From assembly GCA_900542425.1 (NCBI GenBank), contig UQNQ01000002.1, positions 44,843-108,842 on the forward strand: a stretch of DNA of 64,000 nt, in the 5' to 3' direction. Positions within the stretch are counted from its first letter, which is position 1. Each line of letters begins with the position of its first letter. This DNA comes from an uncultured Eubacteriales bacterium (GTDB lineage: Bacteria > Bacillota > Clostridia > Oscillospirales > CAG-272). Below are positions 1 to 64,000 of the stretch, piece by piece. A program made the position numbers and the translations under genes. Below the pieces are notes generated by a model, which worked only from the letters and a program-made list of their open reading frames with translations, ran no database searches and was not told the origin of the DNA.

Positions 1-104
1 ACGTCCGAAACAGGATTGCCATTGATAGAGACAAGCCTATCACCCGGCAGAATTTTATGCTGCTGCGCGGGAGAACCCTTTACAACATCCGTAATAAGAA
101 CCAT
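1..104 (-). CDS. 5' end of a PDZ-domain protein gene, truncated by the window edge
   Basis: Minus-strand ATG at 104..102 with GAGG just upstream. It reads MVLITDVVKGSPAQQHKILPGDRLVSINGNPVSD, a typical PDZ-domain opening. It is absent from the ORF track because it runs off the window. Confidence 0.4.
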   Translation of the reverse strand, partial: MVLITDVVKGSPAQQHKILPGDRLVSINGNPVSD

Positions 105-189
105 AATACCTCATGGAACAACCGTTCCATCCTCCGAATAAAGAAATAGGCAGGTATGCAGACAAGAGCATACCTGCCAGGTTGCAAAA

Positions 190-372
190 TCACGCGTCCT
201 GTTTTACAATTTCCTTGCCGTTATATGTTCCGCAAGCCTTGCAAACTCTGTGTGAAAGATTGTATTCTCCGCATTTCGGGCATTTTGTCATACCCGGAAG
301 ATCAAGCTTCCATACGCTGGAACGTCTCTTATCGCGTCTTGCTTTTGATACTTTTCTCTTCGGTACTGCCAT
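190..372 (-). CDS. rpmF: 50S ribosomal protein bL32
   Basis: 60 aa starting [17 protein letters not shown], with CPKCG...CKACG zinc-knuckle cysteines. It sits in the conserved pairing downstream of yceD. Confidence 0.95.
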
Positions 373-435
373 GTGCTACCTACACCTCCCCCTGAGCCGT
401 CCGGATCCTCCAAACAGCCGTCAGTTATAATTGCG

Positions 436-942
436 CTATTTCAATAATGTTTTCAGGACCGCAAGTCTCGGGTCCGGCTCATGCTTCTCACATCCGCACG
501 GTCCCTCATTCAGATTTTTACCGCATTTCGGACAAAGTCCCAGACAATCCTCACGGCAAAGCGTCTTTGACGGCATTTCGAGCATCATCTGCTCCTCAAC
601 AGGAGACAGAAGATCGAGTTTTTCATCCTCGATAAAGATGTAGTCATCGTTATCACGCGACACATCACCCGATGCGATATCCTTTTCAAACGTAATCTCA
701 AGCTTGCTGCGTACAGGCTCGGCACACCGTGCACATGCGGTTTGATAGACAGCCTTTACCGATGCGGAAAGGCACATATACCCCGCCATGTTTTTAACAA
801 GCCCTTTTACCATCACAGGCTCGGTAAAATCGATATCCCTATAAACGGAAGCGATAAGACTGTCCGCCGCAGGAATAAAAGAGAATTCAAAAGCGAGGCT
901 GTCGACAGCACCCGAGAGAACGGGCGTCATATCCAGAACCAT
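436..942 (-). CDS. yceD: YceD/DUF177 family protein (large ribosomal RNA subunit accumulation protein)
   Basis: 168 aa with the C-terminal Cys cluster CREDCLGLCPKCGKNLNEGPCGC typical of DUF177. It lies directly upstream of rpmF. Confidence 0.85.
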   Translation of the reverse strand: MVLDMTPVLSGAVDSLAFEFSFIPAADSLIASVYRDIDFTEPVMVKGLVKNMAGYMCLSASVKAVYQTACARCAEPVRSKLEITFEKDIASGDVSRDNDDYIFIEDEKLDLLSPVEEQMMLEMPSKTLCREDCLGLCPKCGKNLNEGPCGCEKHEPDPRLAVLKTLLK

Positions 943-993
943 TCTTTATCCTCCTCACAACATTTCACACGATACCAAATTACAGCATATTTT

Positions 994-1022
994 ATTATAT
1001 CCCGTAAAAGAGCCTTTGTCAA
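994..1022 (-). promoter_or_regulatory. sigma-A type promoter for yceD-rpmF
   Basis: The minus strand reads TTGACA (1022..1017), a 17-nt spacer, then TATAAT (999..994), about 50 nt upstream of the yceD start. Confidence 0.5.
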
Positions 1023-1174
1023 TAACCTTTTTTATATTTTTTACAATATCCCGTGTATTTTTCCCAGATTTTTCGGTGTTTCTCAAAAATTCTCCGGCAG
1101 TATCTCGTTCATTCCAGTTTGCTTGCCCGTTTTTTCTGTCTTTGCTTCGAACTGTGATCTCCCGGATAAAACCA

Positions 1175-1206
1175 AACAAAAACGCCGCAAAAGCGGCGTT
1201 TTTGTT
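1175..1206 (-). terminator. intrinsic terminator after leuS
   Basis: Stem AAAACGCCGC / GCGGCGTTTT with a 4-nt loop, followed on the minus strand by TTTTTGTTTGGTTTT. It starts 4 nt after the leuS stop. Confidence 0.8.
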
Positions 1207-1209
1207 TGA

Positions 1210-3612
1210 TTATTTTACAATCACATTCAGAATTTTATTTTTTACATAGATTTTCTTCACAATTTGTTTGCCTTCTATCAAAGAAGCGAATTTTTCACGC
1301 TTCATTGCCGCAGCAAACGCAGTATCCTCATCGGCATCCACAGGAATCTCAACCGCATCTCTGGCTTTCCCCTGTACAGAAAGAGCAATTTCCACGGTAT
1401 TGTCGACGGTTTTGGTTTCGTCATACTCCGGCCACCTCGAAAGAGAAGCAAGCTCCGTCTCTCCCAGCCGTGACCAAAGTTCCTCCGACAGATGCGGAGC
1501 AAACGGACAAAGCAGCCGAATCAAAATTTTCAGCTCATCTATTGTCAGCGTTCCTGCATCGTAGATTTCATTGACAAGTGTCATCATAGCGGCAATCGCC
1601 GTATTGAATTTCATCGAATCAATGTCTTCTGTTACCTTTTTGATTGTCTTGTGGAAAGATGTCTCAAGCGCAGGGGTCGCGCCCTCGCCTTTTGCCATAT
1701 ACATCAAGCCTTCAATCCGTTCAAGGAATCTCTTGCAGCCTTTGATACTGGACGGAGACCATGGCGCGGATTTTTCAAAGTCCCCGATAAACATTTCATA
1801 CAAACGAAGCGTATCGGCACCGTACTCTTCCACAATATCATCGGGATTGACAACATTCCCGCGGGATTTTGACATTTTTTCGCCGTTTTCGCCAAGAATC
1901 ATACCATGAGCTGTACGTTTCTGATACGGTTCTTTACAAGGAACGATTCCAAGATCATAAAGGAATTTCGACCAGAAACGAGAGTAAAGCAAATGCAGCG
2001 TTACATGCTCCATGCCGCCGTTATACCAGTCCACCGGCATCCAATACGCAAGTGCTTCTTTGGAAGCAAGCTCCTTGTCGTTATGCGGATCGCAGTACCG
2101 CAAAAAATACCAAGAGGAACCTGCCCAGTTGGGCATGGTATCCGTCTCGCGCTTGGCAGGTCCGCCGCAGTGCGGGCAAGTCGTGTTAACCCAATCCACA
2201 GCGCTGACAAGAGGTGATTCTCCATCCTCTGTCGGCTCATAATGCTCAATGTCCGGAAGCACAAGCGGAAGTTCCGATTCCGGAATCGGAACCCAGCCGC
2301 ACTTTTCACAATAAACCAGCGGAACAGGCTCACCCCAATAACGCTGACGGGAAAATACCCAGTCGCGCAGTTTATAGTTTGTTTTGGCATGTCCGATTCC
2401 TTTTTGTGTAAGCCATTCGATTATTGCCTTTTTGGCTTCGGCAACTTCCATTCCGTCAAGGAATCCGGAATTGACCATTTTACCCGTTTCTACATCCGTG
2501 AACGCCGCATTCTCCACATCGCCGCCTGCGACGACCTCAATAATCGGAAGCCCAAATTTTTTCGCAAACTCCCAGTCCCGCGTATCATGCGCAGGGACCG
2601 CCATGATTGCACCTGTTCCATAAGTAGCCAGCACATAATCCGATATAAAAATCGGAATCTCTTTCCCGTTTACGGGATTGATCGCATATACCCCTTCAAG
2701 CCTTACACCCGTTTTGTCTTTTGCCATTTCCGTGCGTTCAAAATCAGACTTTTTCGCCGCTGCATCGCGATAGGAAACAATATCGGCGTAATTTTTCAGC
2801 TTGTCTTTCCATTTATCCACAAGCGCATGCTCAGGCGCCATTACCATATACGTCGCGCCGAACAAGGTATCCGGCCGCGTTGTATAAACGGTAATTTCAT
2901 CATTTTCGCTCGTTTTGAAGTTTACTTCCGCCCCATAGGAACGCCCGATCCAGTTGATTTCCTGCGTTTTTACACGCTCAATGAAATCCACATCTTTCAA
3001 ATCATCGATCAGCCTGTCCGCATACTCGGTAATCTTCAGCATCCATTGACTCTTTACTTTATGAACAACTTCGCCGCCGCATCGCTCGCACACACCGCCC
3101 ACGACTTCCTCGTTGGCAAGTACGACCTTGCAGGATGTACAGAAATTCACGTTCATCTCTTTTTTATAAGCAAGCCCTTTTTCAAACAGCTTGAGAAAAA
3201 TCCACTGGGTCCATTTGTAATATTCAGGGGAGCTTGTATTGATCTCACGAGACCAATCAAAAGAAAGACCGAGCCGCTTTAATTGACCTTTGAAGCGTGC
3301 GATATTGTTTTTTGTGATAATAGTAGGATGAATATGTGTTTTAATTGCATAGTTTTCTGTCGGAAGCCCAAACGCGTCCCAACCGATTGGGAACAGTACA
3401 TTGTATCCCTCCATGCGTTTTTTCCGCGCGATAATATCAATTGCCGTATACGGACGCGGATGTCCGATATGCAACCCCTGCCCGGAAGGATACGGAAACT
3501 CGACCAGTGCATAATATTTCGGCAGCGTATAGTCGTTTTTTGCCTCAAAGGCATGCTTTTCCTCCCAGATTTTTTGCCATTTTGATTCAATGTTCTTGTA
3601 GTCGTATGCCAT
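1210..3612 (-). CDS. leuS: leucine--tRNA ligase
   Basis: 800 aa with the class I motifs [10 protein letters not shown] (HIGH) and KMSKS, and LeuRS-like sequence over its full length. Confidence 0.97.
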
Positions 3613-3641
3613 ACTATGTTCTCCTTCAAGCGATATAAAAC

Positions 3642-4034
3642 TTATGATTCGTCGGCTTCGAGCGGAATTTCCTCCGCATCGTTCCAGAGTTTTTCAAGTT
3701 TATAAAAATCTCTTTCATTCTTGTGAAAAATATGCACGATCACATGAGCATAATCCATTGCAATCCACATACCGGAATCATATCCGTCTACATGAAGCGG
3801 ATGGACACCGCAAAGTCCGAGCCGATATTCCAGTTCTCCCGCAAAGCCCTTGATCTGGGTATTTGAGGTACCCGTACAAATGACAAAATAATCGGTAAGG
3901 TCGCTGCCCTCAGCAAATTTTAAAAGCTTAATATCCCGTGCTTTCTTCTCGTCGAGGATCCGCACAATGGCATCTGCCAGCTCCCGAGGCGAAGCGTCGG
4001 CAAGCGAAGGGTTTTTGATTGTATCCTGATTCAT
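3642..4034 (-). CDS. rsfS: ribosome silencing factor RsfS (iojap family)
   Basis: 130 aa with the RsfS-like core ([11 protein letters not shown] ... [14 protein letters not shown]). It sits in the conserved nadD-yqeK-rsfS-leuS neighbourhood. Confidence 0.9.
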
Positions 4035-4122
4035 AGATTTTCTCCGATTCTGTTTTTTCTATATGTAGTTATACCACGACTCCCGGGGATTCGTCAAGAC
4101 CCCGGGAGTCCCAAATTGCAGA

Positions 4123-5262
4123 CTATGACAAATAATAATCGTTGATATAAAGGTTCGAAGCATTTTTATTGTCTGTAAAAAATCCGTTCTGATCAAAAAG
4201 TTCAGGACTGATATCCGTTTTATATACGTTCAGACATTCGTTGACGTCGGCAAGTGCTTCTTTTTTATTCAGGCAATAGTAGAGCCACGCTCCCGTCGCG
4301 GGATTCTGTACGGTTGAGCCACCGATGGTACGCACCGCGATATTTGCGTTATCCACGGAATATACCGATTTCGTATAGGAAACGATGTCCGCCACGGACA
4401 TCGAGGTATTGACATTGTTGATAAGATTCGGAATCATCGATATCATATTGCCGACGGTAATGTTATTTTTCACCTGACGCAGCGCTTCCACCATAAAGTC
4501 ACCTCGTAGTTCCACACGTCCGATGTCCCCCGTCGCATATCCGGAACGATACCGGATCAGCTGTTCGCATTGCTCCCCGTTCAGATGCTGATAACCGGCT
4601 TTCAGATGAATATAAAGATTCTGATCCGGGTCCTCATAATCCATATCTTCGGGAATATCATACCAAATACCGCCGACAGCGTCGATAACGTTCCGGAAGC
4701 CCGTTGTATTGATGAGTATATATTCATCAATATTGACACAAAGCGCCGCTGACAGTCTTGCCTGCAAATCCTGCATGGCAAGATGCTTCGCCTTCGCCTC
4801 GGTTGCGCCGCCGTTGCGCTGCCGATTGTATTCTGCCGTAAAGACGGCATTCACCCGCGTCACACTGGAATAACCTCCCACTTCTTTGTTAATAAAGGTG
4901 TCACGTGGGATCTGGACGATGTTGATTTTGCCGGACTGGGTATCTAAGGATGCAAGCATCAGTACATCCGTGCTCATAGAGACATCATCCACGCCGGCAA
5001 CAAGAAACGTATAAAAACCGTTTTTCCTCGTAAAAGGATCCTCCGGATCTGTCGCGGTAGCGGTCGTTTCCTCTGCGGGAGCCGTGGTTCCATCCGTAGG
5101 GAACTGCGGAGTCGGATCGACTGACGGCTTATGAAGCAGCAAAGCGGTTACGGTAATACCGGCAATCACAAATACGGCGCAAATATACGCCATGACAATA
5201 AGAAGCCCGCGCGGCATCTTATTTTTTCCCCTCTGGGTTTTTCTGAAATTATTTTTATCCAT
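4123..5262 (-). CDS. LytR-CpsA-Psr (LCP) family cell-envelope phosphotransferase
   Basis: N-terminal TM anchor followed by an LCP domain (FLVAGVDD..DVLMLASLD..VQIPRDT). Confidence 0.85.
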   Translation of the reverse strand: MDKNNFRKTQRGKNKMPRGLLIVMAYICAVFVIAGITVTALLLHKPSVDPTPQFPTDGTTAPAEETTATATDPEDPFTRKNGFYTFLVAGVDDVSMSTDVLMLASLDTQSGKINIVQIPRDTFINKEVGGYSSVTRVNAVFTAEYNRQRNGGATEAKAKHLAMQDLQARLSAALCVNIDEYILINTTGFRNVIDAVGGIWYDIPEDMDYEDPDQNLYIHLKAGYQHLNGEQCEQLIRYRSGYATGDIGRVELRGDFMVEALRQVKNNITVGNMISMIPNLINNVNTSMSVADIVSYTKSVYSVDNANIAVRTIGGSTVQNPATGAWLYYCLNKKEALADVNECLNVYKTDISPELFDQNGFFTDNKNASNLYINDYYLS

Positions 5263-5286
5263 ATTGTTCCTCTTTGAAAAGCGGCG

Positions 5287-5919
5287 TTATACCATCGCGT
5301 TCCATGCCGAGAGCATCTCGGCGTCGATCTTTCTGCCCTTCTCAATTAGATACGTTACAGTGAAACCGATAATTCTTTTTACGGTGTCGTCCAGCAGGCG
5401 GTAAAGCGCAGCTTTATCGTTTTTGTTTATTTTCCCACATTCTCCATGCAAATATTCTCTCATTTCCGCACAGGAACGGTATTTTCTTCCCGGTTCTGTA
5501 AAATCTGCCGCAAACAGCATTTTGTCAATCACAGACATTCCTGCTTTTCCGGTTGTATGGCAAGCTATCGCGGAATACACTTTATCACATACGGTTTCTT
5601 TGCCGAAAATTTCTCTTGCAAACGGCGCTCCGGTATACTGGTGCAATGTGGATATCACAGAAGACACATCCTGAGGCAGACAGATCCCATATTTTTCACA
5701 TAGAGCAAGCTGTTCATTATCGGTTTTCGCTTTGGTGATGTCATGCAAAAGCGCCGCCGTAAAAAGCGCCGTGCGATCTTCGTCAGAGAGACCGAATGTT
5801 TCCGCCATCCAAATGCATTCCTCCAAAACACCGAGCGTATGGTCGATCCGTTTGGCATCCTCATAGTTAGGAAGAGCCTTTTTGATAGATTCAAGCTGTT
5901 GTTGATATCCGCATGTCAT
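5287..5919 (-). CDS. yqeK: HD-domain bis(5'-nucleosyl)-tetraphosphatase YqeK
   Basis: HD motif (ALLHDITK) and the conserved nadD-yqeK pairing. The start is taken at the internal ATG (MTCGYQQ) that abuts the nadD stop; the longer ORF to 5973 overlaps nadD. Confidence 0.8.
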   Translation of the reverse strand: MTCGYQQQLESIKKALPNYEDAKRIDHTLGVLEECIWMAETFGLSDEDRTALFTAALLHDITKAKTDNEQLALCEKYGICLPQDVSSVISTLHQYTGAPFAREIFGKETVCDKVYSAIACHTTGKAGMSVIDKMLFAADFTEPGRKYRSCAEMREYLHGECGKINKNDKAALYRLLDDTVKRIIGFTVTYLIEKGRKIDAEMLSAWNAMV

Positions 5920-6530
5920 CGATACAAATCCTTCTTCTTCACATATTCCCAAACAGGTTCCGGCAAATAACATGAAACATCTTCGCCTCTTTGAATCATT
6001 TGTCGGATTTTGCTGGAAGATATCTCAATCGGATCAAACAAGAGATCCAAAATTTTCGCATGGAAACGTTCCGTAAGATAACACTTTTTCTCTGTGATCC
6101 GCTCCATAAGTGTCACTCCCTGACGTTCCCGCGCCGCATAGGCAAGCGTACACATAGAAAGAATGTCCTCAAAGCGGTACCACTCATCAAAGGTAAGCAG
6201 CATATCCGTTCCGCAATAGAGATATAAATCGGAGAAGCCCATTTCCCGAAAGCGGCACAGCGTCAAATACGTATAACTCTTTCCCTCGCTGCGGATTTCC
6301 ATATCAGAAACCACAACTTTTTCTGAAAACGCCGCCGCATCAAATGCAAGCCGCGTCATTTCCAGACGGTATTCGGGTTTGTCGTATTTTCCGATTTCCT
6401 TGTGCGGCGGAATCCGGTCCGGAATGACATAGAGCTGATCCAGTTTCGCCTGCCTGATAAATTCGTATGCGGCTTTCATATGCCCGTTGTGAATGGGATC
6501 AAATGTACCGCCAAAAATACCGATTCTCAT
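5916..6530 (-). CDS. nadD: nicotinate-nucleotide adenylyltransferase
   Basis: MRIGIFGGTFDPIHNGH nucleotidyltransferase motif. The start is taken at that Met rather than the upstream ORF start at 6596. Confidence 0.9.
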   Translation of the reverse strand: MRIGIFGGTFDPIHNGHMKAAYEFIRQAKLDQLYVIPDRIPPHKEIGKYDKPEYRLEMTRLAFDAAAFSEKVVVSDMEIRSEGKSYTYLTLCRFREMGFSDLYLYCGTDMLLTFDEWYRFEDILSMCTLAYAARERQGVTLMERITEKKCYLTERFHAKILDLLFDPIEISSSKIRQMIQRGEDVSCYLPEPVWEYVKKKDLYR

Positions 6531-6543
6531 CTTTTTTACGATA

Positions 6544-6837
6544 TCAAACAGGAAGCTCAATTTTTTTGTGCTTCTTGGATTCCCTGTAAAGAACAAATCG
6601 GCTGCCCGTGACGGAAATCACCTCAGCTCCAAGCGATGAGGCAAGCAGCTCCGCTGCCTCTCTCGGACCGTATTCGCAGGTATCCAGTGTGCGAAGCTTG
6701 ATCAGTTCCCGCGCTTCAAGCGTATAATCCAGCTGTTCCGTCATATTGTCGCTGATCCCACCTTTTCCTATTTGAAAAATGGTATCATAGCGATTTGCCA
6801 TAGCACGCAGATAGGCGCGCTGTTTACTTGTCAACAT
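6544..6837 (-). CDS. yhbY: YhbY/CRM-domain RNA-binding protein
   Basis: The opening LTSKQRAYLRAMAN...FQIGKGGIS matches the YhbY family. The start is taken at the internal Met 12. Confidence 0.85.
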   Translation of the reverse strand: MLTSKQRAYLRAMANRYDTIFQIGKGGISDNMTEQLDYTLEARELIKLRTLDTCEYGPREAAELLASSLGAEVISVTGSRFVLYRESKKHKKIELPV

Positions 6838-6869
6838 AAAAAATCTCCTCTGCCGTATATGCGATGACA

Positions 6870-7466
6870 TTAACGGTAGTCATTGCCATCCCCATTCCAT
6901 TCATTTCCGATACGTGATTCACTTGCCTGCTGTTTTTTCATCTCCAAATAATTGTTTTTCGTCCGGTAAAAAAAGCACAGGAAACAAATCAGTGCGACCA
7001 ATGCGCAGACCAGCCCTAAAAATACGATCCCTGTCATTTGCATATACGCACACAATAAGCTGATTATATTCAGGATAATAAGGGCGAACCAGCATTTTTT
7101 CAGACGCTCGGCGCCCAAAGGATATCGGTTTGAAGCTTCTATATCTCCGATTCCCCAGACGATACAATAAGAAATATAATACGACAACACTGCCGAGGCA
7201 ACAGAAAGCAAAACCAAAACCACCGGCGGCGCCGTTAAGGAAAGCCCGAATAGGTCACCTACCCAAAGGAATCCCGTATAAACCGCCATGACAATGCAAA
7301 AAGGCCGTATCCGTTCGAAACGGGGAGATTCCTCTGACAATTCCGCAAGTCCGGAAAAAAACAGCAGATAACCGACAAAAGCCGGAATCAGTCCGACTCG
7401 TATCGTATCAAAATCAATGTTAAAGTTCAAGAAAATAAAAAAGAATCCCCAAAAAAGCTTATTCAT
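6870..7466 (-). CDS. multi-pass membrane protein of unknown function
   Basis: 198 aa with about 6 hydrophobic helices. Its ends overlap or abut the neighbouring genes (ATGA-type junction with rdgB). I do not recognise a family. Confidence 0.5.
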   Translation of the reverse strand: MNKLFWGFFFIFLNFNIDFDTIRVGLIPAFVGYLLFFSGLAELSEESPRFERIRPFCIVMAVYTGFLWVGDLFGLSLTAPPVVLVLLSVASAVLSYYISYCIVWGIGDIEASNRYPLGAERLKKCWFALIILNIISLLCAYMQMTGIVFLGLVCALVALICFLCFFYRTKNNYLEMKKQQASESRIGNEWNGDGNDYR

Positions 7467-8110
7467 ACTTTTCCTCCGTTCTGTGTGATAAGAGACTTCC
7501 CGGTAACTTCGGAAAACGCTTTGGCAAAGGCCTCCATAGCACGCGCCCTATGACTGACGGCATTTTTTTCCGCAGCGTTCATTTCAGCAAATGTCTTTCC
7601 TATTGGTTCATAAAGAAAATAAGGATCGTATCCGAATCCGCCTGTGCCGCGGGGCAAGTCGAGAATCACGCCGGGACATTCTCCCCGCGTTACAATCTCA
7701 CGCCCGTCCGGGAAGACACAGGCAATGACAGACACAAATCGGGCAGAACGTCTATCCGACGGGATTCCCCGCATTTTTTCTACCAGCTTGCGATTGTTGT
7801 CGGCATCATCATGCCCGCCTGCCCAGCGCGCTGAATAGACACCCGGCTCACCACCAAGTGCATCCACACAAAGTCCGGAATCGTCTGCGACTCCGATATA
7901 GCCAAGCGATGCAACCGTGCGCGCTTTAATTCGCGCATTCGCCTCAAAGGTATCACCGTCTTCGATAATATCTTCATGATATCCGATATCGGAAAGAGAA
8001 AGCAGCTCATACGGATTTCCTTCGGCATCCACAGGACAGAGCTCATGCAAAAACGCTCTCAGCTCCTCTATTTTATGGCGGTTGTTGGATGCCATCACAA
8101 TTTTTGTCAT
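7463..8110 (-). CDS. rdgB: non-canonical purine NTP pyrophosphatase (RdgB/HAM1)
   Basis: IVMASNNRHKIEE opening and the GFGYDPYF motif of the Ham1 family. Confidence 0.9.
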   Translation of the reverse strand: MTKIVMASNNRHKIEELRAFLHELCPVDAEGNPYELLSLSDIGYHEDIIEDGDTFEANARIKARTVASLGYIGVADDSGLCVDALGGEPGVYSARWAGGHDDADNNRKLVEKMRGIPSDRRSARFVSVIACVFPDGREIVTRGECPGVILDLPRGTGGFGYDPYFLYEPIGKTFAEMNAAEKNAVSHRARAMEAFAKAFSEVTGKSLITQNGGKV

Positions 8111-8164
8111 ATTTCCGTTTCTCCTTATATTTCCGGCGTTCTGATTTTATTTTCCCAAGCCGGA

Positions 8165-9076
8165 TTATTTTTCGAACAGTGCCGTGACAAACTCGTCTGC
8201 CGAAAACGGCTGCAAATCGTCAATTTTTTCGCCGACACCGATAAATTTGACCGGGATTCCGAGTTCACGCTTAATGGATATGACAATTCCTCCCTTGGCA
8301 GTCCCGTCAAGCTTCGTTAAAACAAGGCCGGTAATGTTCGCCGCATTTTTGAATTCCTTTGCCTGAACGACCGCATTCTGCCCCGTTGTCGCGTCCAGAA
8401 CAAGCAGCGTTTCGCGGATACTGTCCGGAAGCTCCCGGGAAATGACACGATCAATTTTCTCAAGCTCATTCATCAGATTCTTTTTGTTGTGCAACCGTCC
8501 CGCCGTATCCACAATCAAAACATCTGTCCCGCGCTTTTTCGCAGCCGCCGCGGCATCATACACGACCGCCGCAGGATCGGAGCCTTCACTTTGCGCAATC
8601 AGCTCCACTCCTACCCGCTGGGCCCATACGCCAAGCTGATCAATTGCCGCGGCGCGGAATGTGTCAGCGGCAGCAAGCAGCACCTTCTTGCCGCTTTCTT
8701 TCATCACATTTGCTATTTTTGCAATCGATGTGGTTTTCCCGACTCCGTTGACACCAATCACAAGAATCACTGTCATTTTCCCGTCTTCAAAGCGAATAGG
8801 CTCTCCGTCGCCGATGCTGTCGCGAAGAATACCAAACAACGCTTTTTTAGCTTCTTCCGGGTCGGTAATCCGCTCATCATGAATTTTATCGTGCAGGGTA
8901 TCCAAAATTTCCATTGTTGTTTCCGCCCCGATATCACAGCTGATAAGCAGCTCCTCAAGCTCCTCAAAGAGCGCATCTCCTACGTCACGATAACTGCCGA
9001 AAATCGCATCGATTCCCGCCACGAATGCTTTTTTTGTTTTTGTCAATCCCGCTTTGAGTTTATCAAAAAATCCCAT
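8165..9076 (-). CDS. ftsY: signal recognition particle receptor FtsY
   Basis: NG domain with the [10 protein letters not shown]-loop and DTAGR motif. Conserved rnc-smc-ftsY order. Confidence 0.95.
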
Positions 9077-9093
9077 GGAATGATTCCTTTCCG

Positions 9094-12000
9094 TTATTGA
9101 AGCTTCACACCGAGCTTTTGTTCAATTTCCGACATGTCGATCGAGATAACATCGGAAATTCCTTTTTCATGCATGGTCACCCCGTAAAGCCGTTCTGCCG
9201 CCTCCATTGTGCCGCGCCGGTGCGTGATAATAACAAACTGCGTCTTGTCGGAATATTTTTTCACATAGTCGGCAAATTTATCCACGTTCACCTCATCAAG
9301 CGCCGCTTCAATTTCATCAAGAATACAAAACGGTGCCGGATTTACCTTTAAAATAGCAAAATACAGGGCAATCGCAACGAACGCCTGCTCCCCGCCGGAG
9401 AGAAGCGACATATTTTTAATCACCTTTCCGGGAGGCGCAACATTGATATCCACTCCGCTTTCCAGTACATTTTCCGGATCAGAAAGACGCAGTTCCGCAC
9501 GTCCTCCGCCGAATAGTTCTGAAAAAACCTTACCGAAAGTTACAGCGATCTCCTCAAACGTAGTAAGGAAATCATTTCGCATGGTTTCCTCAAGCGCAGA
9601 GATGATATTTGTCAAATCCTCACGCGAGGTCTTCAAATCCGTAATCTGTTCTGTCAGCTCGTCAAACTGCTTCTTTACTTCCTTATACTCCTCAATCGCA
9701 TTGACATTGACATTTCCAAGCGCACGTAGCTGATTTTTATACTTCGTCTGTTCGGATACCGCGGCGGCACGGGTCTTATCCGTCAGCTTGTCCGCACAGC
9801 GTTTGCCTGCTTCGCTGTATGTAAGTTCATATTCGTCCCAAAGAAAAGCCACGAGCTTATCCTGTCTGTCCTTGACAGATTCATATTCCGATTCCAAACG
9901 TGTATGCGTTCGGTAGAGAAGGTCCCGCTTGTCGATGATATCCCGGCTTTTTACACGCAGCTCCGAAAGCTTTTTTTCGATTTCCATAGAAGAATCGGAA
10001 AGCGCTGTTTTCTTCTGTTCGCAAGCTTGCAGTTGCGCCTGCAGATCGATTGAAGCGTTCTGTAATTCTGCTGTTTGCTCCGCGCCCTTTTTCATTTTTT
10101 CTTCGGCATTTGCCGTAGATTCATGAAGCTCCGCAATGAAAGCCTCCGCCTCCGATACTCGCTTGGCGGCGGCATCACACATCTGAGAAAGCATCCCAAG
10201 ATTGGCGTCCTCTTTGGCAAGCTCCACTGAAATACCAGAAAGCTCCGATTTTGCCGCTTCCATACGTTCTGCCACAGACAAACGTTCTTTGGCAAGCTCG
10301 GACAATATCTTTTCCGACTGCTCCAGTTCTTGGGTAAATTTCGTTTTCTTTTGGGCAATTCCCTCAATATCGGTTTCCGCTCTGGATGTTTTGGAACGAA
10401 TGGCGTCAAGCTCTCCGCAAAGCAACTGAAGGGAGTCCTCTTGCGCCTGACGATTGGAGCGAAGCACGGTCAGCTGCGTCATTTCAGCCTCATGCATCGT
10501 TTTTAACACCGATGCGGAAGAAAGCACGGTACGGGCATCCTTTTCTGCCTTCTCCGACTCGGCGGCAAGGGATCGGATGACATTCTCCTCGTTGGCAAGC
10601 TGCTTTTCAAAAGCCTTCACTTCCTCACCGAGTCGCTCAATTTGCGCACGCCTTGAGAGCATTCTGCCTTCCGCGGAAAGAGAACCTCCCGTAAAGCTGC
10701 CTCCTGCATTGATGACCTGCCCGTCCAGTGTGACAATTCGATATCGGAAATTGGTTGCCCTTGCCGCTTGATTGGCGGCTTCCATATCCTGCGCCACGAG
10801 GATTCTGCCGAGTAAACTTCGGATAACGCCCCGAAACTTCTCTTCACAGGAAACAAGTGCAGACGCCGCCGATATCAAGCCCACGCGTGCGGATTCCGGA
10901 AGTTCTGCAACCGAAATCTCATTTCCGTGCATGGTAGAAACAGGATAAAATGTCGCCCTTCCCGCATTTTTCTTTTTCAGATACGAAATCGCCGTTTTTG
11001 CGGAGGCTTCATCTTCACAGACAAGATTCTGGAGGCTTTGACCAAATGCAACCTCAAGTGCCGATGAATACGGCTCCGGAACAGTAACAAGCGTTGAAAC
11101 CGGACCGTATATCTTGACGGGGCTGCCATCGGAAAACCGGATTTTTCCCGCTTTATGCTCATGAATAACAAAACGAACCGCACCCGAATATCCTTCCAAA
11201 AGCTCTTCCATACGTGTGAGATTCTGAATTTTGTGCTTTCTTTGCGTCATTTCAAGGAACAGGTTATTTTTTCGTTCCGCTGCTTCCGATGCCTGACTTT
11301 CCCGCTTCTGCTTCGCGGCGTCAATCTCATCCAGACGTGCCTTAACCGCTTCTTCCTTTTCGGCATAGCCCGCAATTTTTTCCTCGGCGGTCCGGATTCT
11401 GCCGTCCAGCATGGCGATATCTTCTTCATGCTTCCGGATATTTTCCGCAAGCTCATCCATGCGCGCAAGATCGGTTTCCTTTTGCGCTGCAGCGACAGAA
11501 AGACCAACCATGGCATCCGTTTGTGCCGAGCGCAACTCAGAAATTCTGGTTTCGCAGCCAAGCCGCTGGCGCTCGTTTTCCGCAAGCTCCTCTTCACAAG
11601 AGCGAACTGACGCCGCAGCACGCTCTGATTTACGCGCCCATTCTCCGTGAGAATCCCGTACGCGCGCAAGCTCTTCCGTAAGTCTCTGATATTCCGCCCG
11701 TGCCGATTCCGCCGACGTCTCGGCCGCAGAAATCTTGCCGCCCGCGCTTTCAATCGTCTCTCGCAGATGAGCGGCGTCATTTTCAATCAGTTTGACATGA
11801 GATTCGTTTTCATGGAGCGCACCCGTAAGCTCTAAAATCCGTGCGGAAAGCTTTTCACTTTCCATTTTATTCTTCATCTCGTCTGCACGCGCCGCCTCTT
11901 CCGCACGCTCAATATCCGCCCGTAATTCATCCGTGTTGTCAAGCTCCGCTTTTGACAGCACAAGCTTTTCGGAAAGCTCGTCCGCATATGCCTTCGCATG

Positions 12001-12717
12001 GTCGATATCATAAAGAGACAGCGCAATGTCCACTGCCATTTTCGCATCGCGGATTTCCAAATATTTTTTCGCTTTTTCCGACTCGCGTTCAAGCGGAGGA
12101 ACCCGCTCCCCGAGCACCCCGGCAATATCCTCAAGACGAACAAGATTATCACTGGTAGCCTCCAGCTTTTTTGCCGCCTCCGTTTTCTGATAGCGATATT
12201 TTGCAATTCCCGCCGCTTCCTCAAAAATCGCACGGCGCTCATCATTTTTCTGAGAAATAATTTCCGCGATTTTCCCCTGCCCGATAATGGAATAGCCATC
12301 TCTTCCAAGGCCGGTATTCAGGAACAGTTCATAAATATCCTTCAGGCGCACTGCCTTGTGGTTAATAAAATACTCGCTTTCTCCGACACGGTAATAGCGT
12401 CGTGTTACGGTAATTTCGTCATAATCCGCCATGGAGAGAATCTTTCCCTCCTCCTCGGTATTGTCAAACGTAACCGAAACCTCCGCGTATCCCATCGGGC
12501 TGCGTTTCTCTGAGCCGGCAAATACCACGTCTTCCATTTTACCGCCTCGGATGTTTTTAGAAGACATTTCGCCCAACACCCATCGCATTGCGTCGGAAAT
12601 ATTTGATTTTCCGCTTCCGTTGGGGCCCACAACAACGGTAATTCCCCGATCAAATGAAATGACCGTTTTGTCAGGAAACGATTTAAAGCCCTGGAGTTCA
12701 AGCGTTTTCAAACGCAT
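9094..12717 (-). CDS. smc: chromosome segregation protein SMC
   Basis: 1207 aa with N-terminal Walker A GPNGSGKSN, long coiled-coil arms, a hinge, and C-terminal LSGGE signature plus ILDE Walker B. Confidence 0.97.
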   Translation of the reverse strand: MRLKTLELQGFKSFPDKTVISFDRGITVVVGPNGSGKSNISDAMRWVLGEMSSKNIRGGKMEDVVFAGSEKRSPMGYAEVSVTFDNTEEEGKILSMADYDEITVTRRYYRVGESEYFINHKAVRLKDIYELFLNTGLGRDGYSIIGQGKIAEIISQKNDERRAIFEEAAGIAKYRYQKTEAAKKLEATSDNLVRLEDIAGVLGERVPPLERESEKAKKYLEIRDAKMAVDIALSLYDIDHAKAYADELSEKLVLSKAELDNTDELRADIERAEEAARADEMKNKMESEKLSARILELTGALHENESHVKLIENDAAHLRETIESAGGKISAAETSAESARAEYQRLTEELARVRDSHGEWARKSERAAASVRSCEEELAENERQRLGCETRISELRSAQTDAMVGLSVAAAQKETDLARMDELAENIRKHEEDIAMLDGRIRTAEEKIAGYAEKEEAVKARLDEIDAAKQKRESQASEAAERKNNLFLEMTQRKHKIQNLTRMEELLEGYSGAVRFVIHEHKAGKIRFSDGSPVKIYGPVSTLVTVPEPYSSALEVAFGQSLQNLVCEDEASAKTAISYLKKKNAGRATFYPVSTMHGNEISVAELPESARVGLISAASALVSCEEKFRGVIRSLLGRILVAQDMEAANQAARATNFRYRIVTLDGQVINAGGSFTGGSLSAEGRMLSRRAQIERLGEEVKAFEKQLANEENVIRSLAAESEKAEKDARTVLSSASVLKTMHEAEMTQLTVLRSNRQAQEDSLQLLCGELDAIRSKTSRAETDIEGIAQKKTKFTQELEQSEKILSELAKERLSVAERMEAAKSELSGISVELAKEDANLGMLSQMCDAAAKRVSEAEAFIAELHESTANAEEKMKKGAEQTAELQNASIDLQAQLQACEQKKTALSDSSMEIEKKLSELRVKSRDIIDKRDLLYRTHTRLESEYESVKDRQDKLVAFLWDEYELTYSEAGKRCADKLTDKTRAAAVSEQTKYKNQLRALGNVNVNAIEEYKEVKKQFDELTEQITDLKTSREDLTNIISALEETMRNDFLTTFEEIAVTFGKVFSELFGGGRAELRLSDPENVLESGVDINVAPPGKVIKNMSLLSGGEQAFVAIALYFAILKVNPAPFCILDEIEAALDEVNVDKFADYVKKYSDKTQFVIITHRRGTMEAAERLYGVTMHEKGISDVISIDMSEIEQKLGVKLQ

Positions 12718-12970
12718 AATTCTGTAACCGTGCCCTTCCTGCGCAAAGCGGCAAATGCCGCCGCGTCCAATCTATCAATATAAAGTCTCTACGGATAGTA
12801 TCTGTCGTCCGAGGCCCATATCATAAATACCCGGAAGCGTCCATTCCGAAGAGAAAAAGCATATGTCTTGAAATCGTTTATCATCATTGGGTCCGCAAAT
12901 CCTCCGCTGATAATAGAAAACGCATCTCGGTATCAAAGCAAAGAGAAAAAAAGAGATACCACAATGCCTT

Positions 12971-13690
12971 TCATTCAACGATATAATTTTTTAACGCGTC
13001 CTCAGCCGCGGCGATTTCTGCTTTCTTCTTGCTTGAGCCCTCGCCCCGTCCCATCACGTTGTTGTCAATTTTTACCTCGCAAACATACCGTTTATCATGA
13101 TCAGGTCCGCTTTCAGACACAATCTCATATTCCAGCATACCCCGCGCCTCCTGAACGATCTCCTGCAAATGAGACTTTGGATCGATAATCGGATGCTCGG
13201 AAAGGATTTTCCGAATCTCATTTCCCATCCGCGGAATTAAAAATGTGTTTACTCTTTCAAGATTTCTTCCGGAATCAAGATAAATGGCAGCCACTAAAGC
13301 CTCAAAGGCATCCTCTAAAATTTTATCCTGATTCCGTCCGTTAAGCGCCTCCTGTCCGTTGCCGAGGTAAAGATAATCCCCAAGCCCGATTTCTCTCGCA
13401 AAGCCGGCAAGAGAACGCGTACAAACAATATCCGCACGGATTTTGGTCAGATCTCCCTCCGGATGACCGGAAAAATAATCAAACAAAAAGCCGCTTGCCA
13501 CAACGGACAACACGGAATCCCCTAAAAATTCCAGCCTCTCGTTGGAATCCATCCCGTACTGTCTGTTTTCATTTGCCCAAGAAGAATGACGCAAAGCCTC
13601 ATTTAAATATTCTTTATTCCGGAATTCATAACCGACCGCCTTCTCCAAAAAGCAGCTGTTCCGAGGCAGTCCGGCGTTTTTATCTGCCAT
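12971..13690 (-). CDS. rnc: ribonuclease III
   Basis: RNase III signature ERLEFLGDSVL and a C-terminal dsRBD. The start is uncertain (Met at 13690 or 13726). The rest of the 292-aa ORF overlaps the plsX 3' end and is probably not translated. Confidence 0.9.
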   Translation of the reverse strand: MADKNAGLPRNSCFLEKAVGYEFRNKEYLNEALRHSSWANENRQYGMDSNERLEFLGDSVLSVVASGFLFDYFSGHPEGDLTKIRADIVCTRSLAGFAREIGLGDYLYLGNGQEALNGRNQDKILEDAFEALVAAIYLDSGRNLERVNTFLIPRMGNEIRKILSEHPIIDPKSHLQEIVQEARGMLEYEIVSESGPDHDKRYVCEVKIDNNVMGRGEGSSKKKAEIAAAEDALKNYIVE

Positions 13691-13718
13691 ATGCGCACCG
13701 CCTTTCTCTACTTTTTGC

Positions 13719-14747
13719 TTATTCATGTTCTTTTCCGCCATCTGCCGCAGGAACCGTAAAATCCGCTGCCTGCCGTTCAATTTCCTCAATGACGCCGGTT
13801 CCGGCATAAGCGATCGCCTGACGCACCGCATTTTTAATCGCATTTGCATCTGAGCTTCCGTGCGCTTTGATTACCGGCTTTGACAATCCCAAGAACGGTG
13901 CCCCTCCGTATTCCCGCGGGTCAAAAAACTTTTTCATTTTTCTTGCCTTTCCGTGCACTAACGCTCCGGAAAGCATGCTGATTGTGCCAGAATGAAACAT
14001 CTCCTGCACCTTTTCCATCAGGAAACGGCAAAGTCCCTCGCTTGTTTTCAGTATAATATTCCCGGTAAAGCCGTCACACACAAGCACATCGCACTTTCCG
14101 TATGGGAAATCTTTTCCTTCCATATTTCCCACAAAACGGATACCTTTCATTTCCTTCAAGAGATGATAAGCTTCTATATACAGCGGCGTCCCCTTGTGCT
14201 CTTCTGTACCGTTATTGACAAGTCCCACGCGAGGGCTTGCCACATTGCAGACTTTTTCCATATAAACAGAGCCAAGACAGGCAAATTGCGCAAGATAGTC
14301 AGCAGTCACCGTGACATTTGCACCGCAGTCAAGCAGCATAACAGGATTTACAAACGGAAGAATCGTGCCGAGCGCCGCACGACGGATGCCATGAATTCTT
14401 CTTACGATAAGCGTTGCCCCTGTGAAATACGCACCCGTATTTCCGGCCGAAACGGCAACGTCCCCCTCTCCGTCAGCGACAAGCCGCAGCGTTTTCGCCA
14501 TGGAGGAATCTTTATGCGTCTGAAAAATACTCATCGGGCTGTCTTCCATCGTAATCACATCGTCCGAATGAACGATTTCAAATGTTCCCGAAGGAATCTC
14601 CTGCGCAGCGAGCGCTTCCCGAATGATCCGCTCGTTCCCAACGAGAACAATATCCGCTTCTTCATATTCTTTTTTAGCAAGTACGGCACCCCGAATCAAT
14701 TCCTCTGCCGGTTTGTCCGCACCCATGACATCGAGTACGATTTTCAT
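13719..14747 (-). CDS. plsX: phosphate acyltransferase PlsX
   Basis: Full-length PlsX-like sequence, with the start taken at MKIVLDVMGAD. Confidence 0.93.
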   Translation of the reverse strand: MKIVLDVMGADKPAEELIRGAVLAKKEYEEADIVLVGNERIIREALAAQEIPSGTFEIVHSDDVITMEDSPMSIFQTHKDSSMAKTLRLVADGEGDVAVSAGNTGAYFTGATLIVRRIHGIRRAALGTILPFVNPVMLLDCGANVTVTADYLAQFACLGSVYMEKVCNVASPRVGLVNNGTEEHKGTPLYIEAYHLLKEMKGIRFVGNMEGKDFPYGKCDVLVCDGFTGNIILKTSEGLCRFLMEKVQEMFHSGTISMLSGALVHGKARKMKKFFDPREYGGAPFLGLSKPVIKAHGSSDANAIKNAVRQAIAYAGTGVIEEIERQAADFTVPAADGGKEHE

Positions 14748-14859
14748 AAAAACCTCCCAAAGCTCCGCGATAATCGGCATAACGAGGGCAAATCAAATGG
14801 ATTGCCGTGTTTTTTATGCGTTTTCGCAAAGCGCGCTGCTTTCTTCTTACATATATGTT

Positions 14860-14888
14860 ATTATATCTCTTTTGCCGCAATTTTTCAA
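14860..14888 (-). promoter_or_regulatory. candidate sigma-A promoter for plsX-rnc-smc-ftsY
   Basis: The minus strand reads TTGAAA, a 17-nt spacer, then TATAAT, about 110 nt upstream of the plsX start. Confidence 0.4.
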
Positions 14889-15045
14889 TATCTATCGAAG
14901 AAAAACGGATACAAAATCCAAAAATTAAAAATTTATCCCGGATTTCTTTGTTTGCTTCCCTATTTTCATAAAACAAAACCGTCGTTTATTTGAATTTTTA
15001 AATCAATATCCTCCGCCTATCGGCGGAGGATATTTGTGATACTCT

Positions 15046-17313
15046 TTATGACTTTTCTTTTGTTTCCGGCGTATCTTCTTTGTAGGAGCATTCCTTGTTC
15101 ATGCAATACAGATAGCCCTTTCCTTTTTTAATAAGGAGTCTGCTGCCGCAAACCGGGCAAGTCTTTTCTGTCGGCTGATCCCAAACGGAAAAGTCGCATT
15201 TCGGATAATGGGAGCAGCTGTAAAATACCGCATGATTTTTTCCGAAACCGCGCACGACAGGCGCGCCGCATTTCGGACATGAAACCCCGATCTCTTCCCG
15301 AATGGGTTTCGTATACTTGCATTTTGGGAAATTGCTGCAAGCATAAAACTTTCCGTATCTGCTCTTGCGGATCACAATATCTCCACCGCAAAGCTCACAT
15401 TTGAGATCGGTTTTTTCCGGCTCCTCTTTCTCTTTCTTGACTGCGCCCGAGGCATCAAGAGGCTTTGTGTTCTTGCATTCCGGATATCCCGGACATGCGG
15501 CAAATTTGCCGAACCTACCGGTTTTGATTACCATTCTCCTGCCGCATTTTTCACAGATGATATCGGACTGCTCGACAGGCAGTTCTACCTTGTTTTCTCC
15601 GATGTGCTCGTGCGCACGCTCTAATGTTTTTTCAAAATCTCCGTAGAAATCTCCCAGTACATGTTCAAGCGTATTATCTCCGTGCGCAATTTCATCAAGC
15701 TCGGTTTCCATATTAGCAGTAAATTTATAATCGACGATTTCAGGGAAATTTTTCTTCATCAGCTCAACGGTCGCTTTCCCGAGCGGTGTTGCGAGCAGCA
15801 GCTTTTTATCCCTTTCGATATATCCTCTTTCAAGGATTGTCGTAATCGTCGGCGCATAAGTGCTTGGCCTGCCGATTCCTTTTTCCTTTAACAGTTTAAT
15901 CAAAGACGCTTCGTCAAAATGGGCAGGCGGCTCCGTAAAATTCTGAATCGGGGTGATTTTCTCACAAGCTAACGTATCGCCTTCTGTAATTCCGCGAAGT
16001 TTTGAACTCTTGTCACCGGTATCCTCATCCTCTGAATATGCCATACGGAATCCTTTGAACACAAGAACACTCTCGCTCATTTTATACCGGTACCCGGCGC
16101 AGTCAAGCTCCACATCGGCAGCATCATATTCCGCGTTTTTCATTTGACTTGCCACAAACCGATCCCAAATCAGCTTATAAAGTTTATATTGATCCGGCGT
16201 CAGAAATGAACGGATTTCGTCCGGAACAAACTCCATGCTCACGGGACGAATCGCCTCATGCGCGTCCTGTGAGGCCGCTTTTGATTTATATATCTTTCTC
16301 TTGGACGGATAATAGTCCGCTCCGAACCGCTCTTTGATAAAACGCTCCGCGGCAGCGGCGGCCTCCTCGGAAATACGGAGAGAATCGGTTCTCATATACG
16401 TGATGACACCGTGTACGCCTCCGTGCTCCGCGCCGAGATTCACGCCCTCGTAAAGCTCTTGTGCAACCTTCATCGTACGCTTGGAATGGAAGCCAAAACG
16501 CTTGGAGGCAGCTTGCTGAAGCGTTGAAGTTTCAAACGGAGGCTCCGGACTTTTGGATTTTTTGGATTTCTTGGCAGCAATCACCGTGAAATCGTTTCCA
16601 TCGCAGGCGGAAACGATTTTTTCCGCCTCCTCTGCGTTTGAAAGCTCAATTTTTCCGTTCGCATCCCCAAAGAATTTTGCTTTTCCTTTCTGGTTTTTCC
16701 CCAGCTTTAAAGTTGCTTCAATCGTCCAAAATTCTACTGGAACAAATTTTTCGATCTCCGCTTCCCGCTCCACGATCATACGGGTCGCAACCGATTGAAC
16801 CCTGCCCGCGGAAAGACCGCTTTTTACCGTTTTCCAAAGATAAGGACTCAGTTTATAGCCGACAATCCGATCAAGGATTCGGCGTGCCTGCTGAGAATTG
16901 ACAAGATTCATATCAATCGCGCGAGGATGTTCAATCTCTTTTTGGATGGTATTTTTTGTGATCTCATTGAACGCCACGCGATTCGCATCCTCGGGCGCAA
17001 TCCCGAGAACCGTCGCAAGATGCCAGGAAATTGCCTCTCCCTCTCTGTCAGGGTCTGTTGCAAGATAAATTTTATCCGCATTTTTCGCTTCCTTTTTCAT
17101 TTCGGAAATCAAGGCGCTTTTCCCTTGTATGTTGATATATTTCGCTTTGAACTGATGTTCGATATCGACGCCAAGTGTGCTTTTCGGGAGATCTCTGACA
17201 TGCCCTTTCGAGGCAATGACCTTATAGCCGCTGCCGAGATAGGAGTTAATAGTAGCGGCTTTCGCCGGAGACTCGACAATGACCAAATTCACATGTTTTT
17301 TGTTTTCTTGCAT
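15046..17313 (-). CDS. topA: DNA topoisomerase I
   Basis: 755 aa with a Toprim N-terminus (LVIVESPAKA), a type IA core, and several C-terminal CxxC...CxxC zinc ribbons. Confidence 0.97.
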   Translation of the reverse strand: MQENKKHVNLVIVESPAKAATINSYLGSGYKVIASKGHVRDLPKSTLGVDIEHQFKAKYINIQGKSALISEMKKEAKNADKIYLATDPDREGEAISWHLATVLGIAPEDANRVAFNEITKNTIQKEIEHPRAIDMNLVNSQQARRILDRIVGYKLSPYLWKTVKSGLSAGRVQSVATRMIVEREAEIEKFVPVEFWTIEATLKLGKNQKGKAKFFGDANGKIELSNAEEAEKIVSACDGNDFTVIAAKKSKKSKSPEPPFETSTLQQAASKRFGFHSKRTMKVAQELYEGVNLGAEHGGVHGVITYMRTDSLRISEEAAAAAERFIKERFGADYYPSKRKIYKSKAASQDAHEAIRPVSMEFVPDEIRSFLTPDQYKLYKLIWDRFVASQMKNAEYDAADVELDCAGYRYKMSESVLVFKGFRMAYSEDEDTGDKSSKLRGITEGDTLACEKITPIQNFTEPPAHFDEASLIKLLKEKGIGRPSTYAPTITTILERGYIERDKKLLLATPLGKATVELMKKNFPEIVDYKFTANMETELDEIAHGDNTLEHVLGDFYGDFEKTLERAHEHIGENKVELPVEQSDIICEKCGRRMVIKTGRFGKFAACPGYPECKNTKPLDASGAVKKEKEEPEKTDLKCELCGGDIVIRKSRYGKFYACSNFPKCKYTKPIREEIGVSCPKCGAPVVRGFGKNHAVFYSCSHYPKCDFSVWDQPTEKTCPVCGSRLLIKKGKGYLYCMNKECSYKEDTPETKEKS

Positions 17314-17388
17314 CGTGAAACGTTCTCCTTAAAAAATGATAAGCAATCGATATTATATACCGCAACCTCGGAACTTGTCAATATAGAA

Positions 17389-18636
17389 TTACAGGGGGCG
17401 GTAGCTCCCGCCTGGCTCCGCTTCAAGAAAGCCTCCGATTTCCAGCATAGTAAGCGCGCCGAGAAGCTGTCCTGTGTCACACGATACGCCCGTTTTTTTG
17501 CTGACCACCGCTGCAATCTCTTCCACCGACATCGTTTCCGTAATACAGGAAAGCACATCGCTTTCCCATTTGTCAAGCTTATCCGTATCCGGACGGCGTT
17601 TCCGCGGTATGAATTTTATAGGCTCCGGTGCGGTCCCATTCCGTTCCGCCCGAGGAGAGAATCCTCTCCGTTCCGTGTGCAGCGCAGGAGATTCCGCCGT
17701 CCAGGCTTTTTTGCTCCGGGAAAATCCCGAGGAGGGGATCTTTTCGGTGAATATTCTATGCGGATATAAGAGCTCATATTCATTCAATATATCCGCGGCA
17801 CAAGTGACAAGTTTCGCACCTTCCCGAATCAGCGTATTGGTTCCTTCCGAACGCCGGTCTTCCGGATTTCCCGGAAACGCGAATAAATCGCGTCCCTGCA
17901 TTCTGGCGGCTCTCGCAGTGATAAGGGAACCGCTGTACAAGTCCGCTTCCACCACGACAGTTCCCTGACATAAGCCCGAGATGATGCGGTTGCGCACCGG
18001 AAAATGTTTCCCGGCGGGATCCGAACCCGGCGCATATTCCGTTATTAAGGTGCCGTGCTCGGCAATTTCTTCCATAAGTTCCCGATTTTCCGGCGGATAA
18101 ACTCTGTCAATTCCGCATCCAAGCACCGCAATCGTGTGTCCTCCTGCGGAAAGCGCACCGCGCTGCGCGCAGGCGTCAATGCCAAGTGCCATACCGGATA
18201 CTACGACAGCCCCCGCACAGGCAAGTTCTCTTCCGAGACGTTCCGCGTTCACAGCGCCGCTTTTGCTGCATTTTCGTGTTCCGACACAGGCGATCATCAC
18301 ATGATCATCTATATCCGGTATGCGTCCTCTGTAATATAAAAGAAGCGGTTTTGCGTGAATACTCCGTAATCTTTCCGGATAAACCGAACTCGAAAGGGTC
18401 ATGATGCCGACATTAACCCGCTCACAATATTCAAGAATCCGCATGGAGAGCGAAAGATCTCTGTCAAGCAGTACCGCCATGATATTGTTGTCTATTCCGT
18501 CCACCGCCGAGAGCGCCGATGGGTCCGCCTCATAAATCTCCTTCGGAGACGCAAAATGTTTCAAAAGATAGGAGCCAAGTTCACTTCCCGCCCCGCATCG
18601 CAGGGAAAGCCATATCCAATAGACCAAATGTTCCAT
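17389..18636 (-). CDS. dprA: DNA-processing protein DprA/Smf
   Basis: DprA Rossmann-like core (GMALGIDA, GTVVVEA) and a C-terminal winged-helix-like tail. It lies upstream of topA, as in many Firmicutes. The start is taken at MEHLVYW. Confidence 0.9.
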   Translation of the reverse strand: MEHLVYWIWLSLRCGAGSELGSYLLKHFASPKEIYEADPSALSAVDGIDNNIMAVLLDRDLSLSMRILEYCERVNVGIMTLSSSVYPERLRSIHAKPLLLYYRGRIPDIDDHVMIACVGTRKCSKSGAVNAERLGRELACAGAVVVSGMALGIDACAQRGALSAGGHTIAVLGCGIDRVYPPENRELMEEIAEHGTLITEYAPGSDPAGKHFPVRNRIISGLCQGTVVVEADLYSGSLITARAARMQGRDLFAFPGNPEDRRSEGTNTLIREGAKLVTCAADILNEYELLYPHRIFTEKIPSSGFSRSKKAWTAESPALHTERRGFSPRAERNGTAPEPIKFIPRKRRPDTDKLDKWESDVLSCITETMSVEEIAAVVSKKTGVSCDTGQLLGALTMLEIGGFLEAEPGGSYRPL

Positions 18637-18859
18637 GGTAAACCTCCGAACCGTCTTCACCGGACTCTGAAAGAAACACAGTTATGACGGTGAATTTTGC
18701 TTTTCCTAACTTTGCTTTTCCTGATTTTCTTATAGCATGACAATCGCCGATATGATATAGTATCAAAAACTTTGCCCCTTCGACAAAGCCATATACCCCG
18801 TATTGTTTGTTCTCTCAAGAAATGTATTTTCCCCGCAGGTTCTTCCCTGCATGGTGAGG

Positions 18860-19510
18860 CTATATCAGCAATGCTTCCAGAGCATTTACCGTTTCCGCAA
18901 GATATGTGACACCTGCACATTGAAGCTCATCCCGAGTCCCATATCCATACAGAACACCGATAGAATCGATTCCAACCTCTTTCGCGCCTTCCGCGTCATG
19001 CCGTCTGTCGCCAACCATCACAGCATCCGAATTCGCGGGAATTCCTGTTACCGAAAGCGCATATCGGATAACATCCGCTTTTTTTGTCCGGGTTTCCTCA
19101 AGCGTACTGCCGGCAATATAGGTAAAAAAACCGGCAAGTCCGAAATGTTCCAGAATCCGAACGGCATACGGTTCCGGTTTCGAGGTTGCCACAAGCAATG
19201 TTTTTCCCCCGGTACGCAGCCGTTCAAGCAAATGTTCGATGCCGTCATACAGAACATTTTCAAAAATTCCTGTATTTCCGAAATACTCACGATAATACCG
19301 GAGAGCTTTTCGCGAATCGGATGCATTCAAAGAAAAATCCCGCTCAAAGGTTTCCAGCAAGGGCGGACCGATAAAGCGCGTCAGTGTTTTTTTATCCGGA
19401 ACAGGCAGGTGCATGTTTTCCAGCGCATAGACAAAGGACGCGGTAATCCCTTCCGCCGGATCGGTGAGTGTCCCGTCCAAATCAAATAAAATCGTTTGGT
19501 ATTGCTTCAT
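18860..19510 (-). CDS. HAD-IA hydrolase (phosphoglycolate phosphatase-like)
   Basis: The LFDLDGTLTD motif and later HAD motifs (VGDRRHD). The start is taken at MKQYQTILFD. Confidence 0.8.
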   Translation of the reverse strand: MKQYQTILFDLDGTLTDPAEGITASFVYALENMHLPVPDKKTLTRFIGPPLLETFERDFSLNASDSRKALRYYREYFGNTGIFENVLYDGIEHLLERLRTGGKTLLVATSKPEPYAVRILEHFGLAGFFTYIAGSTLEETRTKKADVIRYALSVTGIPANSDAVMVGDRRHDAEGAKEVGIDSIGVLYGYGTRDELQCAGVTYLAETVNALEALLI

Positions 19511-20310
19511 CTCTGCCCACCGGAATTTTGAATATTCATTCTCCCGCGCGCCGCTTCCCACAGCACGATACCGGATGCCACCGCTGCATTAAGCGACTGC
19601 GGTCCCTTGCGCATCGGAATGATAACACACCCGGAACATGCCGCAAGCACGGAATCGGATATTCCATGTCCTTCGTTTCCGATAACAAAGCCGATTTTCC
19701 CGGAAAAATCCGCATGACGGATATCCTCAGCCTGCTCATCAAGCGCCGTCGCATAAATACGAAACCCATCTTCTCTCAAACGGAGGATGCGCTGCACAAG
19801 GTCCTCTTCTGCCCGCACATTGACACGGAAAAGAGAACCCATGCATGCCCGCACGACCTTGGGATGATAGAGATCGGCAGCGCCGCCTCCGGTATATACA
19901 GTATCAACGCCAAATGCGTCCGCCGAGCGCAGAACGGCGCCAAAGTTTCCGGGGTCCGAGACGCCGTCAAGCAGAAGCACAAAGGAGCCGTCCCCCTTTT
20001 CTTCATGCTGCATCATCTCCGCCACACAGAAAATGCCCTGCGGCGCCATTTCAAAAGAAAGCTTTTCATACACCGACTCGGAAACAAGGGACAGCTTGTC
20101 TTCTCCTACCTTCACAAGAAGACTTTCATATCGCCGGTATGCTTTTTCCGTCGCAAAAACCCGGACAAAACGGATACCGGCCAAAATTGCATCGTTTAGA
20201 AGCTTTTCGCCTTCAAAGGCAAATGTATGTGTCGCCTGCCGGTATTTTTTATCCCCAAGCTTTGACGCGGCGACAATCGCTGGATTTTGTCTGCTTGTAA
20301 TGATTTCCAT
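19507..20310 (-). CDS. TrmH/SpoU family RNA 2'-O-methyltransferase
   Basis: SpoU methylase C-terminal motifs (GNEGHGIS, SLNAAVA) with an N-terminal substrate-binding domain. Confidence 0.85.
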   Translation of the reverse strand: MEIITSRQNPAIVAASKLGDKKYRQATHTFAFEGEKLLNDAILAGIRFVRVFATEKAYRRYESLLVKVGEDKLSLVSESVYEKLSFEMAPQGIFCVAEMMQHEEKGDGSFVLLLDGVSDPGNFGAVLRSADAFGVDTVYTGGGAADLYHPKVVRACMGSLFRVNVRAEEDLVQRILRLREDGFRIYATALDEQAEDIRHADFSGKIGFVIGNEGHGISDSVLAACSGCVIIPMRKGPQSLNAAVASGIVLWEAARGRMNIQNSGGQR

Positions 20311-20390
20311 AAAACTCCTTCTCTATAAGAAGCTCATTTTCTTTTATGGGAGATATGGCTTCTTTCCCAGAAAGAAACATCCTCTAATGC

Positions 20391-20420
20391 AAAAACCAAA
20401 GCGACAAACGCTTTGGTTTT
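20391..20420 (-). terminator. intrinsic terminator after rplT
   Basis: Stem AAACCAAAGCG / CGCTTTGGTTT with a 5-nt loop and a T-run on the minus strand, 16 nt after the rplT stop. Confidence 0.8.
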
Positions 20421-20435
20421 CAGCCATTCTGATAA

Positions 20436-20789
20436 TTAAAGTGCCGCTTTTGCGGTTTCGCACAGAGATGCGAACGCTTCCTTATCGGAAACGGCAAGCT
20501 CTGCGAGCATTTTACGGTTCAGTGCAATCCCCGCTTTTTTCAGTCCGCACATCAGTCGTGAATAATTGATGCCGTTAACCTTTGCCTGTGCGGAGATTCT
20601 CGTAATCCAAAGAGAACGGAAATCTCTTTTTTTCTGCTTACGGCCAATGAAAGCATAATTACCGCTTTTCATCACCGCCTGTTTTGCCATTTTGAAATGC
20701 TTACTCTTGGCACCCCAATAGCCTTTCGCAAGCTTCAGGGTTTTATTTCTTCTTTTGCGCGTCATGACAGCGCCTTTTACTCTTGCCAT
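20436..20789 (-). CDS. rplT: 50S ribosomal protein bL20
   Basis: 117 aa starting [28 protein letters not shown], a canonical L20 sequence. Confidence 0.97.
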
Positions 20790-20821
20790 CTTCTTTTTTC
20801 TCCTCTCTCAGATTACCGTGA

Positions 20822-21019
20822 TTATTTGTTGGGAATGAGAGTCTTTACGGTAGACTCGAACGATTTGCTCAGATATGCATTACGGCGAAGCTGTCTCTTG
20901 CGCTTCGGCGTTTTGATTCCGAGTTTGTGACGGCGGTTCGAGCTGTTCATTTTTACTTTTCCGGTCTTTGTGATCGAAAATCTTTTGGCTGTTGCCTTAT
21001 GTGTCTTGATTTTTCCCAT
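20822..21019 (-). CDS. rpmI: 50S ribosomal protein bL35
   Basis: MGKIKTHKATAKRFSITKTGKVK opening. The start is taken at the internal Met. Confidence 0.95.
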   Translation of the reverse strand: MGKIKTHKATAKRFSITKTGKVKMNSSNRRHKLGIKTPKRKRQLRRNAYLSKSFESTVKTLIPNK

Positions 21020-21075
21020 GACTGTATTCATCCTTTCAAACTAATTTCAGAAACCGCGGATGTTCCGCACAGATA

Positions 21076-21600
21076 TTACTGCTTGACGGGCGATAAGAAC
21101 AATGTGAGGTTGCGTCCCTCAAGAACAGGCTTCTTGTCGATCTGCGCATATTCGGATGCCGCTTCGGCAAAACGCATAATAACCTCCATACCAAGCTCCG
21201 TATGGCGCATTTCACGTCCCTTGAATCTTACGCACACCTTGACCTTGTTGCCATCTTTGAGAAAGCGGAAGGCATGGTTCAGTTTGGTTTGAAAATCATG
21301 CGCTCCTATGCTGCAAGAAAGCTGGATTTCCTTGATCTCAACAGTTTGCTGCTTTTTTTTCGCTTCTTTCTCACGCTTATCCTGTTCAAATCGGAATTTT
21401 CCGTAGTCCATAATCCGGCATACAGGCGGTGTCGCCTGCGGCGCGATCATCACAAGATCGAGTCCTTTTTCAATCGACAGATTCTGGGCAGTGTCAATCG
21501 CTACAACGCCGATCTGTTCTCCATCCTCTCCGACAAGCCTCACCTGCGGTACGGTAATTTCCTCATTGATTAAATGTTCTTTTTTGCTGATATGCGGCAC
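21076..21600 (-). CDS. infC: translation initiation factor IF-3
   Basis: IF3 N- and C-domains (INEEITVPQVRLVGEDGEQ...). The ORF-track start is a GTG fused to the GGAGG box. An in-frame ATC at 21591..21589, 8 nt after GGAGG, is a more plausible non-AUG start. Confidence 0.95.
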   Translation of the reverse strand: MPHISKKEHLINEEITVPQVRLVGEDGEQIGVVAIDTAQNLSIEKGLDLVMIAPQATPPVCRIMDYGKFRFEQDKREKEAKKKQQTVEIKEIQLSCSIGAHDFQTKLNHAFRFLKDGNKVKVCVRFKGREMRHTELGMEVIMRFAEAASEYAQIDKKPVLEGRNLTLFLSPVKQ

Positions 21601-21777
21601 CTCCAGTAAACTGAATTTGAAATAAAAAAACGGAAAACCGAATCCGATTCTCCGTTATCCTACGAGACCAACTACACGCTACACAAAAGCTGCACAGACA
21701 TGTATGAACGTATTAACCCGGGCACACTGCGCCGCAAGGTGAGAACGGAGAACGTTCTTCTTTGTTTTGCAAAGGAT
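21601..21777 (-). promoter_or_regulatory. infC-rpmI-rplT leader with attenuator terminator (L20-leader type)
   Basis: A leader of about 170 nt lies between a sigma-A promoter and the infC RBS. It ends in a minus-strand-specific hairpin at 21624..21656 (11-bp stem including 2 G-U pairs, GAUU loop) followed by U7, only about 20 nt before the RBS. Confidence 0.55.
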
Positions 21778-21806
21778 AGTATAATACGAAAATTTCCGTT
21801 TGTCAA
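21778..21806 (-). promoter_or_regulatory. sigma-A promoter of the infC operon
   Basis: The minus strand reads TTGACA (21806..21801), a 17-nt spacer, then TATACT (21783..21778). Confidence 0.5.
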
Positions 21807-22085
21807 GTATTTTTTTATTTTTTCCCTTTCGATATCCATGCTCATCATGCCTTGCTTTGAAAATCTCATATCAAACTGCAAGAAACACCTTAAAGTGAAG
21901 AGCTGTTCTTTATTTTTGTCTGCCCACTTTTCAGATAATTTTTAAATATTGGTTTATTTTTATAAAAGAGCCTGCATCCCCTTAAAAACCATTTTATTTT
22001 TTCAATGGTGCTGCATTTGTCTGCGGCTTTCGCCATCTGTTTTCCTAGTCAAACAAGCGGATGCTATACGCACCCGCTTGCTTTT

Positions 22086-22715
22086 TTATTTCGTTCCGAA
22101 AAGGCGGTCTCCCGCATCGCCGAGTCCTGGCAGGATATACGCATGCTCATTCAGTTTCTCATCCACTGCCGCAACATAGATATCAACATCGGGGTGTGCG
22201 TTTTGGACTGCCGCAATCCCCTCAGGAGCCGCAACAAGACACATCAGGCGCAGATTCGTACAGCCTCTTTCCTTCAGCTTAGTCAAAGCATCTGACGCAC
22301 TTCCGCCGGTGGCAAGCATCGGATCGACGACAATAACGATACGTTCTGAGATATCCATCGGAAGCTTACAATAATATTCAATCGGCAAATGCGTTTCCGG
22401 ATCGCGGTAAAGTCCGATATGCCCTACCTTCGCCACGGGAACAAGCTCAAGCAGACCGTCCACCATGCCAAGACCCGCACGCAGAATCGGGACAATCGCC
22501 AGTTTTTTGCCGGAAATCACCTTGCCGGTCATTTTCTGAAGCGGTGTTTCAATCTCCACGTCCTCAAGAGGAAGATCGCGCGTAACTTCATAACCCATCA
22601 GCATCGCAATCTCATCAAGAAGCTCGCGGAAATCCTTCGAACCGGTTTCCTTTCTTCTCATATACGTCAGTTTATGCGCAATCAACGGATGATCAATTAC
22701 ATGCAGTTTGCTCAT
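22086..22715 (-). CDS. upp: uracil phosphoribosyltransferase
   Basis: 209 aa from [11 protein letters not shown], with the PRPP-binding loop [13 protein letters not shown]. Confidence 0.95.
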
Positions 22716-22806
22716 TTTGATTCTCCTTTTCGATTTTATTTCCGCAAAGTATTGTATCACAGAATCCAACCCATTTCAATGGGAAAAGCAATGATTTCGC
22801 ATAATT

Positions 22807-23784
22807 TTACATTTTTCCGAACCCCGCCGCGCGAACAAACGGGATTTTTCCCGGATCAAGGGCAAAGGTACGTCCTTCAAGATAGGAAAGAGAGGACGGC
22901 TCGTCCTTCTCGAACCGAAGCTTCCATGCACACAGCGCCTGACGATATATCCCTGACTCTCTGTCATGCTTGTTGTTCGCATACTTGCCGTCTCCCACAA
23001 GCGGATGACCAATGCTCGCCATGTGCGCGCGGATTTGATGTGTCCGTCCTGTTACAAGTTCTACTTCCAACAATGCTTTTCCTTCATGCACGGAAACAAC
23101 GCGGTATTTTGTAATGATTTTTTTGCACTCGTCCCCTGCACCGCGCGGCGGACGGTCATAAACCGCAACTTTATTTTCAGCCTGATTTTTCACAAGGAAA
23201 CCCTCAAGTGTCTCCTCACGCGGCTCAGGAATTCCGTGAACAAGGCAAAGATAATATTTGGAAATGGTTCGGTTTTTGATTTTCTCGTTGAGGATGCGGA
23301 GCGCCTCGGCGTTTTTTGCCGCAAGCACAAGACCGGAAGTATTCCGGTCAATACGATTGCAAAGAGCCGGAGAAAAAGAATGCTCCTCCTCGGGACGGTA
23401 TTCTCCCTTTCCGAAAAGATATGCTTTTATCTGCTCGATAAGCGTATTGCGCTGTCCCTCTTTGTCGCCGTGAGAAAGCATCCCAACCGGTTTGTTACAG
23501 ACAATCAGGTTTTCGTCCTCATACACAATATCAAAGGCAGGCTTGATATGTTGAAAAAGCGTCTCTGACTGTTTTCTCTCCAAAAACTCAGGAGACAGGA
23601 ACAGCTCGACGGTATCCCCCGCTGCAAGCATCTGTCCCGCCTGCGCGCGCTTGCGATTTACCTTGATTTTTTTGATGCGGATAAACTTATACATCAAGGT
23701 TTTCGGCAGATTTCGGAATGTTTTCGCAAGGAATTTATCCAGCCTCTGCCCTGCATCGTTTTCTCCGAGCACAATCTTTTCCAT
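22807..23784 (-). CDS. RluA-family 23S rRNA pseudouridine synthase (S4 domain + catalytic domain)
   Basis: N-terminal S4-like domain (QRLDKFL), catalytic motif NRIDRNTSGLVL, and C-terminal HQIRAH. Confidence 0.9.
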   Translation of the reverse strand: MEKIVLGENDAGQRLDKFLAKTFRNLPKTLMYKFIRIKKIKVNRKRAQAGQMLAAGDTVELFLSPEFLERKQSETLFQHIKPAFDIVYEDENLIVCNKPVGMLSHGDKEGQRNTLIEQIKAYLFGKGEYRPEEEHSFSPALCNRIDRNTSGLVLAAKNAEALRILNEKIKNRTISKYYLCLVHGIPEPREETLEGFLVKNQAENKVAVYDRPPRGAGDECKKIITKYRVVSVHEGKALLEVELVTGRTHQIRAHMASIGHPLVGDGKYANNKHDRESGIYRQALCAWKLRFEKDEPSSLSYLEGRTFALDPGKIPFVRAAGFGKM

Positions 23785-23799
23785 CAGCCTCTCCTTCCT

Positions 23800-25116
23800 T
23801 TATAAAATCGGCTGTGCCGTAAGACGGATCCCATCAAAATCAGTAAGCTTGACAGGAAGGATTCTTCCGGCAATCGGTTCATCGCTTCTCATTTTCACCT
23901 CAAGCATATCTTCGGAATGTCCAACATAAAAATCTCCGTCTTTTGTTTCAAAAAGCACATTCCGAATCTCTCCCAATGCCTTCTCATAGATAGTAGCGGA
24001 TATTTTCTCTCCGAGTGATTTCAGCCGATGCAGCCGCTCTTGCTTGAGGGATTCCGGTATCTGCCGCGCCATATCCGCCGCCGGCGTTCCTTCCCTTGCA
24101 GAAAACGGAAATATATGCATATGCAGAAAACCTATTTTTTCCGCAATGTCCATCGTAGCAAGAAAATCTTCCTCTGTCTCCCCTGGGAAACCGACAATGA
24201 TATCGCATGTAAAGGTAACCTCCGGCATGACCGAACGCAGATATGCCGTGTTTTCTATCACCCGTTCCCGGGAATAGCGGCGCTTCATTGCCGCAAGCAC
24301 GGCGTTGCTTCCGCTCTGAAGAGAGAGATGAAAGCTCGGCATAATATGCGGCCGCGCGGCAATTTCGTCACAGAACGGCTTCGTTAGGACAGACGGATCC
24401 AGTGAGCCTGTCCGAACACGGCGAATCCCATCTATGTGAGCGACCTCCGCCATGAGTCTCGAAAGCGGATATCCACCGATATCTTTCCCGTAAGACGCCG
24501 TTTCAATCCCTGTCAGAATCACCTCAGAACAGCCATCCGACGCAAGCATACGAACCTGTGCCAAAACCTCCTCCGGCAGGCGCGAAACAACACCGCCGCG
24601 TGCTTTTCGGATAATACAATACGTACAATGATTATCACATCCGTCTTCGATTTTGACATAAGCACGTGCGCGCCGCGCATGAGGAAGCGTCAGCTTTTCC
24701 AGCGGAGCCTCCAAAAGGCCGGAAACAGCGCAGATGGCACTTCCTTTTTTCACACCATCCTTCACAAGCCGGGCGGCATACTCTGCGACCGTACCTTTGT
24801 TGCGGTTCCCGCAAATATAATCCACACCGGAAATCCTTGAAACCTCTTCCGCTTTCAACTGAGAAAAGCAACCCGTGACAAGCACAAATCCTGACGGATT
24901 CCTTGAGATAGCCCGCCGAATCATCTGACGGGATTTTCGCTCGGATTCCCCTGTCACAGCACAGGTATTGATAATATAAACGTCGCATACCTCGGAAAAA
25001 TCCGCAAGCTCAAAGCCCAAAGCCTCAAGCTTCGCCTCAATTGCCTCAGATTCATATTGATTCACCCGGCATCCAAGCGTAAGCACCGCCGCGCGCGGAC
25101 GTGTCGATTCCGTCAT
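23800..25116 (-). CDS. mtaB: tRNA methylthiotransferase, MtaB-like (radical SAM)
   Basis: UPF0004 N-domain, radical-SAM CDNHCTYC cluster motif, and a TRAM-like C-terminus. At 438 aa its size fits MtaB rather than MiaB. Confidence 0.8.
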   Translation of the reverse strand: MTESTRPRAAVLTLGCRVNQYESEAIEAKLEALGFELADFSEVCDVYIINTCAVTGESERKSRQMIRRAISRNPSGFVLVTGCFSQLKAEEVSRISGVDYICGNRNKGTVAEYAARLVKDGVKKGSAICAVSGLLEAPLEKLTLPHARRARAYVKIEDGCDNHCTYCIIRKARGGVVSRLPEEVLAQVRMLASDGCSEVILTGIETASYGKDIGGYPLSRLMAEVAHIDGIRRVRTGSLDPSVLTKPFCDEIAARPHIMPSFHLSLQSGSNAVLAAMKRRYSRERVIENTAYLRSVMPEVTFTCDIIVGFPGETEEDFLATMDIAEKIGFLHMHIFPFSAREGTPAADMARQIPESLKQERLHRLKSLGEKISATIYEKALGEIRNVLFETKDGDFYVGHSEDMLEVKMRSDEPIAGRILPVKLTDFDGIRLTAQPIL

Positions 25117-25134
25117 ATCCTTTTCCCCTTATGG

Positions 25135-25578
25135 TTACAGCTTTCTTTTCAGTAAAATCATATCCCGCAGCTTTACACCGTCTTCTATGATTTCATGGTC
25201 ATAATGTTCACAAAAAAAATCTGGAATTCTCGCGTATTCCTCAAAACCACATTTCCGGTAAAAGCCCATCGTAGCAGGAGCTTCCCCCGTCCCGACAATC
25301 AGCTCCTCATACTGTCCGCTATAGCGTTCACAGACGAATTCCACAATTTTTCTGCCAAAGCCCCTGCGCTGCAAGGCAGGTACAACCGCAAGATTTTTTA
25401 ATTCGCATTCGTTTTTGCCCGCCGCTACAACACATTCTCCGACAATCCTGCCGTTTTCCGTGAAAACATACATTTCCCCGGTCCCAAGATACCGATCGAT
25501 CATTTCCTCCGATTCGTCGGCAAGGAGCAGCAAAGATAAATATTCTTTTTTATGATCATCAATCTTCATGGCAGTCAT
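25135..25578 (-). CDS. GNAT family N-acetyltransferase
   Basis: 147 aa with the acetyl-CoA binding motif LQRRGFGRKI. Confidence 0.8.
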   Translation of the reverse strand: MTAMKIDDHKKEYLSLLLLADESEEMIDRYLGTGEMYVFTENGRIVGECVVAAGKNECELKNLAVVPALQRRGFGRKIVEFVCERYSGQYEELIVGTGEAPATMGFYRKCGFEEYARIPDFFCEHYDHEIIEDGVKLRDMILLKRKL

Positions 25579-25832
25579 ATCAAAACAATCCTTTTTTCAC
25601 GGGAAAAACGGCAAGGCAATGCCGTTACGCACATCACTCGCCCGTATCGTTTTCCAAACCCAAGTCGTTCTTAAAAAGAGAACGAATCCTGTTAATATAT
25701 CACGCACCCTGCCCATAAACATACCTGCAGATTCATCCGTATCAACCGGAACAATTTTATCGCTTTATCGCGTATTTTCATCTTTATCCTATTGCATAAA
25801 GTTCGCTGATTTTTATATCAGCAGCCAAGCAA

Positions 25833-25860
25833 AATGGGATGGAATTTCTTCCATCCCATT
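25833..25860 (-). terminator. intrinsic terminator after the DD-carboxypeptidase gene
   Basis: 12-bp stem AATGGGATGGAA / TTCCATCCCATT with a 4-nt loop, followed on the minus strand by TTTTGC. Confidence 0.6.
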
Positions 25861-25888
25861 ATAACATTTGGCAGGACAAAAAGCAAGA

Positions 25889-27187
25889 TTATTTCGAAGG
25901 AGAACAAAGGAACCATTGGAAAAGACGCGGGAACAGCGTGGAAAATCCGATTTTATCCACCGTCTCATCCGCAAGAATATCCGATGTTCCGATCTCCTCA
26001 CCATTCAAAAGATAGGTTACCGTTCCGATTTTTTCTCCCTTGACAATCGGAGCTGCAAGTTTTTCCGGAAGATCGATCTGTTCCTCAATTTTGCTCTCAG
26101 AGCCTTTCTCTACTGTCTCAGAAAATGTTTCATGCACAGTTCTCAGCGTATTTTGAACGCCTCCCGTCACCCGAACCGTTTCGCACTCTTCGCTTTCATC
26201 TGTATAATTTGCATAATTGGCAAATCCGAAATCAAAGAGAGAAGCAGCAAGCGCATTGCGTACATCCCTTGTCGGAGACCCCATGATAACAGCAATAAGA
26301 GACAGTCCGTCACGTTCGGCTGTCGCAGATATACAGAACTTTGCTTTTGCCGTCGAACCGGTTTTGAGTCCTGTCGCACCCTTATAGAAGCGGATCAGAC
26401 GATTGGTATTTGTAAGGCCGAATGCACCGTCCCGAATGGTATCCATCCAAATCGTGCTGTAATTGAACACTTCCTCATGCTGAATAAGCTCCCGTGTCAT
26501 GATAGCAATATCGCGCGCGCTGGTAACATGGTTTTCCGCTGTGTCGTCAAGACCGTTTGTATTTTCAAAATGGGTGTTTTTCATGCCAAGTTCGGCAGCA
26601 CGCGCATTCATTTTTGCCACAAACGCCTCTTCGCTGCCGCTGATATACTCTGCAAGTGCCACAGCTGCATCGTTCGCGGAAGCAACGATAAGACTCTTCA
26701 ACAGATCGTCAACACTCATTTCTTCCCCGACCTTAAGATAAATCTGAGAGCCTCCCATGCTTGCTGCATGCTCGCTTGCCTGAACCATATCGGACAGCTT
26801 GATGGTTCCGGCATCAAGCGCCTCAAAAACCAGCAGCATCGTCATGACCTTGGTAACGGATGCGGGCGGAAGCGCCTCATCCGCATTTTTTTCGAATAAG
26901 ATTCTCCCGGTTTTTGCATCCATTAGAATGCAGGAAACGGCATCCGCCTCCGCCGTGTATTCCGGCGCTGCCAAAATGCCGAACGGAACGGATAAAATGA
27001 CAAACAGCGCCGCCAAAACGGCACAAAAAAATCTTGATTTTCTCACAATAACCTCCCACGCCGCCATAAGCGGCAACGAACTTCCGGACGAACGGGTTTC
27101 CTCTTCTTGTAATACGTCCGGTTCATTCATATGCACGGAAACACAAAAATATGCCCCGGCAAAAGCCGAGGCATATTTTTTCTTCAT
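25889..27187 (-). CDS. D-alanyl-D-alanine carboxypeptidase (S11, PBP5/DacB-like)
   Basis: SVTK (SxxK), SAN (SxN) and KTGST (KTG) motifs, a signal/anchor region, and a PBP5 C-terminal domain. Confidence 0.85.
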   Translation of the reverse strand: MKKKYASAFAGAYFCVSVHMNEPDVLQEEETRSSGSSLPLMAAWEVIVRKSRFFCAVLAALFVILSVPFGILAAPEYTAEADAVSCILMDAKTGRILFEKNADEALPPASVTKVMTMLLVFEALDAGTIKLSDMVQASEHAASMGGSQIYLKVGEEMSVDDLLKSLIVASANDAAVALAEYISGSEEAFVAKMNARAAELGMKNTHFENTNGLDDTAENHVTSARDIAIMTRELIQHEEVFNYSTIWMDTIRDGAFGLTNTNRLIRFYKGATGLKTGSTAKAKFCISATAERDGLSLIAVIMGSPTRDVRNALAASLFDFGFANYANYTDESEECETVRVTGGVQNTLRTVHETFSETVEKGSESKIEEQIDLPEKLAAPIVKGEKIGTVTYLLNGEEIGTSDILADETVDKIGFSTLFPRLFQWFLCSPSK

Positions 27188-27192
27188 TCTGA

Positions 27193-27429
27193 TTAGTCAA
27201 CAATATATTCTTTGAGACTTTCAAGAAGCTTATCGCAGTCATCGCAATGCGCAGTAAGGGTAATGGGATTCATCAAATCCAGGCTGAAAATACCCATAAT
27301 CGATTTTGCATCCACAATATATCTTCCGCTGGAAAGATCAATATCCCCTTCAAACTTACGTACAATCTCTACAAAATTGCGAACAGCTTCTATGGAAGAA
27401 AGACGGATTTTAACAGTTTTCATATTCAC
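27193..27429 (-). CDS. HPr-fold protein lacking the His15 phosphorylation site
   Basis: 78 aa. The VDAKSIMGI segment matches the HPr Ser46 region, but the GLHARPA His15 loop is replaced by SSIEAVRNF. Confidence 0.65.
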   Translation of the reverse strand: MNMKTVKIRLSSIEAVRNFVEIVRKFEGDIDLSSGRYIVDAKSIMGIFSLDLMNPITLTAHCDDCDKLLESLKEYIVD

Positions 27430-27701
27430 ATTCTCCTTTTTAATTGGTTATTTCTATTCTTTTTAACAAATATATCATACCAACATTCTTTGCCGTTGTC
27501 AATATCAAAGCCGAATTTTCCTCTTCATTTTAACGTGCATTTCCTCCCGATATCGACATAAAATACATTTTTTCCACGGAAAATACTTTCCCCTTTCCAT
27601 TTCTAAAGGAGGGCATTTCTCCTCCGAAAAGCAAAAGGAATTTGTTCTCTCCTTTTAAAAAAAGAGGAAGCTTGTCGACTTCCTCTCATCGGATTTCTCT
27701 G

Positions 27702-28220
27702 TCAATTCAACAAAAACAGCGCAAAAGTATAATAAAGAATATACAGCATCCATGCGGCAAAAGCGAGAATCCCCCACGAGGCGAGCTTTGAGATGCGGCA
27801 AAACATAGAAAAAAGAACTGCCAGACAGATAATGATGACAACGGCAAGCAGTGTGGCAAGGAAAAAGCTCGCAGCCTTATAGACAACAGGAATCCATACA
27901 TAACACAGCACAAGTGTGCAGGCGGCAAGAATTGCCGCATGCTTTTTTGCTTGTTGTGACCGATAATGCGGTGCGGACAACGCAATCGCTGTACAGGCTC
28001 CGAAAACAGCATAGGCAATCATCCAAAAAAGCACCATAAAAAACGCAGGCAACCCGCATTTGGGCTGATAAGTGTACCAATAAACATATTGACTGACTCC
28101 GCTTATCGCAAATAAAATACCGAGCAGCACACAGACACCCGCCATAACCAAAACCAATGTAGTATTGACGCACGAAAGCTCCGCGCGCAGTTGTCTTTTG
28201 AAATTTCCTGTCCCCTTCAT
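27702..28220 (-). CDS. 5-TM membrane protein, TspO/MBR-like
   Basis: 172 aa with five hydrophobic helices. The C-terminal stretch SKLASWGILAFAAWMLYILYYTF resembles the TspO C-terminus by eye only. Confidence 0.4.
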   Translation of the reverse strand: MKGTGNFKRQLRAELSCVNTTLVLVMAGVCVLLGILFAISGVSQYVYWYTYQPKCGLPAFFMVLFWMIAYAVFGACTAIALSAPHYRSQQAKKHAAILAACTLVLCYVWIPVVYKAASFFLATLLAVVIIICLAVLFSMFCRISKLASWGILAFAAWMLYILYYTFALFLLN

Positions 28221-28354
28221 AAATTCATTCCTCCGTCTACAGAACTGTTTTTCATCCTATGCGGGAATGAAAGAAAATATGATTTTTTGTCGTTTCACTG
28301 CGCTGATTTATTCTGAAAAGCCGTGATTTTATCCAAAACCATGATAAAATGTTC

Positions 28355-28395
28355 TTACGAGAAAGCGGCATGATGATCATGCCGCTTTCTCGTAA
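28355..28395. repeat. 41-bp perfect palindrome (20-bp arms) downstream of spoVFB
   Basis: TTACGAGAAAGCGGCATGAT g ATCATGCCGCTTTCTCGTAA, located 59 nt after the dpaB stop. It probably acts as the operon terminator, although the U-tract is weak. Confidence 0.85.
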
Positions 28396-28453
28396 AAAGT
28401 ATGATAAAATTCTTCCTGCATCCTGCGTCTCAAAAAAATGGCGGTATGTTCTG

Positions 28454-29011
28454 TCAGAAAACCGGAGCAAGCTGTCTGCCCGCAAAGGCGGATACCATTG
28501 TGCTTTTCAGCATATCGAAATCGCATACGAGCGAATATGGCTTATTTTCCGGATCGTCCTGTGCCATCGGAACAAAATAAATATTTTTCCGGGACATCAA
28601 AAGTCCGATATTTTTCAGATTTGCGGAAAGTCCGTCGTTGGTGGCAAGCGCAATGACCACCGGACGGTCGCGGCGCAGCTGTGCTTTTGCTGCCATCGTG
28701 ACCGGCGTATCCGTAATACCGGCAGCCAGCTTGGCAAGTGTATTGCCTGTACAGGGAGAAATCACCAGCATATCCAGAGCAATTTTAGGTCCGATCGGTT
28801 CCGCGTCGACAATGGTATGAATCACCGGAGTGCCGCAGATTTCCTCAACAGTGCGGATGGTGTCCTCGGCACGTCCGAATCGCGTATCTGTCGTATAGAC
28901 ACTGTCGCTCATAATCGGAAGGATCTTATTCCCTTCCGCAGCAAGTGAACGCAGGATTTTAATAGATTTGGAAATGGTGCAGAAAGAACCGCAGAAACAA
29001 TATCCTATCAT
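28454..29011 (-). CDS. spoVFB: dipicolinate synthase subunit B
   Basis: 185-aa flavoprotein-fold protein (MIGYCFCGSFCT...) located directly after subunit A. Confidence 0.9.
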   Translation of the reverse strand: MIGYCFCGSFCTISKSIKILRSLAAEGNKILPIMSDSVYTTDTRFGRAEDTIRTVEEICGTPVIHTIVDAEPIGPKIALDMLVISPCTGNTLAKLAAGITDTPVTMAAKAQLRRDRPVVIALATNDGLSANLKNIGLLMSRKNIYFVPMAQDDPENKPYSLVCDFDMLKSTMVSAFAGRQLAPVF

Positions 29012-29013
29012 TT

Positions 29014-29874
29014 TTATATAACTCCTTTTTCACACAGTATATTTAATATTGTCTCAGAAATAATTTTTCCCGCCGTATCGGGAGATGACTTGCCGGGAAG
29101 TGACAGCGCGGGAATTGCCCGGATACCAAGACGTTCCGCCGTACCGAATTCTACTCCGCCCGGCTTTGATGCAAGATCGATAATCAGCGTATCCTGTCTC
29201 ATTTTCCCAAGGACAGCGGCATCAATGACAAGAGAGGGTACCGTGTTGATGATACAGTCAAAGGTATGTGCCGTCTCACGGAGACGGTCAAAACGTTCCG
29301 GATGGCAGCCGTAAGCTTCTGCCCATGCGAGAGCAGCAAAACTGCGTGCAAACACCGTAACCTGCGCGCCGACAGCACGGAAAAGTGCGCTGACGGTTTT
29401 TCCGATTCTGCCGAAGCCGGCAACGCCGACGCGCATCCCATGTACGGTAATCGGCAACTCTGACATAGCGATAGCAAGTGCGCCCTCTGCTGTCGGAATG
29501 GCATTCAGAACAGAGAATTCCTCTCTGTCATAGTAATCCACAACGCGCCTGTCTTCTATATTCGGCGCCATTCCCGCGAAAAGAATCGCTTCTTTCTCCG
29601 CCATGGAAAGAACGTCCGAAACTCGGATTTCTTCTCCTGTTAGTGGGCAGTTCAGTCTTGTCCCATCATAGCTGTACGGAAGCGGAAGCAAAACGCATTC
29701 CGCGTTTGCAAGCGCATCCGAAAGGGAGGACGCCTTCGTAATATTGCCATAATTTCCGTCATATACATCGAAGCCCCAGATCACAACTTCATGTCCATGC
29801 GCCGCAAGTTCACGGGCCGCTACAAGCTGCCGCATGTCTCCTCCCACAACGGCAAGCTTTGAAATTTTCTTCAA
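29014..29874 (-). CDS. spoVFA: dipicolinate synthase subunit A
   Basis: KLAVVGGDMRQ opening and the NAD-binding VGVAGFGRIGK motif. The start is taken at a TTG 6 nt after AGGAAGGAA; the ORF track extends to a GTG at 29913 that has no RBS. Confidence 0.85.
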   Translation of the reverse strand: MKKISKLAVVGGDMRQLVAARELAAHGHEVVIWGFDVYDGNYGNITKASSLSDALANAECVLLPLPYSYDGTRLNCPLTGEEIRVSDVLSMAEKEAILFAGMAPNIEDRRVVDYYDREEFSVLNAIPTAEGALAIAMSELPITVHGMRVGVAGFGRIGKTVSALFRAVGAQVTVFARSFAALAWAEAYGCHPERFDRLRETAHTFDCIINTVPSLVIDAAVLGKMRQDTLIIDLASKPGGVEFGTAERLGIRAIPALSLPGKSSPDTAGKIISETILNILCEKGVI

Positions 29875-30240
29875 AATGATTTCCTTCCTTTCTCTTGACA
29901 AAGCGGATATCACAAAGTATGTACATCCGCCGGCGATTATTCGCTCACTTTATTGTATGCGCGGAAAATACAAATGACAAAAGGCACAGGAATGATTTTT
30001 GGCAGCAGCTCTTTTTCCAGACAAGGCGCCCCCTTGTTTGTCTATTGTAATCATTTGTCCAGTATGATAAAAAGAACGGAAGCATAAGTACCAAATCATA
30101 ATCACCGACATATCAGGGGACTCGGCTGTCACATTTGGTAAAGTCGAAAATCTGCCCCATCCCATATAGATATCCCTGTCCACAGCCTCAAACACGGATG
30201 TTTTTGGAACCGCACGATGACTGCGTGGCATTCATGATAC

Positions 30241-30275
30241 AAAAAGCGGCGGATGCTTTGATAAAGCATCCGCCG
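30241..30275 (-). terminator. intrinsic terminator after the ABC operon
   Basis: 13-bp stem CGGCGGATGCTTT / AAAGCATCCGCCG with a 3-nt loop and a T5 run on the minus strand. A second hairpin lies just before it at 30283..30318. Confidence 0.8.
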
Positions 30276-30336
30276 AAAAGCATGGAAAGCCCGAACAGAA
30301 TCCTGTCCGGGCTTTCCATATTTCATCATCGTATCT

Positions 30337-32547
30337 TTATGCCATTTTTGACATTTCTCTCTGTGCCATGACAAGCTGATAATAAATTCCTCGTTTTTCA
30401 ATCAACTCGTCATGCGTACCGGTCTCAACGATTCTGCCGCGGTCCAGGACAACAAGGCGTGTCGCATTCCGCAAAGTCGAAAGTCTGTGCGCAATGGCAA
30501 TGGTAGTGCGCTCTTTGGAAAGCGCAGCAAGAGAATCCTGAATCTGCTTCTCCGTTTCGGTATCAAGCGATGCCGTCGCTTCATCGAGGATCAAAATCTT
30601 CGGATTGTGCAGAAGCGCACGGGCAATCGCAATCCGCTGCTTTTCTCCGCCGGAAAGCGTGCATCCCCGTTCGCCTACCCATGTGTTGTAGCCGTCAGTC
30701 AGCTTTACAATGAAGCTGTGCGCGCCCGCTGTCTTTGCCGCAGCGATGACCTCCTCACGCGTCGCATCTTTTTTTGCATATGCGATATTCTGGAAGATTG
30801 TCCCGTTAAACAGAAAGGTCTCCTGAAGAACAACGCCAATCTGGGAACGAAGGGAGCGCTGAGAAATATCCCGGATATCCACACCGTCGATCTTAATGAT
30901 ACCCTCGTCTACATCATACATTCGCATAACCAAATTGATGAGTGTGGATTTTCCCGTTCCGGATTTCCCGACAAGTCCGATAAAATCACCCGGCTTTACA
31001 TGAAGGGTAATATCCCTGAGAACCTCTGCCGTTTCGTCATAACCAAATGACACGTCTTCGATATCGATATTTCCTTTGATATCGATATCGACAGCGTTTG
31101 CGGAATCCTTGATTTCCACCGGCTCGTCAATAATTTCAAATACCTTGGTAATCGATGTCGCCGCCTGCATAATCTGACGAGGCAGCGTCGCGAGAAACTG
31201 AAGCGGCGCATACAGCATCGCGGCATAACTTGAAAACTGCGACATTTCTCCGTAAGTCATCGTTCCACCGAGGACGGCACTGCCGGCGTAATATAGCAAA
31301 ATAAATTCTCCAAATCCCATGAGGAACTGCAAAATCGGGTTGATATATGCCCATTTTTTTTCAATTTGCAGCTGTGTTTCCTTTTCCGCAGCCGCGTATT
31401 CCTCAAAGCGCTGCGACTCCCGATGTTCCATCCCATAGGATTTTACAACGCGGATTCCGGAAAAAATATCGTGGAGAACGGTGTTTGACTGTGATTGTCT
31501 TTCCCAGTTTCGCCGGAACAGCTTGCTCATTGCTCCGCGAAAAAGAGCAAACGCTATCGCAATGATCGGCGTCGGCAGAATGATAAGCAGTGCCAGCTTC
31601 CAATCATAAATGAAAAGTGCGATGCCAACGGCAAAGAACAGCATGATTTGTTCCAGCATACTCGACATCTGATTGACAATAAACATCCGGATACGCGCCG
31701 TGTCACTGGATACCCGATTCAAAAGCTCTCCGGCGGTACGTTTGGATATACGAGCAATGGAAAGCTGCTGAATTTTATCGAATACAACCCCACGTAAACG
31801 CAGGACCACCTTGTTACCTGCAATGACAAGAAACCAGTTCCGGAAAGAGGAAAGCCCTCTTTGCACAAGCTGAGCTGCAAGAATCGCCAAAACTGCTACG
31901 ACAAACGCAGAAAGCAAAACAGGTTCCTCACTGCGGATATAATCATCTACCAAAATCCTATTGAGATAAGGAGTAATCAAATTGATTCCCGATATCACGA
32001 TAAATAAAATGATAGAAGCGAAAAGATGCCATTTATAGGGCTTCATAATCTCCCATAAACGGGCAGCAATTCTTTTCTTATCAATACAAGTAAGGCATGT
32101 CTCCGAACCTTCTCTGTAGGCGCGTCCGCATTTCGGACATACCCGTGCAGCAGGAGAATATTTTTCAAAAGCATGTCTGCCATAACGCAGATAATGATTT
32201 GCTGCTTTGATTCCCGCAGCAATCCTGCTCTTATGTGTACAATCTGCCCGGGAAATCAAAGTCACTTCACCTGATTTGGCAGTATATTCTGCAAAAACAC
32301 AGCCGATTCCGGCAGTAAATTTAAATTCTCCGATTTGGTCAATCGGAACTTCCGATATTTTTTCCCCGTTTTCAAAGACAAAAAGCTGTTTCTCCGTCAC
32401 AGTGACAAAGCCGTCCGAAAATCCATCCGGCAAGGTTCGGTCAAGGTTATATTCCCAAACAGAAACAATATCCCCATCTGAAAGACCAGGACAAAGCGCT
32501 TTTGCCCGAGAGAAAAGCCGTTCGTTTTCGTTTGTCAACATCATCAC
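30337..32547 (-). CDS. ABC exporter half-transporter (TMD-NBD) with an extra cytosolic N-terminal domain and Cys4 zinc ribbon
   Basis: 736 aa. The first ~135 aa form a non-ABC domain, followed by CPKCG..CLTC, six TM helices, Walker A GKSGTGKST, LSGGEKQR and ILILDEATA. Confidence 0.9.
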   Translation of the reverse strand: MMMLTNENERLFSRAKALCPGLSDGDIVSVWEYNLDRTLPDGFSDGFVTVTEKQLFVFENGEKISEVPIDQIGEFKFTAGIGCVFAEYTAKSGEVTLISRADCTHKSRIAAGIKAANHYLRYGRHAFEKYSPAARVCPKCGRAYREGSETCLTCIDKKRIAARLWEIMKPYKWHLFASIILFIVISGINLITPYLNRILVDDYIRSEEPVLLSAFVVAVLAILAAQLVQRGLSSFRNWFLVIAGNKVVLRLRGVVFDKIQQLSIARISKRTAGELLNRVSSDTARIRMFIVNQMSSMLEQIMLFFAVGIALFIYDWKLALLIILPTPIIAIAFALFRGAMSKLFRRNWERQSQSNTVLHDIFSGIRVVKSYGMEHRESQRFEEYAAAEKETQLQIEKKWAYINPILQFLMGFGEFILLYYAGSAVLGGTMTYGEMSQFSSYAAMLYAPLQFLATLPRQIMQAATSITKVFEIIDEPVEIKDSANAVDIDIKGNIDIEDVSFGYDETAEVLRDITLHVKPGDFIGLVGKSGTGKSTLINLVMRMYDVDEGIIKIDGVDIRDISQRSLRSQIGVVLQETFLFNGTIFQNIAYAKKDATREEVIAAAKTAGAHSFIVKLTDGYNTWVGERGCTLSGGEKQRIAIARALLHNPKILILDEATASLDTETEKQIQDSLAALSKERTTIAIAHRLSTLRNATRLVVLDRGRIVETGTHDELIEKRGIYYQLVMAQREMSKMA

Positions 32548-32552
32548 CCCGC

Positions 32553-33122
32553 TTACAGGTAGAGCTCGATTTTTTTGTAGCTTCTGCGGTCAAGTGCTTC
32601 GACATTCTCGATGACAAAACGATTTCCGTCCACATCAAACAGAAACAGCTTGCCCCCGCCCGCACGTATCATACTCTTGAACGTATCCTGAAGCGTGAAA
32701 GTCAGCCGTCCTGCTGAGGTTTCCGCATCCCAATAAGAAAAGCCGAACCGTTCCTTTACAGAATAAATCTTTTTGATAACAGGAGAATAATACTTTCTCT
32801 CCAGCTCCTGTACCAGCATTTCCCGTTCTTCCCCTTGAAAATCGTCCATTCTGCGGATAGACGCAAGCTCATAGCCGTCGACATCCAGCACAGATATGTA
32901 TTCCCAAAGAAATTCAAAGGGAAAATCCCGATGCAGCATGACGCGTACCGGTTCCGCATCTTTCGGATATTTCATGTAGAGAAATCCACCCTGTGTAAAA
33001 AAAGAAGCGTTCTCCCTCGTAATCTGAGGCGTATCCGGATTTTCCGCCACAGGCTTTCTCCTTCCGTTTTCCTCTTCAGGCGGGCGGCGCCTGCCGCCCC
33101 GATGCTCTTGTTCTGTCATCAT
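32553..33122 (-). CDS. DUF1854-like protein embedded between the two ABC genes
   Basis: 189 aa and soluble, with a basic low-complexity N-terminus. The core and C-terminal KKIELYL resemble the DUF1854 family as I recall it; an HMM search is needed. Confidence 0.6.
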   Translation of the reverse strand: MMTEQEHRGGRRRPPEEENGRRKPVAENPDTPQITRENASFFTQGGFLYMKYPKDAEPVRVMLHRDFPFEFLWEYISVLDVDGYELASIRRMDDFQGEEREMLVQELERKYYSPVIKKIYSVKERFGFSYWDAETSAGRLTFTLQDTFKSMIRAGGGKLFLFDVDGNRFVIENVEALDRRSYKKIELYL

Positions 33123-33145
33123 AACATCCTTTCCTTACCCGCGGT

Positions 33146-35431
33146 TTATGCAATACCCGCATTTTTCAGTGCCTCGATCTGTAGGCTGTAAAGCTTGTGG
33201 TAAACGCCGTCCTTCGCCATCAGTTCGTCATGCGTACCGCGTTCCGCCACTTTTCCGTTTTCGATTACAATCAGACTGTCCGCATCGCGCAGCGTTGAAA
33301 GCCGGTGCGCAATCATGATGGTAGTTTTCCCTTGAATCAGAATCTGCAAGGCATTCTGGATTTTCCGTTCCGTTTCCGTATCCATTGCCGCCGTCGCCTC
33401 ATCAAGAATCAAAATCCGCGGATTGCGCAGAATCGCACGGGCAATAGAAAGCCGTTGTCTTTCCCCTCCGGAAAGATCCTTATAGCCGAACCCGATTTTT
33501 GTATCATACGCATCCGGCAGTTTTACAATAAAATCATGGGCGCCGGCAGCTCTTGCTGCCGCAATGACCTCGTCATAACTCGCGTCGGGACGTGCATATC
33601 GGATGTTTTCCAGTATCGTACCCATAAAGAGATAAGTTTCCTGCGATACAATCGCAATATTACGGTACAGGTCCGCAAACGCCAGCTTTTTAATATCGAT
33701 TCCATCGATAAAAACTTCGCCGCTTTCAGGATCGTAAAGTCGGATCAGCAAATTGGCGAGCGTACTCTTGCCCGCGCCCGTGTGTCCGACAATCCCGAGC
33801 GTCTTGCCGGCTTCAATTTCAAAACTGACATTATCAATCACTTTATGATTTTTAATATAGGAAAAGGAAACACCGTCAAAGCGGACATCCCCGCGAAAAC
33901 TTTCACAGTGTATAGGTTCCTTTGCCTCGCACACCTCCGGCTGAGAATCCATGATTTCAAACAGCCTTTGCAGAGAGTTTGAACAATCCGCTGTCATTTC
34001 CGACATTTCACTGAAGAAAAACAACGGAGCATAAATCATATTCGTATAAGTTGTAAACATCATCAGATCGGCATAATCAATCCTTCCCTGAATCACAAAC
34101 CATCCTCCGACGCCAAGCGCCAAAAGGTTACCGAATGTATACAAAAGGAAACCGGAAAGCGGTGAAAAGAAGGTGTTGAATACACCGCGGCGAATATCCG
34201 CATCAGCAAGCCGGCGGGAACGCGCATCGAAGCGGGAAATCTCTTCCTCCTCCTTAGAAAATGCTTTCACAACCCGCATGCCGGAAAGCTCATCGGCAAG
34301 AAAAGATGTCATAGACCGCTGGCTGGAATATCGTTTGGCGTGCAGCTTCCGGTTTTTTGCATGACTGATGCGCATGGTAATCAAAGAAATCGGGATCACG
34401 GAAAGCGACAGAAGCGCAAGCACCGGATGGATAATAAAGAGCAGTACAACCAGCACGGCTACTTTTACGACATTCACAATAAAATGAGGAAGTATATTGC
34501 AGAAAAAATCATAAATCGTATTGGAATCGTTGTTGATCTGCGTCATAAGCCCTCCTGTCTGACGGCTTGTAAAAAAGCCGAGGGAAAGACGCTCGATCGC
34601 ACCGAAAATTGTTTTTTTCAGGTCAAAATTCACTTTTGCCGCAATCATGGACGTCACATAGTTGTTGACGATTGTAGAGAGCGTAGTAAAAATCTTCGCG
34701 CCGATTACAAGCACGAGGACAAAAGCGATTTCACGGTAAAAACGCCCGCTCTCCTCCAAAACCTCTCGGTAAAAAAATCCCGCCGAAAAATAGGAAGCCA
34801 AAATGCTGAGCCCCGTCATGCCGACAAGAGAAACAAGCGACAAAAAAAGATACAGCTTGTATTTTAAGAAAAAGAGCGAAATCCTTCGGAACAGCTTCCC
34901 CTTTTCCATACATTTCGGACAGATTTTCCTGTTTTTTTCAGGATAACGGCTTCCGCATTTCGGACATCTGCTAAGCTTCGGATCATCGTCCGGATCCACC
35001 GTAAACGTACCATCACGCACAATCTTTTCCAAATATTTTTTGAAAACAATCATCGAAGTGCGGCAAAAGTTTGTCATTGCCGCAAGGAAGACCGGCGCAC
35101 CGTCCTCGCCTATCGCGGTAAACCGCGCGCTGGAAATCAGTTCCTCAATCTGAAAACGTCGCAGCGTTTTCAGCGGATACACCGTATATTCCGTTTCATT
35201 CCATATTCTCGATGAAAATTTCCGACGGATATCCGTCTGACGTGAAAAAGTCCCCGTCAGAATGATGAGATCCTCCGCCGTTGCGACAAGATAGGAATCA
35301 CATGGCTCGTGATTTCTATCCCTGTCACAGTAGGCGGCAAGCAAAATATCCTCTCTTCGGATTCCCTTTTCTTCTAAAACAGCGAAAATTTCCGCCGGTA
35401 TTCGATCAATTTCAAACAAAGCAATTGCCAT
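33146..35431 (-). CDS. ABC exporter half-transporter (TMD-NBD) with an extra cytosolic N-terminal domain and Cys4 zinc ribbon
   Basis: 761 aa. The first ~155 aa form a non-ABC domain homologous to that of the partner protein, followed by CPKCG...CPKC, TM helices, Walker A GHTGAGKST, LSGGERQR and ILILDEATA. Confidence 0.9.
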   Translation of the reverse strand: MAIALFEIDRIPAEIFAVLEEKGIRREDILLAAYCDRDRNHEPCDSYLVATAEDLIILTGTFSRQTDIRRKFSSRIWNETEYTVYPLKTLRRFQIEELISSARFTAIGEDGAPVFLAAMTNFCRTSMIVFKKYLEKIVRDGTFTVDPDDDPKLSRCPKCGSRYPEKNRKICPKCMEKGKLFRRISLFFLKYKLYLFLSLVSLVGMTGLSILASYFSAGFFYREVLEESGRFYREIAFVLVLVIGAKIFTTLSTIVNNYVTSMIAAKVNFDLKKTIFGAIERLSLGFFTSRQTGGLMTQINNDSNTIYDFFCNILPHFIVNVVKVAVLVVLLFIIHPVLALLSLSVIPISLITMRISHAKNRKLHAKRYSSQRSMTSFLADELSGMRVVKAFSKEEEEISRFDARSRRLADADIRRGVFNTFFSPLSGFLLYTFGNLLALGVGGWFVIQGRIDYADLMMFTTYTNMIYAPLFFFSEMSEMTADCSNSLQRLFEIMDSQPEVCEAKEPIHCESFRGDVRFDGVSFSYIKNHKVIDNVSFEIEAGKTLGIVGHTGAGKSTLANLLIRLYDPESGEVFIDGIDIKKLAFADLYRNIAIVSQETYLFMGTILENIRYARPDASYDEVIAAARAAGAHDFIVKLPDAYDTKIGFGYKDLSGGERQRLSIARAILRNPRILILDEATAAMDTETERKIQNALQILIQGKTTIMIAHRLSTLRDADSLIVIENGKVAERGTHDELMAKDGVYHKLYSLQIEALKNAGIA

Positions 35432-35454
35432 CCTTTCCTAAACGGAACCATCGA

Positions 35455-36036
35455 TTACGCATTTTCTTTCTTGCGTAAACTGAAAATAAAAACCAAACAG
35501 ACCGAGCCCGCAAAGCCGGCGATAAGTCCAAGAAAAATCCCCCTCGCAACAGGACGGCTGTTTTGTGTAACCGTAACGCCGTCGATGACGGAAAGAGAAC
35601 CGGCGTTCAAAGCCGCAGGGATTCTGGAAGTCACCGTTTCCGTGATCTTCAGAGCAATAAGCCTTGTCTGCTCGGAATCGCGGCCAGAAACCGACATCCG
35701 AAACACGCCGGCTCCCATATCCTCGAAATCAAGCATTCCCCGGAGCTCTTCATCCGACATTCCGTCCAGTTCCCGTGCCGCAAGCGCCATCGTTTCCGAC
35801 CCCGTAATCAAGGCGATACACGGTTCTGTCAGCGATTCACACGCCGCAAGATCCGCGCTTGTGATACCGTCCCCGTAGTCGCTGCGATTCCTGACGCAAA
35901 AAGTCGCATAAGCTGTGTATTCATGAGGTAGTATGAAAGCCGTCACAGCAAGCGATATTACACCGCAAATCAATGTCACCGATAAAATCAAAAGCGTACG
36001 GCGGCGCAGTAGATGCAAAAAATCCGGAATTGTCAT
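35455..36036 (-). CDS. Wzz/CpsC-like bitopic membrane protein (chain-length-determinant fold)
   Basis: 193 aa with N- and C-terminal TM helices flanking a soluble domain. The Wzz-like N-terminus is LLILSVTLICGVISLAVTAFILPHEYTAYATF. It is the first gene of the ABC operon. Confidence 0.55.
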   Translation of the reverse strand: MTIPDFLHLLRRRTLLILSVTLICGVISLAVTAFILPHEYTAYATFCVRNRSDYGDGITSADLAACESLTEPCIALITGSETMALAARELDGMSDEELRGMLDFEDMGAGVFRMSVSGRDSEQTRLIALKITETVTSRIPAALNAGSLSVIDGVTVTQNSRPVARGIFLGLIAGFAGSVCLVFIFSLRKKENA

Positions 36037-36050
36037 AAATAGATTCCTCG

Positions 36051-36095
36051 TTTTCTGTATTTTCTGTATTTTCTGTATTTTCTGTATTTTCGGTA
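36051..36095. repeat. 9-bp tandem repeat, 4 perfect + 1 imperfect unit (TTTTCTGTA)
   Basis: Read directly from the sequence. On the minus strand it is (AAAATACAG)n, lying between a TATAAT at 36110..36105 and the RBS of the Wzz-like gene. Confidence 0.9.
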
Positions 36096-36180
36096 TATTT
36101 TCTCATTATATAAGATATATTGGATTATAACATACGGCCTCCTCTATGTCAACCCGAAAAGAGAAATCCCTCAGACTTGA

Positions 36181-36209
36181 TTGACAAATTGAAAAAGCTG
36201 TGCTATAAT
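36181..36209 (+). promoter_or_regulatory. consensus sigma-A promoter for the Mn riboswitch-mntP unit
   Basis: TTGACA (36181..36186), a 17-nt spacer, then TATAAT (36204..36209). Confidence 0.7.
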
Positions 36210-36215
36210 AGCCCA

Positions 36216-36345
36216 AAACATAAGGGAGTAGTCGGCGACGCACCCAAAAGCGGCGCTGCGAAGCCAACATACTGAACATCTCTGTTCTGGTTTTGCATGA
36301 AACGGCGAGACTTATCTGTTCCATACAGCAGATAAGTCTTTTTTT
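36216..36345 (+). promoter_or_regulatory. yybP-ykoY (manganese) riboswitch with expression-platform terminator
   Basis: Conserved blocks GGGAGUAG, CCAACAUAC and GGCGAGAC. The last block overlaps the left arm of the terminator AGACTTATCTG / CAGATAAGTCT followed by T7 (36308..36345). It sits directly upstream of mntP. Confidence 0.8.
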
Positions 36346-36376
36346 ATCTGCGAAAAAATGAAGGAGAATATAAATT

Positions 36377-36934
36377 ATGTGGGAACTTATCATCATTGCC
36401 ATCGGGCTTTCTATGGATGCCTTTGCGGTCTCCATTTGCAAAGGGTTATCGACAGACAAAGTGACATTCAGACATGCGCTTACCGCAGGCATCTATTTCG
36501 GCGGATTTCAAGCTATCATGCCTATCGCGGGTTACTTTCTCGGTGTCGGTTTCAAGGAATATATTGAAAAAATCGACCACTGGATCGCATTCGCACTGCT
36601 GGTTTTAATCGGCGCCAGCATGATTTGGGAATCACGAAAAAAAGAAGAGCAGATGACTGCTTCTTTCGGCATCGGTGCCATGCTGCCGCTCGCAATTTCA
36701 ACCAGCATCGATGCACTCGCGGTCGGCGTTACCTTTGCCATCGAAGGATCAAATATCTGGATTGCCGCATCCATTATTGGAATCATTACCTTCACACTTT
36801 CTGCCATTGGTATTAAAGTCGGCAATATTTTCGGAGCAAAATATAAATCCAAGGCGGAAATTTTCGGAGGTGTTGTTCTTATCCTAATGGGCTTTAAACT
36901 TTTACTGGAGCACCTTGGCATTTTAAAATGGTAA
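36377..36934 (+). CDS. mntP: manganese efflux pump MntP
   Basis: 185 aa with six TM helices and two internal repeats carrying the DAFAVS / DALAVG motifs. RBS AAGGAGA. Confidence 0.9.
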
Positions 36935-37348
36935 GCGAATCCAAATAAGAGAGGAATCAAGCTTTTGAGCTTTTAGGTTATTACGCTTTTTCATTGAGCA
37001 ATTGACAAAATTTCCAAAAAAGCACTTGTATATTTTTCCAAAAAGGTTGTTAATATTTCCATTTTTTGTAACGAGAAAATCTTTTTTTGCGATGATACAC
37101 TTCAAAATTCGTTTGTTTTTGTAAATATTTAATCTCTCTTCACAGATTATTCATGTTTATGTGCTATGCTATTGAAAAAAACAGAGCCCTGTTTTTCCAT
37201 CAAATCCGCATCATTGTTCCTTACAAGTGAATAATAATAGTAGCAGAACACCCCGACAGCCAGCTGCGTAAGCCACGCAAAAATTGTCGGCAACACATGA
37301 AAATCAGAGGTACGATCAATGGTTGCAACAACTATCGCTCCGTCTTCT

Positions 37349-37936
37349 ATGAAGCGAAAACAAATACAAACGCTCTTTTTAACAGGTCTCATTCTGTCGT
37401 TTATCGGATGGGTTTGGGAAACCATATTTTCTTTTATCATACACAGCCCCAATGACAGAGGCTTTCTTGTACTGCCTTTTTGTACAATCTACGGATTTGC
37501 GTTAATTTTTATCTATCTTCTCTTTGGGACCCCGTCGGATATGCATCTTTTCGGTCGTTCGATTTTTCCAAATCATGCATTTCCGCGATATTTGGCTTAT
37601 TTTTTCTCCTCCGCCCTGCTTGCGACGGCAATTGAACTTGTAACCGCTGCCTTTTTTGAATCCTTTTTTGGTATTAAACTGTGGAGTTATACGTTCTTAC
37701 CCGGCGGAGAATCTGAATTTATTGCGCTGCTACCTTCTCTGTTTTGGGGTATTGCCATTACCCTATTTATGAGATTCCTCTTTCAGCCGATTCATCTTGC
37801 CGTAGGCAAAATTCAGCCTAAAATTTTAAGCGGACTATTCTGGGTCTTTCTCATCGCAGTGCTTGCGGACTTGACATTCAATTTTGTTTACTTGTCTGTA
37901 AACGGCACACATTATGTACTCCCGTTTTTTGATTAA
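37349..37936 (+). CDS. polytopic membrane protein, CmpB/DUF1113-like (putative ABC-transporter type IV family)
   Basis: Opening FIGWVWETIF...NDRGFLVLPFCTIYGF and later KLWSYTF resemble that family by eye. The start is taken at MKRKQIQ. Confidence 0.5.
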   Translation: MKRKQIQTLFLTGLILSFIGWVWETIFSFIIHSPNDRGFLVLPFCTIYGFALIFIYLLFGTPSDMHLFGRSIFPNHAFPRYLAYFFSSALLATAIELVTAAFFESFFGIKLWSYTFLPGGESEFIALLPSLFWGIAITLFMRFLFQPIHLAVGKIQPKILSGLFWVFLIAVLADLTFNFVYLSVNGTHYVLPFFD

Positions 37937-38011
37937 ACAAAGAAACGAAAACAATTCAACCTGAAATCTCTGGCTTTTCCTAAAGTCAGAGATTTCAGCA
38001 TTTTCGACGTT

Positions 38012-39073
38012 TCAGGAAAGAAGCTTCCGATTACATTCCGCAACTCTCGCCGCTAAGGCTTGATAGCGTTCCTCCCCACGCACACAGTCAAACCATTCCC
38101 ATCCATGCGGTCTTTCAAAAAAATCGAAACATCTCGGTATCTTTTTATAAGTCAAATTTCGAAAGCAATGACAATGATAGGGGATTTCTGTCCCATCCGG
38201 AATGGAAAACCACCGTTCCAGCATTTCCACAACTTTTTCCATTACCTGATACCCCTCCTCAATCTCACCGGAAGCAAACAGTCCTGCACAAAGACGAGTA
38301 TTGAAAAAAGCGTAATCCCAAAGAAAAGCCTCGCTTTCGTTTTTCTCCGATACTACATCCAAAAGCTTCAGCGCAATACGGTTGCCTTCCACACTTTGAG
38401 ATGGCTCGCCGTGCCAAAAACGCATATTAAAACAAATATTCCTAATGGCATCTAAATTCATTTGTTCTTTTATTTTTTCTCGTTCTTCTGCTTCTCCACG
38501 GAACTCACAGCGAGCAAGACGGAGTTCATAAGCCGTTTTTCCGAATTGGCTTTTCCGAATCCATTCTTCAACCTGTACCTCGCTTTCCTCTGTACATACC
38601 ATGATTTTTATCGCCCTCATCTGAATAGAGTGATCACTGCACTCCTCCCATATTTTACTGCAAAAGCGGCGAAGTTCAGTTAAAAGCTCTTTACTTCCCA
38701 TCCGAATCCGCATCTGCAAAAAAGAACAAAACTGGATCAAAACATCCCAGTCGCGTGGGTATTCATAAATCATCTCTCTCCAAAGTAAAAGAGCTTCATC
38801 ATATTTTCCTTCCGTTTTGAGTCTTTGAAGTCTCTGACAATATTCATTTTTCTTTTCATCCATGCTGATTCTGTCAGTTCCCATCAGCTGATCCATTGAC
38901 ACGGAAAAAAATCGGGCAATTCTAGGAAGCATCTCGATATCCGGATAAGCGGCGCCCGTTTCCCATCGGGAAATCGCTTGGAACGACACACCAAGCGTTT
39001 CCGCAAGCATTTCCTGCGTCATCCCCTTTTCCTGACGGCAGCGCCGGATATTTTCACCGATATACAGTTTCAT
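38012..39073 (-). CDS. XRE-family HTH regulator with a long all-helical (TPR-like) C-terminal domain
   Basis: The N-terminal 65 aa form a typical HTH_3 domain (IRRCRQEKGMTQEMLAETLGVSFQAISRWETG). About 290 aa of helical repeat region follow. Confidence 0.8.
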   Translation of the reverse strand: MKLYIGENIRRCRQEKGMTQEMLAETLGVSFQAISRWETGAAYPDIEMLPRIARFFSVSMDQLMGTDRISMDEKKNEYCQRLQRLKTEGKYDEALLLWREMIYEYPRDWDVLIQFCSFLQMRIRMGSKELLTELRRFCSKIWEECSDHSIQMRAIKIMVCTEESEVQVEEWIRKSQFGKTAYELRLARCEFRGEAEEREKIKEQMNLDAIRNICFNMRFWHGEPSQSVEGNRIALKLLDVVSEKNESEAFLWDYAFFNTRLCAGLFASGEIEEGYQVMEKVVEMLERWFSIPDGTEIPYHCHCFRNLTYKKIPRCFDFFERPHGWEWFDCVRGEERYQALAARVAECNRKLLS

Positions 39074-39552
39074 TCCTTTTCCTTCCTTTCACAAAGCATC
39101 CTTGACAGCCGCATTTTCATTATAACAGTCTTTTTTTGCTTTTCCAAGCCTTATCACGAGAGAATTTTTCTCGCAATAATTGAATCACTAGGCGAAATAA
39201 TGAAGATTGCCAGCGTCAGCAATCCCACCCGCTTCTTATTTCTCTTTCCCCCAAAAAACTTATTGTTTTATTGCCTGAAGTCAAAAGAATAAGTGCATTC
39301 CGCAATCATCTTTTTCAACATCAACAAGATTATCTTTTCCTTTTATAAGCCAGTCTCTCTTATAGAATATCATATATTATTTTTTATATCGATACGACCT
39401 ACCTGTTTTTCATAATACCATAACAGAAGCAAACGCTTCCGCGCTGGATTTCTACAGCCGAAAGCGTTTGCTTCTTAAATTTTACATATGTTTTTTGAAG
39501 ATGAGCAGCAGCATATATCTGTGGTTCCGAGGAATACCAAAAAGCTTTGCCC

Positions 39553-40035
39553 TTACTCTTCCACAATTGTGATCTTCTTCATTTTCTGTTCTGAGAGCGG
39601 CTTATCTGCATAATCCGTATCGACCACGGCAATTTTATCCAGTACGTCAAAGCCGTCCGTCATTTTTCCGAACGCGGCATATTGCCCGTCAAGATGCGGC
39701 GCATCGCGGTGCATAATGAAGAACTGAGAACCTGCAGAATCCGGGCGCGCTGAACGCGCCATAGAAATGACGCCGCGCGTATGTTTCAGCTGGTTTTTGA
39801 TACCGTTCGCCGCAAATTCTCCTTTAATCTGATAGCCGGGTCCTCCCATCCCAGTACCCGTCGGATCGCCGCCTTGTATCATAAACCCTTCAATTACCCT
39901 ATGAAAAATCAGCCCGTCATAAAAGCCGCTTTTCGCAAGCTTTACGAAGTTTTCCACCGTAATCGGAGCTGTTTCCGGATACAACTCCAATGTCATCACT
40001 CCGCCGTTTTCCATTTCAATTTTTGCTTTTGTCAT
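39553..40035 (-). CDS. ppiB: cyclophilin-type peptidyl-prolyl cis-trans isomerase
   Basis: FHRVIEGFMIQGGDP and SAGSQFFI motifs. The start is taken at MTKAKIEMENG. Confidence 0.93.
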   Translation of the reverse strand: MTKAKIEMENGGVMTLELYPETAPITVENFVKLAKSGFYDGLIFHRVIEGFMIQGGDPTGTGMGGPGYQIKGEFAANGIKNQLKHTRGVISMARSARPDSAGSQFFIMHRDAPHLDGQYAAFGKMTDGFDVLDKIAVVDTDYADKPLSEQKMKKITIVEE

Positions 40036-40111
40036 ACTGCCTCCTAAGCGCCAGAACGCATTTTTATTTTTTCTTGATTCTACCATATTCCACACCGTGT
40101 GGCAAGTATCT

Positions 40112-40693
40112 TTACAATTTTTTTACGATAAGATAAGAAAACAAATAGGCACAAAAAACAAGAAGCGTAAAATTGATGCCGCTGTAAAAGAATACGTAAA
40201 GAGAAAGCATCCATAACACGGAAAGGCACGCACAGGTTGAAAGATATAATACTCTATCCGCTGTTCCCTCTCCGAAAAAACGGGAAAGAACGGCACCGAT
40301 CATACGCCCACCATCCAGCGTTTTCACTGGAAGAAGATTCAGCACCGCAAGAGAGGAAGAAGCTGCAAATACGGAAGCGGCCACCTCAGACGGCATCCAT
40401 ATTCTCGCCGCGGCAAGATAAAGAAGATTCATAATAGGACCTGCAGCTGCAATTAGAAATTCTTCGGAATAAGACGAAGCGGCAGAAAGCCCTACAGAAA
40501 ACCCAACGGGCATAAGATGAACTTCCATAATCCGTTTTCCAAGCATCCTCGCCGCAATAATATGTCCTGCTTCATGCAGAAGAACAGAAGAAATTGCCGC
40601 AAATGCATACAGCCGCGGCATCACGGCAAGCAGCAAAAAAATCCCGGCAGCAGCAAACGGATGCACACGGAACCGAATTCTGCCGATTCTCAT
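40112..40693 (-). CDS. M50 family site-2 metalloprotease, short form (SpoIVFB-like)
   Basis: 193 aa, polytopic, with an intramembrane HEAGH zinc motif. Its start overlaps the ytvI-like gene end. Confidence 0.7.
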   Translation of the reverse strand: MRIGRIRFRVHPFAAAGIFLLLAVMPRLYAFAAISSVLLHEAGHIIAARMLGKRIMEVHLMPVGFSVGLSAASSYSEEFLIAAAGPIMNLLYLAAARIWMPSEVAASVFAASSSLAVLNLLPVKTLDGGRMIGAVLSRFFGEGTADRVLYLSTCACLSVLWMLSLYVFFYSGINFTLLVFCAYLFSYLIVKKL

Positions 40694-41790
40694 GAGGCCT
40701 CCTCCTTCCGGCGCGGCTTAAATGCCGCAATTGTATTTTTAACAATCACAACCGCCAGTGGAAGAAGCAGCATGCCAAAAAACCCAAAGGCTTTCAGCCC
40801 TACATACATGGAAACCAGCGCAAGCAATGGATGCATACCGATCCCTGCTCCGACAATCTTGGGTTCTAAAATCTGACGGAGCACTGAAATAACCGCATAC
40901 AGAATCAAAAGTCCCACAGCTGTGCGGATATCTCCGGCAAAAAACAGATAAACAGACCACGGAATCAGAATGGTTCCGGTTCCGAGAACAGGCAGTATAT
41001 CCACAAGCGCTGTCATAAGCGCAAGCAAAAACGCGTATTTTTGCCCAAGAATGAGAAAGCCGATAAACAGCTCCGCAAAGGTAAACAAAAAAAGGATTAC
41101 ATAAGATTTGAAATATTTCATCAAGGTATGCCCCGTTTGCCCATACATTTCCCGCAGTGCATCGCGCGGTTTTCCGTGTACATGTGTTTTGATATAGGAA
41201 ATAATTTTTTCATAATCCGCACAAAAATAAACAGCGGACAAAACTGTCACCACGGAAAAAATCAACACTTGAGGAACCGCAGCGGCAATTTTTCCGGCAT
41301 ATCCGGGAATTTTGGACGCAAAGGTAAAAACAGCGTTCTTCAGCATGTCTGTCAGCGCCTCTCCGATCGTATCCCGCAAAGTATCCGCATCCTCCCCGGA
41401 GAAAAAAGGAAGCCCCGCCGCAAATTCGCCAATCTTGTCAAGCATTGCCGTAAAATTGGAAAGGATCGTATTTTCACCAGCGGCAATGCCGCGGGCAAGT
41501 GCGCCAAGCTGTTCTGCCGCCTCCATGACAGCCGCAAAAAGAAGTCCGATTCCTGCACTTAAAAACAAAATAACAAAAACCACGGATACAATTCTCTGTG
41601 GAATTTTTGTTTTTTTTGCAACGGCGGCAGCCGGACGTCGCAAAAGAGAAGCAGCCGCAAACGCCAGCACAAATGGCAGCAAAACAGGGAAAATATACTT
41701 AGCAATTACATAAACCGCTAAAATCCCGAGTAAACTATAAAAAACAAGATATACTGTCCGCCGATAAGGCTCCTCCGGAAGAAATCCCAT
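40690..41790 (-). CDS. ytvI: AI-2E/UPF0118 family membrane protein, YtvI-like (sporulation integral membrane protein)
   Basis: 366 aa with about 8 TM helices and AI-2E family topology. The YtvI assignment comes from overall resemblance and context. Confidence 0.65.
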   Translation of the reverse strand: MGFLPEEPYRRTVYLVFYSLLGILAVYVIAKYIFPVLLPFVLAFAAASLLRRPAAAVAKKTKIPQRIVSVVFVILFLSAGIGLLFAAVMEAAEQLGALARGIAAGENTILSNFTAMLDKIGEFAAGLPFFSGEDADTLRDTIGEALTDMLKNAVFTFASKIPGYAGKIAAAVPQVLIFSVVTVLSAVYFCADYEKIISYIKTHVHGKPRDALREMYGQTGHTLMKYFKSYVILFLFTFAELFIGFLILGQKYAFLLALMTALVDILPVLGTGTILIPWSVYLFFAGDIRTAVGLLILYAVISVLRQILEPKIVGAGIGMHPLLALVSMYVGLKAFGFFGMLLLPLAVVIVKNTIAAFKPRRKEEAS

Positions 41791-42051
41791 ATGTGACTCC
41801 GTCCCGATTCGATTTCGGTTTTACCGGAAATTTCCCGCTTTCCCGATTTTACCTTGACAAAACGAATCCTTTATGATATGATTTATTTTATGTAAGGGTA
41901 AGTTTATTTATTCAGCATCGGAAAAAGAGAGACCACCGCAATTTATCCCTTTGCGGACATGGTCGGACCGTATGATGGATTTTTATATGATTTGAATCAA
42001 AATTGTCGTCTCGGCTAAAAGTTATATTGAGACGGCAGAACGGAGTTTACC

Positions 42052-42732
42052 ATGAAAAAATTTTTAGCTTTGCTTCTCGTAATATGTATGAGTGCATTTA
42101 TTTTCGCCTCCTGTAAGGAAGAATCCCCGCAAGAAACTACAGGCACAGGCGAAACCACTTCCGGTAGCACTTCCTCTTCCGGGACCACAGCAACCACCGC
42201 TGCCACGGAGACAACACATGTATTCAATGATCCGCAGGTCATTGACAGTCTTGATTATGATTATATTATCCGGACGATTGAAGAGAACAAAGAGATTGTC
42301 GGCGTTGCCGTATATACATGGAAGACCGCATCCGACAGCATTGTTTTTGACAGTGAATATGTGCTTGACGATAAAACATATCCGGTTCTTCAAATCGGTG
42401 TCGGTCAAGGGATCCTTACTTTCCAAAAGCAGCTTAAATCAGTCACCATCCCCAGTAGCGTACAGAAAATATCAAAAATTGCGTTCAGTTACTGCTCTGC
42501 ATTGGAAACCCTGAATCTTTCCGAAGGACTTGAGGAAATCGGTGAAATGGCGTTTTGGAATTGCTCCTCGCTGGAATCGGTATCTATCCCTTCCACCGTT
42601 ACAACAATCGGGAAAAATGCTTTCGCAGACTGCTCCAATCTTAAAACGGTAACGATTCCTCGTGCCTTTGAGAATCAAATTGATGATATTTTTGCCGGCT
42701 GCGGCGAACTGGAAATCACGTATATTGATTGA
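42052..42732 (+). CDS. lipoprotein with BspA-type leucine-rich repeats
   Basis: Signal peptide with lipobox FASC, a Thr/Ser-rich linker, then repeats of the form SVTIPSSVQKISKIAFSYCSALETLNL. Confidence 0.8.
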   Translation: MKKFLALLLVICMSAFIFASCKEESPQETTGTGETTSGSTSSSGTTATTAATETTHVFNDPQVIDSLDYDYIIRTIEENKEIVGVAVYTWKTASDSIVFDSEYVLDDKTYPVLQIGVGQGILTFQKQLKSVTIPSSVQKISKIAFSYCSALETLNLSEGLEEIGEMAFWNCSSLESVSIPSTVTTIGKNAFADCSNLKTVTIPRAFENQIDDIFAGCGELEITYID

Positions 42733-42801
42733 TTTTGGACCAAAATAAAAATTCCTTCATACAATGGAAACAAACACATTGTAGGAAGGAATTTTTTATT
42801 T

Positions 42802-43659
42802 ATGACCATTCATGTAGTAAAAAAAGGAGAAACACTTTCCGGCATTGCCTCATCTTACGGCGTATCAGAAAATTTTCTTGCGATATGGAACGCAATTTCA
42901 GAACCGTATACCCTTGTCGTAGGACAGGCGCTTCTGATTTTGACTCCATCAGGAACCTATACGGTAAGAGCAGGCGATACCATCGCGTCTATTGCCACAA
43001 GGTTTGGCACAACTGCACGGGAACTTTTTGCAAACAATCCCAATCTTTACGGCGGAATTTTACCGATTTTCCAGGGACAGACACTCATACTCGGCTGGGA
43101 AGAAAAGAAATCCGATACGGTACGGATCAATTCCTATGCATACCCGTTTATTACCGATGAAGCACTTTACGGAACACTTCCCTACCTTACATTTCTTTCT
43201 CCTTTTACATACGGCTTTACTCCACAAGGAGAACTGATTCCTCTTGACGATGAACGACTGATCCTTTCCGCTCTCAGTTACGGGGCGTCACCGCTTATGC
43301 ATCTTTCAACCCTTACCAAGGAAGGAACCTTTTCCAACGAGCTTGCTTCCGCCGTACTCAGAGACAACAACGCGGCAGATACACTGATTTCCAACATTTT
43401 AGAAAACATTCAGGAAAAAGATTATTACGGACTGGATATCGATTTTGAATATGTTCTTCCGGCAGATGCCGCAGCATATGCAGCTTTTATCGAAAAAGCA
43501 AGAATACGCCTAAACGAAGCGGGATATCCCGTGATTGCTGCGCTTGTTCCAAAATCTTCCCGTGATCAGCCCGGCTCCTTCTATGAAGGGCACGATTACG
43601 CGGCGATAGGTGCCGCCGCCAACGCTGTTTTTGTCATGACCTATGAATGGGTTTGCTGA
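42802..43659 (+). CDS. 5' segment (283 codons + 2 junction codons) of an interrupted YaaH/SleL/YdhD-type spore peptidoglycan hydrolase (2x LysM + GH18)
   Basis: Two LysM domains (aa 3-46 and 53-98) and a GH18 barrel start with the catalytic block YGLDIDFEY. The reading frame ends VMTYEW-VC-stop exactly at the insertion junction. Confidence 0.9.
   Translation: MTIHVVKKGETLSGIASSYGVSENFLAIWNAISEPYTLVVGQALLILTPSGTYTVRAGDTIASIATRFGTTARELFANNPNLYGGILPIFQGQTLILGWEEKKSDTVRINSYAYPFITDEALYGTLPYLTFLSPFTYGFTPQGELIPLDDERLILSALSYGASPLMHLSTLTKEGTFSNELASAVLRDNNAADTLISNILENIQEKDYYGLDIDFEYVLPADAAAYAAFIEKARIRLNEAGYPVIAALVPKSSRDQPGSFYEGHDYAAIGAAANAVFVMTYEWVC
43640..43651 (+). repeat. attL core (CCTATGAATGGG)
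   Basis: Identical to 49782..49793 and located at the point where the GH18 frame diverges. Confidence 0.8.
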
Positions 43660-43704
43660 TGATAATACCCTCTAAAAAAAGAATGAATTTGCCGCAAGTT
43701 CTTG

Positions 43705-43950
43705 TCAATCCTCCAAGCCAAGCAAATAATTTACCGATACCCCCAAAACCTCAGAAAAATATTTTAGTTCATAATCCGGAACAACACGGTCTCCCACCTC
43801 AATCCTGCTGATTGTTTTTTGCATCATTCCCACTCCGATGAGTTGAAGCTTCACTGCCAAATCATTTTGTGTAAGCCCTCGCGCCTCTCTTGTTTGCCGA
43901 ATCCGTTTTCCGCAGAAATTAACTTTGCCATTTTGACCATTTATTTTCAT
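43705..43950 (-). CDS. XRE-family HTH protein (phage cI/Cro-like)
   Basis: 81 aa from MKINGQNG, with an HTH_3 core IRQTREARGLTQNDLAVKLQLIGVGMMQKTISRIEVG. GGAG lies 9 nt before the ATG. The gene sits 53 bp inside attL. Confidence 0.8.
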   Translation of the reverse strand: MKINGQNGKVNFCGKRIRQTREARGLTQNDLAVKLQLIGVGMMQKTISRIEVGDRVVPDYELKYFSEVLGVSVNYLLGLED

Positions 43951-44098
43951 CTTATCCGGCTCCTTACTATAATAGAATATATTAACATTATCACACAAGA
44001 AACCGTATCATTATCCCAAAGATGACTAAATGAGAAATCATATTATTTTTTATAGATGAAAATGAAAAATTTTGTGTTTTTATATCTTTTTCATGATC

Positions 44099-44136
44099 TA
44101 AAAATCCGACCTCATTCATAGGTCGGATTTTATTTT
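44099..44136. terminator. bidirectional intrinsic terminator inside the element
   Basis: Stem AAAATCCGACC / GGTCGGATTTT with a 9-nt loop, flanked by A- and T-runs. Confidence 0.7.
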
Positions 44137-44242
44137 CTGAAAAAACGCCCAAAGTCTCTTATAAAAAAGATAGCAGAGACCGTCCGTCTCCTTCATAATA
44201 CCATTCTATCATAATTTATGTGCCGATGTTGTCTGTTTTCGT

Positions 44243-44431
44243 TTACTGTCGTTTGTTTTCTCTGTCTGTCGCTATCCTACCGAACTGCTGTAAAATATGA
44301 AGTATTTCAGCTTCCCGCAGCGCCCTCTCTTCCTCTGTCAAAATCGGACGGAAAATATTGACCGTTGTGCTGTCCATCTGAATCGTTTTTACCCGATATC
44401 CGTTTTCTGTGATTCTCCATTCATGATTCAT
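44243..44431 (-). CDS. 62-aa hypothetical protein (orphan)
   Basis: ATG at 44431 lies 5 nt after GGAAGGGGGGG. The protein reads MNHEWRITENGYRVKTIQMDSTTVNIFRPILTEEERALREAEILHILQQFG. I do not recognise a family. Confidence 0.5.
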   Translation of the reverse strand: MNHEWRITENGYRVKTIQMDSTTVNIFRPILTEEERALREAEILHILQQFGRIATDRENKRQ

Positions 44432-44861
44432 ATTCGCCCCCCCTTCCACGTTATTTTATGCGACGCTATATTGGGGTCCTCTTACAATCTTTCTTCTTTC
44501 CATAAAGAAAGGGAGAGTCTTTTGTCAGTCCGCATTTTCCGCCATATTGTTTTTCCGTGATGTATTTTCCGATTATGTAAAACACCCCTTGATTTACAAA
44601 TCAATTACATTCACAAAAGAAGTAGCCTCCGTCTGCGGAACAAAAGAAATACCGAAAAAGAAAAATCACAAAAATTCCTCTCCGGTATTTCCTTTTATCC
44701 TACATCGCTCTGCATCCTCACTCGGTCTGTTCCTGAAGATACATACATCTAGAACTTTTCTGCTTGATATATCCTCTATTCTTCTACGCCGAATAGGCTG
44801 CAATCCTAATCTGTTTTTATCTTGATAACCAAAATATTTTCGATTCAACAATCTCTCTATA

Positions 44862-46505
<1,644 letters not shown>

Positions 46506-46718
46506 GGTTCATCCCTGCTTTCTTACTTTATACTTACAGCATTATATTCTCAAAAATATTTTGATGTTCATTTACTTTTGAAATCGTATACCTATTTTTT
46601 ATCTATCATGAATCCAATATCTACTCATGCACCTTATCTCTCTGATTTGAATTGATTTAAATTTAGGATTTATCTCTCAAAAAACACGCCACGGGAATCC
46701 GTTCATCTCCGTTATATA

Positions 46719-46746
46719 AAAAAAGTCCGTGAAAACGGACTTTTTT
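46719..46746. terminator. bidirectional intrinsic terminator after mutY
   Basis: AAAAAAGTCCGT gaaa ACGGACTTTTTT, located 40 nt after the mutY stop. Confidence 0.8.
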
Positions 46747-46785
46747 ATTTAAAGTTTTAGGCATTTGATGCCCATGAAAAATCTA

Positions 46786-47859
46786 TCAATGATTTTTTTC
46801 TTCGGCATCCTGTTCCATGATCTCAAGATACGCGCGCAGTGCTGTCGGAATCGCATAATGTGTCCGTATTGTCTTCGCACTTTCCCATGTGAACGCATTC
46901 AAAGGGGTTACACATTCTGCAAGGTATCCCGTCATATGCCATTCAACATGTGTAAAAATATGAACAGCATTTCCGCATATCCCACAAGACAATACTTCTG
47001 TACCAAGATTGCGAATATAGATCGCCGCTTCCTCTGGCGTAAACTTTCCCGAAATATTCGGAAATTCCCAAAGTCCGGCAAGCAGACCCCTGTTCGGTCT
47101 TTTTTGAATGGCATAATATCCGCGGCAAGAAAGGAGAAATACCGTTAGCTCCTCCCGTCTGCGAGCTTTTTTCGGACTTTTCACCGGAAATTCTTCCGCC
47201 CGCGAGGAAAGACCTGCTTCACACTGCCGAAAAAGAGGACAACTCTCACATTTCGGCAAACCGTTCGGAATACAGATATTTTCTCCCAGCTCCATAATCG
47301 CCTGTGTCAAATTACCAGCGTCTGCCCCAGATGGATAAACAGTCCGCAATGCATCTGTGACCTGTTTTTTTGTTGCGGGCAATGCAATATCGTCTGTGCA
47401 TCCAAGAAAACGCATCACCACCCGAAGAACGTTTCCGTCTACAGCAGGTTCTGGTCTGCCAAAGGCGATAGAAGCAATCGCACCTGCGGTATATTCCCCA
47501 ATTCCAGGGAGTTTTTTCAATTCCTCCGCCGTATCCGGCAAAGCGCCGGCATAAGACGCCATTAACATCTCCGCACTTCTTTTTAAATTTCGCGCCCGGC
47601 TGTAATATCCGAGTCCCTCCCATAGCTTCATTAGTCTGTCGTCGGACACTGCGGCAAGTGCGGACACCGTGGGTAACTCATATAGGAAACGCTTGTAATA
47701 CGGAATAACTGCCGCAGTTCTCGTCTGCTGAAGCATGATTTCCGAAATCCATACATGATATGGCGTCGCATCTACACGCCATGGAAGCTCCTTTTGGTTC
47801 TTTTTGTACCAAACAAGAAGAGGCTCTACAATATGTACCAGCCGATTTTCTTTTTTCAT
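46786..47859 (-). CDS. mutY: A/G-specific adenine DNA glycosylase MutY
   Basis: 357 aa with an HhH-GPD domain (LPGIGEYTAGAI), a 4Fe-4S Cys cluster (CIPNGLPKCESCPLFRQC) and a C-terminal NUDIX-like domain. Confidence 0.9.
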   Translation of the reverse strand: MKKENRLVHIVEPLLVWYKKNQKELPWRVDATPYHVWISEIMLQQTRTAAVIPYYKRFLYELPTVSALAAVSDDRLMKLWEGLGYYSRARNLKRSAEMLMASYAGALPDTAEELKKLPGIGEYTAGAIASIAFGRPEPAVDGNVLRVVMRFLGCTDDIALPATKKQVTDALRTVYPSGADAGNLTQAIMELGENICIPNGLPKCESCPLFRQCEAGLSSRAEEFPVKSPKKARRREELTVFLLSCRGYYAIQKRPNRGLLAGLWEFPNISGKFTPEEAAIYIRNLGTEVLSCGICGNAVHIFTHVEWHMTGYLAECVTPLNAFTWESAKTIRTHYAIPTALRAYLEIMEQDAEEKNH

Positions 47860-48225
47860 TCTCTCAAATCGCCTTTCATCTCATCGGTATTTCAATCTAC
47901 CTTTATACTTTATGACTGTATCATAAATCGGGCGATTTGTCAATTTATACAGATAAAACGACTTTTTTCACAGACTTTTCCAGATTTTCTCATCATCCCG
48001 TTTTCTCTCAAATTTATTAGAAAGAAATCTCCACCGTTGTACCAACCGTTATAGAGATTTTTTATATTTTAGATATTGAAAACTCGAACATCATCCGAAG
48101 CAGCGTCATTTTTAACAAAACGGCTGGTTTTTTCATATAATGGGACCGGAATGATCTAAAATGAGCCTACATTCTTTTTTATGAATCGTTTTTCAAACTT
48201 ACACTGTGATTCAAAAGGAGACCCT

Positions 48226-49755
48226 ATGGCAGCTATTTATCTTGTATATCTGCGTAAATCACGTCAAGACAATCCGGATGAAAGTGTGGAAGAGGTGCTG
48301 GCAAAGCATGAAATCATGCTTCAGGAATATGCAAAAAAAGAGCTCGGCTACACGATTCCCCGCGAGTGTATTTACCGCGAAATTGTCTCCGGCGAATCCA
48401 TAGAAGATCGAATCGAAATCAAAAAAGTGCTGCTCCGCATGGAAAATCCCGATGTCAAAGGAATCCTTGTTGTGGATCCTCAAAGACTGTCGAGAGGAGA
48501 TTTGGAGGATTGCGGACGACTGATCAATGCGCTTAAATGGACAAATACGCTTGTGCTTACCCCTCCGATGACCTATGACATGAACAATAAAATGGAGCGA
48601 AGATTCTTTCAGGATGAGCTTCTGCGCGGCAGAGATTATCTGGAATATACAAAGGAAATTTTGTGGCGCGGAAGGATCGCTTCGGCAAAACGCGGATGCT
48701 ACGTCTCATCCGTTCCGCCATACGGCTATGACAGAGTAAAAAGCGGAAAAGACTATACTCTTGCGCCCAATCAAAATGCAGACATTGTGCGGTTTGTATT
48801 TGATCTGTACGTCAACAAAGGTATCGCCGCAAGTCAAATCGCACGAATGCTCAATGAAAAAGGAATCAAAAATTTCCGTGGTGGAGAATGGGGCAGGTCC
48901 AGCATTTCCTATATGCTTAGCAATCAGCATTATATCGGAAAAATTGTCTATAATCGGAGACATCATGTCGTTATGATGGAAGAAGGACAACGAACGCAGA
49001 AAAGAACACAGAGCCATAAAAACGACATTATCGTCGTGGATGGGAAGCATCCGGCCATCATCGATATGGATACCTGGAATAAAGCCCAGCATTTGATGGA
49101 AAGAAAAAAAACTCCAAAATTAAAGCATGGCAAAACATTGCGAAATCCGCTCGCCGGCATATTGGTTTGCGGAACCTGCGGACATATGATGACATTGAAT
49201 ATACAAAAGTCCAAAGCAGACCGGCTCGTCTGTACCAGAATATCCTCCGTATCGCACGGAAAATCCGTTCGCCTGCATGATGTTATGAACGCACTGATCG
49301 TAGCACTCGAAACCGCAGAACTTCCACAGCTTCAAACAAGTCTGAAGACACGCACAGAATTTTCTTCGGAAATTCAAACACAAATGATCCGTCGCTTCGA
49401 AAAACAGCTATCCGAATATAAAGAACAAGAAGAAACACAATATGAACTCTTAGAAACAAAAAAATACACGCAGGAGCTCTTTGACAGAAGAAACGCCGTC
49501 CTGCGCGAAAAAATCGAGTTGTGCGAAATGCAGTTAAAAGAAGTAAAAAGCGAAATGCAAGCCCACAACGATGATTGGAATGCCATGATTCAGCTGCAAG
49601 ATGCCCTTGACTCCCTAAAAGATGATTCTTTAGACGCTCAAACAAAAAACTTTATATTAAAAGCTATCGTCGAAAAAATCATCTATAAGCCATCTCCCAT
49701 TCAGAAAACTCACGGAAGCACCGATTTCACACTGGATATTCTATTGAGGATATAG
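48226..49755 (+). CDS. large serine recombinase (SpoIVCA / phage integrase type)
   Basis: N-terminal resolvase domain with the catalytic-serine motif YLRKSRQD, a recombinase domain, the zinc ribbon CGTCGH...C, and a C-terminal coiled coil. AGGAG lies 7 nt before the ATG at 48226. The stop is 26 bp from the attR core. Confidence 0.93.
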   Translation: MAAIYLVYLRKSRQDNPDESVEEVLAKHEIMLQEYAKKELGYTIPRECIYREIVSGESIEDRIEIKKVLLRMENPDVKGILVVDPQRLSRGDLEDCGRLINALKWTNTLVLTPPMTYDMNNKMERRFFQDELLRGRDYLEYTKEILWRGRIASAKRGCYVSSVPPYGYDRVKSGKDYTLAPNQNADIVRFVFDLYVNKGIAASQIARMLNEKGIKNFRGGEWGRSSISYMLSNQHYIGKIVYNRRHHVVMMEEGQRTQKRTQSHKNDIIVVDGKHPAIIDMDTWNKAQHLMERKKTPKLKHGKTLRNPLAGILVCGTCGHMMTLNIQKSKADRLVCTRISSVSHGKSVRLHDVMNALIVALETAELPQLQTSLKTRTEFSSEIQTQMIRRFEKQLSEYKEQEETQYELLETKKYTQELFDRRNAVLREKIELCEMQLKEVKSEMQAHNDDWNAMIQLQDALDSLKDDSLDAQTKNFILKAIVEKIIYKPSPIQKTHGSTDFTLDILLRI

Positions 49756-49781
49756 ATTTTTATGTTATGATCATCGACAGT

Positions 49782-49793
49782 CCTATGAATGGG
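49782..49793 (+). repeat. attR core (CCTATGAATGGG)
   Basis: Identical to 43640..43651. The GH18 frame resumes through it as YEWGYTYGPPMAVAPL. Confidence 0.8.
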
Positions 49794-50230
49794 GATATAC
49801 ATACGGTCCGCCAATGGCAGTGGCACCTCTCGAATCCGTACGCCGTGTCCTTGATTATGCAGTATCAGAAATCCCCGCAGATAAAATTTATATGGGACTT
49901 CCCAATTACGGATATGATTGGACATTGCCTTACAAGCAAGGAGAAACGCGCGCAAAGCTTGTCGGCAATGAGGAAGCTGTCGATATTGCAAGACGCTACG
50001 GAGCAGAAATCCGATATGACGAAGCGGCGGCAACACCATATTTTGAGTATACGGAAAACGGCAACGCGCATATCGTTTGGTTTGAAGACGCCCGAAGCTG
50101 GGCGGCAAAGCTTGCTCTGATCCCCGAATACGGTCTTCTCGGCGCGGGCGTTTGGAATGCAATGCGTCCCTTTACTCCCGGCTGGCTGGTACTCCAATCC
50201 GGATACCGTGTAACCGCTTTTCTGGAGTAA
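49793..50230 (+). CDS. 3' segment (145 codons) of the interrupted YaaH/SleL/YdhD-type GH18 hydrolase
   Basis: GYTYGPPMAVAPL...KIYMGLPNYGYDW...GAGVWN is the distal half of a GH18 barrel. It has no RBS of its own and the frame is open back only to 49748. Confidence 0.9.
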   Translation, partial: GYTYGPPMAVAPLESVRRVLDYAVSEIPADKIYMGLPNYGYDWTLPYKQGETRAKLVGNEEAVDIARRYGAEIRYDEAAATPYFEYTENGNAHIVWFEDARSWAAKLALIPEYGLLGAGVWNAMRPFTPGWLVLQSGYRVTAFLE

Positions 50231-50298
50231 CAGACGAAATTCCGCTGTTTCAAACAGACAAACAGGCTTGTTTCAACGCAATATGCAAACGAAAAAAC

Positions 50299-50340
50299 TC
50301 CCGACAGAGGCATTCACACCTTTGTCGGGACTGTTTTCTC
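50299..50340 (+). terminator. intrinsic terminator after the GH18 gene
   Basis: 12-bp stem TCCCGACAGAGG / CCTTTGTCGGGA (one G-U pair) with an 8-nt loop, followed by CTGTTTTCTCTC. Confidence 0.65.
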
Positions 50341-50390
50341 TCTCCGGCTGTCTACGTCACCAATAGGAAAGGCATACCATTTGTCTTCTG

Positions 50391-50437
50391 CAAAACAAAA
50401 GGCGAGTGCTGCATGGATTCCATGGAATGCACTCGCC
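50391..50437 (-). terminator. intrinsic terminator after asd
   Basis: Stem GGCGAGTGC / GCACTCGCC, followed on the minus strand by TTTTGTTTTG. Confidence 0.7.
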
Positions 50438-50477
50438 TTATCATAACAGGAAAAAATATGCCTGTTTTATCCCGTCT

Positions 50478-51485
50478 TCATTCCTTTGTGATGAGCAGTT
50501 CCGCAATCTGCACGGTATTGGTCGCAGCGCCCTTGCGTACCTGATCACCGCAGCACCAAAGGGAAATGCCGTTCTCATTTGCAATATCCCGCCGAATACG
50601 TCCCACAAAAACAAGATCCTGATCCGACGTATCAAGCGGCATCGGATACCGTTTGTTCTCCGGATCATCGACAAGCCGACATCCGGGAGCCGCAGCGATC
50701 GCGGCACGCGCCGCCTCCGGCGACACCGGCTCTTCCGTAACCAAAGAAACGGAAATCGAATGACTTCTGACAACGGGGACCCGCACACAGGTACATCCGA
50801 CACGAAGTTCGGGAAGATGCAGAATTTTCCTGCCTTCATTCTGCATTTTCATCTCTTCGGTTGTATATCCGTTTTCCAGAAAATCTCCGATTTGAGGAAT
50901 CAGATTATAGGCAATCGTATAGGGGAACACCGACGGCGTATACGTTTTACCGCAGGAAAGCGCCGCAATTTCCTCCTCAAGCTCGATGGGACCGCCGGCG
51001 CCGGCGCCGGATACCGCCTGATAGGTGGAAACGGTCATCGAACGGATTTTTGACAGTTGTCCTATGGCGTTTACCGCCACCAAGGTAACGATGGTAGAAC
51101 AGTTCGGATTGGAGATGATTCCTCTGTGAAGCAGCGCGTCCTCCGGATTGATTTCCGGAATCACGAGCGGAACACCCGGTTCCATACGAAAAGCGCTTGA
51201 ATTGTCAACAAAAACCGCCCCCGCCGCCGTAATATAGGGCGCGAACTCGCGTGCAAGCTTATTCGGTGCGGCGCCAAGTACCAAATCGACCCCGGTAAAA
51301 GAGGTTGGACATGCCTCGCTTACAGCGACCTCCTCCCCATGAAACATAAGCTTTGTGCCGGCGCTGCGCGCGCTGGCAAGCGGAATCAGCTTTTTTACGG
51401 GAAAATTCCGCTCTTCCAATATTCGAATCATTTCGCGCCCGACGGCGCCTGTCGCACCAAGTACGGCAACGCTGTATTCTTTCAT
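50478..51485 (-). CDS. asd: aspartate-semialdehyde dehydrogenase
   Basis: MKEYSVAVLGATGAVG opening, active-site NCST block (SNPNCSTI), and full-length Asd similarity. Confidence 0.93.
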   Translation of the reverse strand: MKEYSVAVLGATGAVGREMIRILEERNFPVKKLIPLASARSAGTKLMFHGEEVAVSEACPTSFTGVDLVLGAAPNKLAREFAPYITAAGAVFVDNSSAFRMEPGVPLVIPEINPEDALLHRGIISNPNCSTIVTLVAVNAIGQLSKIRSMTVSTYQAVSGAGAGGPIELEEEIAALSCGKTYTPSVFPYTIAYNLIPQIGDFLENGYTTEEMKMQNEGRKILHLPELRVGCTCVRVPVVRSHSISVSLVTEEPVSPEAARAAIAAAPGCRLVDDPENKRYPMPLDTSDQDLVFVGRIRRDIANENGISLWCCGDQVRKGAATNTVQIAELLITKE

Positions 51486-51569
51486 AAACCTATTACTCCT
51501 CCGGAACACATCTCGGCTCCGTTTATCATTGTTTTGATGTATTTATTCTATGCGGAATTTTCTGCACCG

Positions 51570-52880
51570 TCACAAAAGACCCTCGCGGCAAAGTCCGTTA
51601 TAAAGACAGCCAATTGCTTTTTCATGATATTGCGCATCGATTCCGACGATAATATTTAATTCATCCGGAGACTGCACAATGAGCTTGATATTGATTCCGT
51701 TGTCCCCGAAAATTCCGAATACGGAAGCGCTGATGCCATAATGTCCTGCCATATTACGCCCGACAATGGCAATGAGGGACAAGTTCCGGTCAACTGTCAC
51801 ATCTGCCGAAAGCGTATTTTCAATTTCGGACAGAATCGCATGGACATGCTTTGCCGCCTGCTCTTCCAGCACAACAACGCTGATGATATCCATTCCGGTC
51901 GGAATATGCTCAACGTTGATGCCGTATTTCTCAAAAATCGAAAGGACTCGGCGCAAAAAGCCAATCTCTCCCGACATATGTTTTTTATGGATCACAAAAG
52001 AGATAAAGCCGGTTTTCCCCGCAATTCCGGTAACCGGCGTACCCGCGCCGGCATCGCGCGTGATGACGGTTCCGCTATTCTCCGGTTCATTGGTATTGCG
52101 GATATTGATAGCAATTCCACAATCCTGGACAGGAAGAATACTCTCCTCATGCAGAACATTCGCGCCCATATAAGAAAGCTCTCGCAACTCTTTATAGGTA
52201 ATGCGGTCAATCGGTTTCGGATGCTCAGCAAGCCTCGGATCCGCCGAATAAATCCCTGAAACATCCGTCCAGTTTTCATATATCTCTGCATTCAGAAATC
52301 TCGCAAGATAAGAACCCGTGATATCCGAGCCGCCACGGGAAAACAAATTGATATCGCCGTTCGGATATGCGCCGTAAAAGCCCGGTACAACCATGTTTCC
52401 GTATGCCTCAAACGCCCCTTTGACAAGTGCTTCGCTCGCTTCCAAATCCAGCTTTCCATCAAACGAAAAGCGCATCAGTTCCGCAGCATCCACAAAAGTA
52501 AAACCAAGGTATGCGCTCATCAGTTTTGCGCAGAAATATTCGCCGCGGCTGACAAGAAAATTTTGGTCAGTCTCTTTACCGAGTGTTTTTTCCAATTCGG
52601 AAAGCTCCTCTGCAATATCCAGATCAAGCTCCAAAGCCTCTGCAATTTCCCGGTAACGTTCTGAAATAGACTCCCAGATTTTATCATCCGGCACACCGTA
52701 ACGAAGATGCCCGTCCAGCGTATATAAAAGATCGGTAATTTTATTGTCACCCGAATACCGTTTTCCCGGCGCCGAAACAACGACCACCTGACGTCTCTTA
52801 TCCGATGTCACAATCGCCTTTACCTTTTTAAACTGAGCGGAATCTGCAAGAGAACTTCCGCCGAATTTTGTCACTATCAT
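51570..52880 (-). CDS. lysC: aspartate kinase
   Basis: MIVTKFGGSSLAD opening, an amino-acid kinase domain and C-terminal ACT repeats. Confidence 0.9.
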   Translation of the reverse strand: MIVTKFGGSSLADSAQFKKVKAIVTSDKRRQVVVVSAPGKRYSGDNKITDLLYTLDGHLRYGVPDDKIWESISERYREIAEALELDLDIAEELSELEKTLGKETDQNFLVSRGEYFCAKLMSAYLGFTFVDAAELMRFSFDGKLDLEASEALVKGAFEAYGNMVVPGFYGAYPNGDINLFSRGGSDITGSYLARFLNAEIYENWTDVSGIYSADPRLAEHPKPIDRITYKELRELSYMGANVLHEESILPVQDCGIAINIRNTNEPENSGTVITRDAGAGTPVTGIAGKTGFISFVIHKKHMSGEIGFLRRVLSIFEKYGINVEHIPTGMDIISVVVLEEQAAKHVHAILSEIENTLSADVTVDRNLSLIAIVGRNMAGHYGISASVFGIFGDNGINIKLIVQSPDELNIIVGIDAQYHEKAIGCLYNGLCREGLL

Positions 52881-52916
52881 GATTTTTTCTCCGTATTGTA
52901 TGAAAAATACACCGCT

Positions 52917-54224
52917 TTACAAATCGCAGGCAACAAGATCCTCAAACCGTTCACGCCGTACAGCAAGAATATCTCTGCCTTCGCGCAGAATCACAACCGG
53001 AGGTCTTGCCACCCGGTTATAATTGGACGCCATGGAATAATTATAGGCGCCTGTCACAAGCACAGCAAGAATATCCCCTCTCTGCGGCTTCGGGATTCTC
53101 ACATGTTCCTGAATCAAATCTCCGCTTTCACAGCATCTCCCGCCGACAGTACATTCAAAATCCGCAGGTTCTCCCACCTTATCCGCCACCAGAACCGTAT
53201 AAGAGGACTGATAAAGCGTATATCTCGGATTGTCCGTCATACCGCCGTCGATAGAAACGTAATTTTTAAATCCCGGAATTTCCTTTACGCTTCCGACCGT
53301 ATAAAGCGTGATACCGGCATCCGCGACAATGCTTCTGCCGGGTTCCAGCAGGATCTGCGGCATCTCCAGACCGTATTCCTCACATCTTGCTTTGATATGA
53401 AGTGAAATATCTTTGATATTTGCCGAAATGTCGATTTCTGGATCCGTCTCCACGTAGCGCACGCCGAAACCGCCGCCGAGATTCAAAATCCGCGCCTCAA
53501 AACCGAACCGCTCTCTCATTTCCGAAATAAATCCAAGCATAATATCAGCAGCGGTCGTATACGGTGCGATATCAAAAATCTGCGAGCCGATATGACAATG
53601 AAAACCGACAAGCTCCAAATTCATTTTGGATAGCGCCTCTTTTGTGATTTTCGCTGCAAGCCCCGTCTCGATTGCGGAACCAAATTTGGAATCTACTCCG
53701 CCGGTGCTGATCTTTTGATGCGTATGCGGATCGATCCCGGGTGTGATCCGCAGAAGAATCTTCTGACGGATACCGGCTTTTCCTGCATACTCGTCGATGC
53801 GGCAAAGCTCTTCTATCCCGTCTACAATAAAATATCCGATGCCATTTTGAATCGCGTATTCAATATCAAAATCCGTTTTGTTGTTTCCGTGGAAGAAAGC
53901 CCGCTCCATCGGGAAACCGGCAGATACCGCCGTAAACAATTCGCCGGAGGAAACAATATCCGTCCCCATGCCTTCCTCCGCCATCATACGGTAAATCTCC
54001 TTGAAGCTGAGCGCCTTGGAGGCATAAAGCGGGTAGGAGGTCTCCCCGAAATACTTTTTCATGGCAGTCTTATATTCCCTGCAGCGCTCGCGCACCCGCT
54101 TGTCATCGATGAGGAAAAGCGGGGTCCCATATTTTTCTGCAAGGGCGACTGTGTCCATACCGGCAAAAAACAGATATCCGTTCTCACCGGCTGAAAGATT
54201 TGAATGAATCCATTTCTGTTCCAT
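52917..54224 (-). CDS. lysA: diaminopimelate decarboxylase
   Basis: Fold-III PLP decarboxylase (YASKALS lysine, GGGFGV, CESGD). The start is taken at the ATG 9 nt after GGGAG. Confidence 0.93.
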   Translation of the reverse strand: MEQKWIHSNLSAGENGYLFFAGMDTVALAEKYGTPLFLIDDKRVRERCREYKTAMKKYFGETSYPLYASKALSFKEIYRMMAEEGMGTDIVSSGELFTAVSAGFPMERAFFHGNNKTDFDIEYAIQNGIGYFIVDGIEELCRIDEYAGKAGIRQKILLRITPGIDPHTHQKISTGGVDSKFGSAIETGLAAKITKEALSKMNLELVGFHCHIGSQIFDIAPYTTAADIMLGFISEMRERFGFEARILNLGGGFGVRYVETDPEIDISANIKDISLHIKARCEEYGLEMPQILLEPGRSIVADAGITLYTVGSVKEIPGFKNYVSIDGGMTDNPRYTLYQSSYTVLVADKVGEPADFECTVGGRCCESGDLIQEHVRIPKPQRGDILAVLVTGAYNYSMASNYNRVARPPVVILREGRDILAVRRERFEDLVACDL

Positions 54225-54257
54225 TTGTTTTTTCTCCCATATCACGCAATATGCTTT

Positions 54258-55442
54258 TTATGACAGGAATCCGCGCAGTCTTTCCACGGCCTCTTCCGTC
54301 GCCTCACGCGAGCCGAAAGAAGTCAGACGGAAATAGCCTTCTCCGCATGCTCCGAAGCCCGCCCCTGGCGTCCCGACGACCTGAATGCCGTGCAGAAGTG
54401 CGTCGAAAAAGGTCCATGAATCCATTCCATCCGGACAGCGCATCCAGATATAGGGCGATGAAGTCCCTCCCGTGAAGAAAATTCCCTTTTCTCTCAAAAC
54501 ACCGGCAATCAACGCGGCGTTTTCCATATAGTAACCGACAAGTTCCATGCATTCGGCAAGACCGGTATCGGAAAGCGCTGCCTCGGCTCCTCTCTGAACC
54601 ACATACGGTACACCGTTGAATTTCGTTGCCTGACGGCGTTCCCACATCTCACGCAAAGACATACCACCTGCCGAAAGCTCTGACGGAACCACTGTCCAGG
54701 AGCAACGCGTGCCGGTAAACCCTGCTGTCTTCGAAAAGCTGCAGATTTCTATCGCACATGTTCTTGCTCCGTCGATTTCATAAATTGTATGAGGATAATC
54801 CCCTTTGATATATGCCTCGTATGCCGAATCATAGAGGATCAGCGATCCGGTCGACACGGCAAAATCCACCCATTGCTTTAAGCCTGCATGATCATAGACG
54901 GCACCGGTCGGATTGTTTGGTGAACAAATATAAATGATAGCTCCCTCACAAGAAAGTCCTTCCGGTTTCGGAAGAAATCCATTGCTCTCGTCCGCGCGGA
55001 TAAAGGTAATTTGTCTGCCGCTCATGACATTGCTGTCAAAATATACCGGGTATACAGGATCCGGAATCAATACCGGATTGTCCCCAAACAGCTCCGTGAT
55101 GTTGCCTACATCGCTTTTTGCCCCGTCCGACACAAAAATTTCCTCGGCAGAAATGTCCACCTGAAAACGTTTATAATGACGGGAAATCGCTTCTCTGAGA
55201 AAATCATAACCGTATTCCGGCGCATAACCGCGGAAGGTTTCCCGCCGTCCCATCTCCGCAACCGCCTTTGTCATGGCTTCCGTTACGGATTTTGTCAAAG
55301 GAAGTGTAACGTCACCGATCCCAAGCCGGATAATTTTTGCGGTGGGATTTTCCTCGCTGTAAGCCTTTACACGCTTGGCGATTTCGGAAAACAGATAACT
55401 TTTTTTCAGATTCTTATAGTTCTCATTGATTTTGATTTTCAT
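54258..55442 (-). CDS. dapL: LL-diaminopimelate aminotransferase (DapL)
   Basis: MKIKINENYKNLKKSYLFSEIAKRV opening typical of DapL, and a class I aminotransferase with an SFSK PLP-lysine. Confidence 0.88.
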   Translation of the reverse strand: MKIKINENYKNLKKSYLFSEIAKRVKAYSEENPTAKIIRLGIGDVTLPLTKSVTEAMTKAVAEMGRRETFRGYAPEYGYDFLREAISRHYKRFQVDISAEEIFVSDGAKSDVGNITELFGDNPVLIPDPVYPVYFDSNVMSGRQITFIRADESNGFLPKPEGLSCEGAIIYICSPNNPTGAVYDHAGLKQWVDFAVSTGSLILYDSAYEAYIKGDYPHTIYEIDGARTCAIEICSFSKTAGFTGTRCSWTVVPSELSAGGMSLREMWERRQATKFNGVPYVVQRGAEAALSDTGLAECMELVGYYMENAALIAGVLREKGIFFTGGTSSPYIWMRCPDGMDSWTFFDALLHGIQVVGTPGAGFGACGEGYFRLTSFGSREATEEAVERLRGFLS

Positions 55443-56283
55443 ATTCATATACCCCCTCATATACCTTGGCAGCGCCTCCGGTCATCTGTACACGGAAATC
55501 CTCTCCTACGGTAATGACAAGATCTCCGCCGACAAGATGTACCGTTACGGGAGAATCCGCATCGCAGTATCCGTTTACCACTGCCGCCGTAACCGCGGCA
55601 CACGCACCGGTTCCGCACGCCCATGTCTCTCCGCTTCCGCGCTCCCATACGCGCATGTTTAGATTTTTGCGATCTATTACTTGAATAAATTCCGTATTCA
55701 CACGCTCCGGAAACATCGGATGATGCTCAAAAGCCGGTCCTATCGTTTCAAGGTCGAGCTTTCTTGTATCAGGGACAAAAGTCACTGCGTGCGGATTACC
55801 CATGGAAACACAGGTGATCCGATACTCCTTCCCTCCGACCGTCACCGGCATATCCACCACGGTTTCCGATTCCGATATCACGGGAATTTCCGACGCGCGA
55901 AGCACAGCATAGCCCATATCCACCGTTACCGTATTGACCTTTTCACCCTCCACTGCAAGGGAAAGATGCTTGATTCCACTCAGTGTTTCAACAGAAATCT
56001 CCGTTTTTTCCGTTATTTTATTATCATAGAGATATTTCCCGACGCAGCGGATAGCGTTACCGCACATTTTCCCCTCGCTACCGTCCAGATTGAACATCCG
56101 CATTTTGACGTCTGCGACAGTGGAAGGACAAATCAGAACCAATCCGTCCGCGCCAACGGAAAAATGACGCGGCGACATTGCCGCCGAAACCGCACCGGGA
56201 TTCGGCAGGTCGCCATTCAAACAATTTACATAAATATAATCATTTCCGCATCCATGCATTTTTGTAAAAGGAATCCGCATCAC
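55423..56283 (-). CDS. dapF: diaminopimelate epimerase
   Basis: FTKMHGCGNDY opening, second catalytic Cys in the ACGTGA block, and a 4-nt ATGA overlap with dapB. Confidence 0.93.
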   Translation of the reverse strand: MMRIPFTKMHGCGNDYIYVNCLNGDLPNPGAVSAAMSPRHFSVGADGLVLICPSTVADVKMRMFNLDGSEGKMCGNAIRCVGKYLYDNKITEKTEISVETLSGIKHLSLAVEGEKVNTVTVDMGYAVLRASEIPVISESETVVDMPVTVGGKEYRITCVSMGNPHAVTFVPDTRKLDLETIGPAFEHHPMFPERVNTEFIQVIDRKNLNMRVWERGSGETWACGTGACAAVTAAVVNGYCDADSPVTVHLVGGDLVITVGEDFRVQMTGGAAKVYEGVYEYENQNQ

Positions 56284-57056
56284 TGAGCCTCCTTTTTGGC
56301 ACCGGCCGCTGTCTGCTTTTCAATCAAGTCATGCATATCATAAAGGCCTGCCGGCATCTCAGCAAGAAAAGCCGCCGCGGCAAGCGCACCGTCTGCAAAA
56401 AGTGTCCGGCTGTGCGCCTCATGTTTTAAGGAAATGGTTTCCGTGCCACCCGCAAGAATCACCTCATGCTCACCGATAACGCCTCCCATGCGAAGTGCAT
56501 GAATCCCGATCTCGTTTTTGGCGCGCAACTGATGCCCGTACCTTCCGCAAACAAAGCAGGCATCCTCTCTGGATTTTTTGATTTCATTCGCCAGCATCAG
56601 CGCTGTTCCGCTCGGCGCGTCAAGCTTGGTATTATGGTGCTTTTCCACAATTTCAATATCGGTATCCGGCAGAAGCGCCGCCGCACGTCTTGCAAAATCT
56701 GCAAGCAACGCCACGCCGAGGGACATATTTGCCGACAGAAAAACCGGAACTTTTTGCGCCGCTGCATGAATAAGCTCCAGCTCCGACGATATCTGCCCTG
56801 TCGTCGCTACCACGCACGGAAGTCCTCTCGCCACAGTATATTCCATCAGTGCCGCAGTACAAACGTGATTGGAAAAATCGATGATCACGTCCGCTTCTCC
56901 CTTATAGTCGGAAAGATTTTTCAAAATCCGCGGATCGGTACCGTCTGCCGTAGGATCAATTCCCGCCGCGATCTCCATGCCTCGTCTGCCCTCTTCAAGC
57001 ATTTTCCATACTGCGGAGCCCATTTTTCCGCGCGCTCCGTTTAAAATTACTTTCAT
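56280..57056 (-). CDS. dapB: 4-hydroxy-tetrahydrodipicolinate reductase
   Basis: MKVILNGARGKMG NAD(P)-binding opening and the EKHHNTKLDAPSGTA motif. Confidence 0.93.
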   Translation of the reverse strand: MKVILNGARGKMGSAVWKMLEEGRRGMEIAAGIDPTADGTDPRILKNLSDYKGEADVIIDFSNHVCTAALMEYTVARGLPCVVATTGQISSELELIHAAAQKVPVFLSANMSLGVALLADFARRAAALLPDTDIEIVEKHHNTKLDAPSGTALMLANEIKKSREDACFVCGRYGHQLRAKNEIGIHALRMGGVIGEHEVILAGGTETISLKHEAHSRTLFADGALAAAAFLAEMPAGLYDMHDLIEKQTAAGAKKEAQ

Positions 57057-57113
57057 CGTTTCCTCCCTCCGGCAAAGGAATCTCCCATGCCATTCTCTCA
57101 TCCGTCAATTACT

Positions 57114-58007
57114 TTACATAACCGGAACCAATCCAGCCTCGCGCAGTCTTGTACGCAGAATTTCCCTTTTCGCTTCGTCAAGCCGCACCAACGGCAGGCG
57201 GAGCTCCGGTGTACAATAGCCGAGCATCGCCATCGCTTCCTTAACCGGAATCGGGTTGACATCAGAAAAAAGAGCCGAAATCAACGGTATAAAGCCGCAC
57301 TGCATTGCGGCGCTTTCCTTTCCTTTTCCCTCAAGAAACAGCCTGCACATGTTTTCCGTTTCAGCAGGCAGGACATTGGAAAGTACGGAAATAACGCCCG
57401 ACGCGCCGAGTGCCATCATCGGAACGGTTTGATCATCGTTTCCGCTGTAAAGAGCAAGACGGTCGCCTACCAAGGATACCGTTTCGGCAATCTTGGAAAA
57501 ATTCCCTCCTGCCTCTTTGATTCCCGCAATATTCGGATGATCCGCAAGCGCAGCATAAGTAGAAGGCTCGATATTCACGCCCGTGCGGGACGGTACATTA
57601 TAAAGAATCAGAGGCTTTTCCGCTTTATCCGCAATTTCCGTATACATTTTGATGAGCCCCTGCTGAGAGGTTTTATTATAATAGGGCGTCACAACAAGCA
57701 GTGCATCTGCACCGACACGGCAGGACTCACGGCAAAGCTCAACCGCATGCGCTGTATGATTGCTTCCGGCACCGGCAATAACCGGAACACGTCCTTTTAC
57801 TCGCTGAACAGCAAATGCAATGGTATCAATTTGTTCACGGTCCGTCATGGTCGCCGCCTCTCCGGTTGTCCCGCAGACAACAAGTGCGGAAATACCGGCG
57901 GCAATCTGCGCATCGAGAATTGCGCCGAACGCTTCATAATCAACAGTCCCGTTCCGGAACGGTGTGATAAGCGCTGTTGCCGCGCCTTTAAAAATTACGG
58001 TTTTCAT
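57114..58007 (-). CDS. dapA: 4-hydroxy-tetrahydrodipicolinate synthase
   Basis: ALITPF..., GTTGE and an active-site Lys block. AGGAGGG lies 6 nt before the ATG at 58007. Confidence 0.93.
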   Translation of the reverse strand: MKTVIFKGAATALITPFRNGTVDYEAFGAILDAQIAAGISALVVCGTTGEAATMTDREQIDTIAFAVQRVKGRVPVIAGAGSNHTAHAVELCRESCRVGADALLVVTPYYNKTSQQGLIKMYTEIADKAEKPLILYNVPSRTGVNIEPSTYAALADHPNIAGIKEAGGNFSKIAETVSLVGDRLALYSGNDDQTVPMMALGASGVISVLSNVLPAETENMCRLFLEGKGKESAAMQCGFIPLISALFSDVNPIPVKEAMAMLGYCTPELRLPLVRLDEAKREILRTRLREAGLVPVM

Positions 58008-58090
58008 CGTTTCACCCTCCTGATATGCTTTTTCACTTTCATTATGATACGCAATTTCATAAAAGACAACCGTCTTTTTTACCTCAGAAC

Positions 58091-58340
58091 AAAAAAATAA
58101 GCTGATAAACAAAGTTATCAGCTATCGAAAACGCACTTGCGGATAAAACCCCGCATCTGCAGTCCCGATAGCTCTCCGCAAAAACGACAGTCGGACAGAT
58201 ATTATCTGCCAAACCAAGCAATGCAGTTCCGTCCCTGCATGCTTTCGGCAACGGCACCTTTCCCTTTTTCGCCGGCAGACGACCGCCTTCTCCGAAAAAG
58301 CTACTGATTGCGCGCTGCGCCTCTATCACGATCCGCATCA
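58091..58340 (-). promoter_or_regulatory. lysine riboswitch (L-box) with terminator, leader of dapA-dapB-dapF-dapL-lysA-lysC-asd
   Basis: The minus strand shows AGAGGCGC, AGUA, GCCGAA, ACUGUC and GGAGAGCUAUC blocks. The terminator GCTGATAA / TTATCAGC plus U7 lies at 58091..58127, and its left arm can pair with the P1 3' strand. Confidence 0.8.
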
Positions 58341-58359
58341 TTCAAGTTGGATTGGAGTT

Positions 58360-58388
58360 ATTGTATCACGCCGCAGTAATTCTGTCAA
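58360..58388 (-). promoter_or_regulatory. sigma-A promoter of the lysine operon
   Basis: The minus strand reads TTGACA (58388..58383), a 17-nt spacer, then TACAAT (58365..58360). Confidence 0.55.
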
Positions 58389-58682
58389 CTGTTTTTATCA
58401 AATTGTCCGAAAATTTTCCGCAAGCGTTTTCAAACGCAACAAAGAAAAAGAGAATTCACTGGTTATGCCTTTACTCTGGTCTTCCTTAAATTTATATAGA
58501 AAGCAAATTCAAAATACCTATACAAACAGATAAATATTCTGATGGAATCATACTTTTCTGTTTTTCATACATCATCTTTCCATTATTGCAGAAAATTTTT
58601 GCAGCATAATGCACAATTTTTTCGCGAGAACATAAGTCATTCTGTCTAAATTCAATGAATCTAAACAAATTTCAAAAAAGAG

Positions 58683-58718
58683 ATTGAATTTTTATTCATT
58701 TTCATGTATAATTATGCA
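58683..58718 (+). promoter_or_regulatory. tandem ARG boxes (ArgR/AhrC operator) overlapping the argG promoter
   Basis: ATTGAATTTTTATTCATT matches TNTGAATWWWWATTCANW at 17/18 positions. The adjacent TTCATGTATAATTATGCA is a weaker second box. The promoter TTGAAT-17-TATAAT (58684..58712) lies inside them. Confidence 0.6.
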
Positions 58719-58752
58719 AAACAAACATCACAGAAACAAGGAGATTCTACCA

Positions 58753-59985
58753 ATGAATAAAAAAGAAATCAAAAAAGTCGTGCTTGCCTACTCCGGAGGA
58801 CTTGATACCTCCATCATTATCCCGTGGCTCAAAGAAAATTATAACAACTGTGAGGTCATCGCCGTATCCGGCAACGTCGGTCAGGCGGACGAACTCGAGG
58901 GTCTGGAGGAAAAAGCTCTCAAAACCGGCGCCTCCAAGCTGTATGTCGAGGATTTAACCGATGAATTTGTCGACGACTACATCATCCCGACCGTAAAAGC
59001 AGGTGCGCTGTATGAAGAATACATGCTCGGCACATCATTTGCCCGCCCGGTCATCGCTAAGCGTATCGTTGAGATCGCCAAGGCAGAGGGCGCGGACGCC
59101 ATCTGCCATGGCTGTACCGGCAAAGGCAACGACCAGGTCCGCTTCGAACTTGCCATCAAAGCATTTGCACCGGATATGCCGATCATCGCACCGTGGCGCG
59201 AATGGAACATCAAATCCCGCGAAGAGGAAATCGAGTATGCGGAAGCACACAATGTTCCGCTGAAAATCAACCGGGAAACCAACTATTCCAAGGATAAAAA
59301 CCTGTGGCATCTTTCCCACGAGGGACTCGATCTCGAAGACGCCGGAAATGAGCCTCAGTATGAAAAGAAAGGGTTCCTTGAAATGGGAGTTTCCCCGATG
59401 GATGCACCCGATAAGCCCACCTACATTACGCTCGATTTTGAAAAAGGAATCCCGACAGCTCTTGACGGAAAGAAAATGAGCGCAAAGGAAATCATTCTTG
59501 CTCTCAACAAGCTGGGCGGAGAAAACGGCATCGGTCTTCTCGATATCGTGGAAAATCGTCTTGTCGGCATGAAATGCCGCGGCGTCTATGAGACACCGGG
59601 AGGAGCCATCCTCTATTTTGCGCACAATTATCTCGAGACGCTCTGTCTTGACAAAATGACGGCTCATAAAAAGCAGGAGCTTTCTGTCACCTTTGCCGAG
59701 CTTGTCTACAACGGTCAATGGTTTACACCGCTGCGTGAAGCGCTCTCCGCCTTTGTCGACAAGACACAGGAAAATGTTACAGGCAAAGTGAAACTGAAGC
59801 TTTACAAGGGCAACATCATCAAAGCCGGTGCATGGAGCGATTACTCCCTTTATTCCGAGGAAATCGCTACGTTCGGCGAAGATCACGTCTATAATCAGGC
59901 GGATGCTACAGGCTTTATCAATCTGTTCGGACTACCGATCAAGGTGCAGGCTCAGGTAAACGAGAAAAACGCAAAGAAAAAATAA
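58753..59985 (+). CDS. argG: argininosuccinate synthase
   Basis: [15 protein letters not shown]-pyrophosphatase motif and full-length ArgG similarity. AAGGAG lies upstream of the ATG at 58753. Confidence 0.95.
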
Positions 59986-60007
59986 ACAGACAAAGGAACC
60001 TTTTATC

Positions 60008-61399
60008 ATGGAAAAAATGTGGGCGGGACGTTCGTCCGGCAAACTCGACCGCGCGGCGGACGATTTCAATTCTTCCATTCATTTCGATTCCCGAATGGCA
60101 AAACAGGACATCAAGGGTTCGATGGCGCATGCAGCTATGCTCGCCGCACAGGGAATTTTAAGTCAGGACGACTATCATAGGATTGCGAAAGGTCTTTCGG
60201 AAATTCTCACCGACCTTCAATCCGGCGCGCTCGCCATCGATATGAGCGCGGAAGATATTCATATGTTCATCGAGGCGGAGCTTACGCGCCGTCTCGGTGA
60301 TGTCGGAAAACGGCTGCATACCGCCCGTTCCCGCAACGATCAGGTCGCAACGGATTTGCGTCTCTATCTGCGGGACGAGACGGCGGAGATTATGAGAGCC
60401 CTGAGAGAACTCATCGCCGCCATTTATCAAAAGGCATCGGAAAATACCGATGTGATTCTGCCGGGATATACCCACCTCCAGCGCGCACAGCCCGTCACGT
60501 TCGCCCATCATCTGCTTGCCTATGCCATGATGTTCATTCGGGACGCGGGACGGCTTTCCGATGCTGTAAAAAGAATGAACGTCTCGCCGCTCGGAGCCTG
60601 TGCGCTTGCCGGTACGACTTATCCCATCGATCGTCAGATGACCGCGGCGGCACTCGGCTTCGACGGAGTCACACAAAACAGTATGGACAGCGTTTCCGAC
60701 CGCGATTTCTGCGTTGAACTGCTCTCCGCGTTTTCCCTTATCATGATGCATCTTTCCCGGTTTTCCGAGGAAATCATCCTCTGGTCCTCATGGGAATTTT
60801 CCTTTATCGAGCTTGATGACGCCTATACCACCGGTTCCAGCATTATGCCTCAGAAAAAGAATTCCGACATGGCGGAACTTGTCCGCGGCAAAACAGGGCG
60901 TGTCTACGGCGATTTGATCGGTACTCTTACCATGCTCAAAGGACTTCCCCTCGCCTACAACAAAGACATGCAGGAGGATAAGGAATCGATTTTTGACGGA
61001 TGTGACACTGTAAAAGCCTGTCTTTCTGTTTTTACACCTATGATTTCGACCATGCGGGTAAAAAAAGAACATATGAAAGAAGCGGCAGGACGCGGCTTTA
61101 TCAACGCTACGGATCTCGCTGATTATCTGACGAAAAAAGGAATGCCTTTCCGCAGTGCATATAAGCTTGTCGGAGAAATCGTCGCGAAATGCATCGCCGG
61201 CGGCAAAACGCTTGAAACCCTTTCCCTCTCGGAATATCAAACCTACAGCGAGCTTTTTGAAAATGATTTATATGAAGAAATTTCTCTGGAAACCTGCGTG
61301 AAAAAACGCGTCTCCGAAGGCGGACCGGGACCGGATTCCGTGAAAGAGCAGCTCCGTTATGTCGCTTGTTTCCTTGAAAAACCGGAGGGGTTGTCATGA
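60008..61399 (+). CDS. argH: argininosuccinate lyase
   Basis: Fumarate-lyase family with the GSSIMPQKKN signature. Confidence 0.95.
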   Translation: MEKMWAGRSSGKLDRAADDFNSSIHFDSRMAKQDIKGSMAHAAMLAAQGILSQDDYHRIAKGLSEILTDLQSGALAIDMSAEDIHMFIEAELTRRLGDVGKRLHTARSRNDQVATDLRLYLRDETAEIMRALRELIAAIYQKASENTDVILPGYTHLQRAQPVTFAHHLLAYAMMFIRDAGRLSDAVKRMNVSPLGACALAGTTYPIDRQMTAAALGFDGVTQNSMDSVSDRDFCVELLSAFSLIMMHLSRFSEEIILWSSWEFSFIELDDAYTTGSSIMPQKKNSDMAELVRGKTGRVYGDLIGTLTMLKGLPLAYNKDMQEDKESIFDGCDTVKACLSVFTPMISTMRVKKEHMKEAAGRGFINATDLADYLTKKGMPFRSAYKLVGEIVAKCIAGGKTLETLSLSEYQTYSELFENDLYEEISLETCVKKRVSEGGPGPDSVKEQLRYVACFLEKPEGLS

Positions 61400-62325
61400 A
61401 AAAAATCTTCATCGACGGCAGCGCCGGCACAACAGGTCTTCGAATCCGCGAACGGCTCGCAGAAAGAACGGATATCGAACTCATTACACTTCCCGAAAGT
61501 CTTCGCAAGGAGGAAGCCGCACGGCGCAGCGCACTCAATCATGCCGACGTTGCGTTTCTTTGTCTGCCGGATGATGCGGCGCGCGAAGCGGTAGGAATGA
61601 TCGAAAATCCGACTACTGTCGTTATCGACACCTCAACCGCACATCGAACAGCCCCGGATTTCGCTTACGGATTTCCGGAACTTTCACCGGATTTTGAAGC
61701 AAACATCCGGCATGCAAAGCGTATCGCCGTACCGGGCTGTCATGCAAGCGGCTTTATCGCGCTGGTATATCCGCTGATTAAAAGCGGCATTCTCTCGCCC
61801 TCATCTCGTCTTAGCTGTCACTCCGTTACCGGCTACAGCGGAGGCGGCAAAAAAATGATTGCGGAATACGAGGAGGCAGACAGAAACCCTCTCCTCTGCG
61901 CACCGCGGCAATACGCTCTCACGCAGGAGCACAAGCATCTGAAAGAGATGAAAGCCATCACGGGGCTTGACAAAGCTCCTGTTTTCTGTCCGATTGTATC
62001 GGATTTCTACAGCGGCATGCTGGTAACGGTGCCTCTTTTCGCAGAAGATCTTATAAATGCTTCTGTTTCGGATATCAAAGACATATACGCAAAATCCTAC
62101 GATACGCCCGTTGTGAGATATAGAGAATCCTCTGACGAAAACGGTTTTCTTTCCGCGGCAGGACTTTCCGGCCGTGACAGCATGGAAATCTCCGTATTTG
62201 GAAATGAAGAACGGATTCTGCTTGTCGCAAGATATGACAATCTCGGCAAAGGCGCATCCGGCGCAGCCGTGGAATGTCTGAACCTCGTGATGGGATGTGA
62301 TCCTACCACGGGACTTATTTTATAA
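61396..62325 (+). CDS. argC: N-acetyl-gamma-glutamyl-phosphate reductase (short, type 2 form)
   Basis: 309 aa with IDGSAGTTG NAD-binding opening and PGCHASG active-site Cys. It overlaps argH by 4 nt. Confidence 0.9.
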   Translation: MKKIFIDGSAGTTGLRIRERLAERTDIELITLPESLRKEEAARRSALNHADVAFLCLPDDAAREAVGMIENPTTVVIDTSTAHRTAPDFAYGFPELSPDFEANIRHAKRIAVPGCHASGFIALVYPLIKSGILSPSSRLSCHSVTGYSGGGKKMIAEYEEADRNPLLCAPRQYALTQEHKHLKEMKAITGLDKAPVFCPIVSDFYSGMLVTVPLFAEDLINASVSDIKDIYAKSYDTPVVRYRESSDENGFLSAAGLSGRDSMEISVFGNEERILLVARYDNLGKGASGAAVECLNLVMGCDPTTGLIL

Positions 62326-62404
62326 CTTTGAGAAATGATACCGCAACAGCGGAAAATTCTGATAGAATCGTTGCCGGCAAATTCCGGCGGAACGGAACCC
62401 CAAT

Positions 62405-63616
62405 ATGAAAACAATACCGGGCGGCGTATGTGCCGCAAAAGGCTTTACAGCAAACGGAATCCACTGCGGAATCCGAAAAAATAAACAAAAAAGGGATTTA
62501 TCTCTGATTTACAGTGAAAAAAGAGCAGCGGCGGCAGCAGTTTATACCACCAATCTTGTAAAAGGCGCGCCGCTTGCCGTTACAAAAACACATCTTGCCG
62601 ACGGATATGCCCAGGCGGTCATCTGTAACAGCGGAAACGCCAATACCTGCAATGCAAACGGTATGGAAATTGCCGAAGCCATGTGCACGCTTGTCTCAGA
62701 CAAGCTGGGAATCCCCTGCACTGACGTGATTGTCGCCTCGACCGGCGTCATCGGACAGCCGCTTGACATCACGCCGGTCGCGGACGGCATGGACGCGCTC
62801 GTCTCGGGACTTGGAAAAAACAGTGCAGCAGCAGCCGAGGGTATCATGACCACCGATACCGTAAAAAAAGAAATCGCCGTTTCCTTTGAAATCAATGGCA
62901 AATCCTGCACCATCGGCGGTATTGCGAAAGGTTCCGGCATGATTCACCCGAATATGGCGACCATGCTCGTTTTTCTTACGACGGATACTGCCATCTCTCC
63001 GAACATGCTGCAAAAAGCGCTCTCTACCGATATTCAGTCCACCTTTAACATGGTCAGCGTAGACGGCGATACCTCCACCAATGATATGGTGACGATTCTT
63101 GCAAACGGCATGGCAGGAAATCCCGAAATCACCGCCGAAGGAAAAGAATTTGACGCATTCATGAAAGCCCTCAACACTGTTACGGTCTATCTCTGCCGCA
63201 GCATCGCAGGAGATGGGGAGGGCGCGACAAAGCTCCTCGAATGCAAAGTTTGCGGCGCGGATTGCGAAAAGACGGCAAAAACCGTTGCGAAAAGTATTAT
63301 CTGCTCCTCTCTTACCAAAGCGGCCATGTTCGGTGCAGATGCAAACTGGGGGCGTATCCTCTGCGCGATCGGCTATAGCGGTGCGAATGTCGACGTATCG
63401 AAAATCGACGTATCGTTTTCTTCTGCCGCAGGAAAGATAAAAGTATGCGAAAACGGCGCAGGTATTCCCTTTTCCGAAGAAAACGCAAAAAAAATTCTGC
63501 TGGAAAAAGAGATTGATATTCTGATCGATCTCAAAAGCGGCTGCGGCAATGCTGTCGCATGGGGATGTGATCTGACATATGACTACGTAAAAATCAACGG
63601 AGATTACCGGACATAA
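62405..63616 (+). CDS. argJ: bifunctional ornithine acetyltransferase / N-acetylglutamate synthase
   Basis: ArgJ family with the self-cleavage site MATML(V) and full-length similarity. Confidence 0.93.
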   Translation: MKTIPGGVCAAKGFTANGIHCGIRKNKQKRDLSLIYSEKRAAAAAVYTTNLVKGAPLAVTKTHLADGYAQAVICNSGNANTCNANGMEIAEAMCTLVSDKLGIPCTDVIVASTGVIGQPLDITPVADGMDALVSGLGKNSAAAAEGIMTTDTVKKEIAVSFEINGKSCTIGGIAKGSGMIHPNMATMLVFLTTDTAISPNMLQKALSTDIQSTFNMVSVDGDTSTNDMVTILANGMAGNPEITAEGKEFDAFMKALNTVTVYLCRSIAGDGEGATKLLECKVCGADCEKTAKTVAKSIICSSLTKAAMFGADANWGRILCAIGYSGANVDVSKIDVSFSSAAGKIKVCENGAGIPFSEENAKKILLEKEIDILIDLKSGCGNAVAWGCDLTYDYVKINGDYRT

Positions 63617-63626
63617 AGGAGAAACC

Positions 63627-64000
63627 ATGGCACCAAATATCACCAACGCGCAGCGAGCCGAAATTTTAACACAGGCGCTGCCGTATATCCAAAAATACAA
63701 TGGCAAAATCGTTGTCGTCAAGTACGGCGGAAACGCAATGACAAGCGAAGACTTAAAGCAGCAGGTCATGGAAGACATTGTGCTCATGTCTCTTATCGGT
63801 GTAAAAATCGTACTTGTCCATGGCGGCGGTCCCGAAATTACGGAACTGCTTGGTAAAATCGGCAAGAAATCCGAATTCGTCGATGGCCTGCGCGTTACTG
63901 ACCGCGAAACCGTAGACGTTGTGCAAATGGTGCTCGCCGGGAAAATCAACAAAAGCCTTGTCAATCTTCTGGAAATGAAGGGAGGCAAGGCCATGGGAAT
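63627..64000 (+). CDS. argB: acetylglutamate kinase, 5' part (runs off the window)
   Basis: ATG at 63627 follows AAGGAGA. The sequence reads MAPNITNAQRAEILTQALPYIQKYNGKIVVVKYGGNAM...LVHGGGPEI. Confidence 0.9.
   Translation, partial: MAPNITNAQRAEILTQALPYIQKYNGKIVVVKYGGNAMTSEDLKQQVMEDIVLMSLIGVKIVLVHGGGPEITELLGKIGKKSEFVDGLRVTDRETVDVVQMVLAGKINKSLVNLLEMKGGKAMG

Follow-up and report, generated by a model that had tools for sequence, protein, structure and literature searches.

Is a spore-hydrolase gene that has been cut in two by an intervening element lost to its host, or is it put back together during sporulation? The question arises from a split sleL/yaaH-like gene in a 64-kb stretch of DNA (here called the window, meaning the whole stretch analysed). 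From sequence comparisons, we put the probability at about 65% that the intervening element is of the skin/SPbeta type and would be cut out in the sporulating mother cell, restoring the sleL/yaaH-type gene.

The split gene and its junctions

The host gene and the junctions comprise the following features.

42739..42766, + strand: sigma-K-type promoter-like motif of the split gene, AC-N17-CATACAAT (pattern scan)
42802..43651, + strand: 5′ segment of the sleL/yaaH-like gene (two LysM domains and proximal GH18 with DIDFE); the ORF runs to a stop at 43659
43640..43651, no strand: attL core, left copy of the direct repeat CCTATGAATGGG; the empty-site alignment stops here
43652..49793, no strand: intervening element, 6142 bp including one repeat copy; 6130 bp unique
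49782..49793, no strand: attR core, right copy of the direct repeat CCTATGAATGGG (sequence and empty-site alignment)
49794..50230, + strand: 3′ segment of the sleL/yaaH-like gene (distal GH18), without a ribosome-binding site of its own
50299..50330, + strand: terminator-like hairpin 3′ of the reconstituted gene (sequence)

An earlier note, made from the sequence alone, had described a gene split into a LysM/GH18 half and a distal half lacking a ribosome-binding site. The ORFs agree with this: ORF 42802..43659 encodes 285 aa ending in VMTYEWVC-stop, ORF 49814..50230 encodes 138 aa of the distal GH18 part, and no Shine-Dalgarno sequence is present in ATACATACGGTCCGCCA, the 20 nt ahead of the ATG of the second ORF. 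The 12-bp sequence reported at both junctions, CCTATGAATGGG, has exactly two copies in the window (43640-43651 and 49782-49793) and none on the other strand; by our own arithmetic, any one 12-mer should turn up about 0.008 times in 128 kb. The length of the repeat varies by strain from 10 to 12 bp, and the core common to all element variants is ATGAATGGG. Removing 43652..49793 (6142 bp) gives the in-frame join ...VMTYEWGYTYGPPMAVAPL... and a protein of 428 aa, just as the note had stated. Recombination of attL (43640-51) with attR (49782-93) would yield exactly this intact 428-aa gene.

The joined protein contains two LysM domains (79.9 bits) and a single Glyco_hydro_18 stretch (Pfam; residues 183-406) that spans the junction at residue 283/284, and the DIDFE block (D-x-D-x-E catalytic) is found in the host gene product. 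Assignment to the YaaH(SleL)/YdhD class was borne out by contiguous alignment: the joined protein matches Bacillus megaterium YaaH/SleL (PDB 4s3k) end to end with a gap-free junction (E 7e-89) and 4s3j over its full length (E 1e-79), and its GH18 part aligns to YdhD (3cz8). Two N-terminal LysM domains followed by a GH18 barrel, in about 430 aa, make up the SleL/YaaH architecture. We conclude that, judged by homology, the product is a SleL/YaaH-type spore cortex hydrolase (N-acetylglucosaminidase). The insertion point falls in the codons for its conserved VMTYEW|GY motif.

Strains and sister species share the promoter motif of the split gene. CATANNNT occurs 20-62 nt upstream of the start in 50 of 81 orthologous genes, as against 6 of 81 when a control window was scanned and 4.7 on average after shuffling, and the logo of the orthologue upstream regions has AC and a 17-nt spacer. 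We infer that the host gene is expressed in the mother cell, because 50/81 orthologues have this sigma-K-type promoter and because yaaH of Bacillus is mother-cell expressed. The window also includes dpaA, so the organism has a core sporulation-specific gene. The host, an uncultured gut Clostridia species, is a presumed spore former.

Empty sites and selection on the interrupted gene

The uninterrupted orthologue and the empty attB that the earlier note had suggested searching for in relatives were both found, attB in the same species. Two same-species contigs (L090 and L091) lack the element and carry an uninterrupted gene with flanks about 98.8% identical; they align to window positions 32785..43651 and 49782..60230, with a 12-bp overlap that is the repeat. 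This natural intact allele equals the predicted product except for one residue. In three species-level clusters an element sits in the same codon, and each cluster also has full-length alleles. The occupants are small elements in the window species and a second species and a prophage-like element in the third, whose recombinase (77.6% identical) adjoins the 3′ fragment. Among the members listed, the window species has about 55 interrupted contigs against 3; in the second and third species, interrupted alleles account for about half and about two thirds, respectively. With the site occupied or empty in three species, a decayed pseudogene common to all relatives, which the note had named as a possible refutation, is itself refuted. 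Because empty-site strains exist, the element is not required.

The element has an identical gene order in six other contigs (L001-L004, L147, L148) and is partly present in more than 15 further ones. Identical attL and attR junctions in dozens of independent assemblies (ENA, NCBI, Logan) led us to reject an assembly artefact or chimeric contig, the probability of which we consider negligible; no support for it was found, and collagen-like repeats such as those of the element do break short-read assemblies.

Could the insertion simply be tolerated? A mobile-element or prophage remnant might have inactivated a dispensable germination gene, with rare, non-developmental excision and the gene effectively off. 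Such an insertion could be tolerated because SleL/YaaH is non-essential for germination in Bacillus, and the polymorphic site in all three species implies that both states are viable. The searches for excision products also fit a silent gene: no attP junction was found in IMG/VR or JGI metagenomes, a weak negative because the metagenome collection offers just two attL contigs, of related prophage; the attB junction of the interrupted haplotype was not found in the same searches; and exact joined proteins of interrupted haplotypes are absent among 15 billion proteins. However, the interrupted alleles have not evolved like those of a silent gene. By our own arithmetic, a host and element dS of about 0.1 predicts on the order of 100 non-synonymous differences, plus indels, in 428 neutral codons, whereas the observed dN is 0.001-0.009. 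The 5′ half shows 33 synonymous and 6 non-synonymous changes among 19 interrupted alleles (pairwise dN/dS 0.07), and the 3′ half, despite having no start signals, shows 14 and 1 among 7 interrupted alleles (pairwise dN/dS 0.015); there are no stop codons or frameshifts in the 19 alleles of the 5′ half or the 7 of the 3′ half. Hence, we consider a merely tolerated insertion unlikely.

Both gene halves are under strong purifying selection among interrupted strains. Between the two interrupted lineages, the host gene has a dS of 0.08-0.11 and a dN/dS of 0.05-0.07, and the element has a dS of 0.065-0.083 (0-0.03 within lineages). Element dS follows host dS (r = 0.83, 21 pairs), which indicates long vertical co-inheritance of element and host. 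Tracking of dS together with gene-half dN/dS values of 0.015-0.07 is the pattern of stable vertical inheritance with the gene kept functional. Recombination with intact alleles could help to keep the gene-half dN/dS low. Overall, the population data indicate that the split gene is still in use.

The recombinase, its promoter and the cargo

Within the element, the following features were identified.

43708..43950, − strand: XRE-family helix-turn-helix regulator, 81 aa, left end (Pfam HTH_31/HTH_3; PHROG repressor families)
44246..44431, − strand: orphan ORF orf62, 62 aa, preceded by GCATAAAATA at 44452-44461
44862..46505, − strand: collagen-like repeat protein, 547 aa, cargo (Pfam Collagen; tandem repeats)
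46786..47859, − strand: mutY, A/G-specific adenine glycosylase, 357 aa, cargo (TIGR01084; Pfam HhH-GPD and NUDIX_4)
48112..48142, + strand: recombinase promoter region, TTAACA-N18-TATAAT overlapping AC-N17-CATATAAT (sequence scan)
48226..49755, + strand: large serine recombinase of 509 aa at the right edge, pointing towards the 3′ gene segment

The earlier note had placed a large serine recombinase at the right edge, ending 26 bp from the junction. This part stands, with the stop at 49755, 26 bp before the right repeat; the start is most likely 48226 (RBS AAAGGAGA), as called in other contigs and in prophage homologues, and not 48181. The protein has Pfam Recombinase (85.7 bits) and Resolvase (29.2; cut-off 23.3) domains, with Zn_ribbon_recom just below its cut-off (24.2 against 25.3 bits), and matches the PHROG_95 integrase family (E 2e-81). 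Its best PDB match is SPbeta SprA/YokA (9dxh; E 1.8e-35, residues 6-494), with YLRKSRQD aligned to YLRRSRQD of SprA, and no other solved structure in the PDB matched. Pfam, the SprA alignment and PHROG_95 all place the protein among the large serine recombinases. In the reconstructed attP, an imperfect dyad symmetry, as is usual for serine-integrase sites, is centred on ATG|AAT; it reaches 15/22, 17/22 and 12/22 in three variants with the same centre, where chance gives about 5.5/22. From this centre, the crossover dinucleotide is predicted to be GA, inside the shared core.

TTAACA-N18-TATAAT is the best sigma-70-like site of its region (11/12 against consensus), and the same bases include AC-N17-CATATAAT, the motif of the host gene. 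L001-L004 retain this promoter, and the prophage-borne homologue lacks it upstream. Expression of the recombinase may be constitutive, because the promoter fits the sigma-70 consensus at 11/12 positions, and the sigma-K reading is ambiguous. A sigma-70-like promoter would suit a tolerated insertion, as would the lack of a recognised directionality factor. Nevertheless, the recombinase is under purifying selection (dN/dS about 0.2 among strains) though the element has no transfer genes and no mobility genes apart from the recombinase, which argues against that reading.

The search for a directionality factor left orf62 as the only, weak candidate; no homologue of known directionality factors was found in the element. 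The ORF is confined to this element family (5 matches among 5.8 billion proteins), has no PDB or PHROG match, and has no homologue in the sampled 10-kb ends of related prophage. Its -10-like block is invariant in all element variants; GCATAAAATA is conserved, and the AC of this promoter-like sequence, at 15-nt spacing, is not. Its dN/dS of 0.3-0.66 comes from few changes.

The collagen-like protein is 601-784 aa in other strains and has a Cys-rich N-terminus and a non-collagen C-terminal domain; PHROG tail-fibre families match it via its repeats. The mutY product scores 291.9 bits against TIGR01084 (cut-off 286.5), and the gene has a dN/dS of 0.11, yet a dS of 0.76-0.90 between the two element lineages.

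The phage-like relatives of the element raise a further alternative: a switch unrelated to sporulation, in which excision is reversible or driven by a signal (SOS or another cue), as in 'active lysogeny' or a mobile integrative element. In sister species, the recombinase clade is found on prophage-like elements beside a CI-like repressor and Abi, and the next relatives, 50-55% identical, are integrases of prophages that lie at different loci (contigs of 35-46 kb). The element has an XRE-type repressor at its left end, 63% identical to the left-end gene of a sister-species element (L011/L096). In addition, one strain with the empty site is a near relative of the window strain (5′ halves 99.6% identical), which implies that the element was gained, or lost precisely from the germ line, within this species. 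Against this, the small element has no replication, packaging or lysis genes (Pfam, TIGR and PHROG profiles), its recombinase promoter is unlike that of the prophage and copies the host AC-N17-CATA..AT motif, and the target has a mother-cell-type promoter, as in all characterised cases. We regard a non-sporulation switch as quite improbable.

Excision in the mother cell accommodates these observations in the following way. The window holds a site-specific mobile element (6130 bp and a duplicated 12-bp core) that the large serine recombinase has integrated into the VMTYEW|GY codons of the SleL/YaaH-type gene. It is probably a pared-down version of the prophages found at this attB in sister species, and it would be passed on vertically in the chromosome. 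The recombinase would be transcribed from the promoter that fits both sigma-70 and the AC-N17-CATA..AT host motif, with orf62 as the sole candidate for the factor that directionality would require. During sporulation, the element would be excised in the terminally differentiated mother cell, as are skin, SPbeta, vfbin and gin, and the late hydrolase gene would be expressed intact from its sigma-K-type promoter, while the forespore would retain the element.

Comparison with known intervening elements

Mother-cell genes are known targets of such elements (PMC6957869), and the present one lies inside a sporulation-type gene, has its own recombinase and 12-bp cores, and leaves a restored frame when removed. 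The closest solved relative of its recombinase, SprA, belongs to the SPbeta/SprA-SprB system in spsM of B. subtilis; degenerate derivatives of the SPbeta unit occur in spsM of B. amyloliquefaciens (PMC4191935, PMC5499854). The two systems share a late mother-cell gene of the spore envelope as target, here a predicted one, and in related species a complete prophage-like element or a small remnant occupies the same attB. The present case differs in its target (sleL/yaaH rather than spsM), in that no homologue of SprB was found, in its size (6.1 kb, with no phage genes and with mutY and a collagen-like protein as cargo), in its host among uncultured gut Clostridia, and in that excision is predicted from sequence.

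In skin elements, which interrupt sigK in B. subtilis, C. difficile and others, the recombinase is likewise at the edge, adjoining the 3′ fragment (10.1101/2022.02.25.481979); reported sizes go down to 2.6 kb, and the recombinase is the only common gene content (PMC5025042, 10.1101/2022.02.25.481979). Here, unlike in sigK, the interrupted gene has a structural or enzymatic role in the spore and does not encode a sigma factor, so the late programme as a whole cannot be gated by excision. The sigK-type dependency would be reversed, the motif before the present recombinase being itself sigma-K-like. Kinship of this recombinase was judged against solved structures, of which SprA is the sole match.

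The gin element in gerE of Bacillus cereus is also a non-prophage-like intervening element with a short overlapping core, and carries the DNA-repair-type gene recJ where the present element has mutY (PMC5595907). A small cognate factor, GirX, sets direction in gin, a role for which orf62 is the weak candidate here. However, gin is 28.6 kb long with three recombinases, against 6.1 kb here, and its excision and need for GirC and GirX were shown experimentally, whereas excision of the present element is predicted. In gin, excision happens only in sporulating cells, and mitomycin C does not affect it (PMC5595907).

As a target, yaaH is not new in principle, because Abe et al. 2013 (Mol Microbiol), as summarised in 10.1101/2021.11.22.469490, list it among the sporulation genes into which phages or transposons integrate. 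As far as that summary goes, the yaaH elements share our target family, at a recurrent site in spore formers outside the B. subtilis clade, and to these our case contributes gut Clostridia, the precise insertion site and evidence from populations. The yin element in yabG of Clostridium botulinum is also clostridial and in a sigma-K-dependent spore gene, and has a putative small directionality factor preceded by a putative sigma-K promoter (PMC10747680). In contrast to yin, a prophage unique to one strain, the present element is small, occurs widely in its species and has diverged along with it.

The interrupted sleL/yaaH-type gene and its natural empty site

The earlier note described a spore hydrolase gene divided by a serine-recombinase element, and its account of the two gene segments agrees with ours. 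The 5′ ORF (42802-43659) encodes 285 aa and ends in VMTYEWVC-stop, the 3′ ORF (49814-50230) encodes 138 aa with no Shine-Dalgarno sequence in front of it, and the same 12-bp sequence, CCTATGAATGGG, is found at 43640-43651 and 49782-49793 and nowhere else. In silico removal of 43652-49793 joins the halves into a 428-aa protein of the proposed YaaH(SleL)/YdhD-type architecture; Pfam searches place two LysM domains in it and one GH18 match (residues 183-406), which spans the junction. From end to end, and gap-free at the junction, this protein can be aligned with the solved structures of B. megaterium YaaH/SleL (4s3k; E 7e-89) and B. cereus SleL (4s3j; E 1e-79), the junction region of these alignments reading MTYEWGY(T/S)(Y/G)GPPMAV. 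Its GH18 part additionally matches the solved structure of B. subtilis YdhD.

Features of the split gene and the element
42802-43651, +, 5′ segment of the split gene
43640-43651, attL core
43708-43950, −, HTH regulator
44246-44431, −, 62-aa ORF (orf62)
44862-46505, −, collagen-like gene
46786-47859, −, mutY
48226-49755, +, serine recombinase
49782-49793, attR core
49794-50230, +, 3′ segment of the split gene
attB, GTCATGACCTATGAATGGGGATATACATACGG
attP, ATCATCGACAGTCCTATGAATGGGTTTGCTGATGATAATACC

Uninterrupted homologues of 422-444 aa number in the thousands in Clostridia, the closest being 86%, 85% and 81% identical to the joined protein. The 90%-identity cluster of the window protein itself includes an intact protein, P0129, which has 428 aa and differs from the in silico product by one residue. 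The contigs encoding it, L090 (255 kb) and L091, are syntenic with the window and align to 32785-43651 and 49782-60230 at ~98.8% identity, the two matching intervals overlapping by the 12 bp of the repeat. Because the empty-site contigs break at the repeat, the element consists of 6130 bp plus one duplicated core, as first proposed. We conclude that this natural empty site proves the boundaries of the element. The structural part of the earlier claim of a skin-like intervening element is established by the junction, the intact product and the empty site; the developmental function that it also proposed is plausible. P0075 (285 aa), considered as a second interrupted species, was ruled out, being merely a frameshift within its contig.

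The recombinase, its att sites and their occurrence in sister species

The recombinase gene stops 26 bp short of the right repeat, as noted earlier, and probably starts at 48226 (509 aa), the start called in other contigs. It has Resolvase, Recombinase and borderline zinc-ribbon matches in Pfam and matches a PHROG integrase family. Its only PDB sequence match is SprA/YokA of SPbeta (E 1.8e-35, residues 6-494), with the catalytic YLRKSRQD motif aligned; in B. subtilis, spsM is rebuilt by SprA. The best dyad symmetry of the reconstructed attP falls at the same ATG|AAT point in all three variants (15/22, 17/22 and 12/22), so that the crossover dinucleotide is predicted to be GA, within the shared core. 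Relatives at 76-98% identity form a sleL-targeting clade; beyond them, at 50-55%, come integrases of prophages inserted at other loci, many of these on contigs of 35-46 kb. As a compact SprA-like integrase whose sites are defined, the window enzyme may have practical interest.

Two further recombinases were inspected. One from IMG/VR, 72% identical and located on a 49-kb viral contig (L104), was set aside: it does not lie beside a GH18 fragment, and no matching att site is nearby. The other, 53% identical, at the end of another prophage (L157, 5595-6683), abuts a Peptidase_M32 gene of 362 aa, which looks short for its family; the integrase family of the window recombinase may interrupt other genes too.

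The interrupted allele occurs on dozens of independent contigs (ENA, NCBI, Logan). Complete copies of the element (L001-L004, L147 and L148) have an identical gene order: HTH regulator (−), 62-aa ORF (−), collagen-like gene (−, 547-784 aa), mutY (−), recombinase (+) and 3′ gene fragment. Among the cluster members listed, the window species has ~55 interrupted contigs and 3 intact ones. Two sister species, represented by the clusters of homologues P0001 (86% identical) and P0003 (81% identical), have an insert in the same codon. In the P0001 cluster, the left end carries an HTH gene 63% identical to that of the window element, and its arm, ...ATGAATGGGGCTAATGATGATAA, is related as well. The insert of the P0003 cluster is prophage-like. 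Its left side encodes a peptidase, a tail-fibre-like protein, a RelB/YafQ pair and several successive ORFs without family match; on its right side, Abi_2 and a CI-like repressor are followed by a recombinase of 509 aa, 77.6% identical to that of the window, and then by a 139-aa gene fragment. The core common to all element variants is ATGAATGGG. Intact and split alleles are both common in both sister species, which speaks against the plain pseudogene, shared by all relatives as a decayed insertion, that the earlier note had allowed for. One attB serves prophage-like elements and the 6-kb remnant alike, and three species have occupied alleles side by side with empty ones.

Family and structure searches recognised no directionality factor among the element ORFs. 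The 62-aa product of orf62 has no PDB, PHROG, Pfam or NCBIfam match; its homologues are restricted to the same element, and it is absent from the sampled 10-kb ends of the related prophage. By tblastx, the element cargo has nothing in common with these sampled ends.

Exact-pattern scans of IMG/VR for attP junctions, whether of the window element or of the related prophage, returned none, nor did a degenerate attP pattern in the metagenome collection, where an attL-or-attP pattern picked up, among 38 chance hits, only two contigs with the attL of that prophage. The exact joined proteins of three interrupted haplotypes were absent from the protein collection. These negatives weigh little, since the searchable DNA collections barely contain these organisms.

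Selection on the split gene, and signals for its timing

Across 19 interrupted alleles (8 haplotypes), the 5′ half of the gene carries 33 synonymous and 6 non-synonymous variants; the 3′ half, in 7 interrupted alleles, carries 14 and 1. No stop codon or frameshift occurs in any of these 19 and 7 alleles. Between the two interrupted lineages, host genes have a dS of 0.08-0.11 (dN/dS 0.05-0.07) and element genes a dS of 0.065-0.083, and within lineages both values are ~0-0.03. Element dS tracks host dS (r = 0.83 over 21 pairs, which are non-independent), indicating that the element travelled with the chromosome. By our own arithmetic, a neutral gene of this size would be expected to accumulate ~100 replacement changes over that divergence; both halves have stayed constrained, the 3′ half although it lacks translation signals of its own. 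The recombinase is likewise constrained (dN/dS ~0.2), in an element that lacks genes for replication, packaging or transfer.

Whether the split gene is still in use is what distinguishes a skin-like element from a dead insertion. These sequences are most simply read as halves that would be rejoined at some point of the life cycle, and the population data, with constrained halves and element-host co-divergence, back continued use of the split gene without experiment. Recombination with intact alleles could have helped to preserve the split sequence. That the element is a merely tolerated insertion is unlikely, given that both halves and the recombinase have been constrained over the co-divergence of element and host. 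The window strain is no closer to the other interrupted lineage than to the empty-site strain; hence element gains or precise germ-line losses also occur.

We favour a sporulation-linked excision unit, to which we assign a probability of about 0.65. The organism carries core sporulation functions, as indicated by DpaA, encoded in the window at 29014-29913. The motif CATANNNT lies 20-62 nt upstream of the start codon in 50 of 81 orthologues from different species, compared with 6 of 81 in a control window and with a mean of 4.7 and a maximum of 12 in shuffles. The aligned sites read G-CATA-n-A-a/c-T with an AC 17 nt upstream. The Bacillus sigma-K consensus is AC-N16/17-CATAnnnTA, and as judged from sequence the upstream motif of the orthologues is this consensus. 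Two such motifs are relevant here.

Sigma-K-type motifs
42739-42766, motif of the split gene, AC-N17-CATACAAT, conserved in sister species
48115-48142, +, motif before the recombinase, AC-N17-CATATAAT, sole other intergenic match on the + strand

The motif before the recombinase is kept in the other element lineage and missing from the prophage-borne homologue. Those bases double as the region's best sigma-70-like promoter (11/12), which leaves a sigma-K reading of the recombinase promoter suggestive only. A switch with no link to sporulation is an unlikely account of the element.

A strong hairpin at 42752-42793 (−22.3 kcal/mol, z = −6.1), followed by a U-run, directly precedes the start codon of the split gene, with the sigma-K-like −10 element in its 5′ arm and the Shine-Dalgarno sequence in its 3′ arm. 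The same layout, with other arm sequences, occurs in orthologues of many other species, and 5 of 6 consensus pairs have two-sided changes in a rough alignment of 11 sequences. It reads as a putative terminator of the upstream gene that would, in addition, hide the ribosome site of read-through RNA; RNA begun inside the hairpin loop would be translatable.

Cargo, precedent and neighbourhood

Between the two element lineages, mutY (46786-47859) has a dS of 0.76-0.90 and a dN/dS of 0.11, whereas dS is 0.07-0.10 for the recombinase and host genes. This high dS and low dN/dS relative to its neighbours imply that the mutY allele was replaced from a distant source while staying functional. The gene is absent from the 21-kb stretches of the empty-site contigs L090 and L091 and has just a weak, partial relative in IMG/VR. 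If the element holds the genome's only mutY, its precise loss would yield mutator strains.

The collagen-like protein (44862-46505) has a Cys-rich N-terminus, four ~40-aa non-collagen modules between Gly-X-Y runs and an all-beta C-terminal domain without recognisable relatives, for which we found no significant PDB sequence match and no IMG/VR relative. A single-sequence AlphaFold model (pLDDT 35.7) was too poor for structure search. Among strains the protein ranges in length from 547 to 784 aa, and its gene is a point at which short-read assemblies break. Possible identities are a BclA-like protein of the spore surface and a remnant of a tail fibre. In some strains (L005, 12118-14943; L006; L007) the 5′ part of its gene is replaced by a 560-aa serine recombinase, ~25% identical and on the opposite strand, where the contigs end; the arrangement suggests an element nested inside the element.

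We also considered a more elaborate scheme, quite unlikely as a whole, of a domesticated minimal switch whose recombinase promoter converged on that of the split gene and which offers a protected cargo slot. The switch (recombinase, att sites, small factor and repressor), inherited with the species, may be more than a passenger; gene and recombinase may fire together in the mother cell via the converged promoter; and, in the germ line, the element may act as a protected slot in which cargo is swapped between species. The slot is suggested by the dS of mutY (0.76-0.90, versus ~0.07 for the recombinase) and by a hypervariable collagen-like gene taking up a second serine-recombinase element.

To our knowledge, almost all characterised cases of sporulation-gene rearrangement come from cultured Bacillus and from a few species of Clostridium. 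In the literature consulted, the characterised interrupted targets are sigK, spoVFB, spoVR, spsM, gerE and yabG, with spoVK, kamA and others as further targets of SPbeta-like phages. A passage of 10.1101/2021.11.22.469490 citing Abe et al. 2013 gives yaaH, cotJC and yhbH as recurrent integration sites outside the B. subtilis clade. With yaaH already named there as a target, our case belongs to a known class of elements and leaves the concept unchanged. What it adds is a SprA-like unit at a defined sleL/yaaH codon of uncultured gut Clostridia, a series of elements running from prophage to remnant across species, and support for function from population genetics. The exact attB, attP, attL and attR make the excision hypothesis directly testable in raw reads or a heterologous host.

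The split gene sits among genes of the pathway that provides precursors of cortex and dipicolinate, given its dpaA, asd and lysA/dap neighbours: asd is at 50478-51509 (Pfam match), and the L090 genes syntenic with 50478-58100 are called aspartokinase, lysA, aminotransferase, dapF, dapB and dapA. A 185-aa ORF after dpaA (region 28454-29913) is possibly dpaB. Just upstream of the split gene, a BspA-type leucine-rich-repeat lipoprotein-like gene (42052-42732), called as 226 or 252 aa depending on the strain, has ~75% nucleotide identity between strain lineages, compared with 96-99% for its neighbours, and appears to be a hypervariable surface gene. Nearby lies another variable mobile region: other strains (L001, 3035-4267; L003; L005; L008) have a small TnpV/DUF6809/HTH_17 module ~6 kb left of the split gene, and some have T4SS-type genes (TraG-like) in the same flank, all of them missing from the window strain.

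Follow-up and report, generated by a model that had tools for sequence, protein, structure and literature searches.

The window, the whole 64,000-nucleotide stretch of an uncultured Eubacteriales genome analyzed here, contains a GH18 hydrolase gene of the YaaH/SleL type that is split by an insert of 6,142 bp. The insert carries five genes, namely an XRE-type HTH gene, a 62-aa orphan open reading frame (orf62), a collagen-repeat gene, mutY and, at its right end, a gene for a large serine recombinase (LSR), and a 12-bp direct repeat stands at each of its ends. The features of the locus are as follows.

42802..43651, + strand: 5' part of the split gene, with two LysM domains and the first half of GH18, ending ...VFVMTYEW (Pfam LysM twice, Glyco_hydro_18)
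43622..43669, + strand: putative attL, a B-type left half-site (TTTTGTCATGA motif) and a P-type right half-site (GATGAT motif)
43640..43651, + strand: core of attL, with the predicted crossover GA at 43645-43646
43705..43950, - strand: XRE-family HTH gene, 81 aa from an internal ATG (Pfam HTH_3/HTH_31; PHROG transcriptional repressor families)
44101..44131, no strand assigned: terminator-like hairpin of 12 pairs between the XRE gene and orf62
44243..44431, - strand: orf62, a 62-aa orphan ORF with a strong RBS, the sole small gene in the element without an assignment
44862..46505, - strand: gene for a 547-aa collagen-repeat protein, cargo (Pfam Collagen)
46786..47859, - strand: mutY (A/G-specific adenine glycosylase), cargo (TIGR01084, 291.9 bits, cut-off 286.5)
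48112..48141, + strand: near-consensus sigma-70-type promoter TTAACA-18-TATAAT (11/12), 85 nt upstream of the recombinase start
48226..49755, + strand: large serine recombinase, 509 aa from an ATG with an AGGAG RBS; longest ORF from 48181
49764..49811, + strand: putative attR, a P-type left half-site (ATCATC motif) and a B-type right half-site
49782..49793, + strand: core of attR, with the predicted crossover GA at 49787-49788
49794..50230, + strand: 3' part of the split gene, GYTYGPPMAVAP... up to the stop codon (Pfam Glyco_hydro_18, profile 211-314)

The 5' open reading frame reads through into the element and stops at 43659, and no stop or frameshift disrupts either half of the host gene. 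Joining the flanks in silico yields an uninterrupted 428-aa ORF of the YaaH/SleL type, in which two LysM domains accompany an entire GH18 domain. This ORF can be aligned with its intact counterparts in five congeners and, over its full length, with the solved structures of YaaH (PDB 4s3k; E 7e-89, residues 3-425) and SleL (4s3j; 1e-79). The original prediction had placed the repeat core within the MTYEWG codons of GH18, and the joined ORF bears this out. Both Spo0A and SpoIVA are encoded in this genome. The sequence CATACAAT (42758-42765), located 37 nt upstream of the hydrolase start codon, is a perfect match to CATACA-T, the Bacillus sigma-E -10 consensus, with no convincing -35 seen.

Within the element, the XRE gene (longest ORF to 43998) lies 53 nt inside attL and is directed at it, while the collagen-repeat protein matches PHROG tail-fibre families through its repeats only. 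Partial relatives of the collagen repeat region were observed at G000:C24:1-473 and C26:2582-2851 in this genome (G000), one of them at a contig edge, and at G001:C16:67496-68797 in a sister species; collagen repeats may be breaking the assemblies. Searches against Pfam and PHROG identified no virion structural, packaging or lysis genes.

Repeat symmetry points to serine integrase attachment sites

In agreement with the claim of a 12-bp core common to attL and attR, the window contains two copies of the 12-mer CCTATGAATGGG and no more, at 43640-43651 and 49782-49793 on the + strand. Shuffling sets the expectation at 0.01 copies, and two or more copies turned up in 0 of 100 shuffles. Because the adjacent bases differ between the two copies, their identity is exactly 12 nt. 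The attP obtained from the joined element ends is GTTATGATCATCGACAGT-core-TTTGCTGATGATAATACC, and a recount of its 18-nt arms as an inverted repeat returned the 12 of 18 matches originally given, a score reached or exceeded with a probability of 6.4e-4 over all window positions. When the core was included and every register scanned, the dyad scored 16/24 in a single peak between core bases 6 and 7 (CCTATG|AATGGG), with a background probability of 2.7e-4 for at least 16/24 over all window positions and a second-best register of 12. Serine integrases recombine attP with attB, or attL with attR when an RDF is present, through a cut with a 2-bp stagger; their att sites span some 40-50 bp and have imperfect dyad symmetry around a non-palindromic central dinucleotide, a form that the sites described here share. 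In silico joining predicts that excision would generate the attB junction GTCATGACCTATGAATGGGGATATACA, which includes GTTTTTGTCATGACCTATGAATGGGGATATACATACGG, and the attP junction CGACAGTCCTATGAATGGGTTTGCTGA, which includes ATCATCGACAGTCCTATGAATGGGTTTGCTGATGAT.

The gene at the right end of the element encodes a credible partner for such sites. Its product is recognized by the Pfam profiles Resolvase (PF00239, 29.2 bits, cut-off 23.3) and Recombinase (PF07508, 85.7 bits, residues 198-308), with Zn_ribbon_recom (PF13408) at 24.2 bits falling just below its cut-off of 25.3, and it matches the PHROG_95 integrase family at 2e-81. The nearest solved structure is that of SPbeta SprA/YokA (9dxh; E 2e-35, alignment over residues 6-494). 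The catalytic motif YLRKSRQD, together with DPQRLSRGD, is invariant relative to the homologue in the sister species G002 and is also present in that of a viral contig, L139, described below. A distance of 32 nt separates the recombinase stop codon from the attR dyad center. We regard it as nearly certain that the 12-bp repeats are LSR att sites. The core is read here as two inner half-sites around the crossover, with GA the likely crossover dinucleotide and strand exchange predicted at the central GA of each copy (43645-6 and 49787-8). The ATCAT/ATGAT blocks positioned 14-18 nt from the center, which are present on the element-derived arms only, would represent outer motifs that are probably bound by the zinc-ribbon domain.

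The arms of attB are symmetric at 6/18 positions, consistent with the weak symmetry first ascribed to them, but that description is incomplete. In a scan of attB in the three occupied genomes with a position weight matrix (PWM) of the attP outer motif, the left half gave its best score exactly 5 bp inward, at TTTTGTCATGA (8.3 bits in G000, 6.2 in G002 and 4.2 in G001), where GTCAT occupies -13..-9, and the right half gave no shifted peak. A structure-derived model of the Listeria A118 (LI) integrase places the zinc-ribbon, or outer, motif 5 bp nearer the center in attB than in attP (PMC3783163), and the left half of attB appears to follow this model on its one side. In their left half, the sites described here also share with the LI model an imperfect dyad about a central dinucleotide and an inner RD plus outer ZD motif (PMC3783163); they differ from it in motif sequence, in an attB right half without the shifted motif and in that the protein-DNA contacts here are ones we infer.

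Occupied and empty sites among congeners

The host gene was compared in 16 genomes of the genus, with 15 congeners searched. Two sister species, G001 and G002, have this gene interrupted at the identical codon, beside related recombinases, as anticipated by the suggestion that the element could recognize the same site in other genomes. The G002 recombinase is 77-78% identical to the one described here, and that of G001 is represented by a C-terminal fragment with 61% identity, located at the edge of a contig. The present element resembles the G001 element at both ends, with an XRE gene adjoining attL (63% identical and in the same place) and the recombinase adjoining attR, and has nothing in common with the G002 element except the integrase gene. 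Among species representatives outside the genus, no GH18 fragment adjoining a related recombinase was found.

G002 is an uncultured Eubacteriales metagenome-assembled genome (CAKSDZ01) from a human-gut study. Its insert (G002:C2:227135-270996; L032-L034) spans 43,861 bp and is a complete-looking prophage in the same GH18 codon, encoding terminase, portal, minor head and tape measure proteins and a collagen-repeat tail fibre. Five congeners (G009, G010, G011, G012 and G014) have an empty attB and an intact gene, and the attB of G012 contains ACGAAT. The hydrolase proteins of G012 and G002 are 97.9% identical (dS 0.35, dN/dS 0.026), and the occupied and empty states are therefore found in near-sister species.

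The junctions in the sister species further define the exchange. Both G001 and G002 have CAT-ATGAATGGG at attL and CCG-ATGAATGGG at attR, with identity blocks ATGAATGGGGAT and ATGAATGGGGCTA that are shifted by 3 nt and extend rightward. The 9-bp ATGAATGGG alone is common to all three elements, indicating that the 12-bp length of the core is incidental. Since the sister identity block is shifted by 3 nt, the crossover would fall within ATGAATGGG, provided that all three enzymes cut equivalently.

A perfect direct repeat at both ends of an insert could also arise if a transposase had duplicated its target site, or the repeat could be the core of a tyrosine-integrase site, with the serine recombinase a bystander in either case. 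We consider this extremely improbable. The G001 and G002 junction copies differ, CAT at attL versus CCG at attR, as reciprocal exchange predicts, which excludes target-site duplication; moreover, the element contains neither a transposase nor a tyrosine recombinase, the site lies at a family-typical distance past the recombinase stop, and an intact attP with the same dyad is present in viral contigs. The likely origin of the repeats is instead as attL and attR of a phage-type LSR that integrated within the coding region for a spore cortex hydrolase of the YaaH/SleL type, with the element entering at the codons CC-TAT-GAA-TGG-G.

Intact attachment sites and a half-site logo for the integrase family

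A scan of viral contigs with a strict left-arm pattern, which proved too specific, gave no match, and a protein-based search of viral contigs identified L139 (IMG/VR UViG_3300006131_000374), the closest free phage, which is 49 kb long and encodes a 72%-identical recombinase. L139 carries an intact attP, ATTTCACGAAGTTTCCATCATTGGCACT-CCGATGAATGGG-GCTGACATTGATAGAAACCTCGTGAAAT, with GH18 sequence on neither side and with a symmetry, by manual count, of up to 25/34. The original proposal to look for attP copies beside related recombinases was thus borne out, with the same center: the dyad center is identical in four attPs, which score 16, 17 and 13 of 24 in G000, G001 and G002 (reconstructed) and 17 in L139 (intact). 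The site is within about 40 nt of the integrase stop in every relative other than L139, where about 2.6 kb (4569-7117) separates the integrase stop from attP and encodes proteins of 139 and 120 aa and a 526-aa HD-domain protein, in what looks like an insertion of moron or defence-type cargo at the integration module.

We next derived a logo from 33 distinct dyads, comprising 66 half-sites, located 15-65 nt past the stop codons of 35-54%-identical IMG/VR recombinases (L140-L218). The consensus from -26 to -1 is t.at.T.cATCAT...tg.gC..aTt, with an outer motif, cATCAT, at -19..-14 and an inner motif, C..AT, at -6..-2. The counts at individual positions were as follows.

Position -18: A in 59/66 half-sites
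Position -16: C in 60/66
Position -15: A in 53/66
Position -14: T in 59/66
Position -6: C in 49/66
Position -2: T in 53/66

The central dinucleotide is TC in 27 and GA in 2 of the 33 dyads (TC/GA 29/33), and the GA center of the four attPs described here is TC on the opposite strand. These four attPs have ATCAT at -18..-14 in 7/8 half-sites, the exception being the right half of L139 with ATCAA, and C at -6, A at -3 and T at -2 in 8/8. The half-sites of the present locus fit all informative positions of the logo. As the logo shows ATCAT at the same place, the ATCATC blocks first noted at this locus are the conserved outer motif of the family, and the half-site geometry attributed from the outset to a large serine recombinase matches that of the related phage attPs. 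The host codons CC-TAT-GAA-TGG-G form a near-palindrome, CCTATG / CCCATT, that fits the inner half-site preference of the integrase family, which accounts for a conserved coding motif serving as the target. The variable inner bases of the logo presumably set the different targets of the family. The core of one contributing site, L180 (CCTATTCATAGG), is identical at 11/12 positions to the reverse complement of the core described here.

The GH18 motif is also used by two more distant LSR lineages. A degenerate att pattern applied to metagenomes gave at least 120 matches, mostly chance, of which a filter for recombinase and GH18 homology kept two contigs, L257 and L314. These encode a 34%-identical recombinase followed, approximately 46 nt past the stop, by TATCATCAAATTA-CCTATGAATGGG and then by a GH18 3' part, ITYEWGYALSEPMAVAP... 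The GH18 part after attR in these contigs (L257 2117-2397 and L314) ends at approximately 48 residues (…PNYGYDWY*) and is followed by a 555-aa ORF; this host gene may have decayed or been interrupted a second time. The second lineage is represented by a viral contig, L340, in which a 37%-identical recombinase is followed by an intact dyad with CCTATGAATGGGG.

Among named phages, Roseburia phage Jekyll (LR596902.1) has the integrase nearest to the present one, with 38% identity. The Jekyll record (L353 1836-1866, L354 1-40) ends 30 nt past the integrase stop, and its ends overlap by 5 nt, GAATT. As at the locus studied here, the joined ends form a dyad with a GA center, CATATCCAACAT…CCGATG|AATTGG…ATGTTGGATATG; in contrast, the Jekyll outer motif is CCAACAT and its core is not the GH18 MTYEWG sequence.

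A reduced element holding the sole mutY

Set beside these phages, the 6.1-kb element is a reduced, non-phage remnant of integration in which the integrase and intact sites have been kept. Its mutY gene is the sole copy in this genome. A protein search found one mutY in each of 10 congeners (G001-G010) with 58-71% amino acid identity, and a DNA search found the gene in 15/15; none of the congener matches adjoins the GH18 gene, and mutY gave no PHROG match. The gene has the appearance of a host gene that was inherited vertically and is now enclosed in an excisable element. The neighbors of mutY are not the same in G001 and G002, and the region of this genome that matches them (C19, 5.8-20.6 kb) contains ordinary metabolic genes with no mobile-element scar. 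With the sole copy inside, heritable loss of the element would leave the cell mutY-deficient, a cost that could favor an immobile element.

Possible excision and its timing

In the mechanism we propose, the insertion would have decayed to its present size with integrase and sites preserved, and we lean toward the view that the integrase still excises the element. Alternatively, the att sites may be real relics of an element that is now fixed, lacking either excision or a directionality factor, with the hydrolase permanently inactivated. The penalty on losing the sole mutY would favor this reading, as would the disappearance of all phage genes except the integrase and XRE genes. Consistent with it as well, no directionality factor was recognized through Pfam or PHROG among the small ORFs, orf62 included, or in the ORF that precedes the G002 integrase, and none of these is common to different elements; orf62, which has no Pfam or PHROG family and is not conserved in related elements, is a speculative candidate for this role. 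In addition, a YaaH/SleL-type gene was found in 8/15 congeners and no GH18 match in 7/15, several of the latter being at least 90% complete, so that the gene may be dispensable in the genus and a permanently split copy might be tolerated without excision. Set against fixation are a recombinase ORF that is intact with conserved catalytic motifs and a pairwise dN/dS of 0.05-0.07, P-type half-sites that equal the intact prophage and the free attP in symmetry, and host-gene halves that have remained open. On balance we judge a fixed element to be unlikely, though a serious contender.

By analogy with skin and SPbeta, excision may occur in the mother cell during sporulation, where it would rebuild the hydrolase gene, a proposal that we place slightly short of an even chance. 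SPbeta is the model phage in this regard, as its excision rebuilds spsM in the mother cell, with SprA expressed constitutively and a small RDF setting directionality (PMC4191935, PMC5499854). The promoter upstream of the recombinase gives no indication of sporulation control: a sigma-E reading of CATATAAT at 48134 is not preferred, since the motif is the -10 of the 11/12 sigma-70-type promoter. Such a promoter would be compatible with an arrangement like that of SPbeta, in which the integrase is expressed constitutively and an RDF controls directionality.

The same promoter would also suit excision of an ordinary prophage or island-like kind, stochastic or stress-induced in vegetative cells and without a link to sporulation, with the GH18 motif merely fitting the half-site preference of the enzyme. 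The complete-looking temperate phage in G002 and the match of the GH18 sequence to the generic inner half-site CC.AT of the family logo are in keeping with this possibility. However, the remnant has no lytic cycle to serve and yet retains its integrase and sites, excision in vegetative cells would lose the sole mutY, and the characterized elements that split mother-cell sporulation genes all excise during sporulation (PMC4191935, PMC5595907, PMC5025042). We therefore view vegetative excision as rather improbable.

A further proposal, which we consider highly unlikely, is that the element acts as a domesticated switch coupling reconstitution of the spore hydrolase to the sole mutY of the genome. 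If so, the terminal mother cell would come to no harm from excision, whereas rare vegetative excision would give rise to heritable lineages with an intact sleL-type gene, no mutY and faster mutation, in effect an excision-driven, irreversible mutator switch. Vegetative excision would be heritable because the excised circle has no recognizable replication gene. SpyCIM1, which reportedly resides at mutL in Streptococcus pyogenes, follows a logic that differs from that of the proposed mutY switch.

Relationship to known gene-splitting elements

The well-documented elements that split sporulation genes include skin, SPbeta, vfbin, vrin and gin. The locus described here resembles SPbeta SprA/SprB at spsM of B. 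subtilis in having an LSR at the element end, a split sporulation gene, here a putative one, and an ORF that is restored by precise excision, here in silico. It differs in that SprA is approximately 29% identical to the present recombinase, the target is a GH18 hydrolase rather than spsM, and a 6.1-kb remnant in which no SprB-like RDF was found replaces a 134-kb active phage. With skin and SpoIVCA in sigK it shares a degenerate phage-derived remnant with a serine recombinase and att sites in a sporulation gene, putative in the present case, as well as unrelated cargo. Skin, however, interrupts an essential sigma factor as opposed to a dispensable-looking cortex hydrolase and is 48 kb in B. subtilis and 14.6 kb in C. 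difficile (skinCd) compared with 6 kb here, where control by sporulation is proposed.

The gin element in gerE of Bacillus cereus ATCC 10987 (GirC-GirX) offers a third comparison, as its serine recombinase acts within a 9-bp shared core (PMC5595907). Both are non-prophage elements in a known or putative sporulation gene with a serine recombinase and a short shared core; gin is 28.6 kb with three recombinases, as opposed to one recombinase with clear phage relatives here. Interruption of the yaaH gene family is itself already on record, insofar as a preprint (bioRxiv 10.1101/2021.11.22.469490) cites yaaH-intervening elements (Abe et al. 2013) in bacteria outside the B. subtilis clade. In comparison with the elements as cited there, the host here belongs to an uncultured genus of Eubacteriales from the human gut, and the anatomy of the att sites has been worked out. 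The element is thus a well-supported further "skin-like" example of gene splitting and no new kind of system.

Implications

With this locus, the range of gene-splitting elements widens from models in Bacillus and Clostridioides to an uncultured genus of Eubacteriales in the human gut, and a housekeeping repair gene, the sole mutY, comes to depend on the fate of a mobile-element remnant. Within a single genus, one site is found vacant, filled by a full prophage or filled by a 6-kb remnant, three states that correspond to the decay series proposed for skin. The analysis also defines a serine-integrase family, predicts its attP, its attB and a GA crossover that falls in a conserved coding motif, and supplies a half-site logo; this set of sites and logo could guide the discovery of integrases and att sites and tests of how their specificity evolves.
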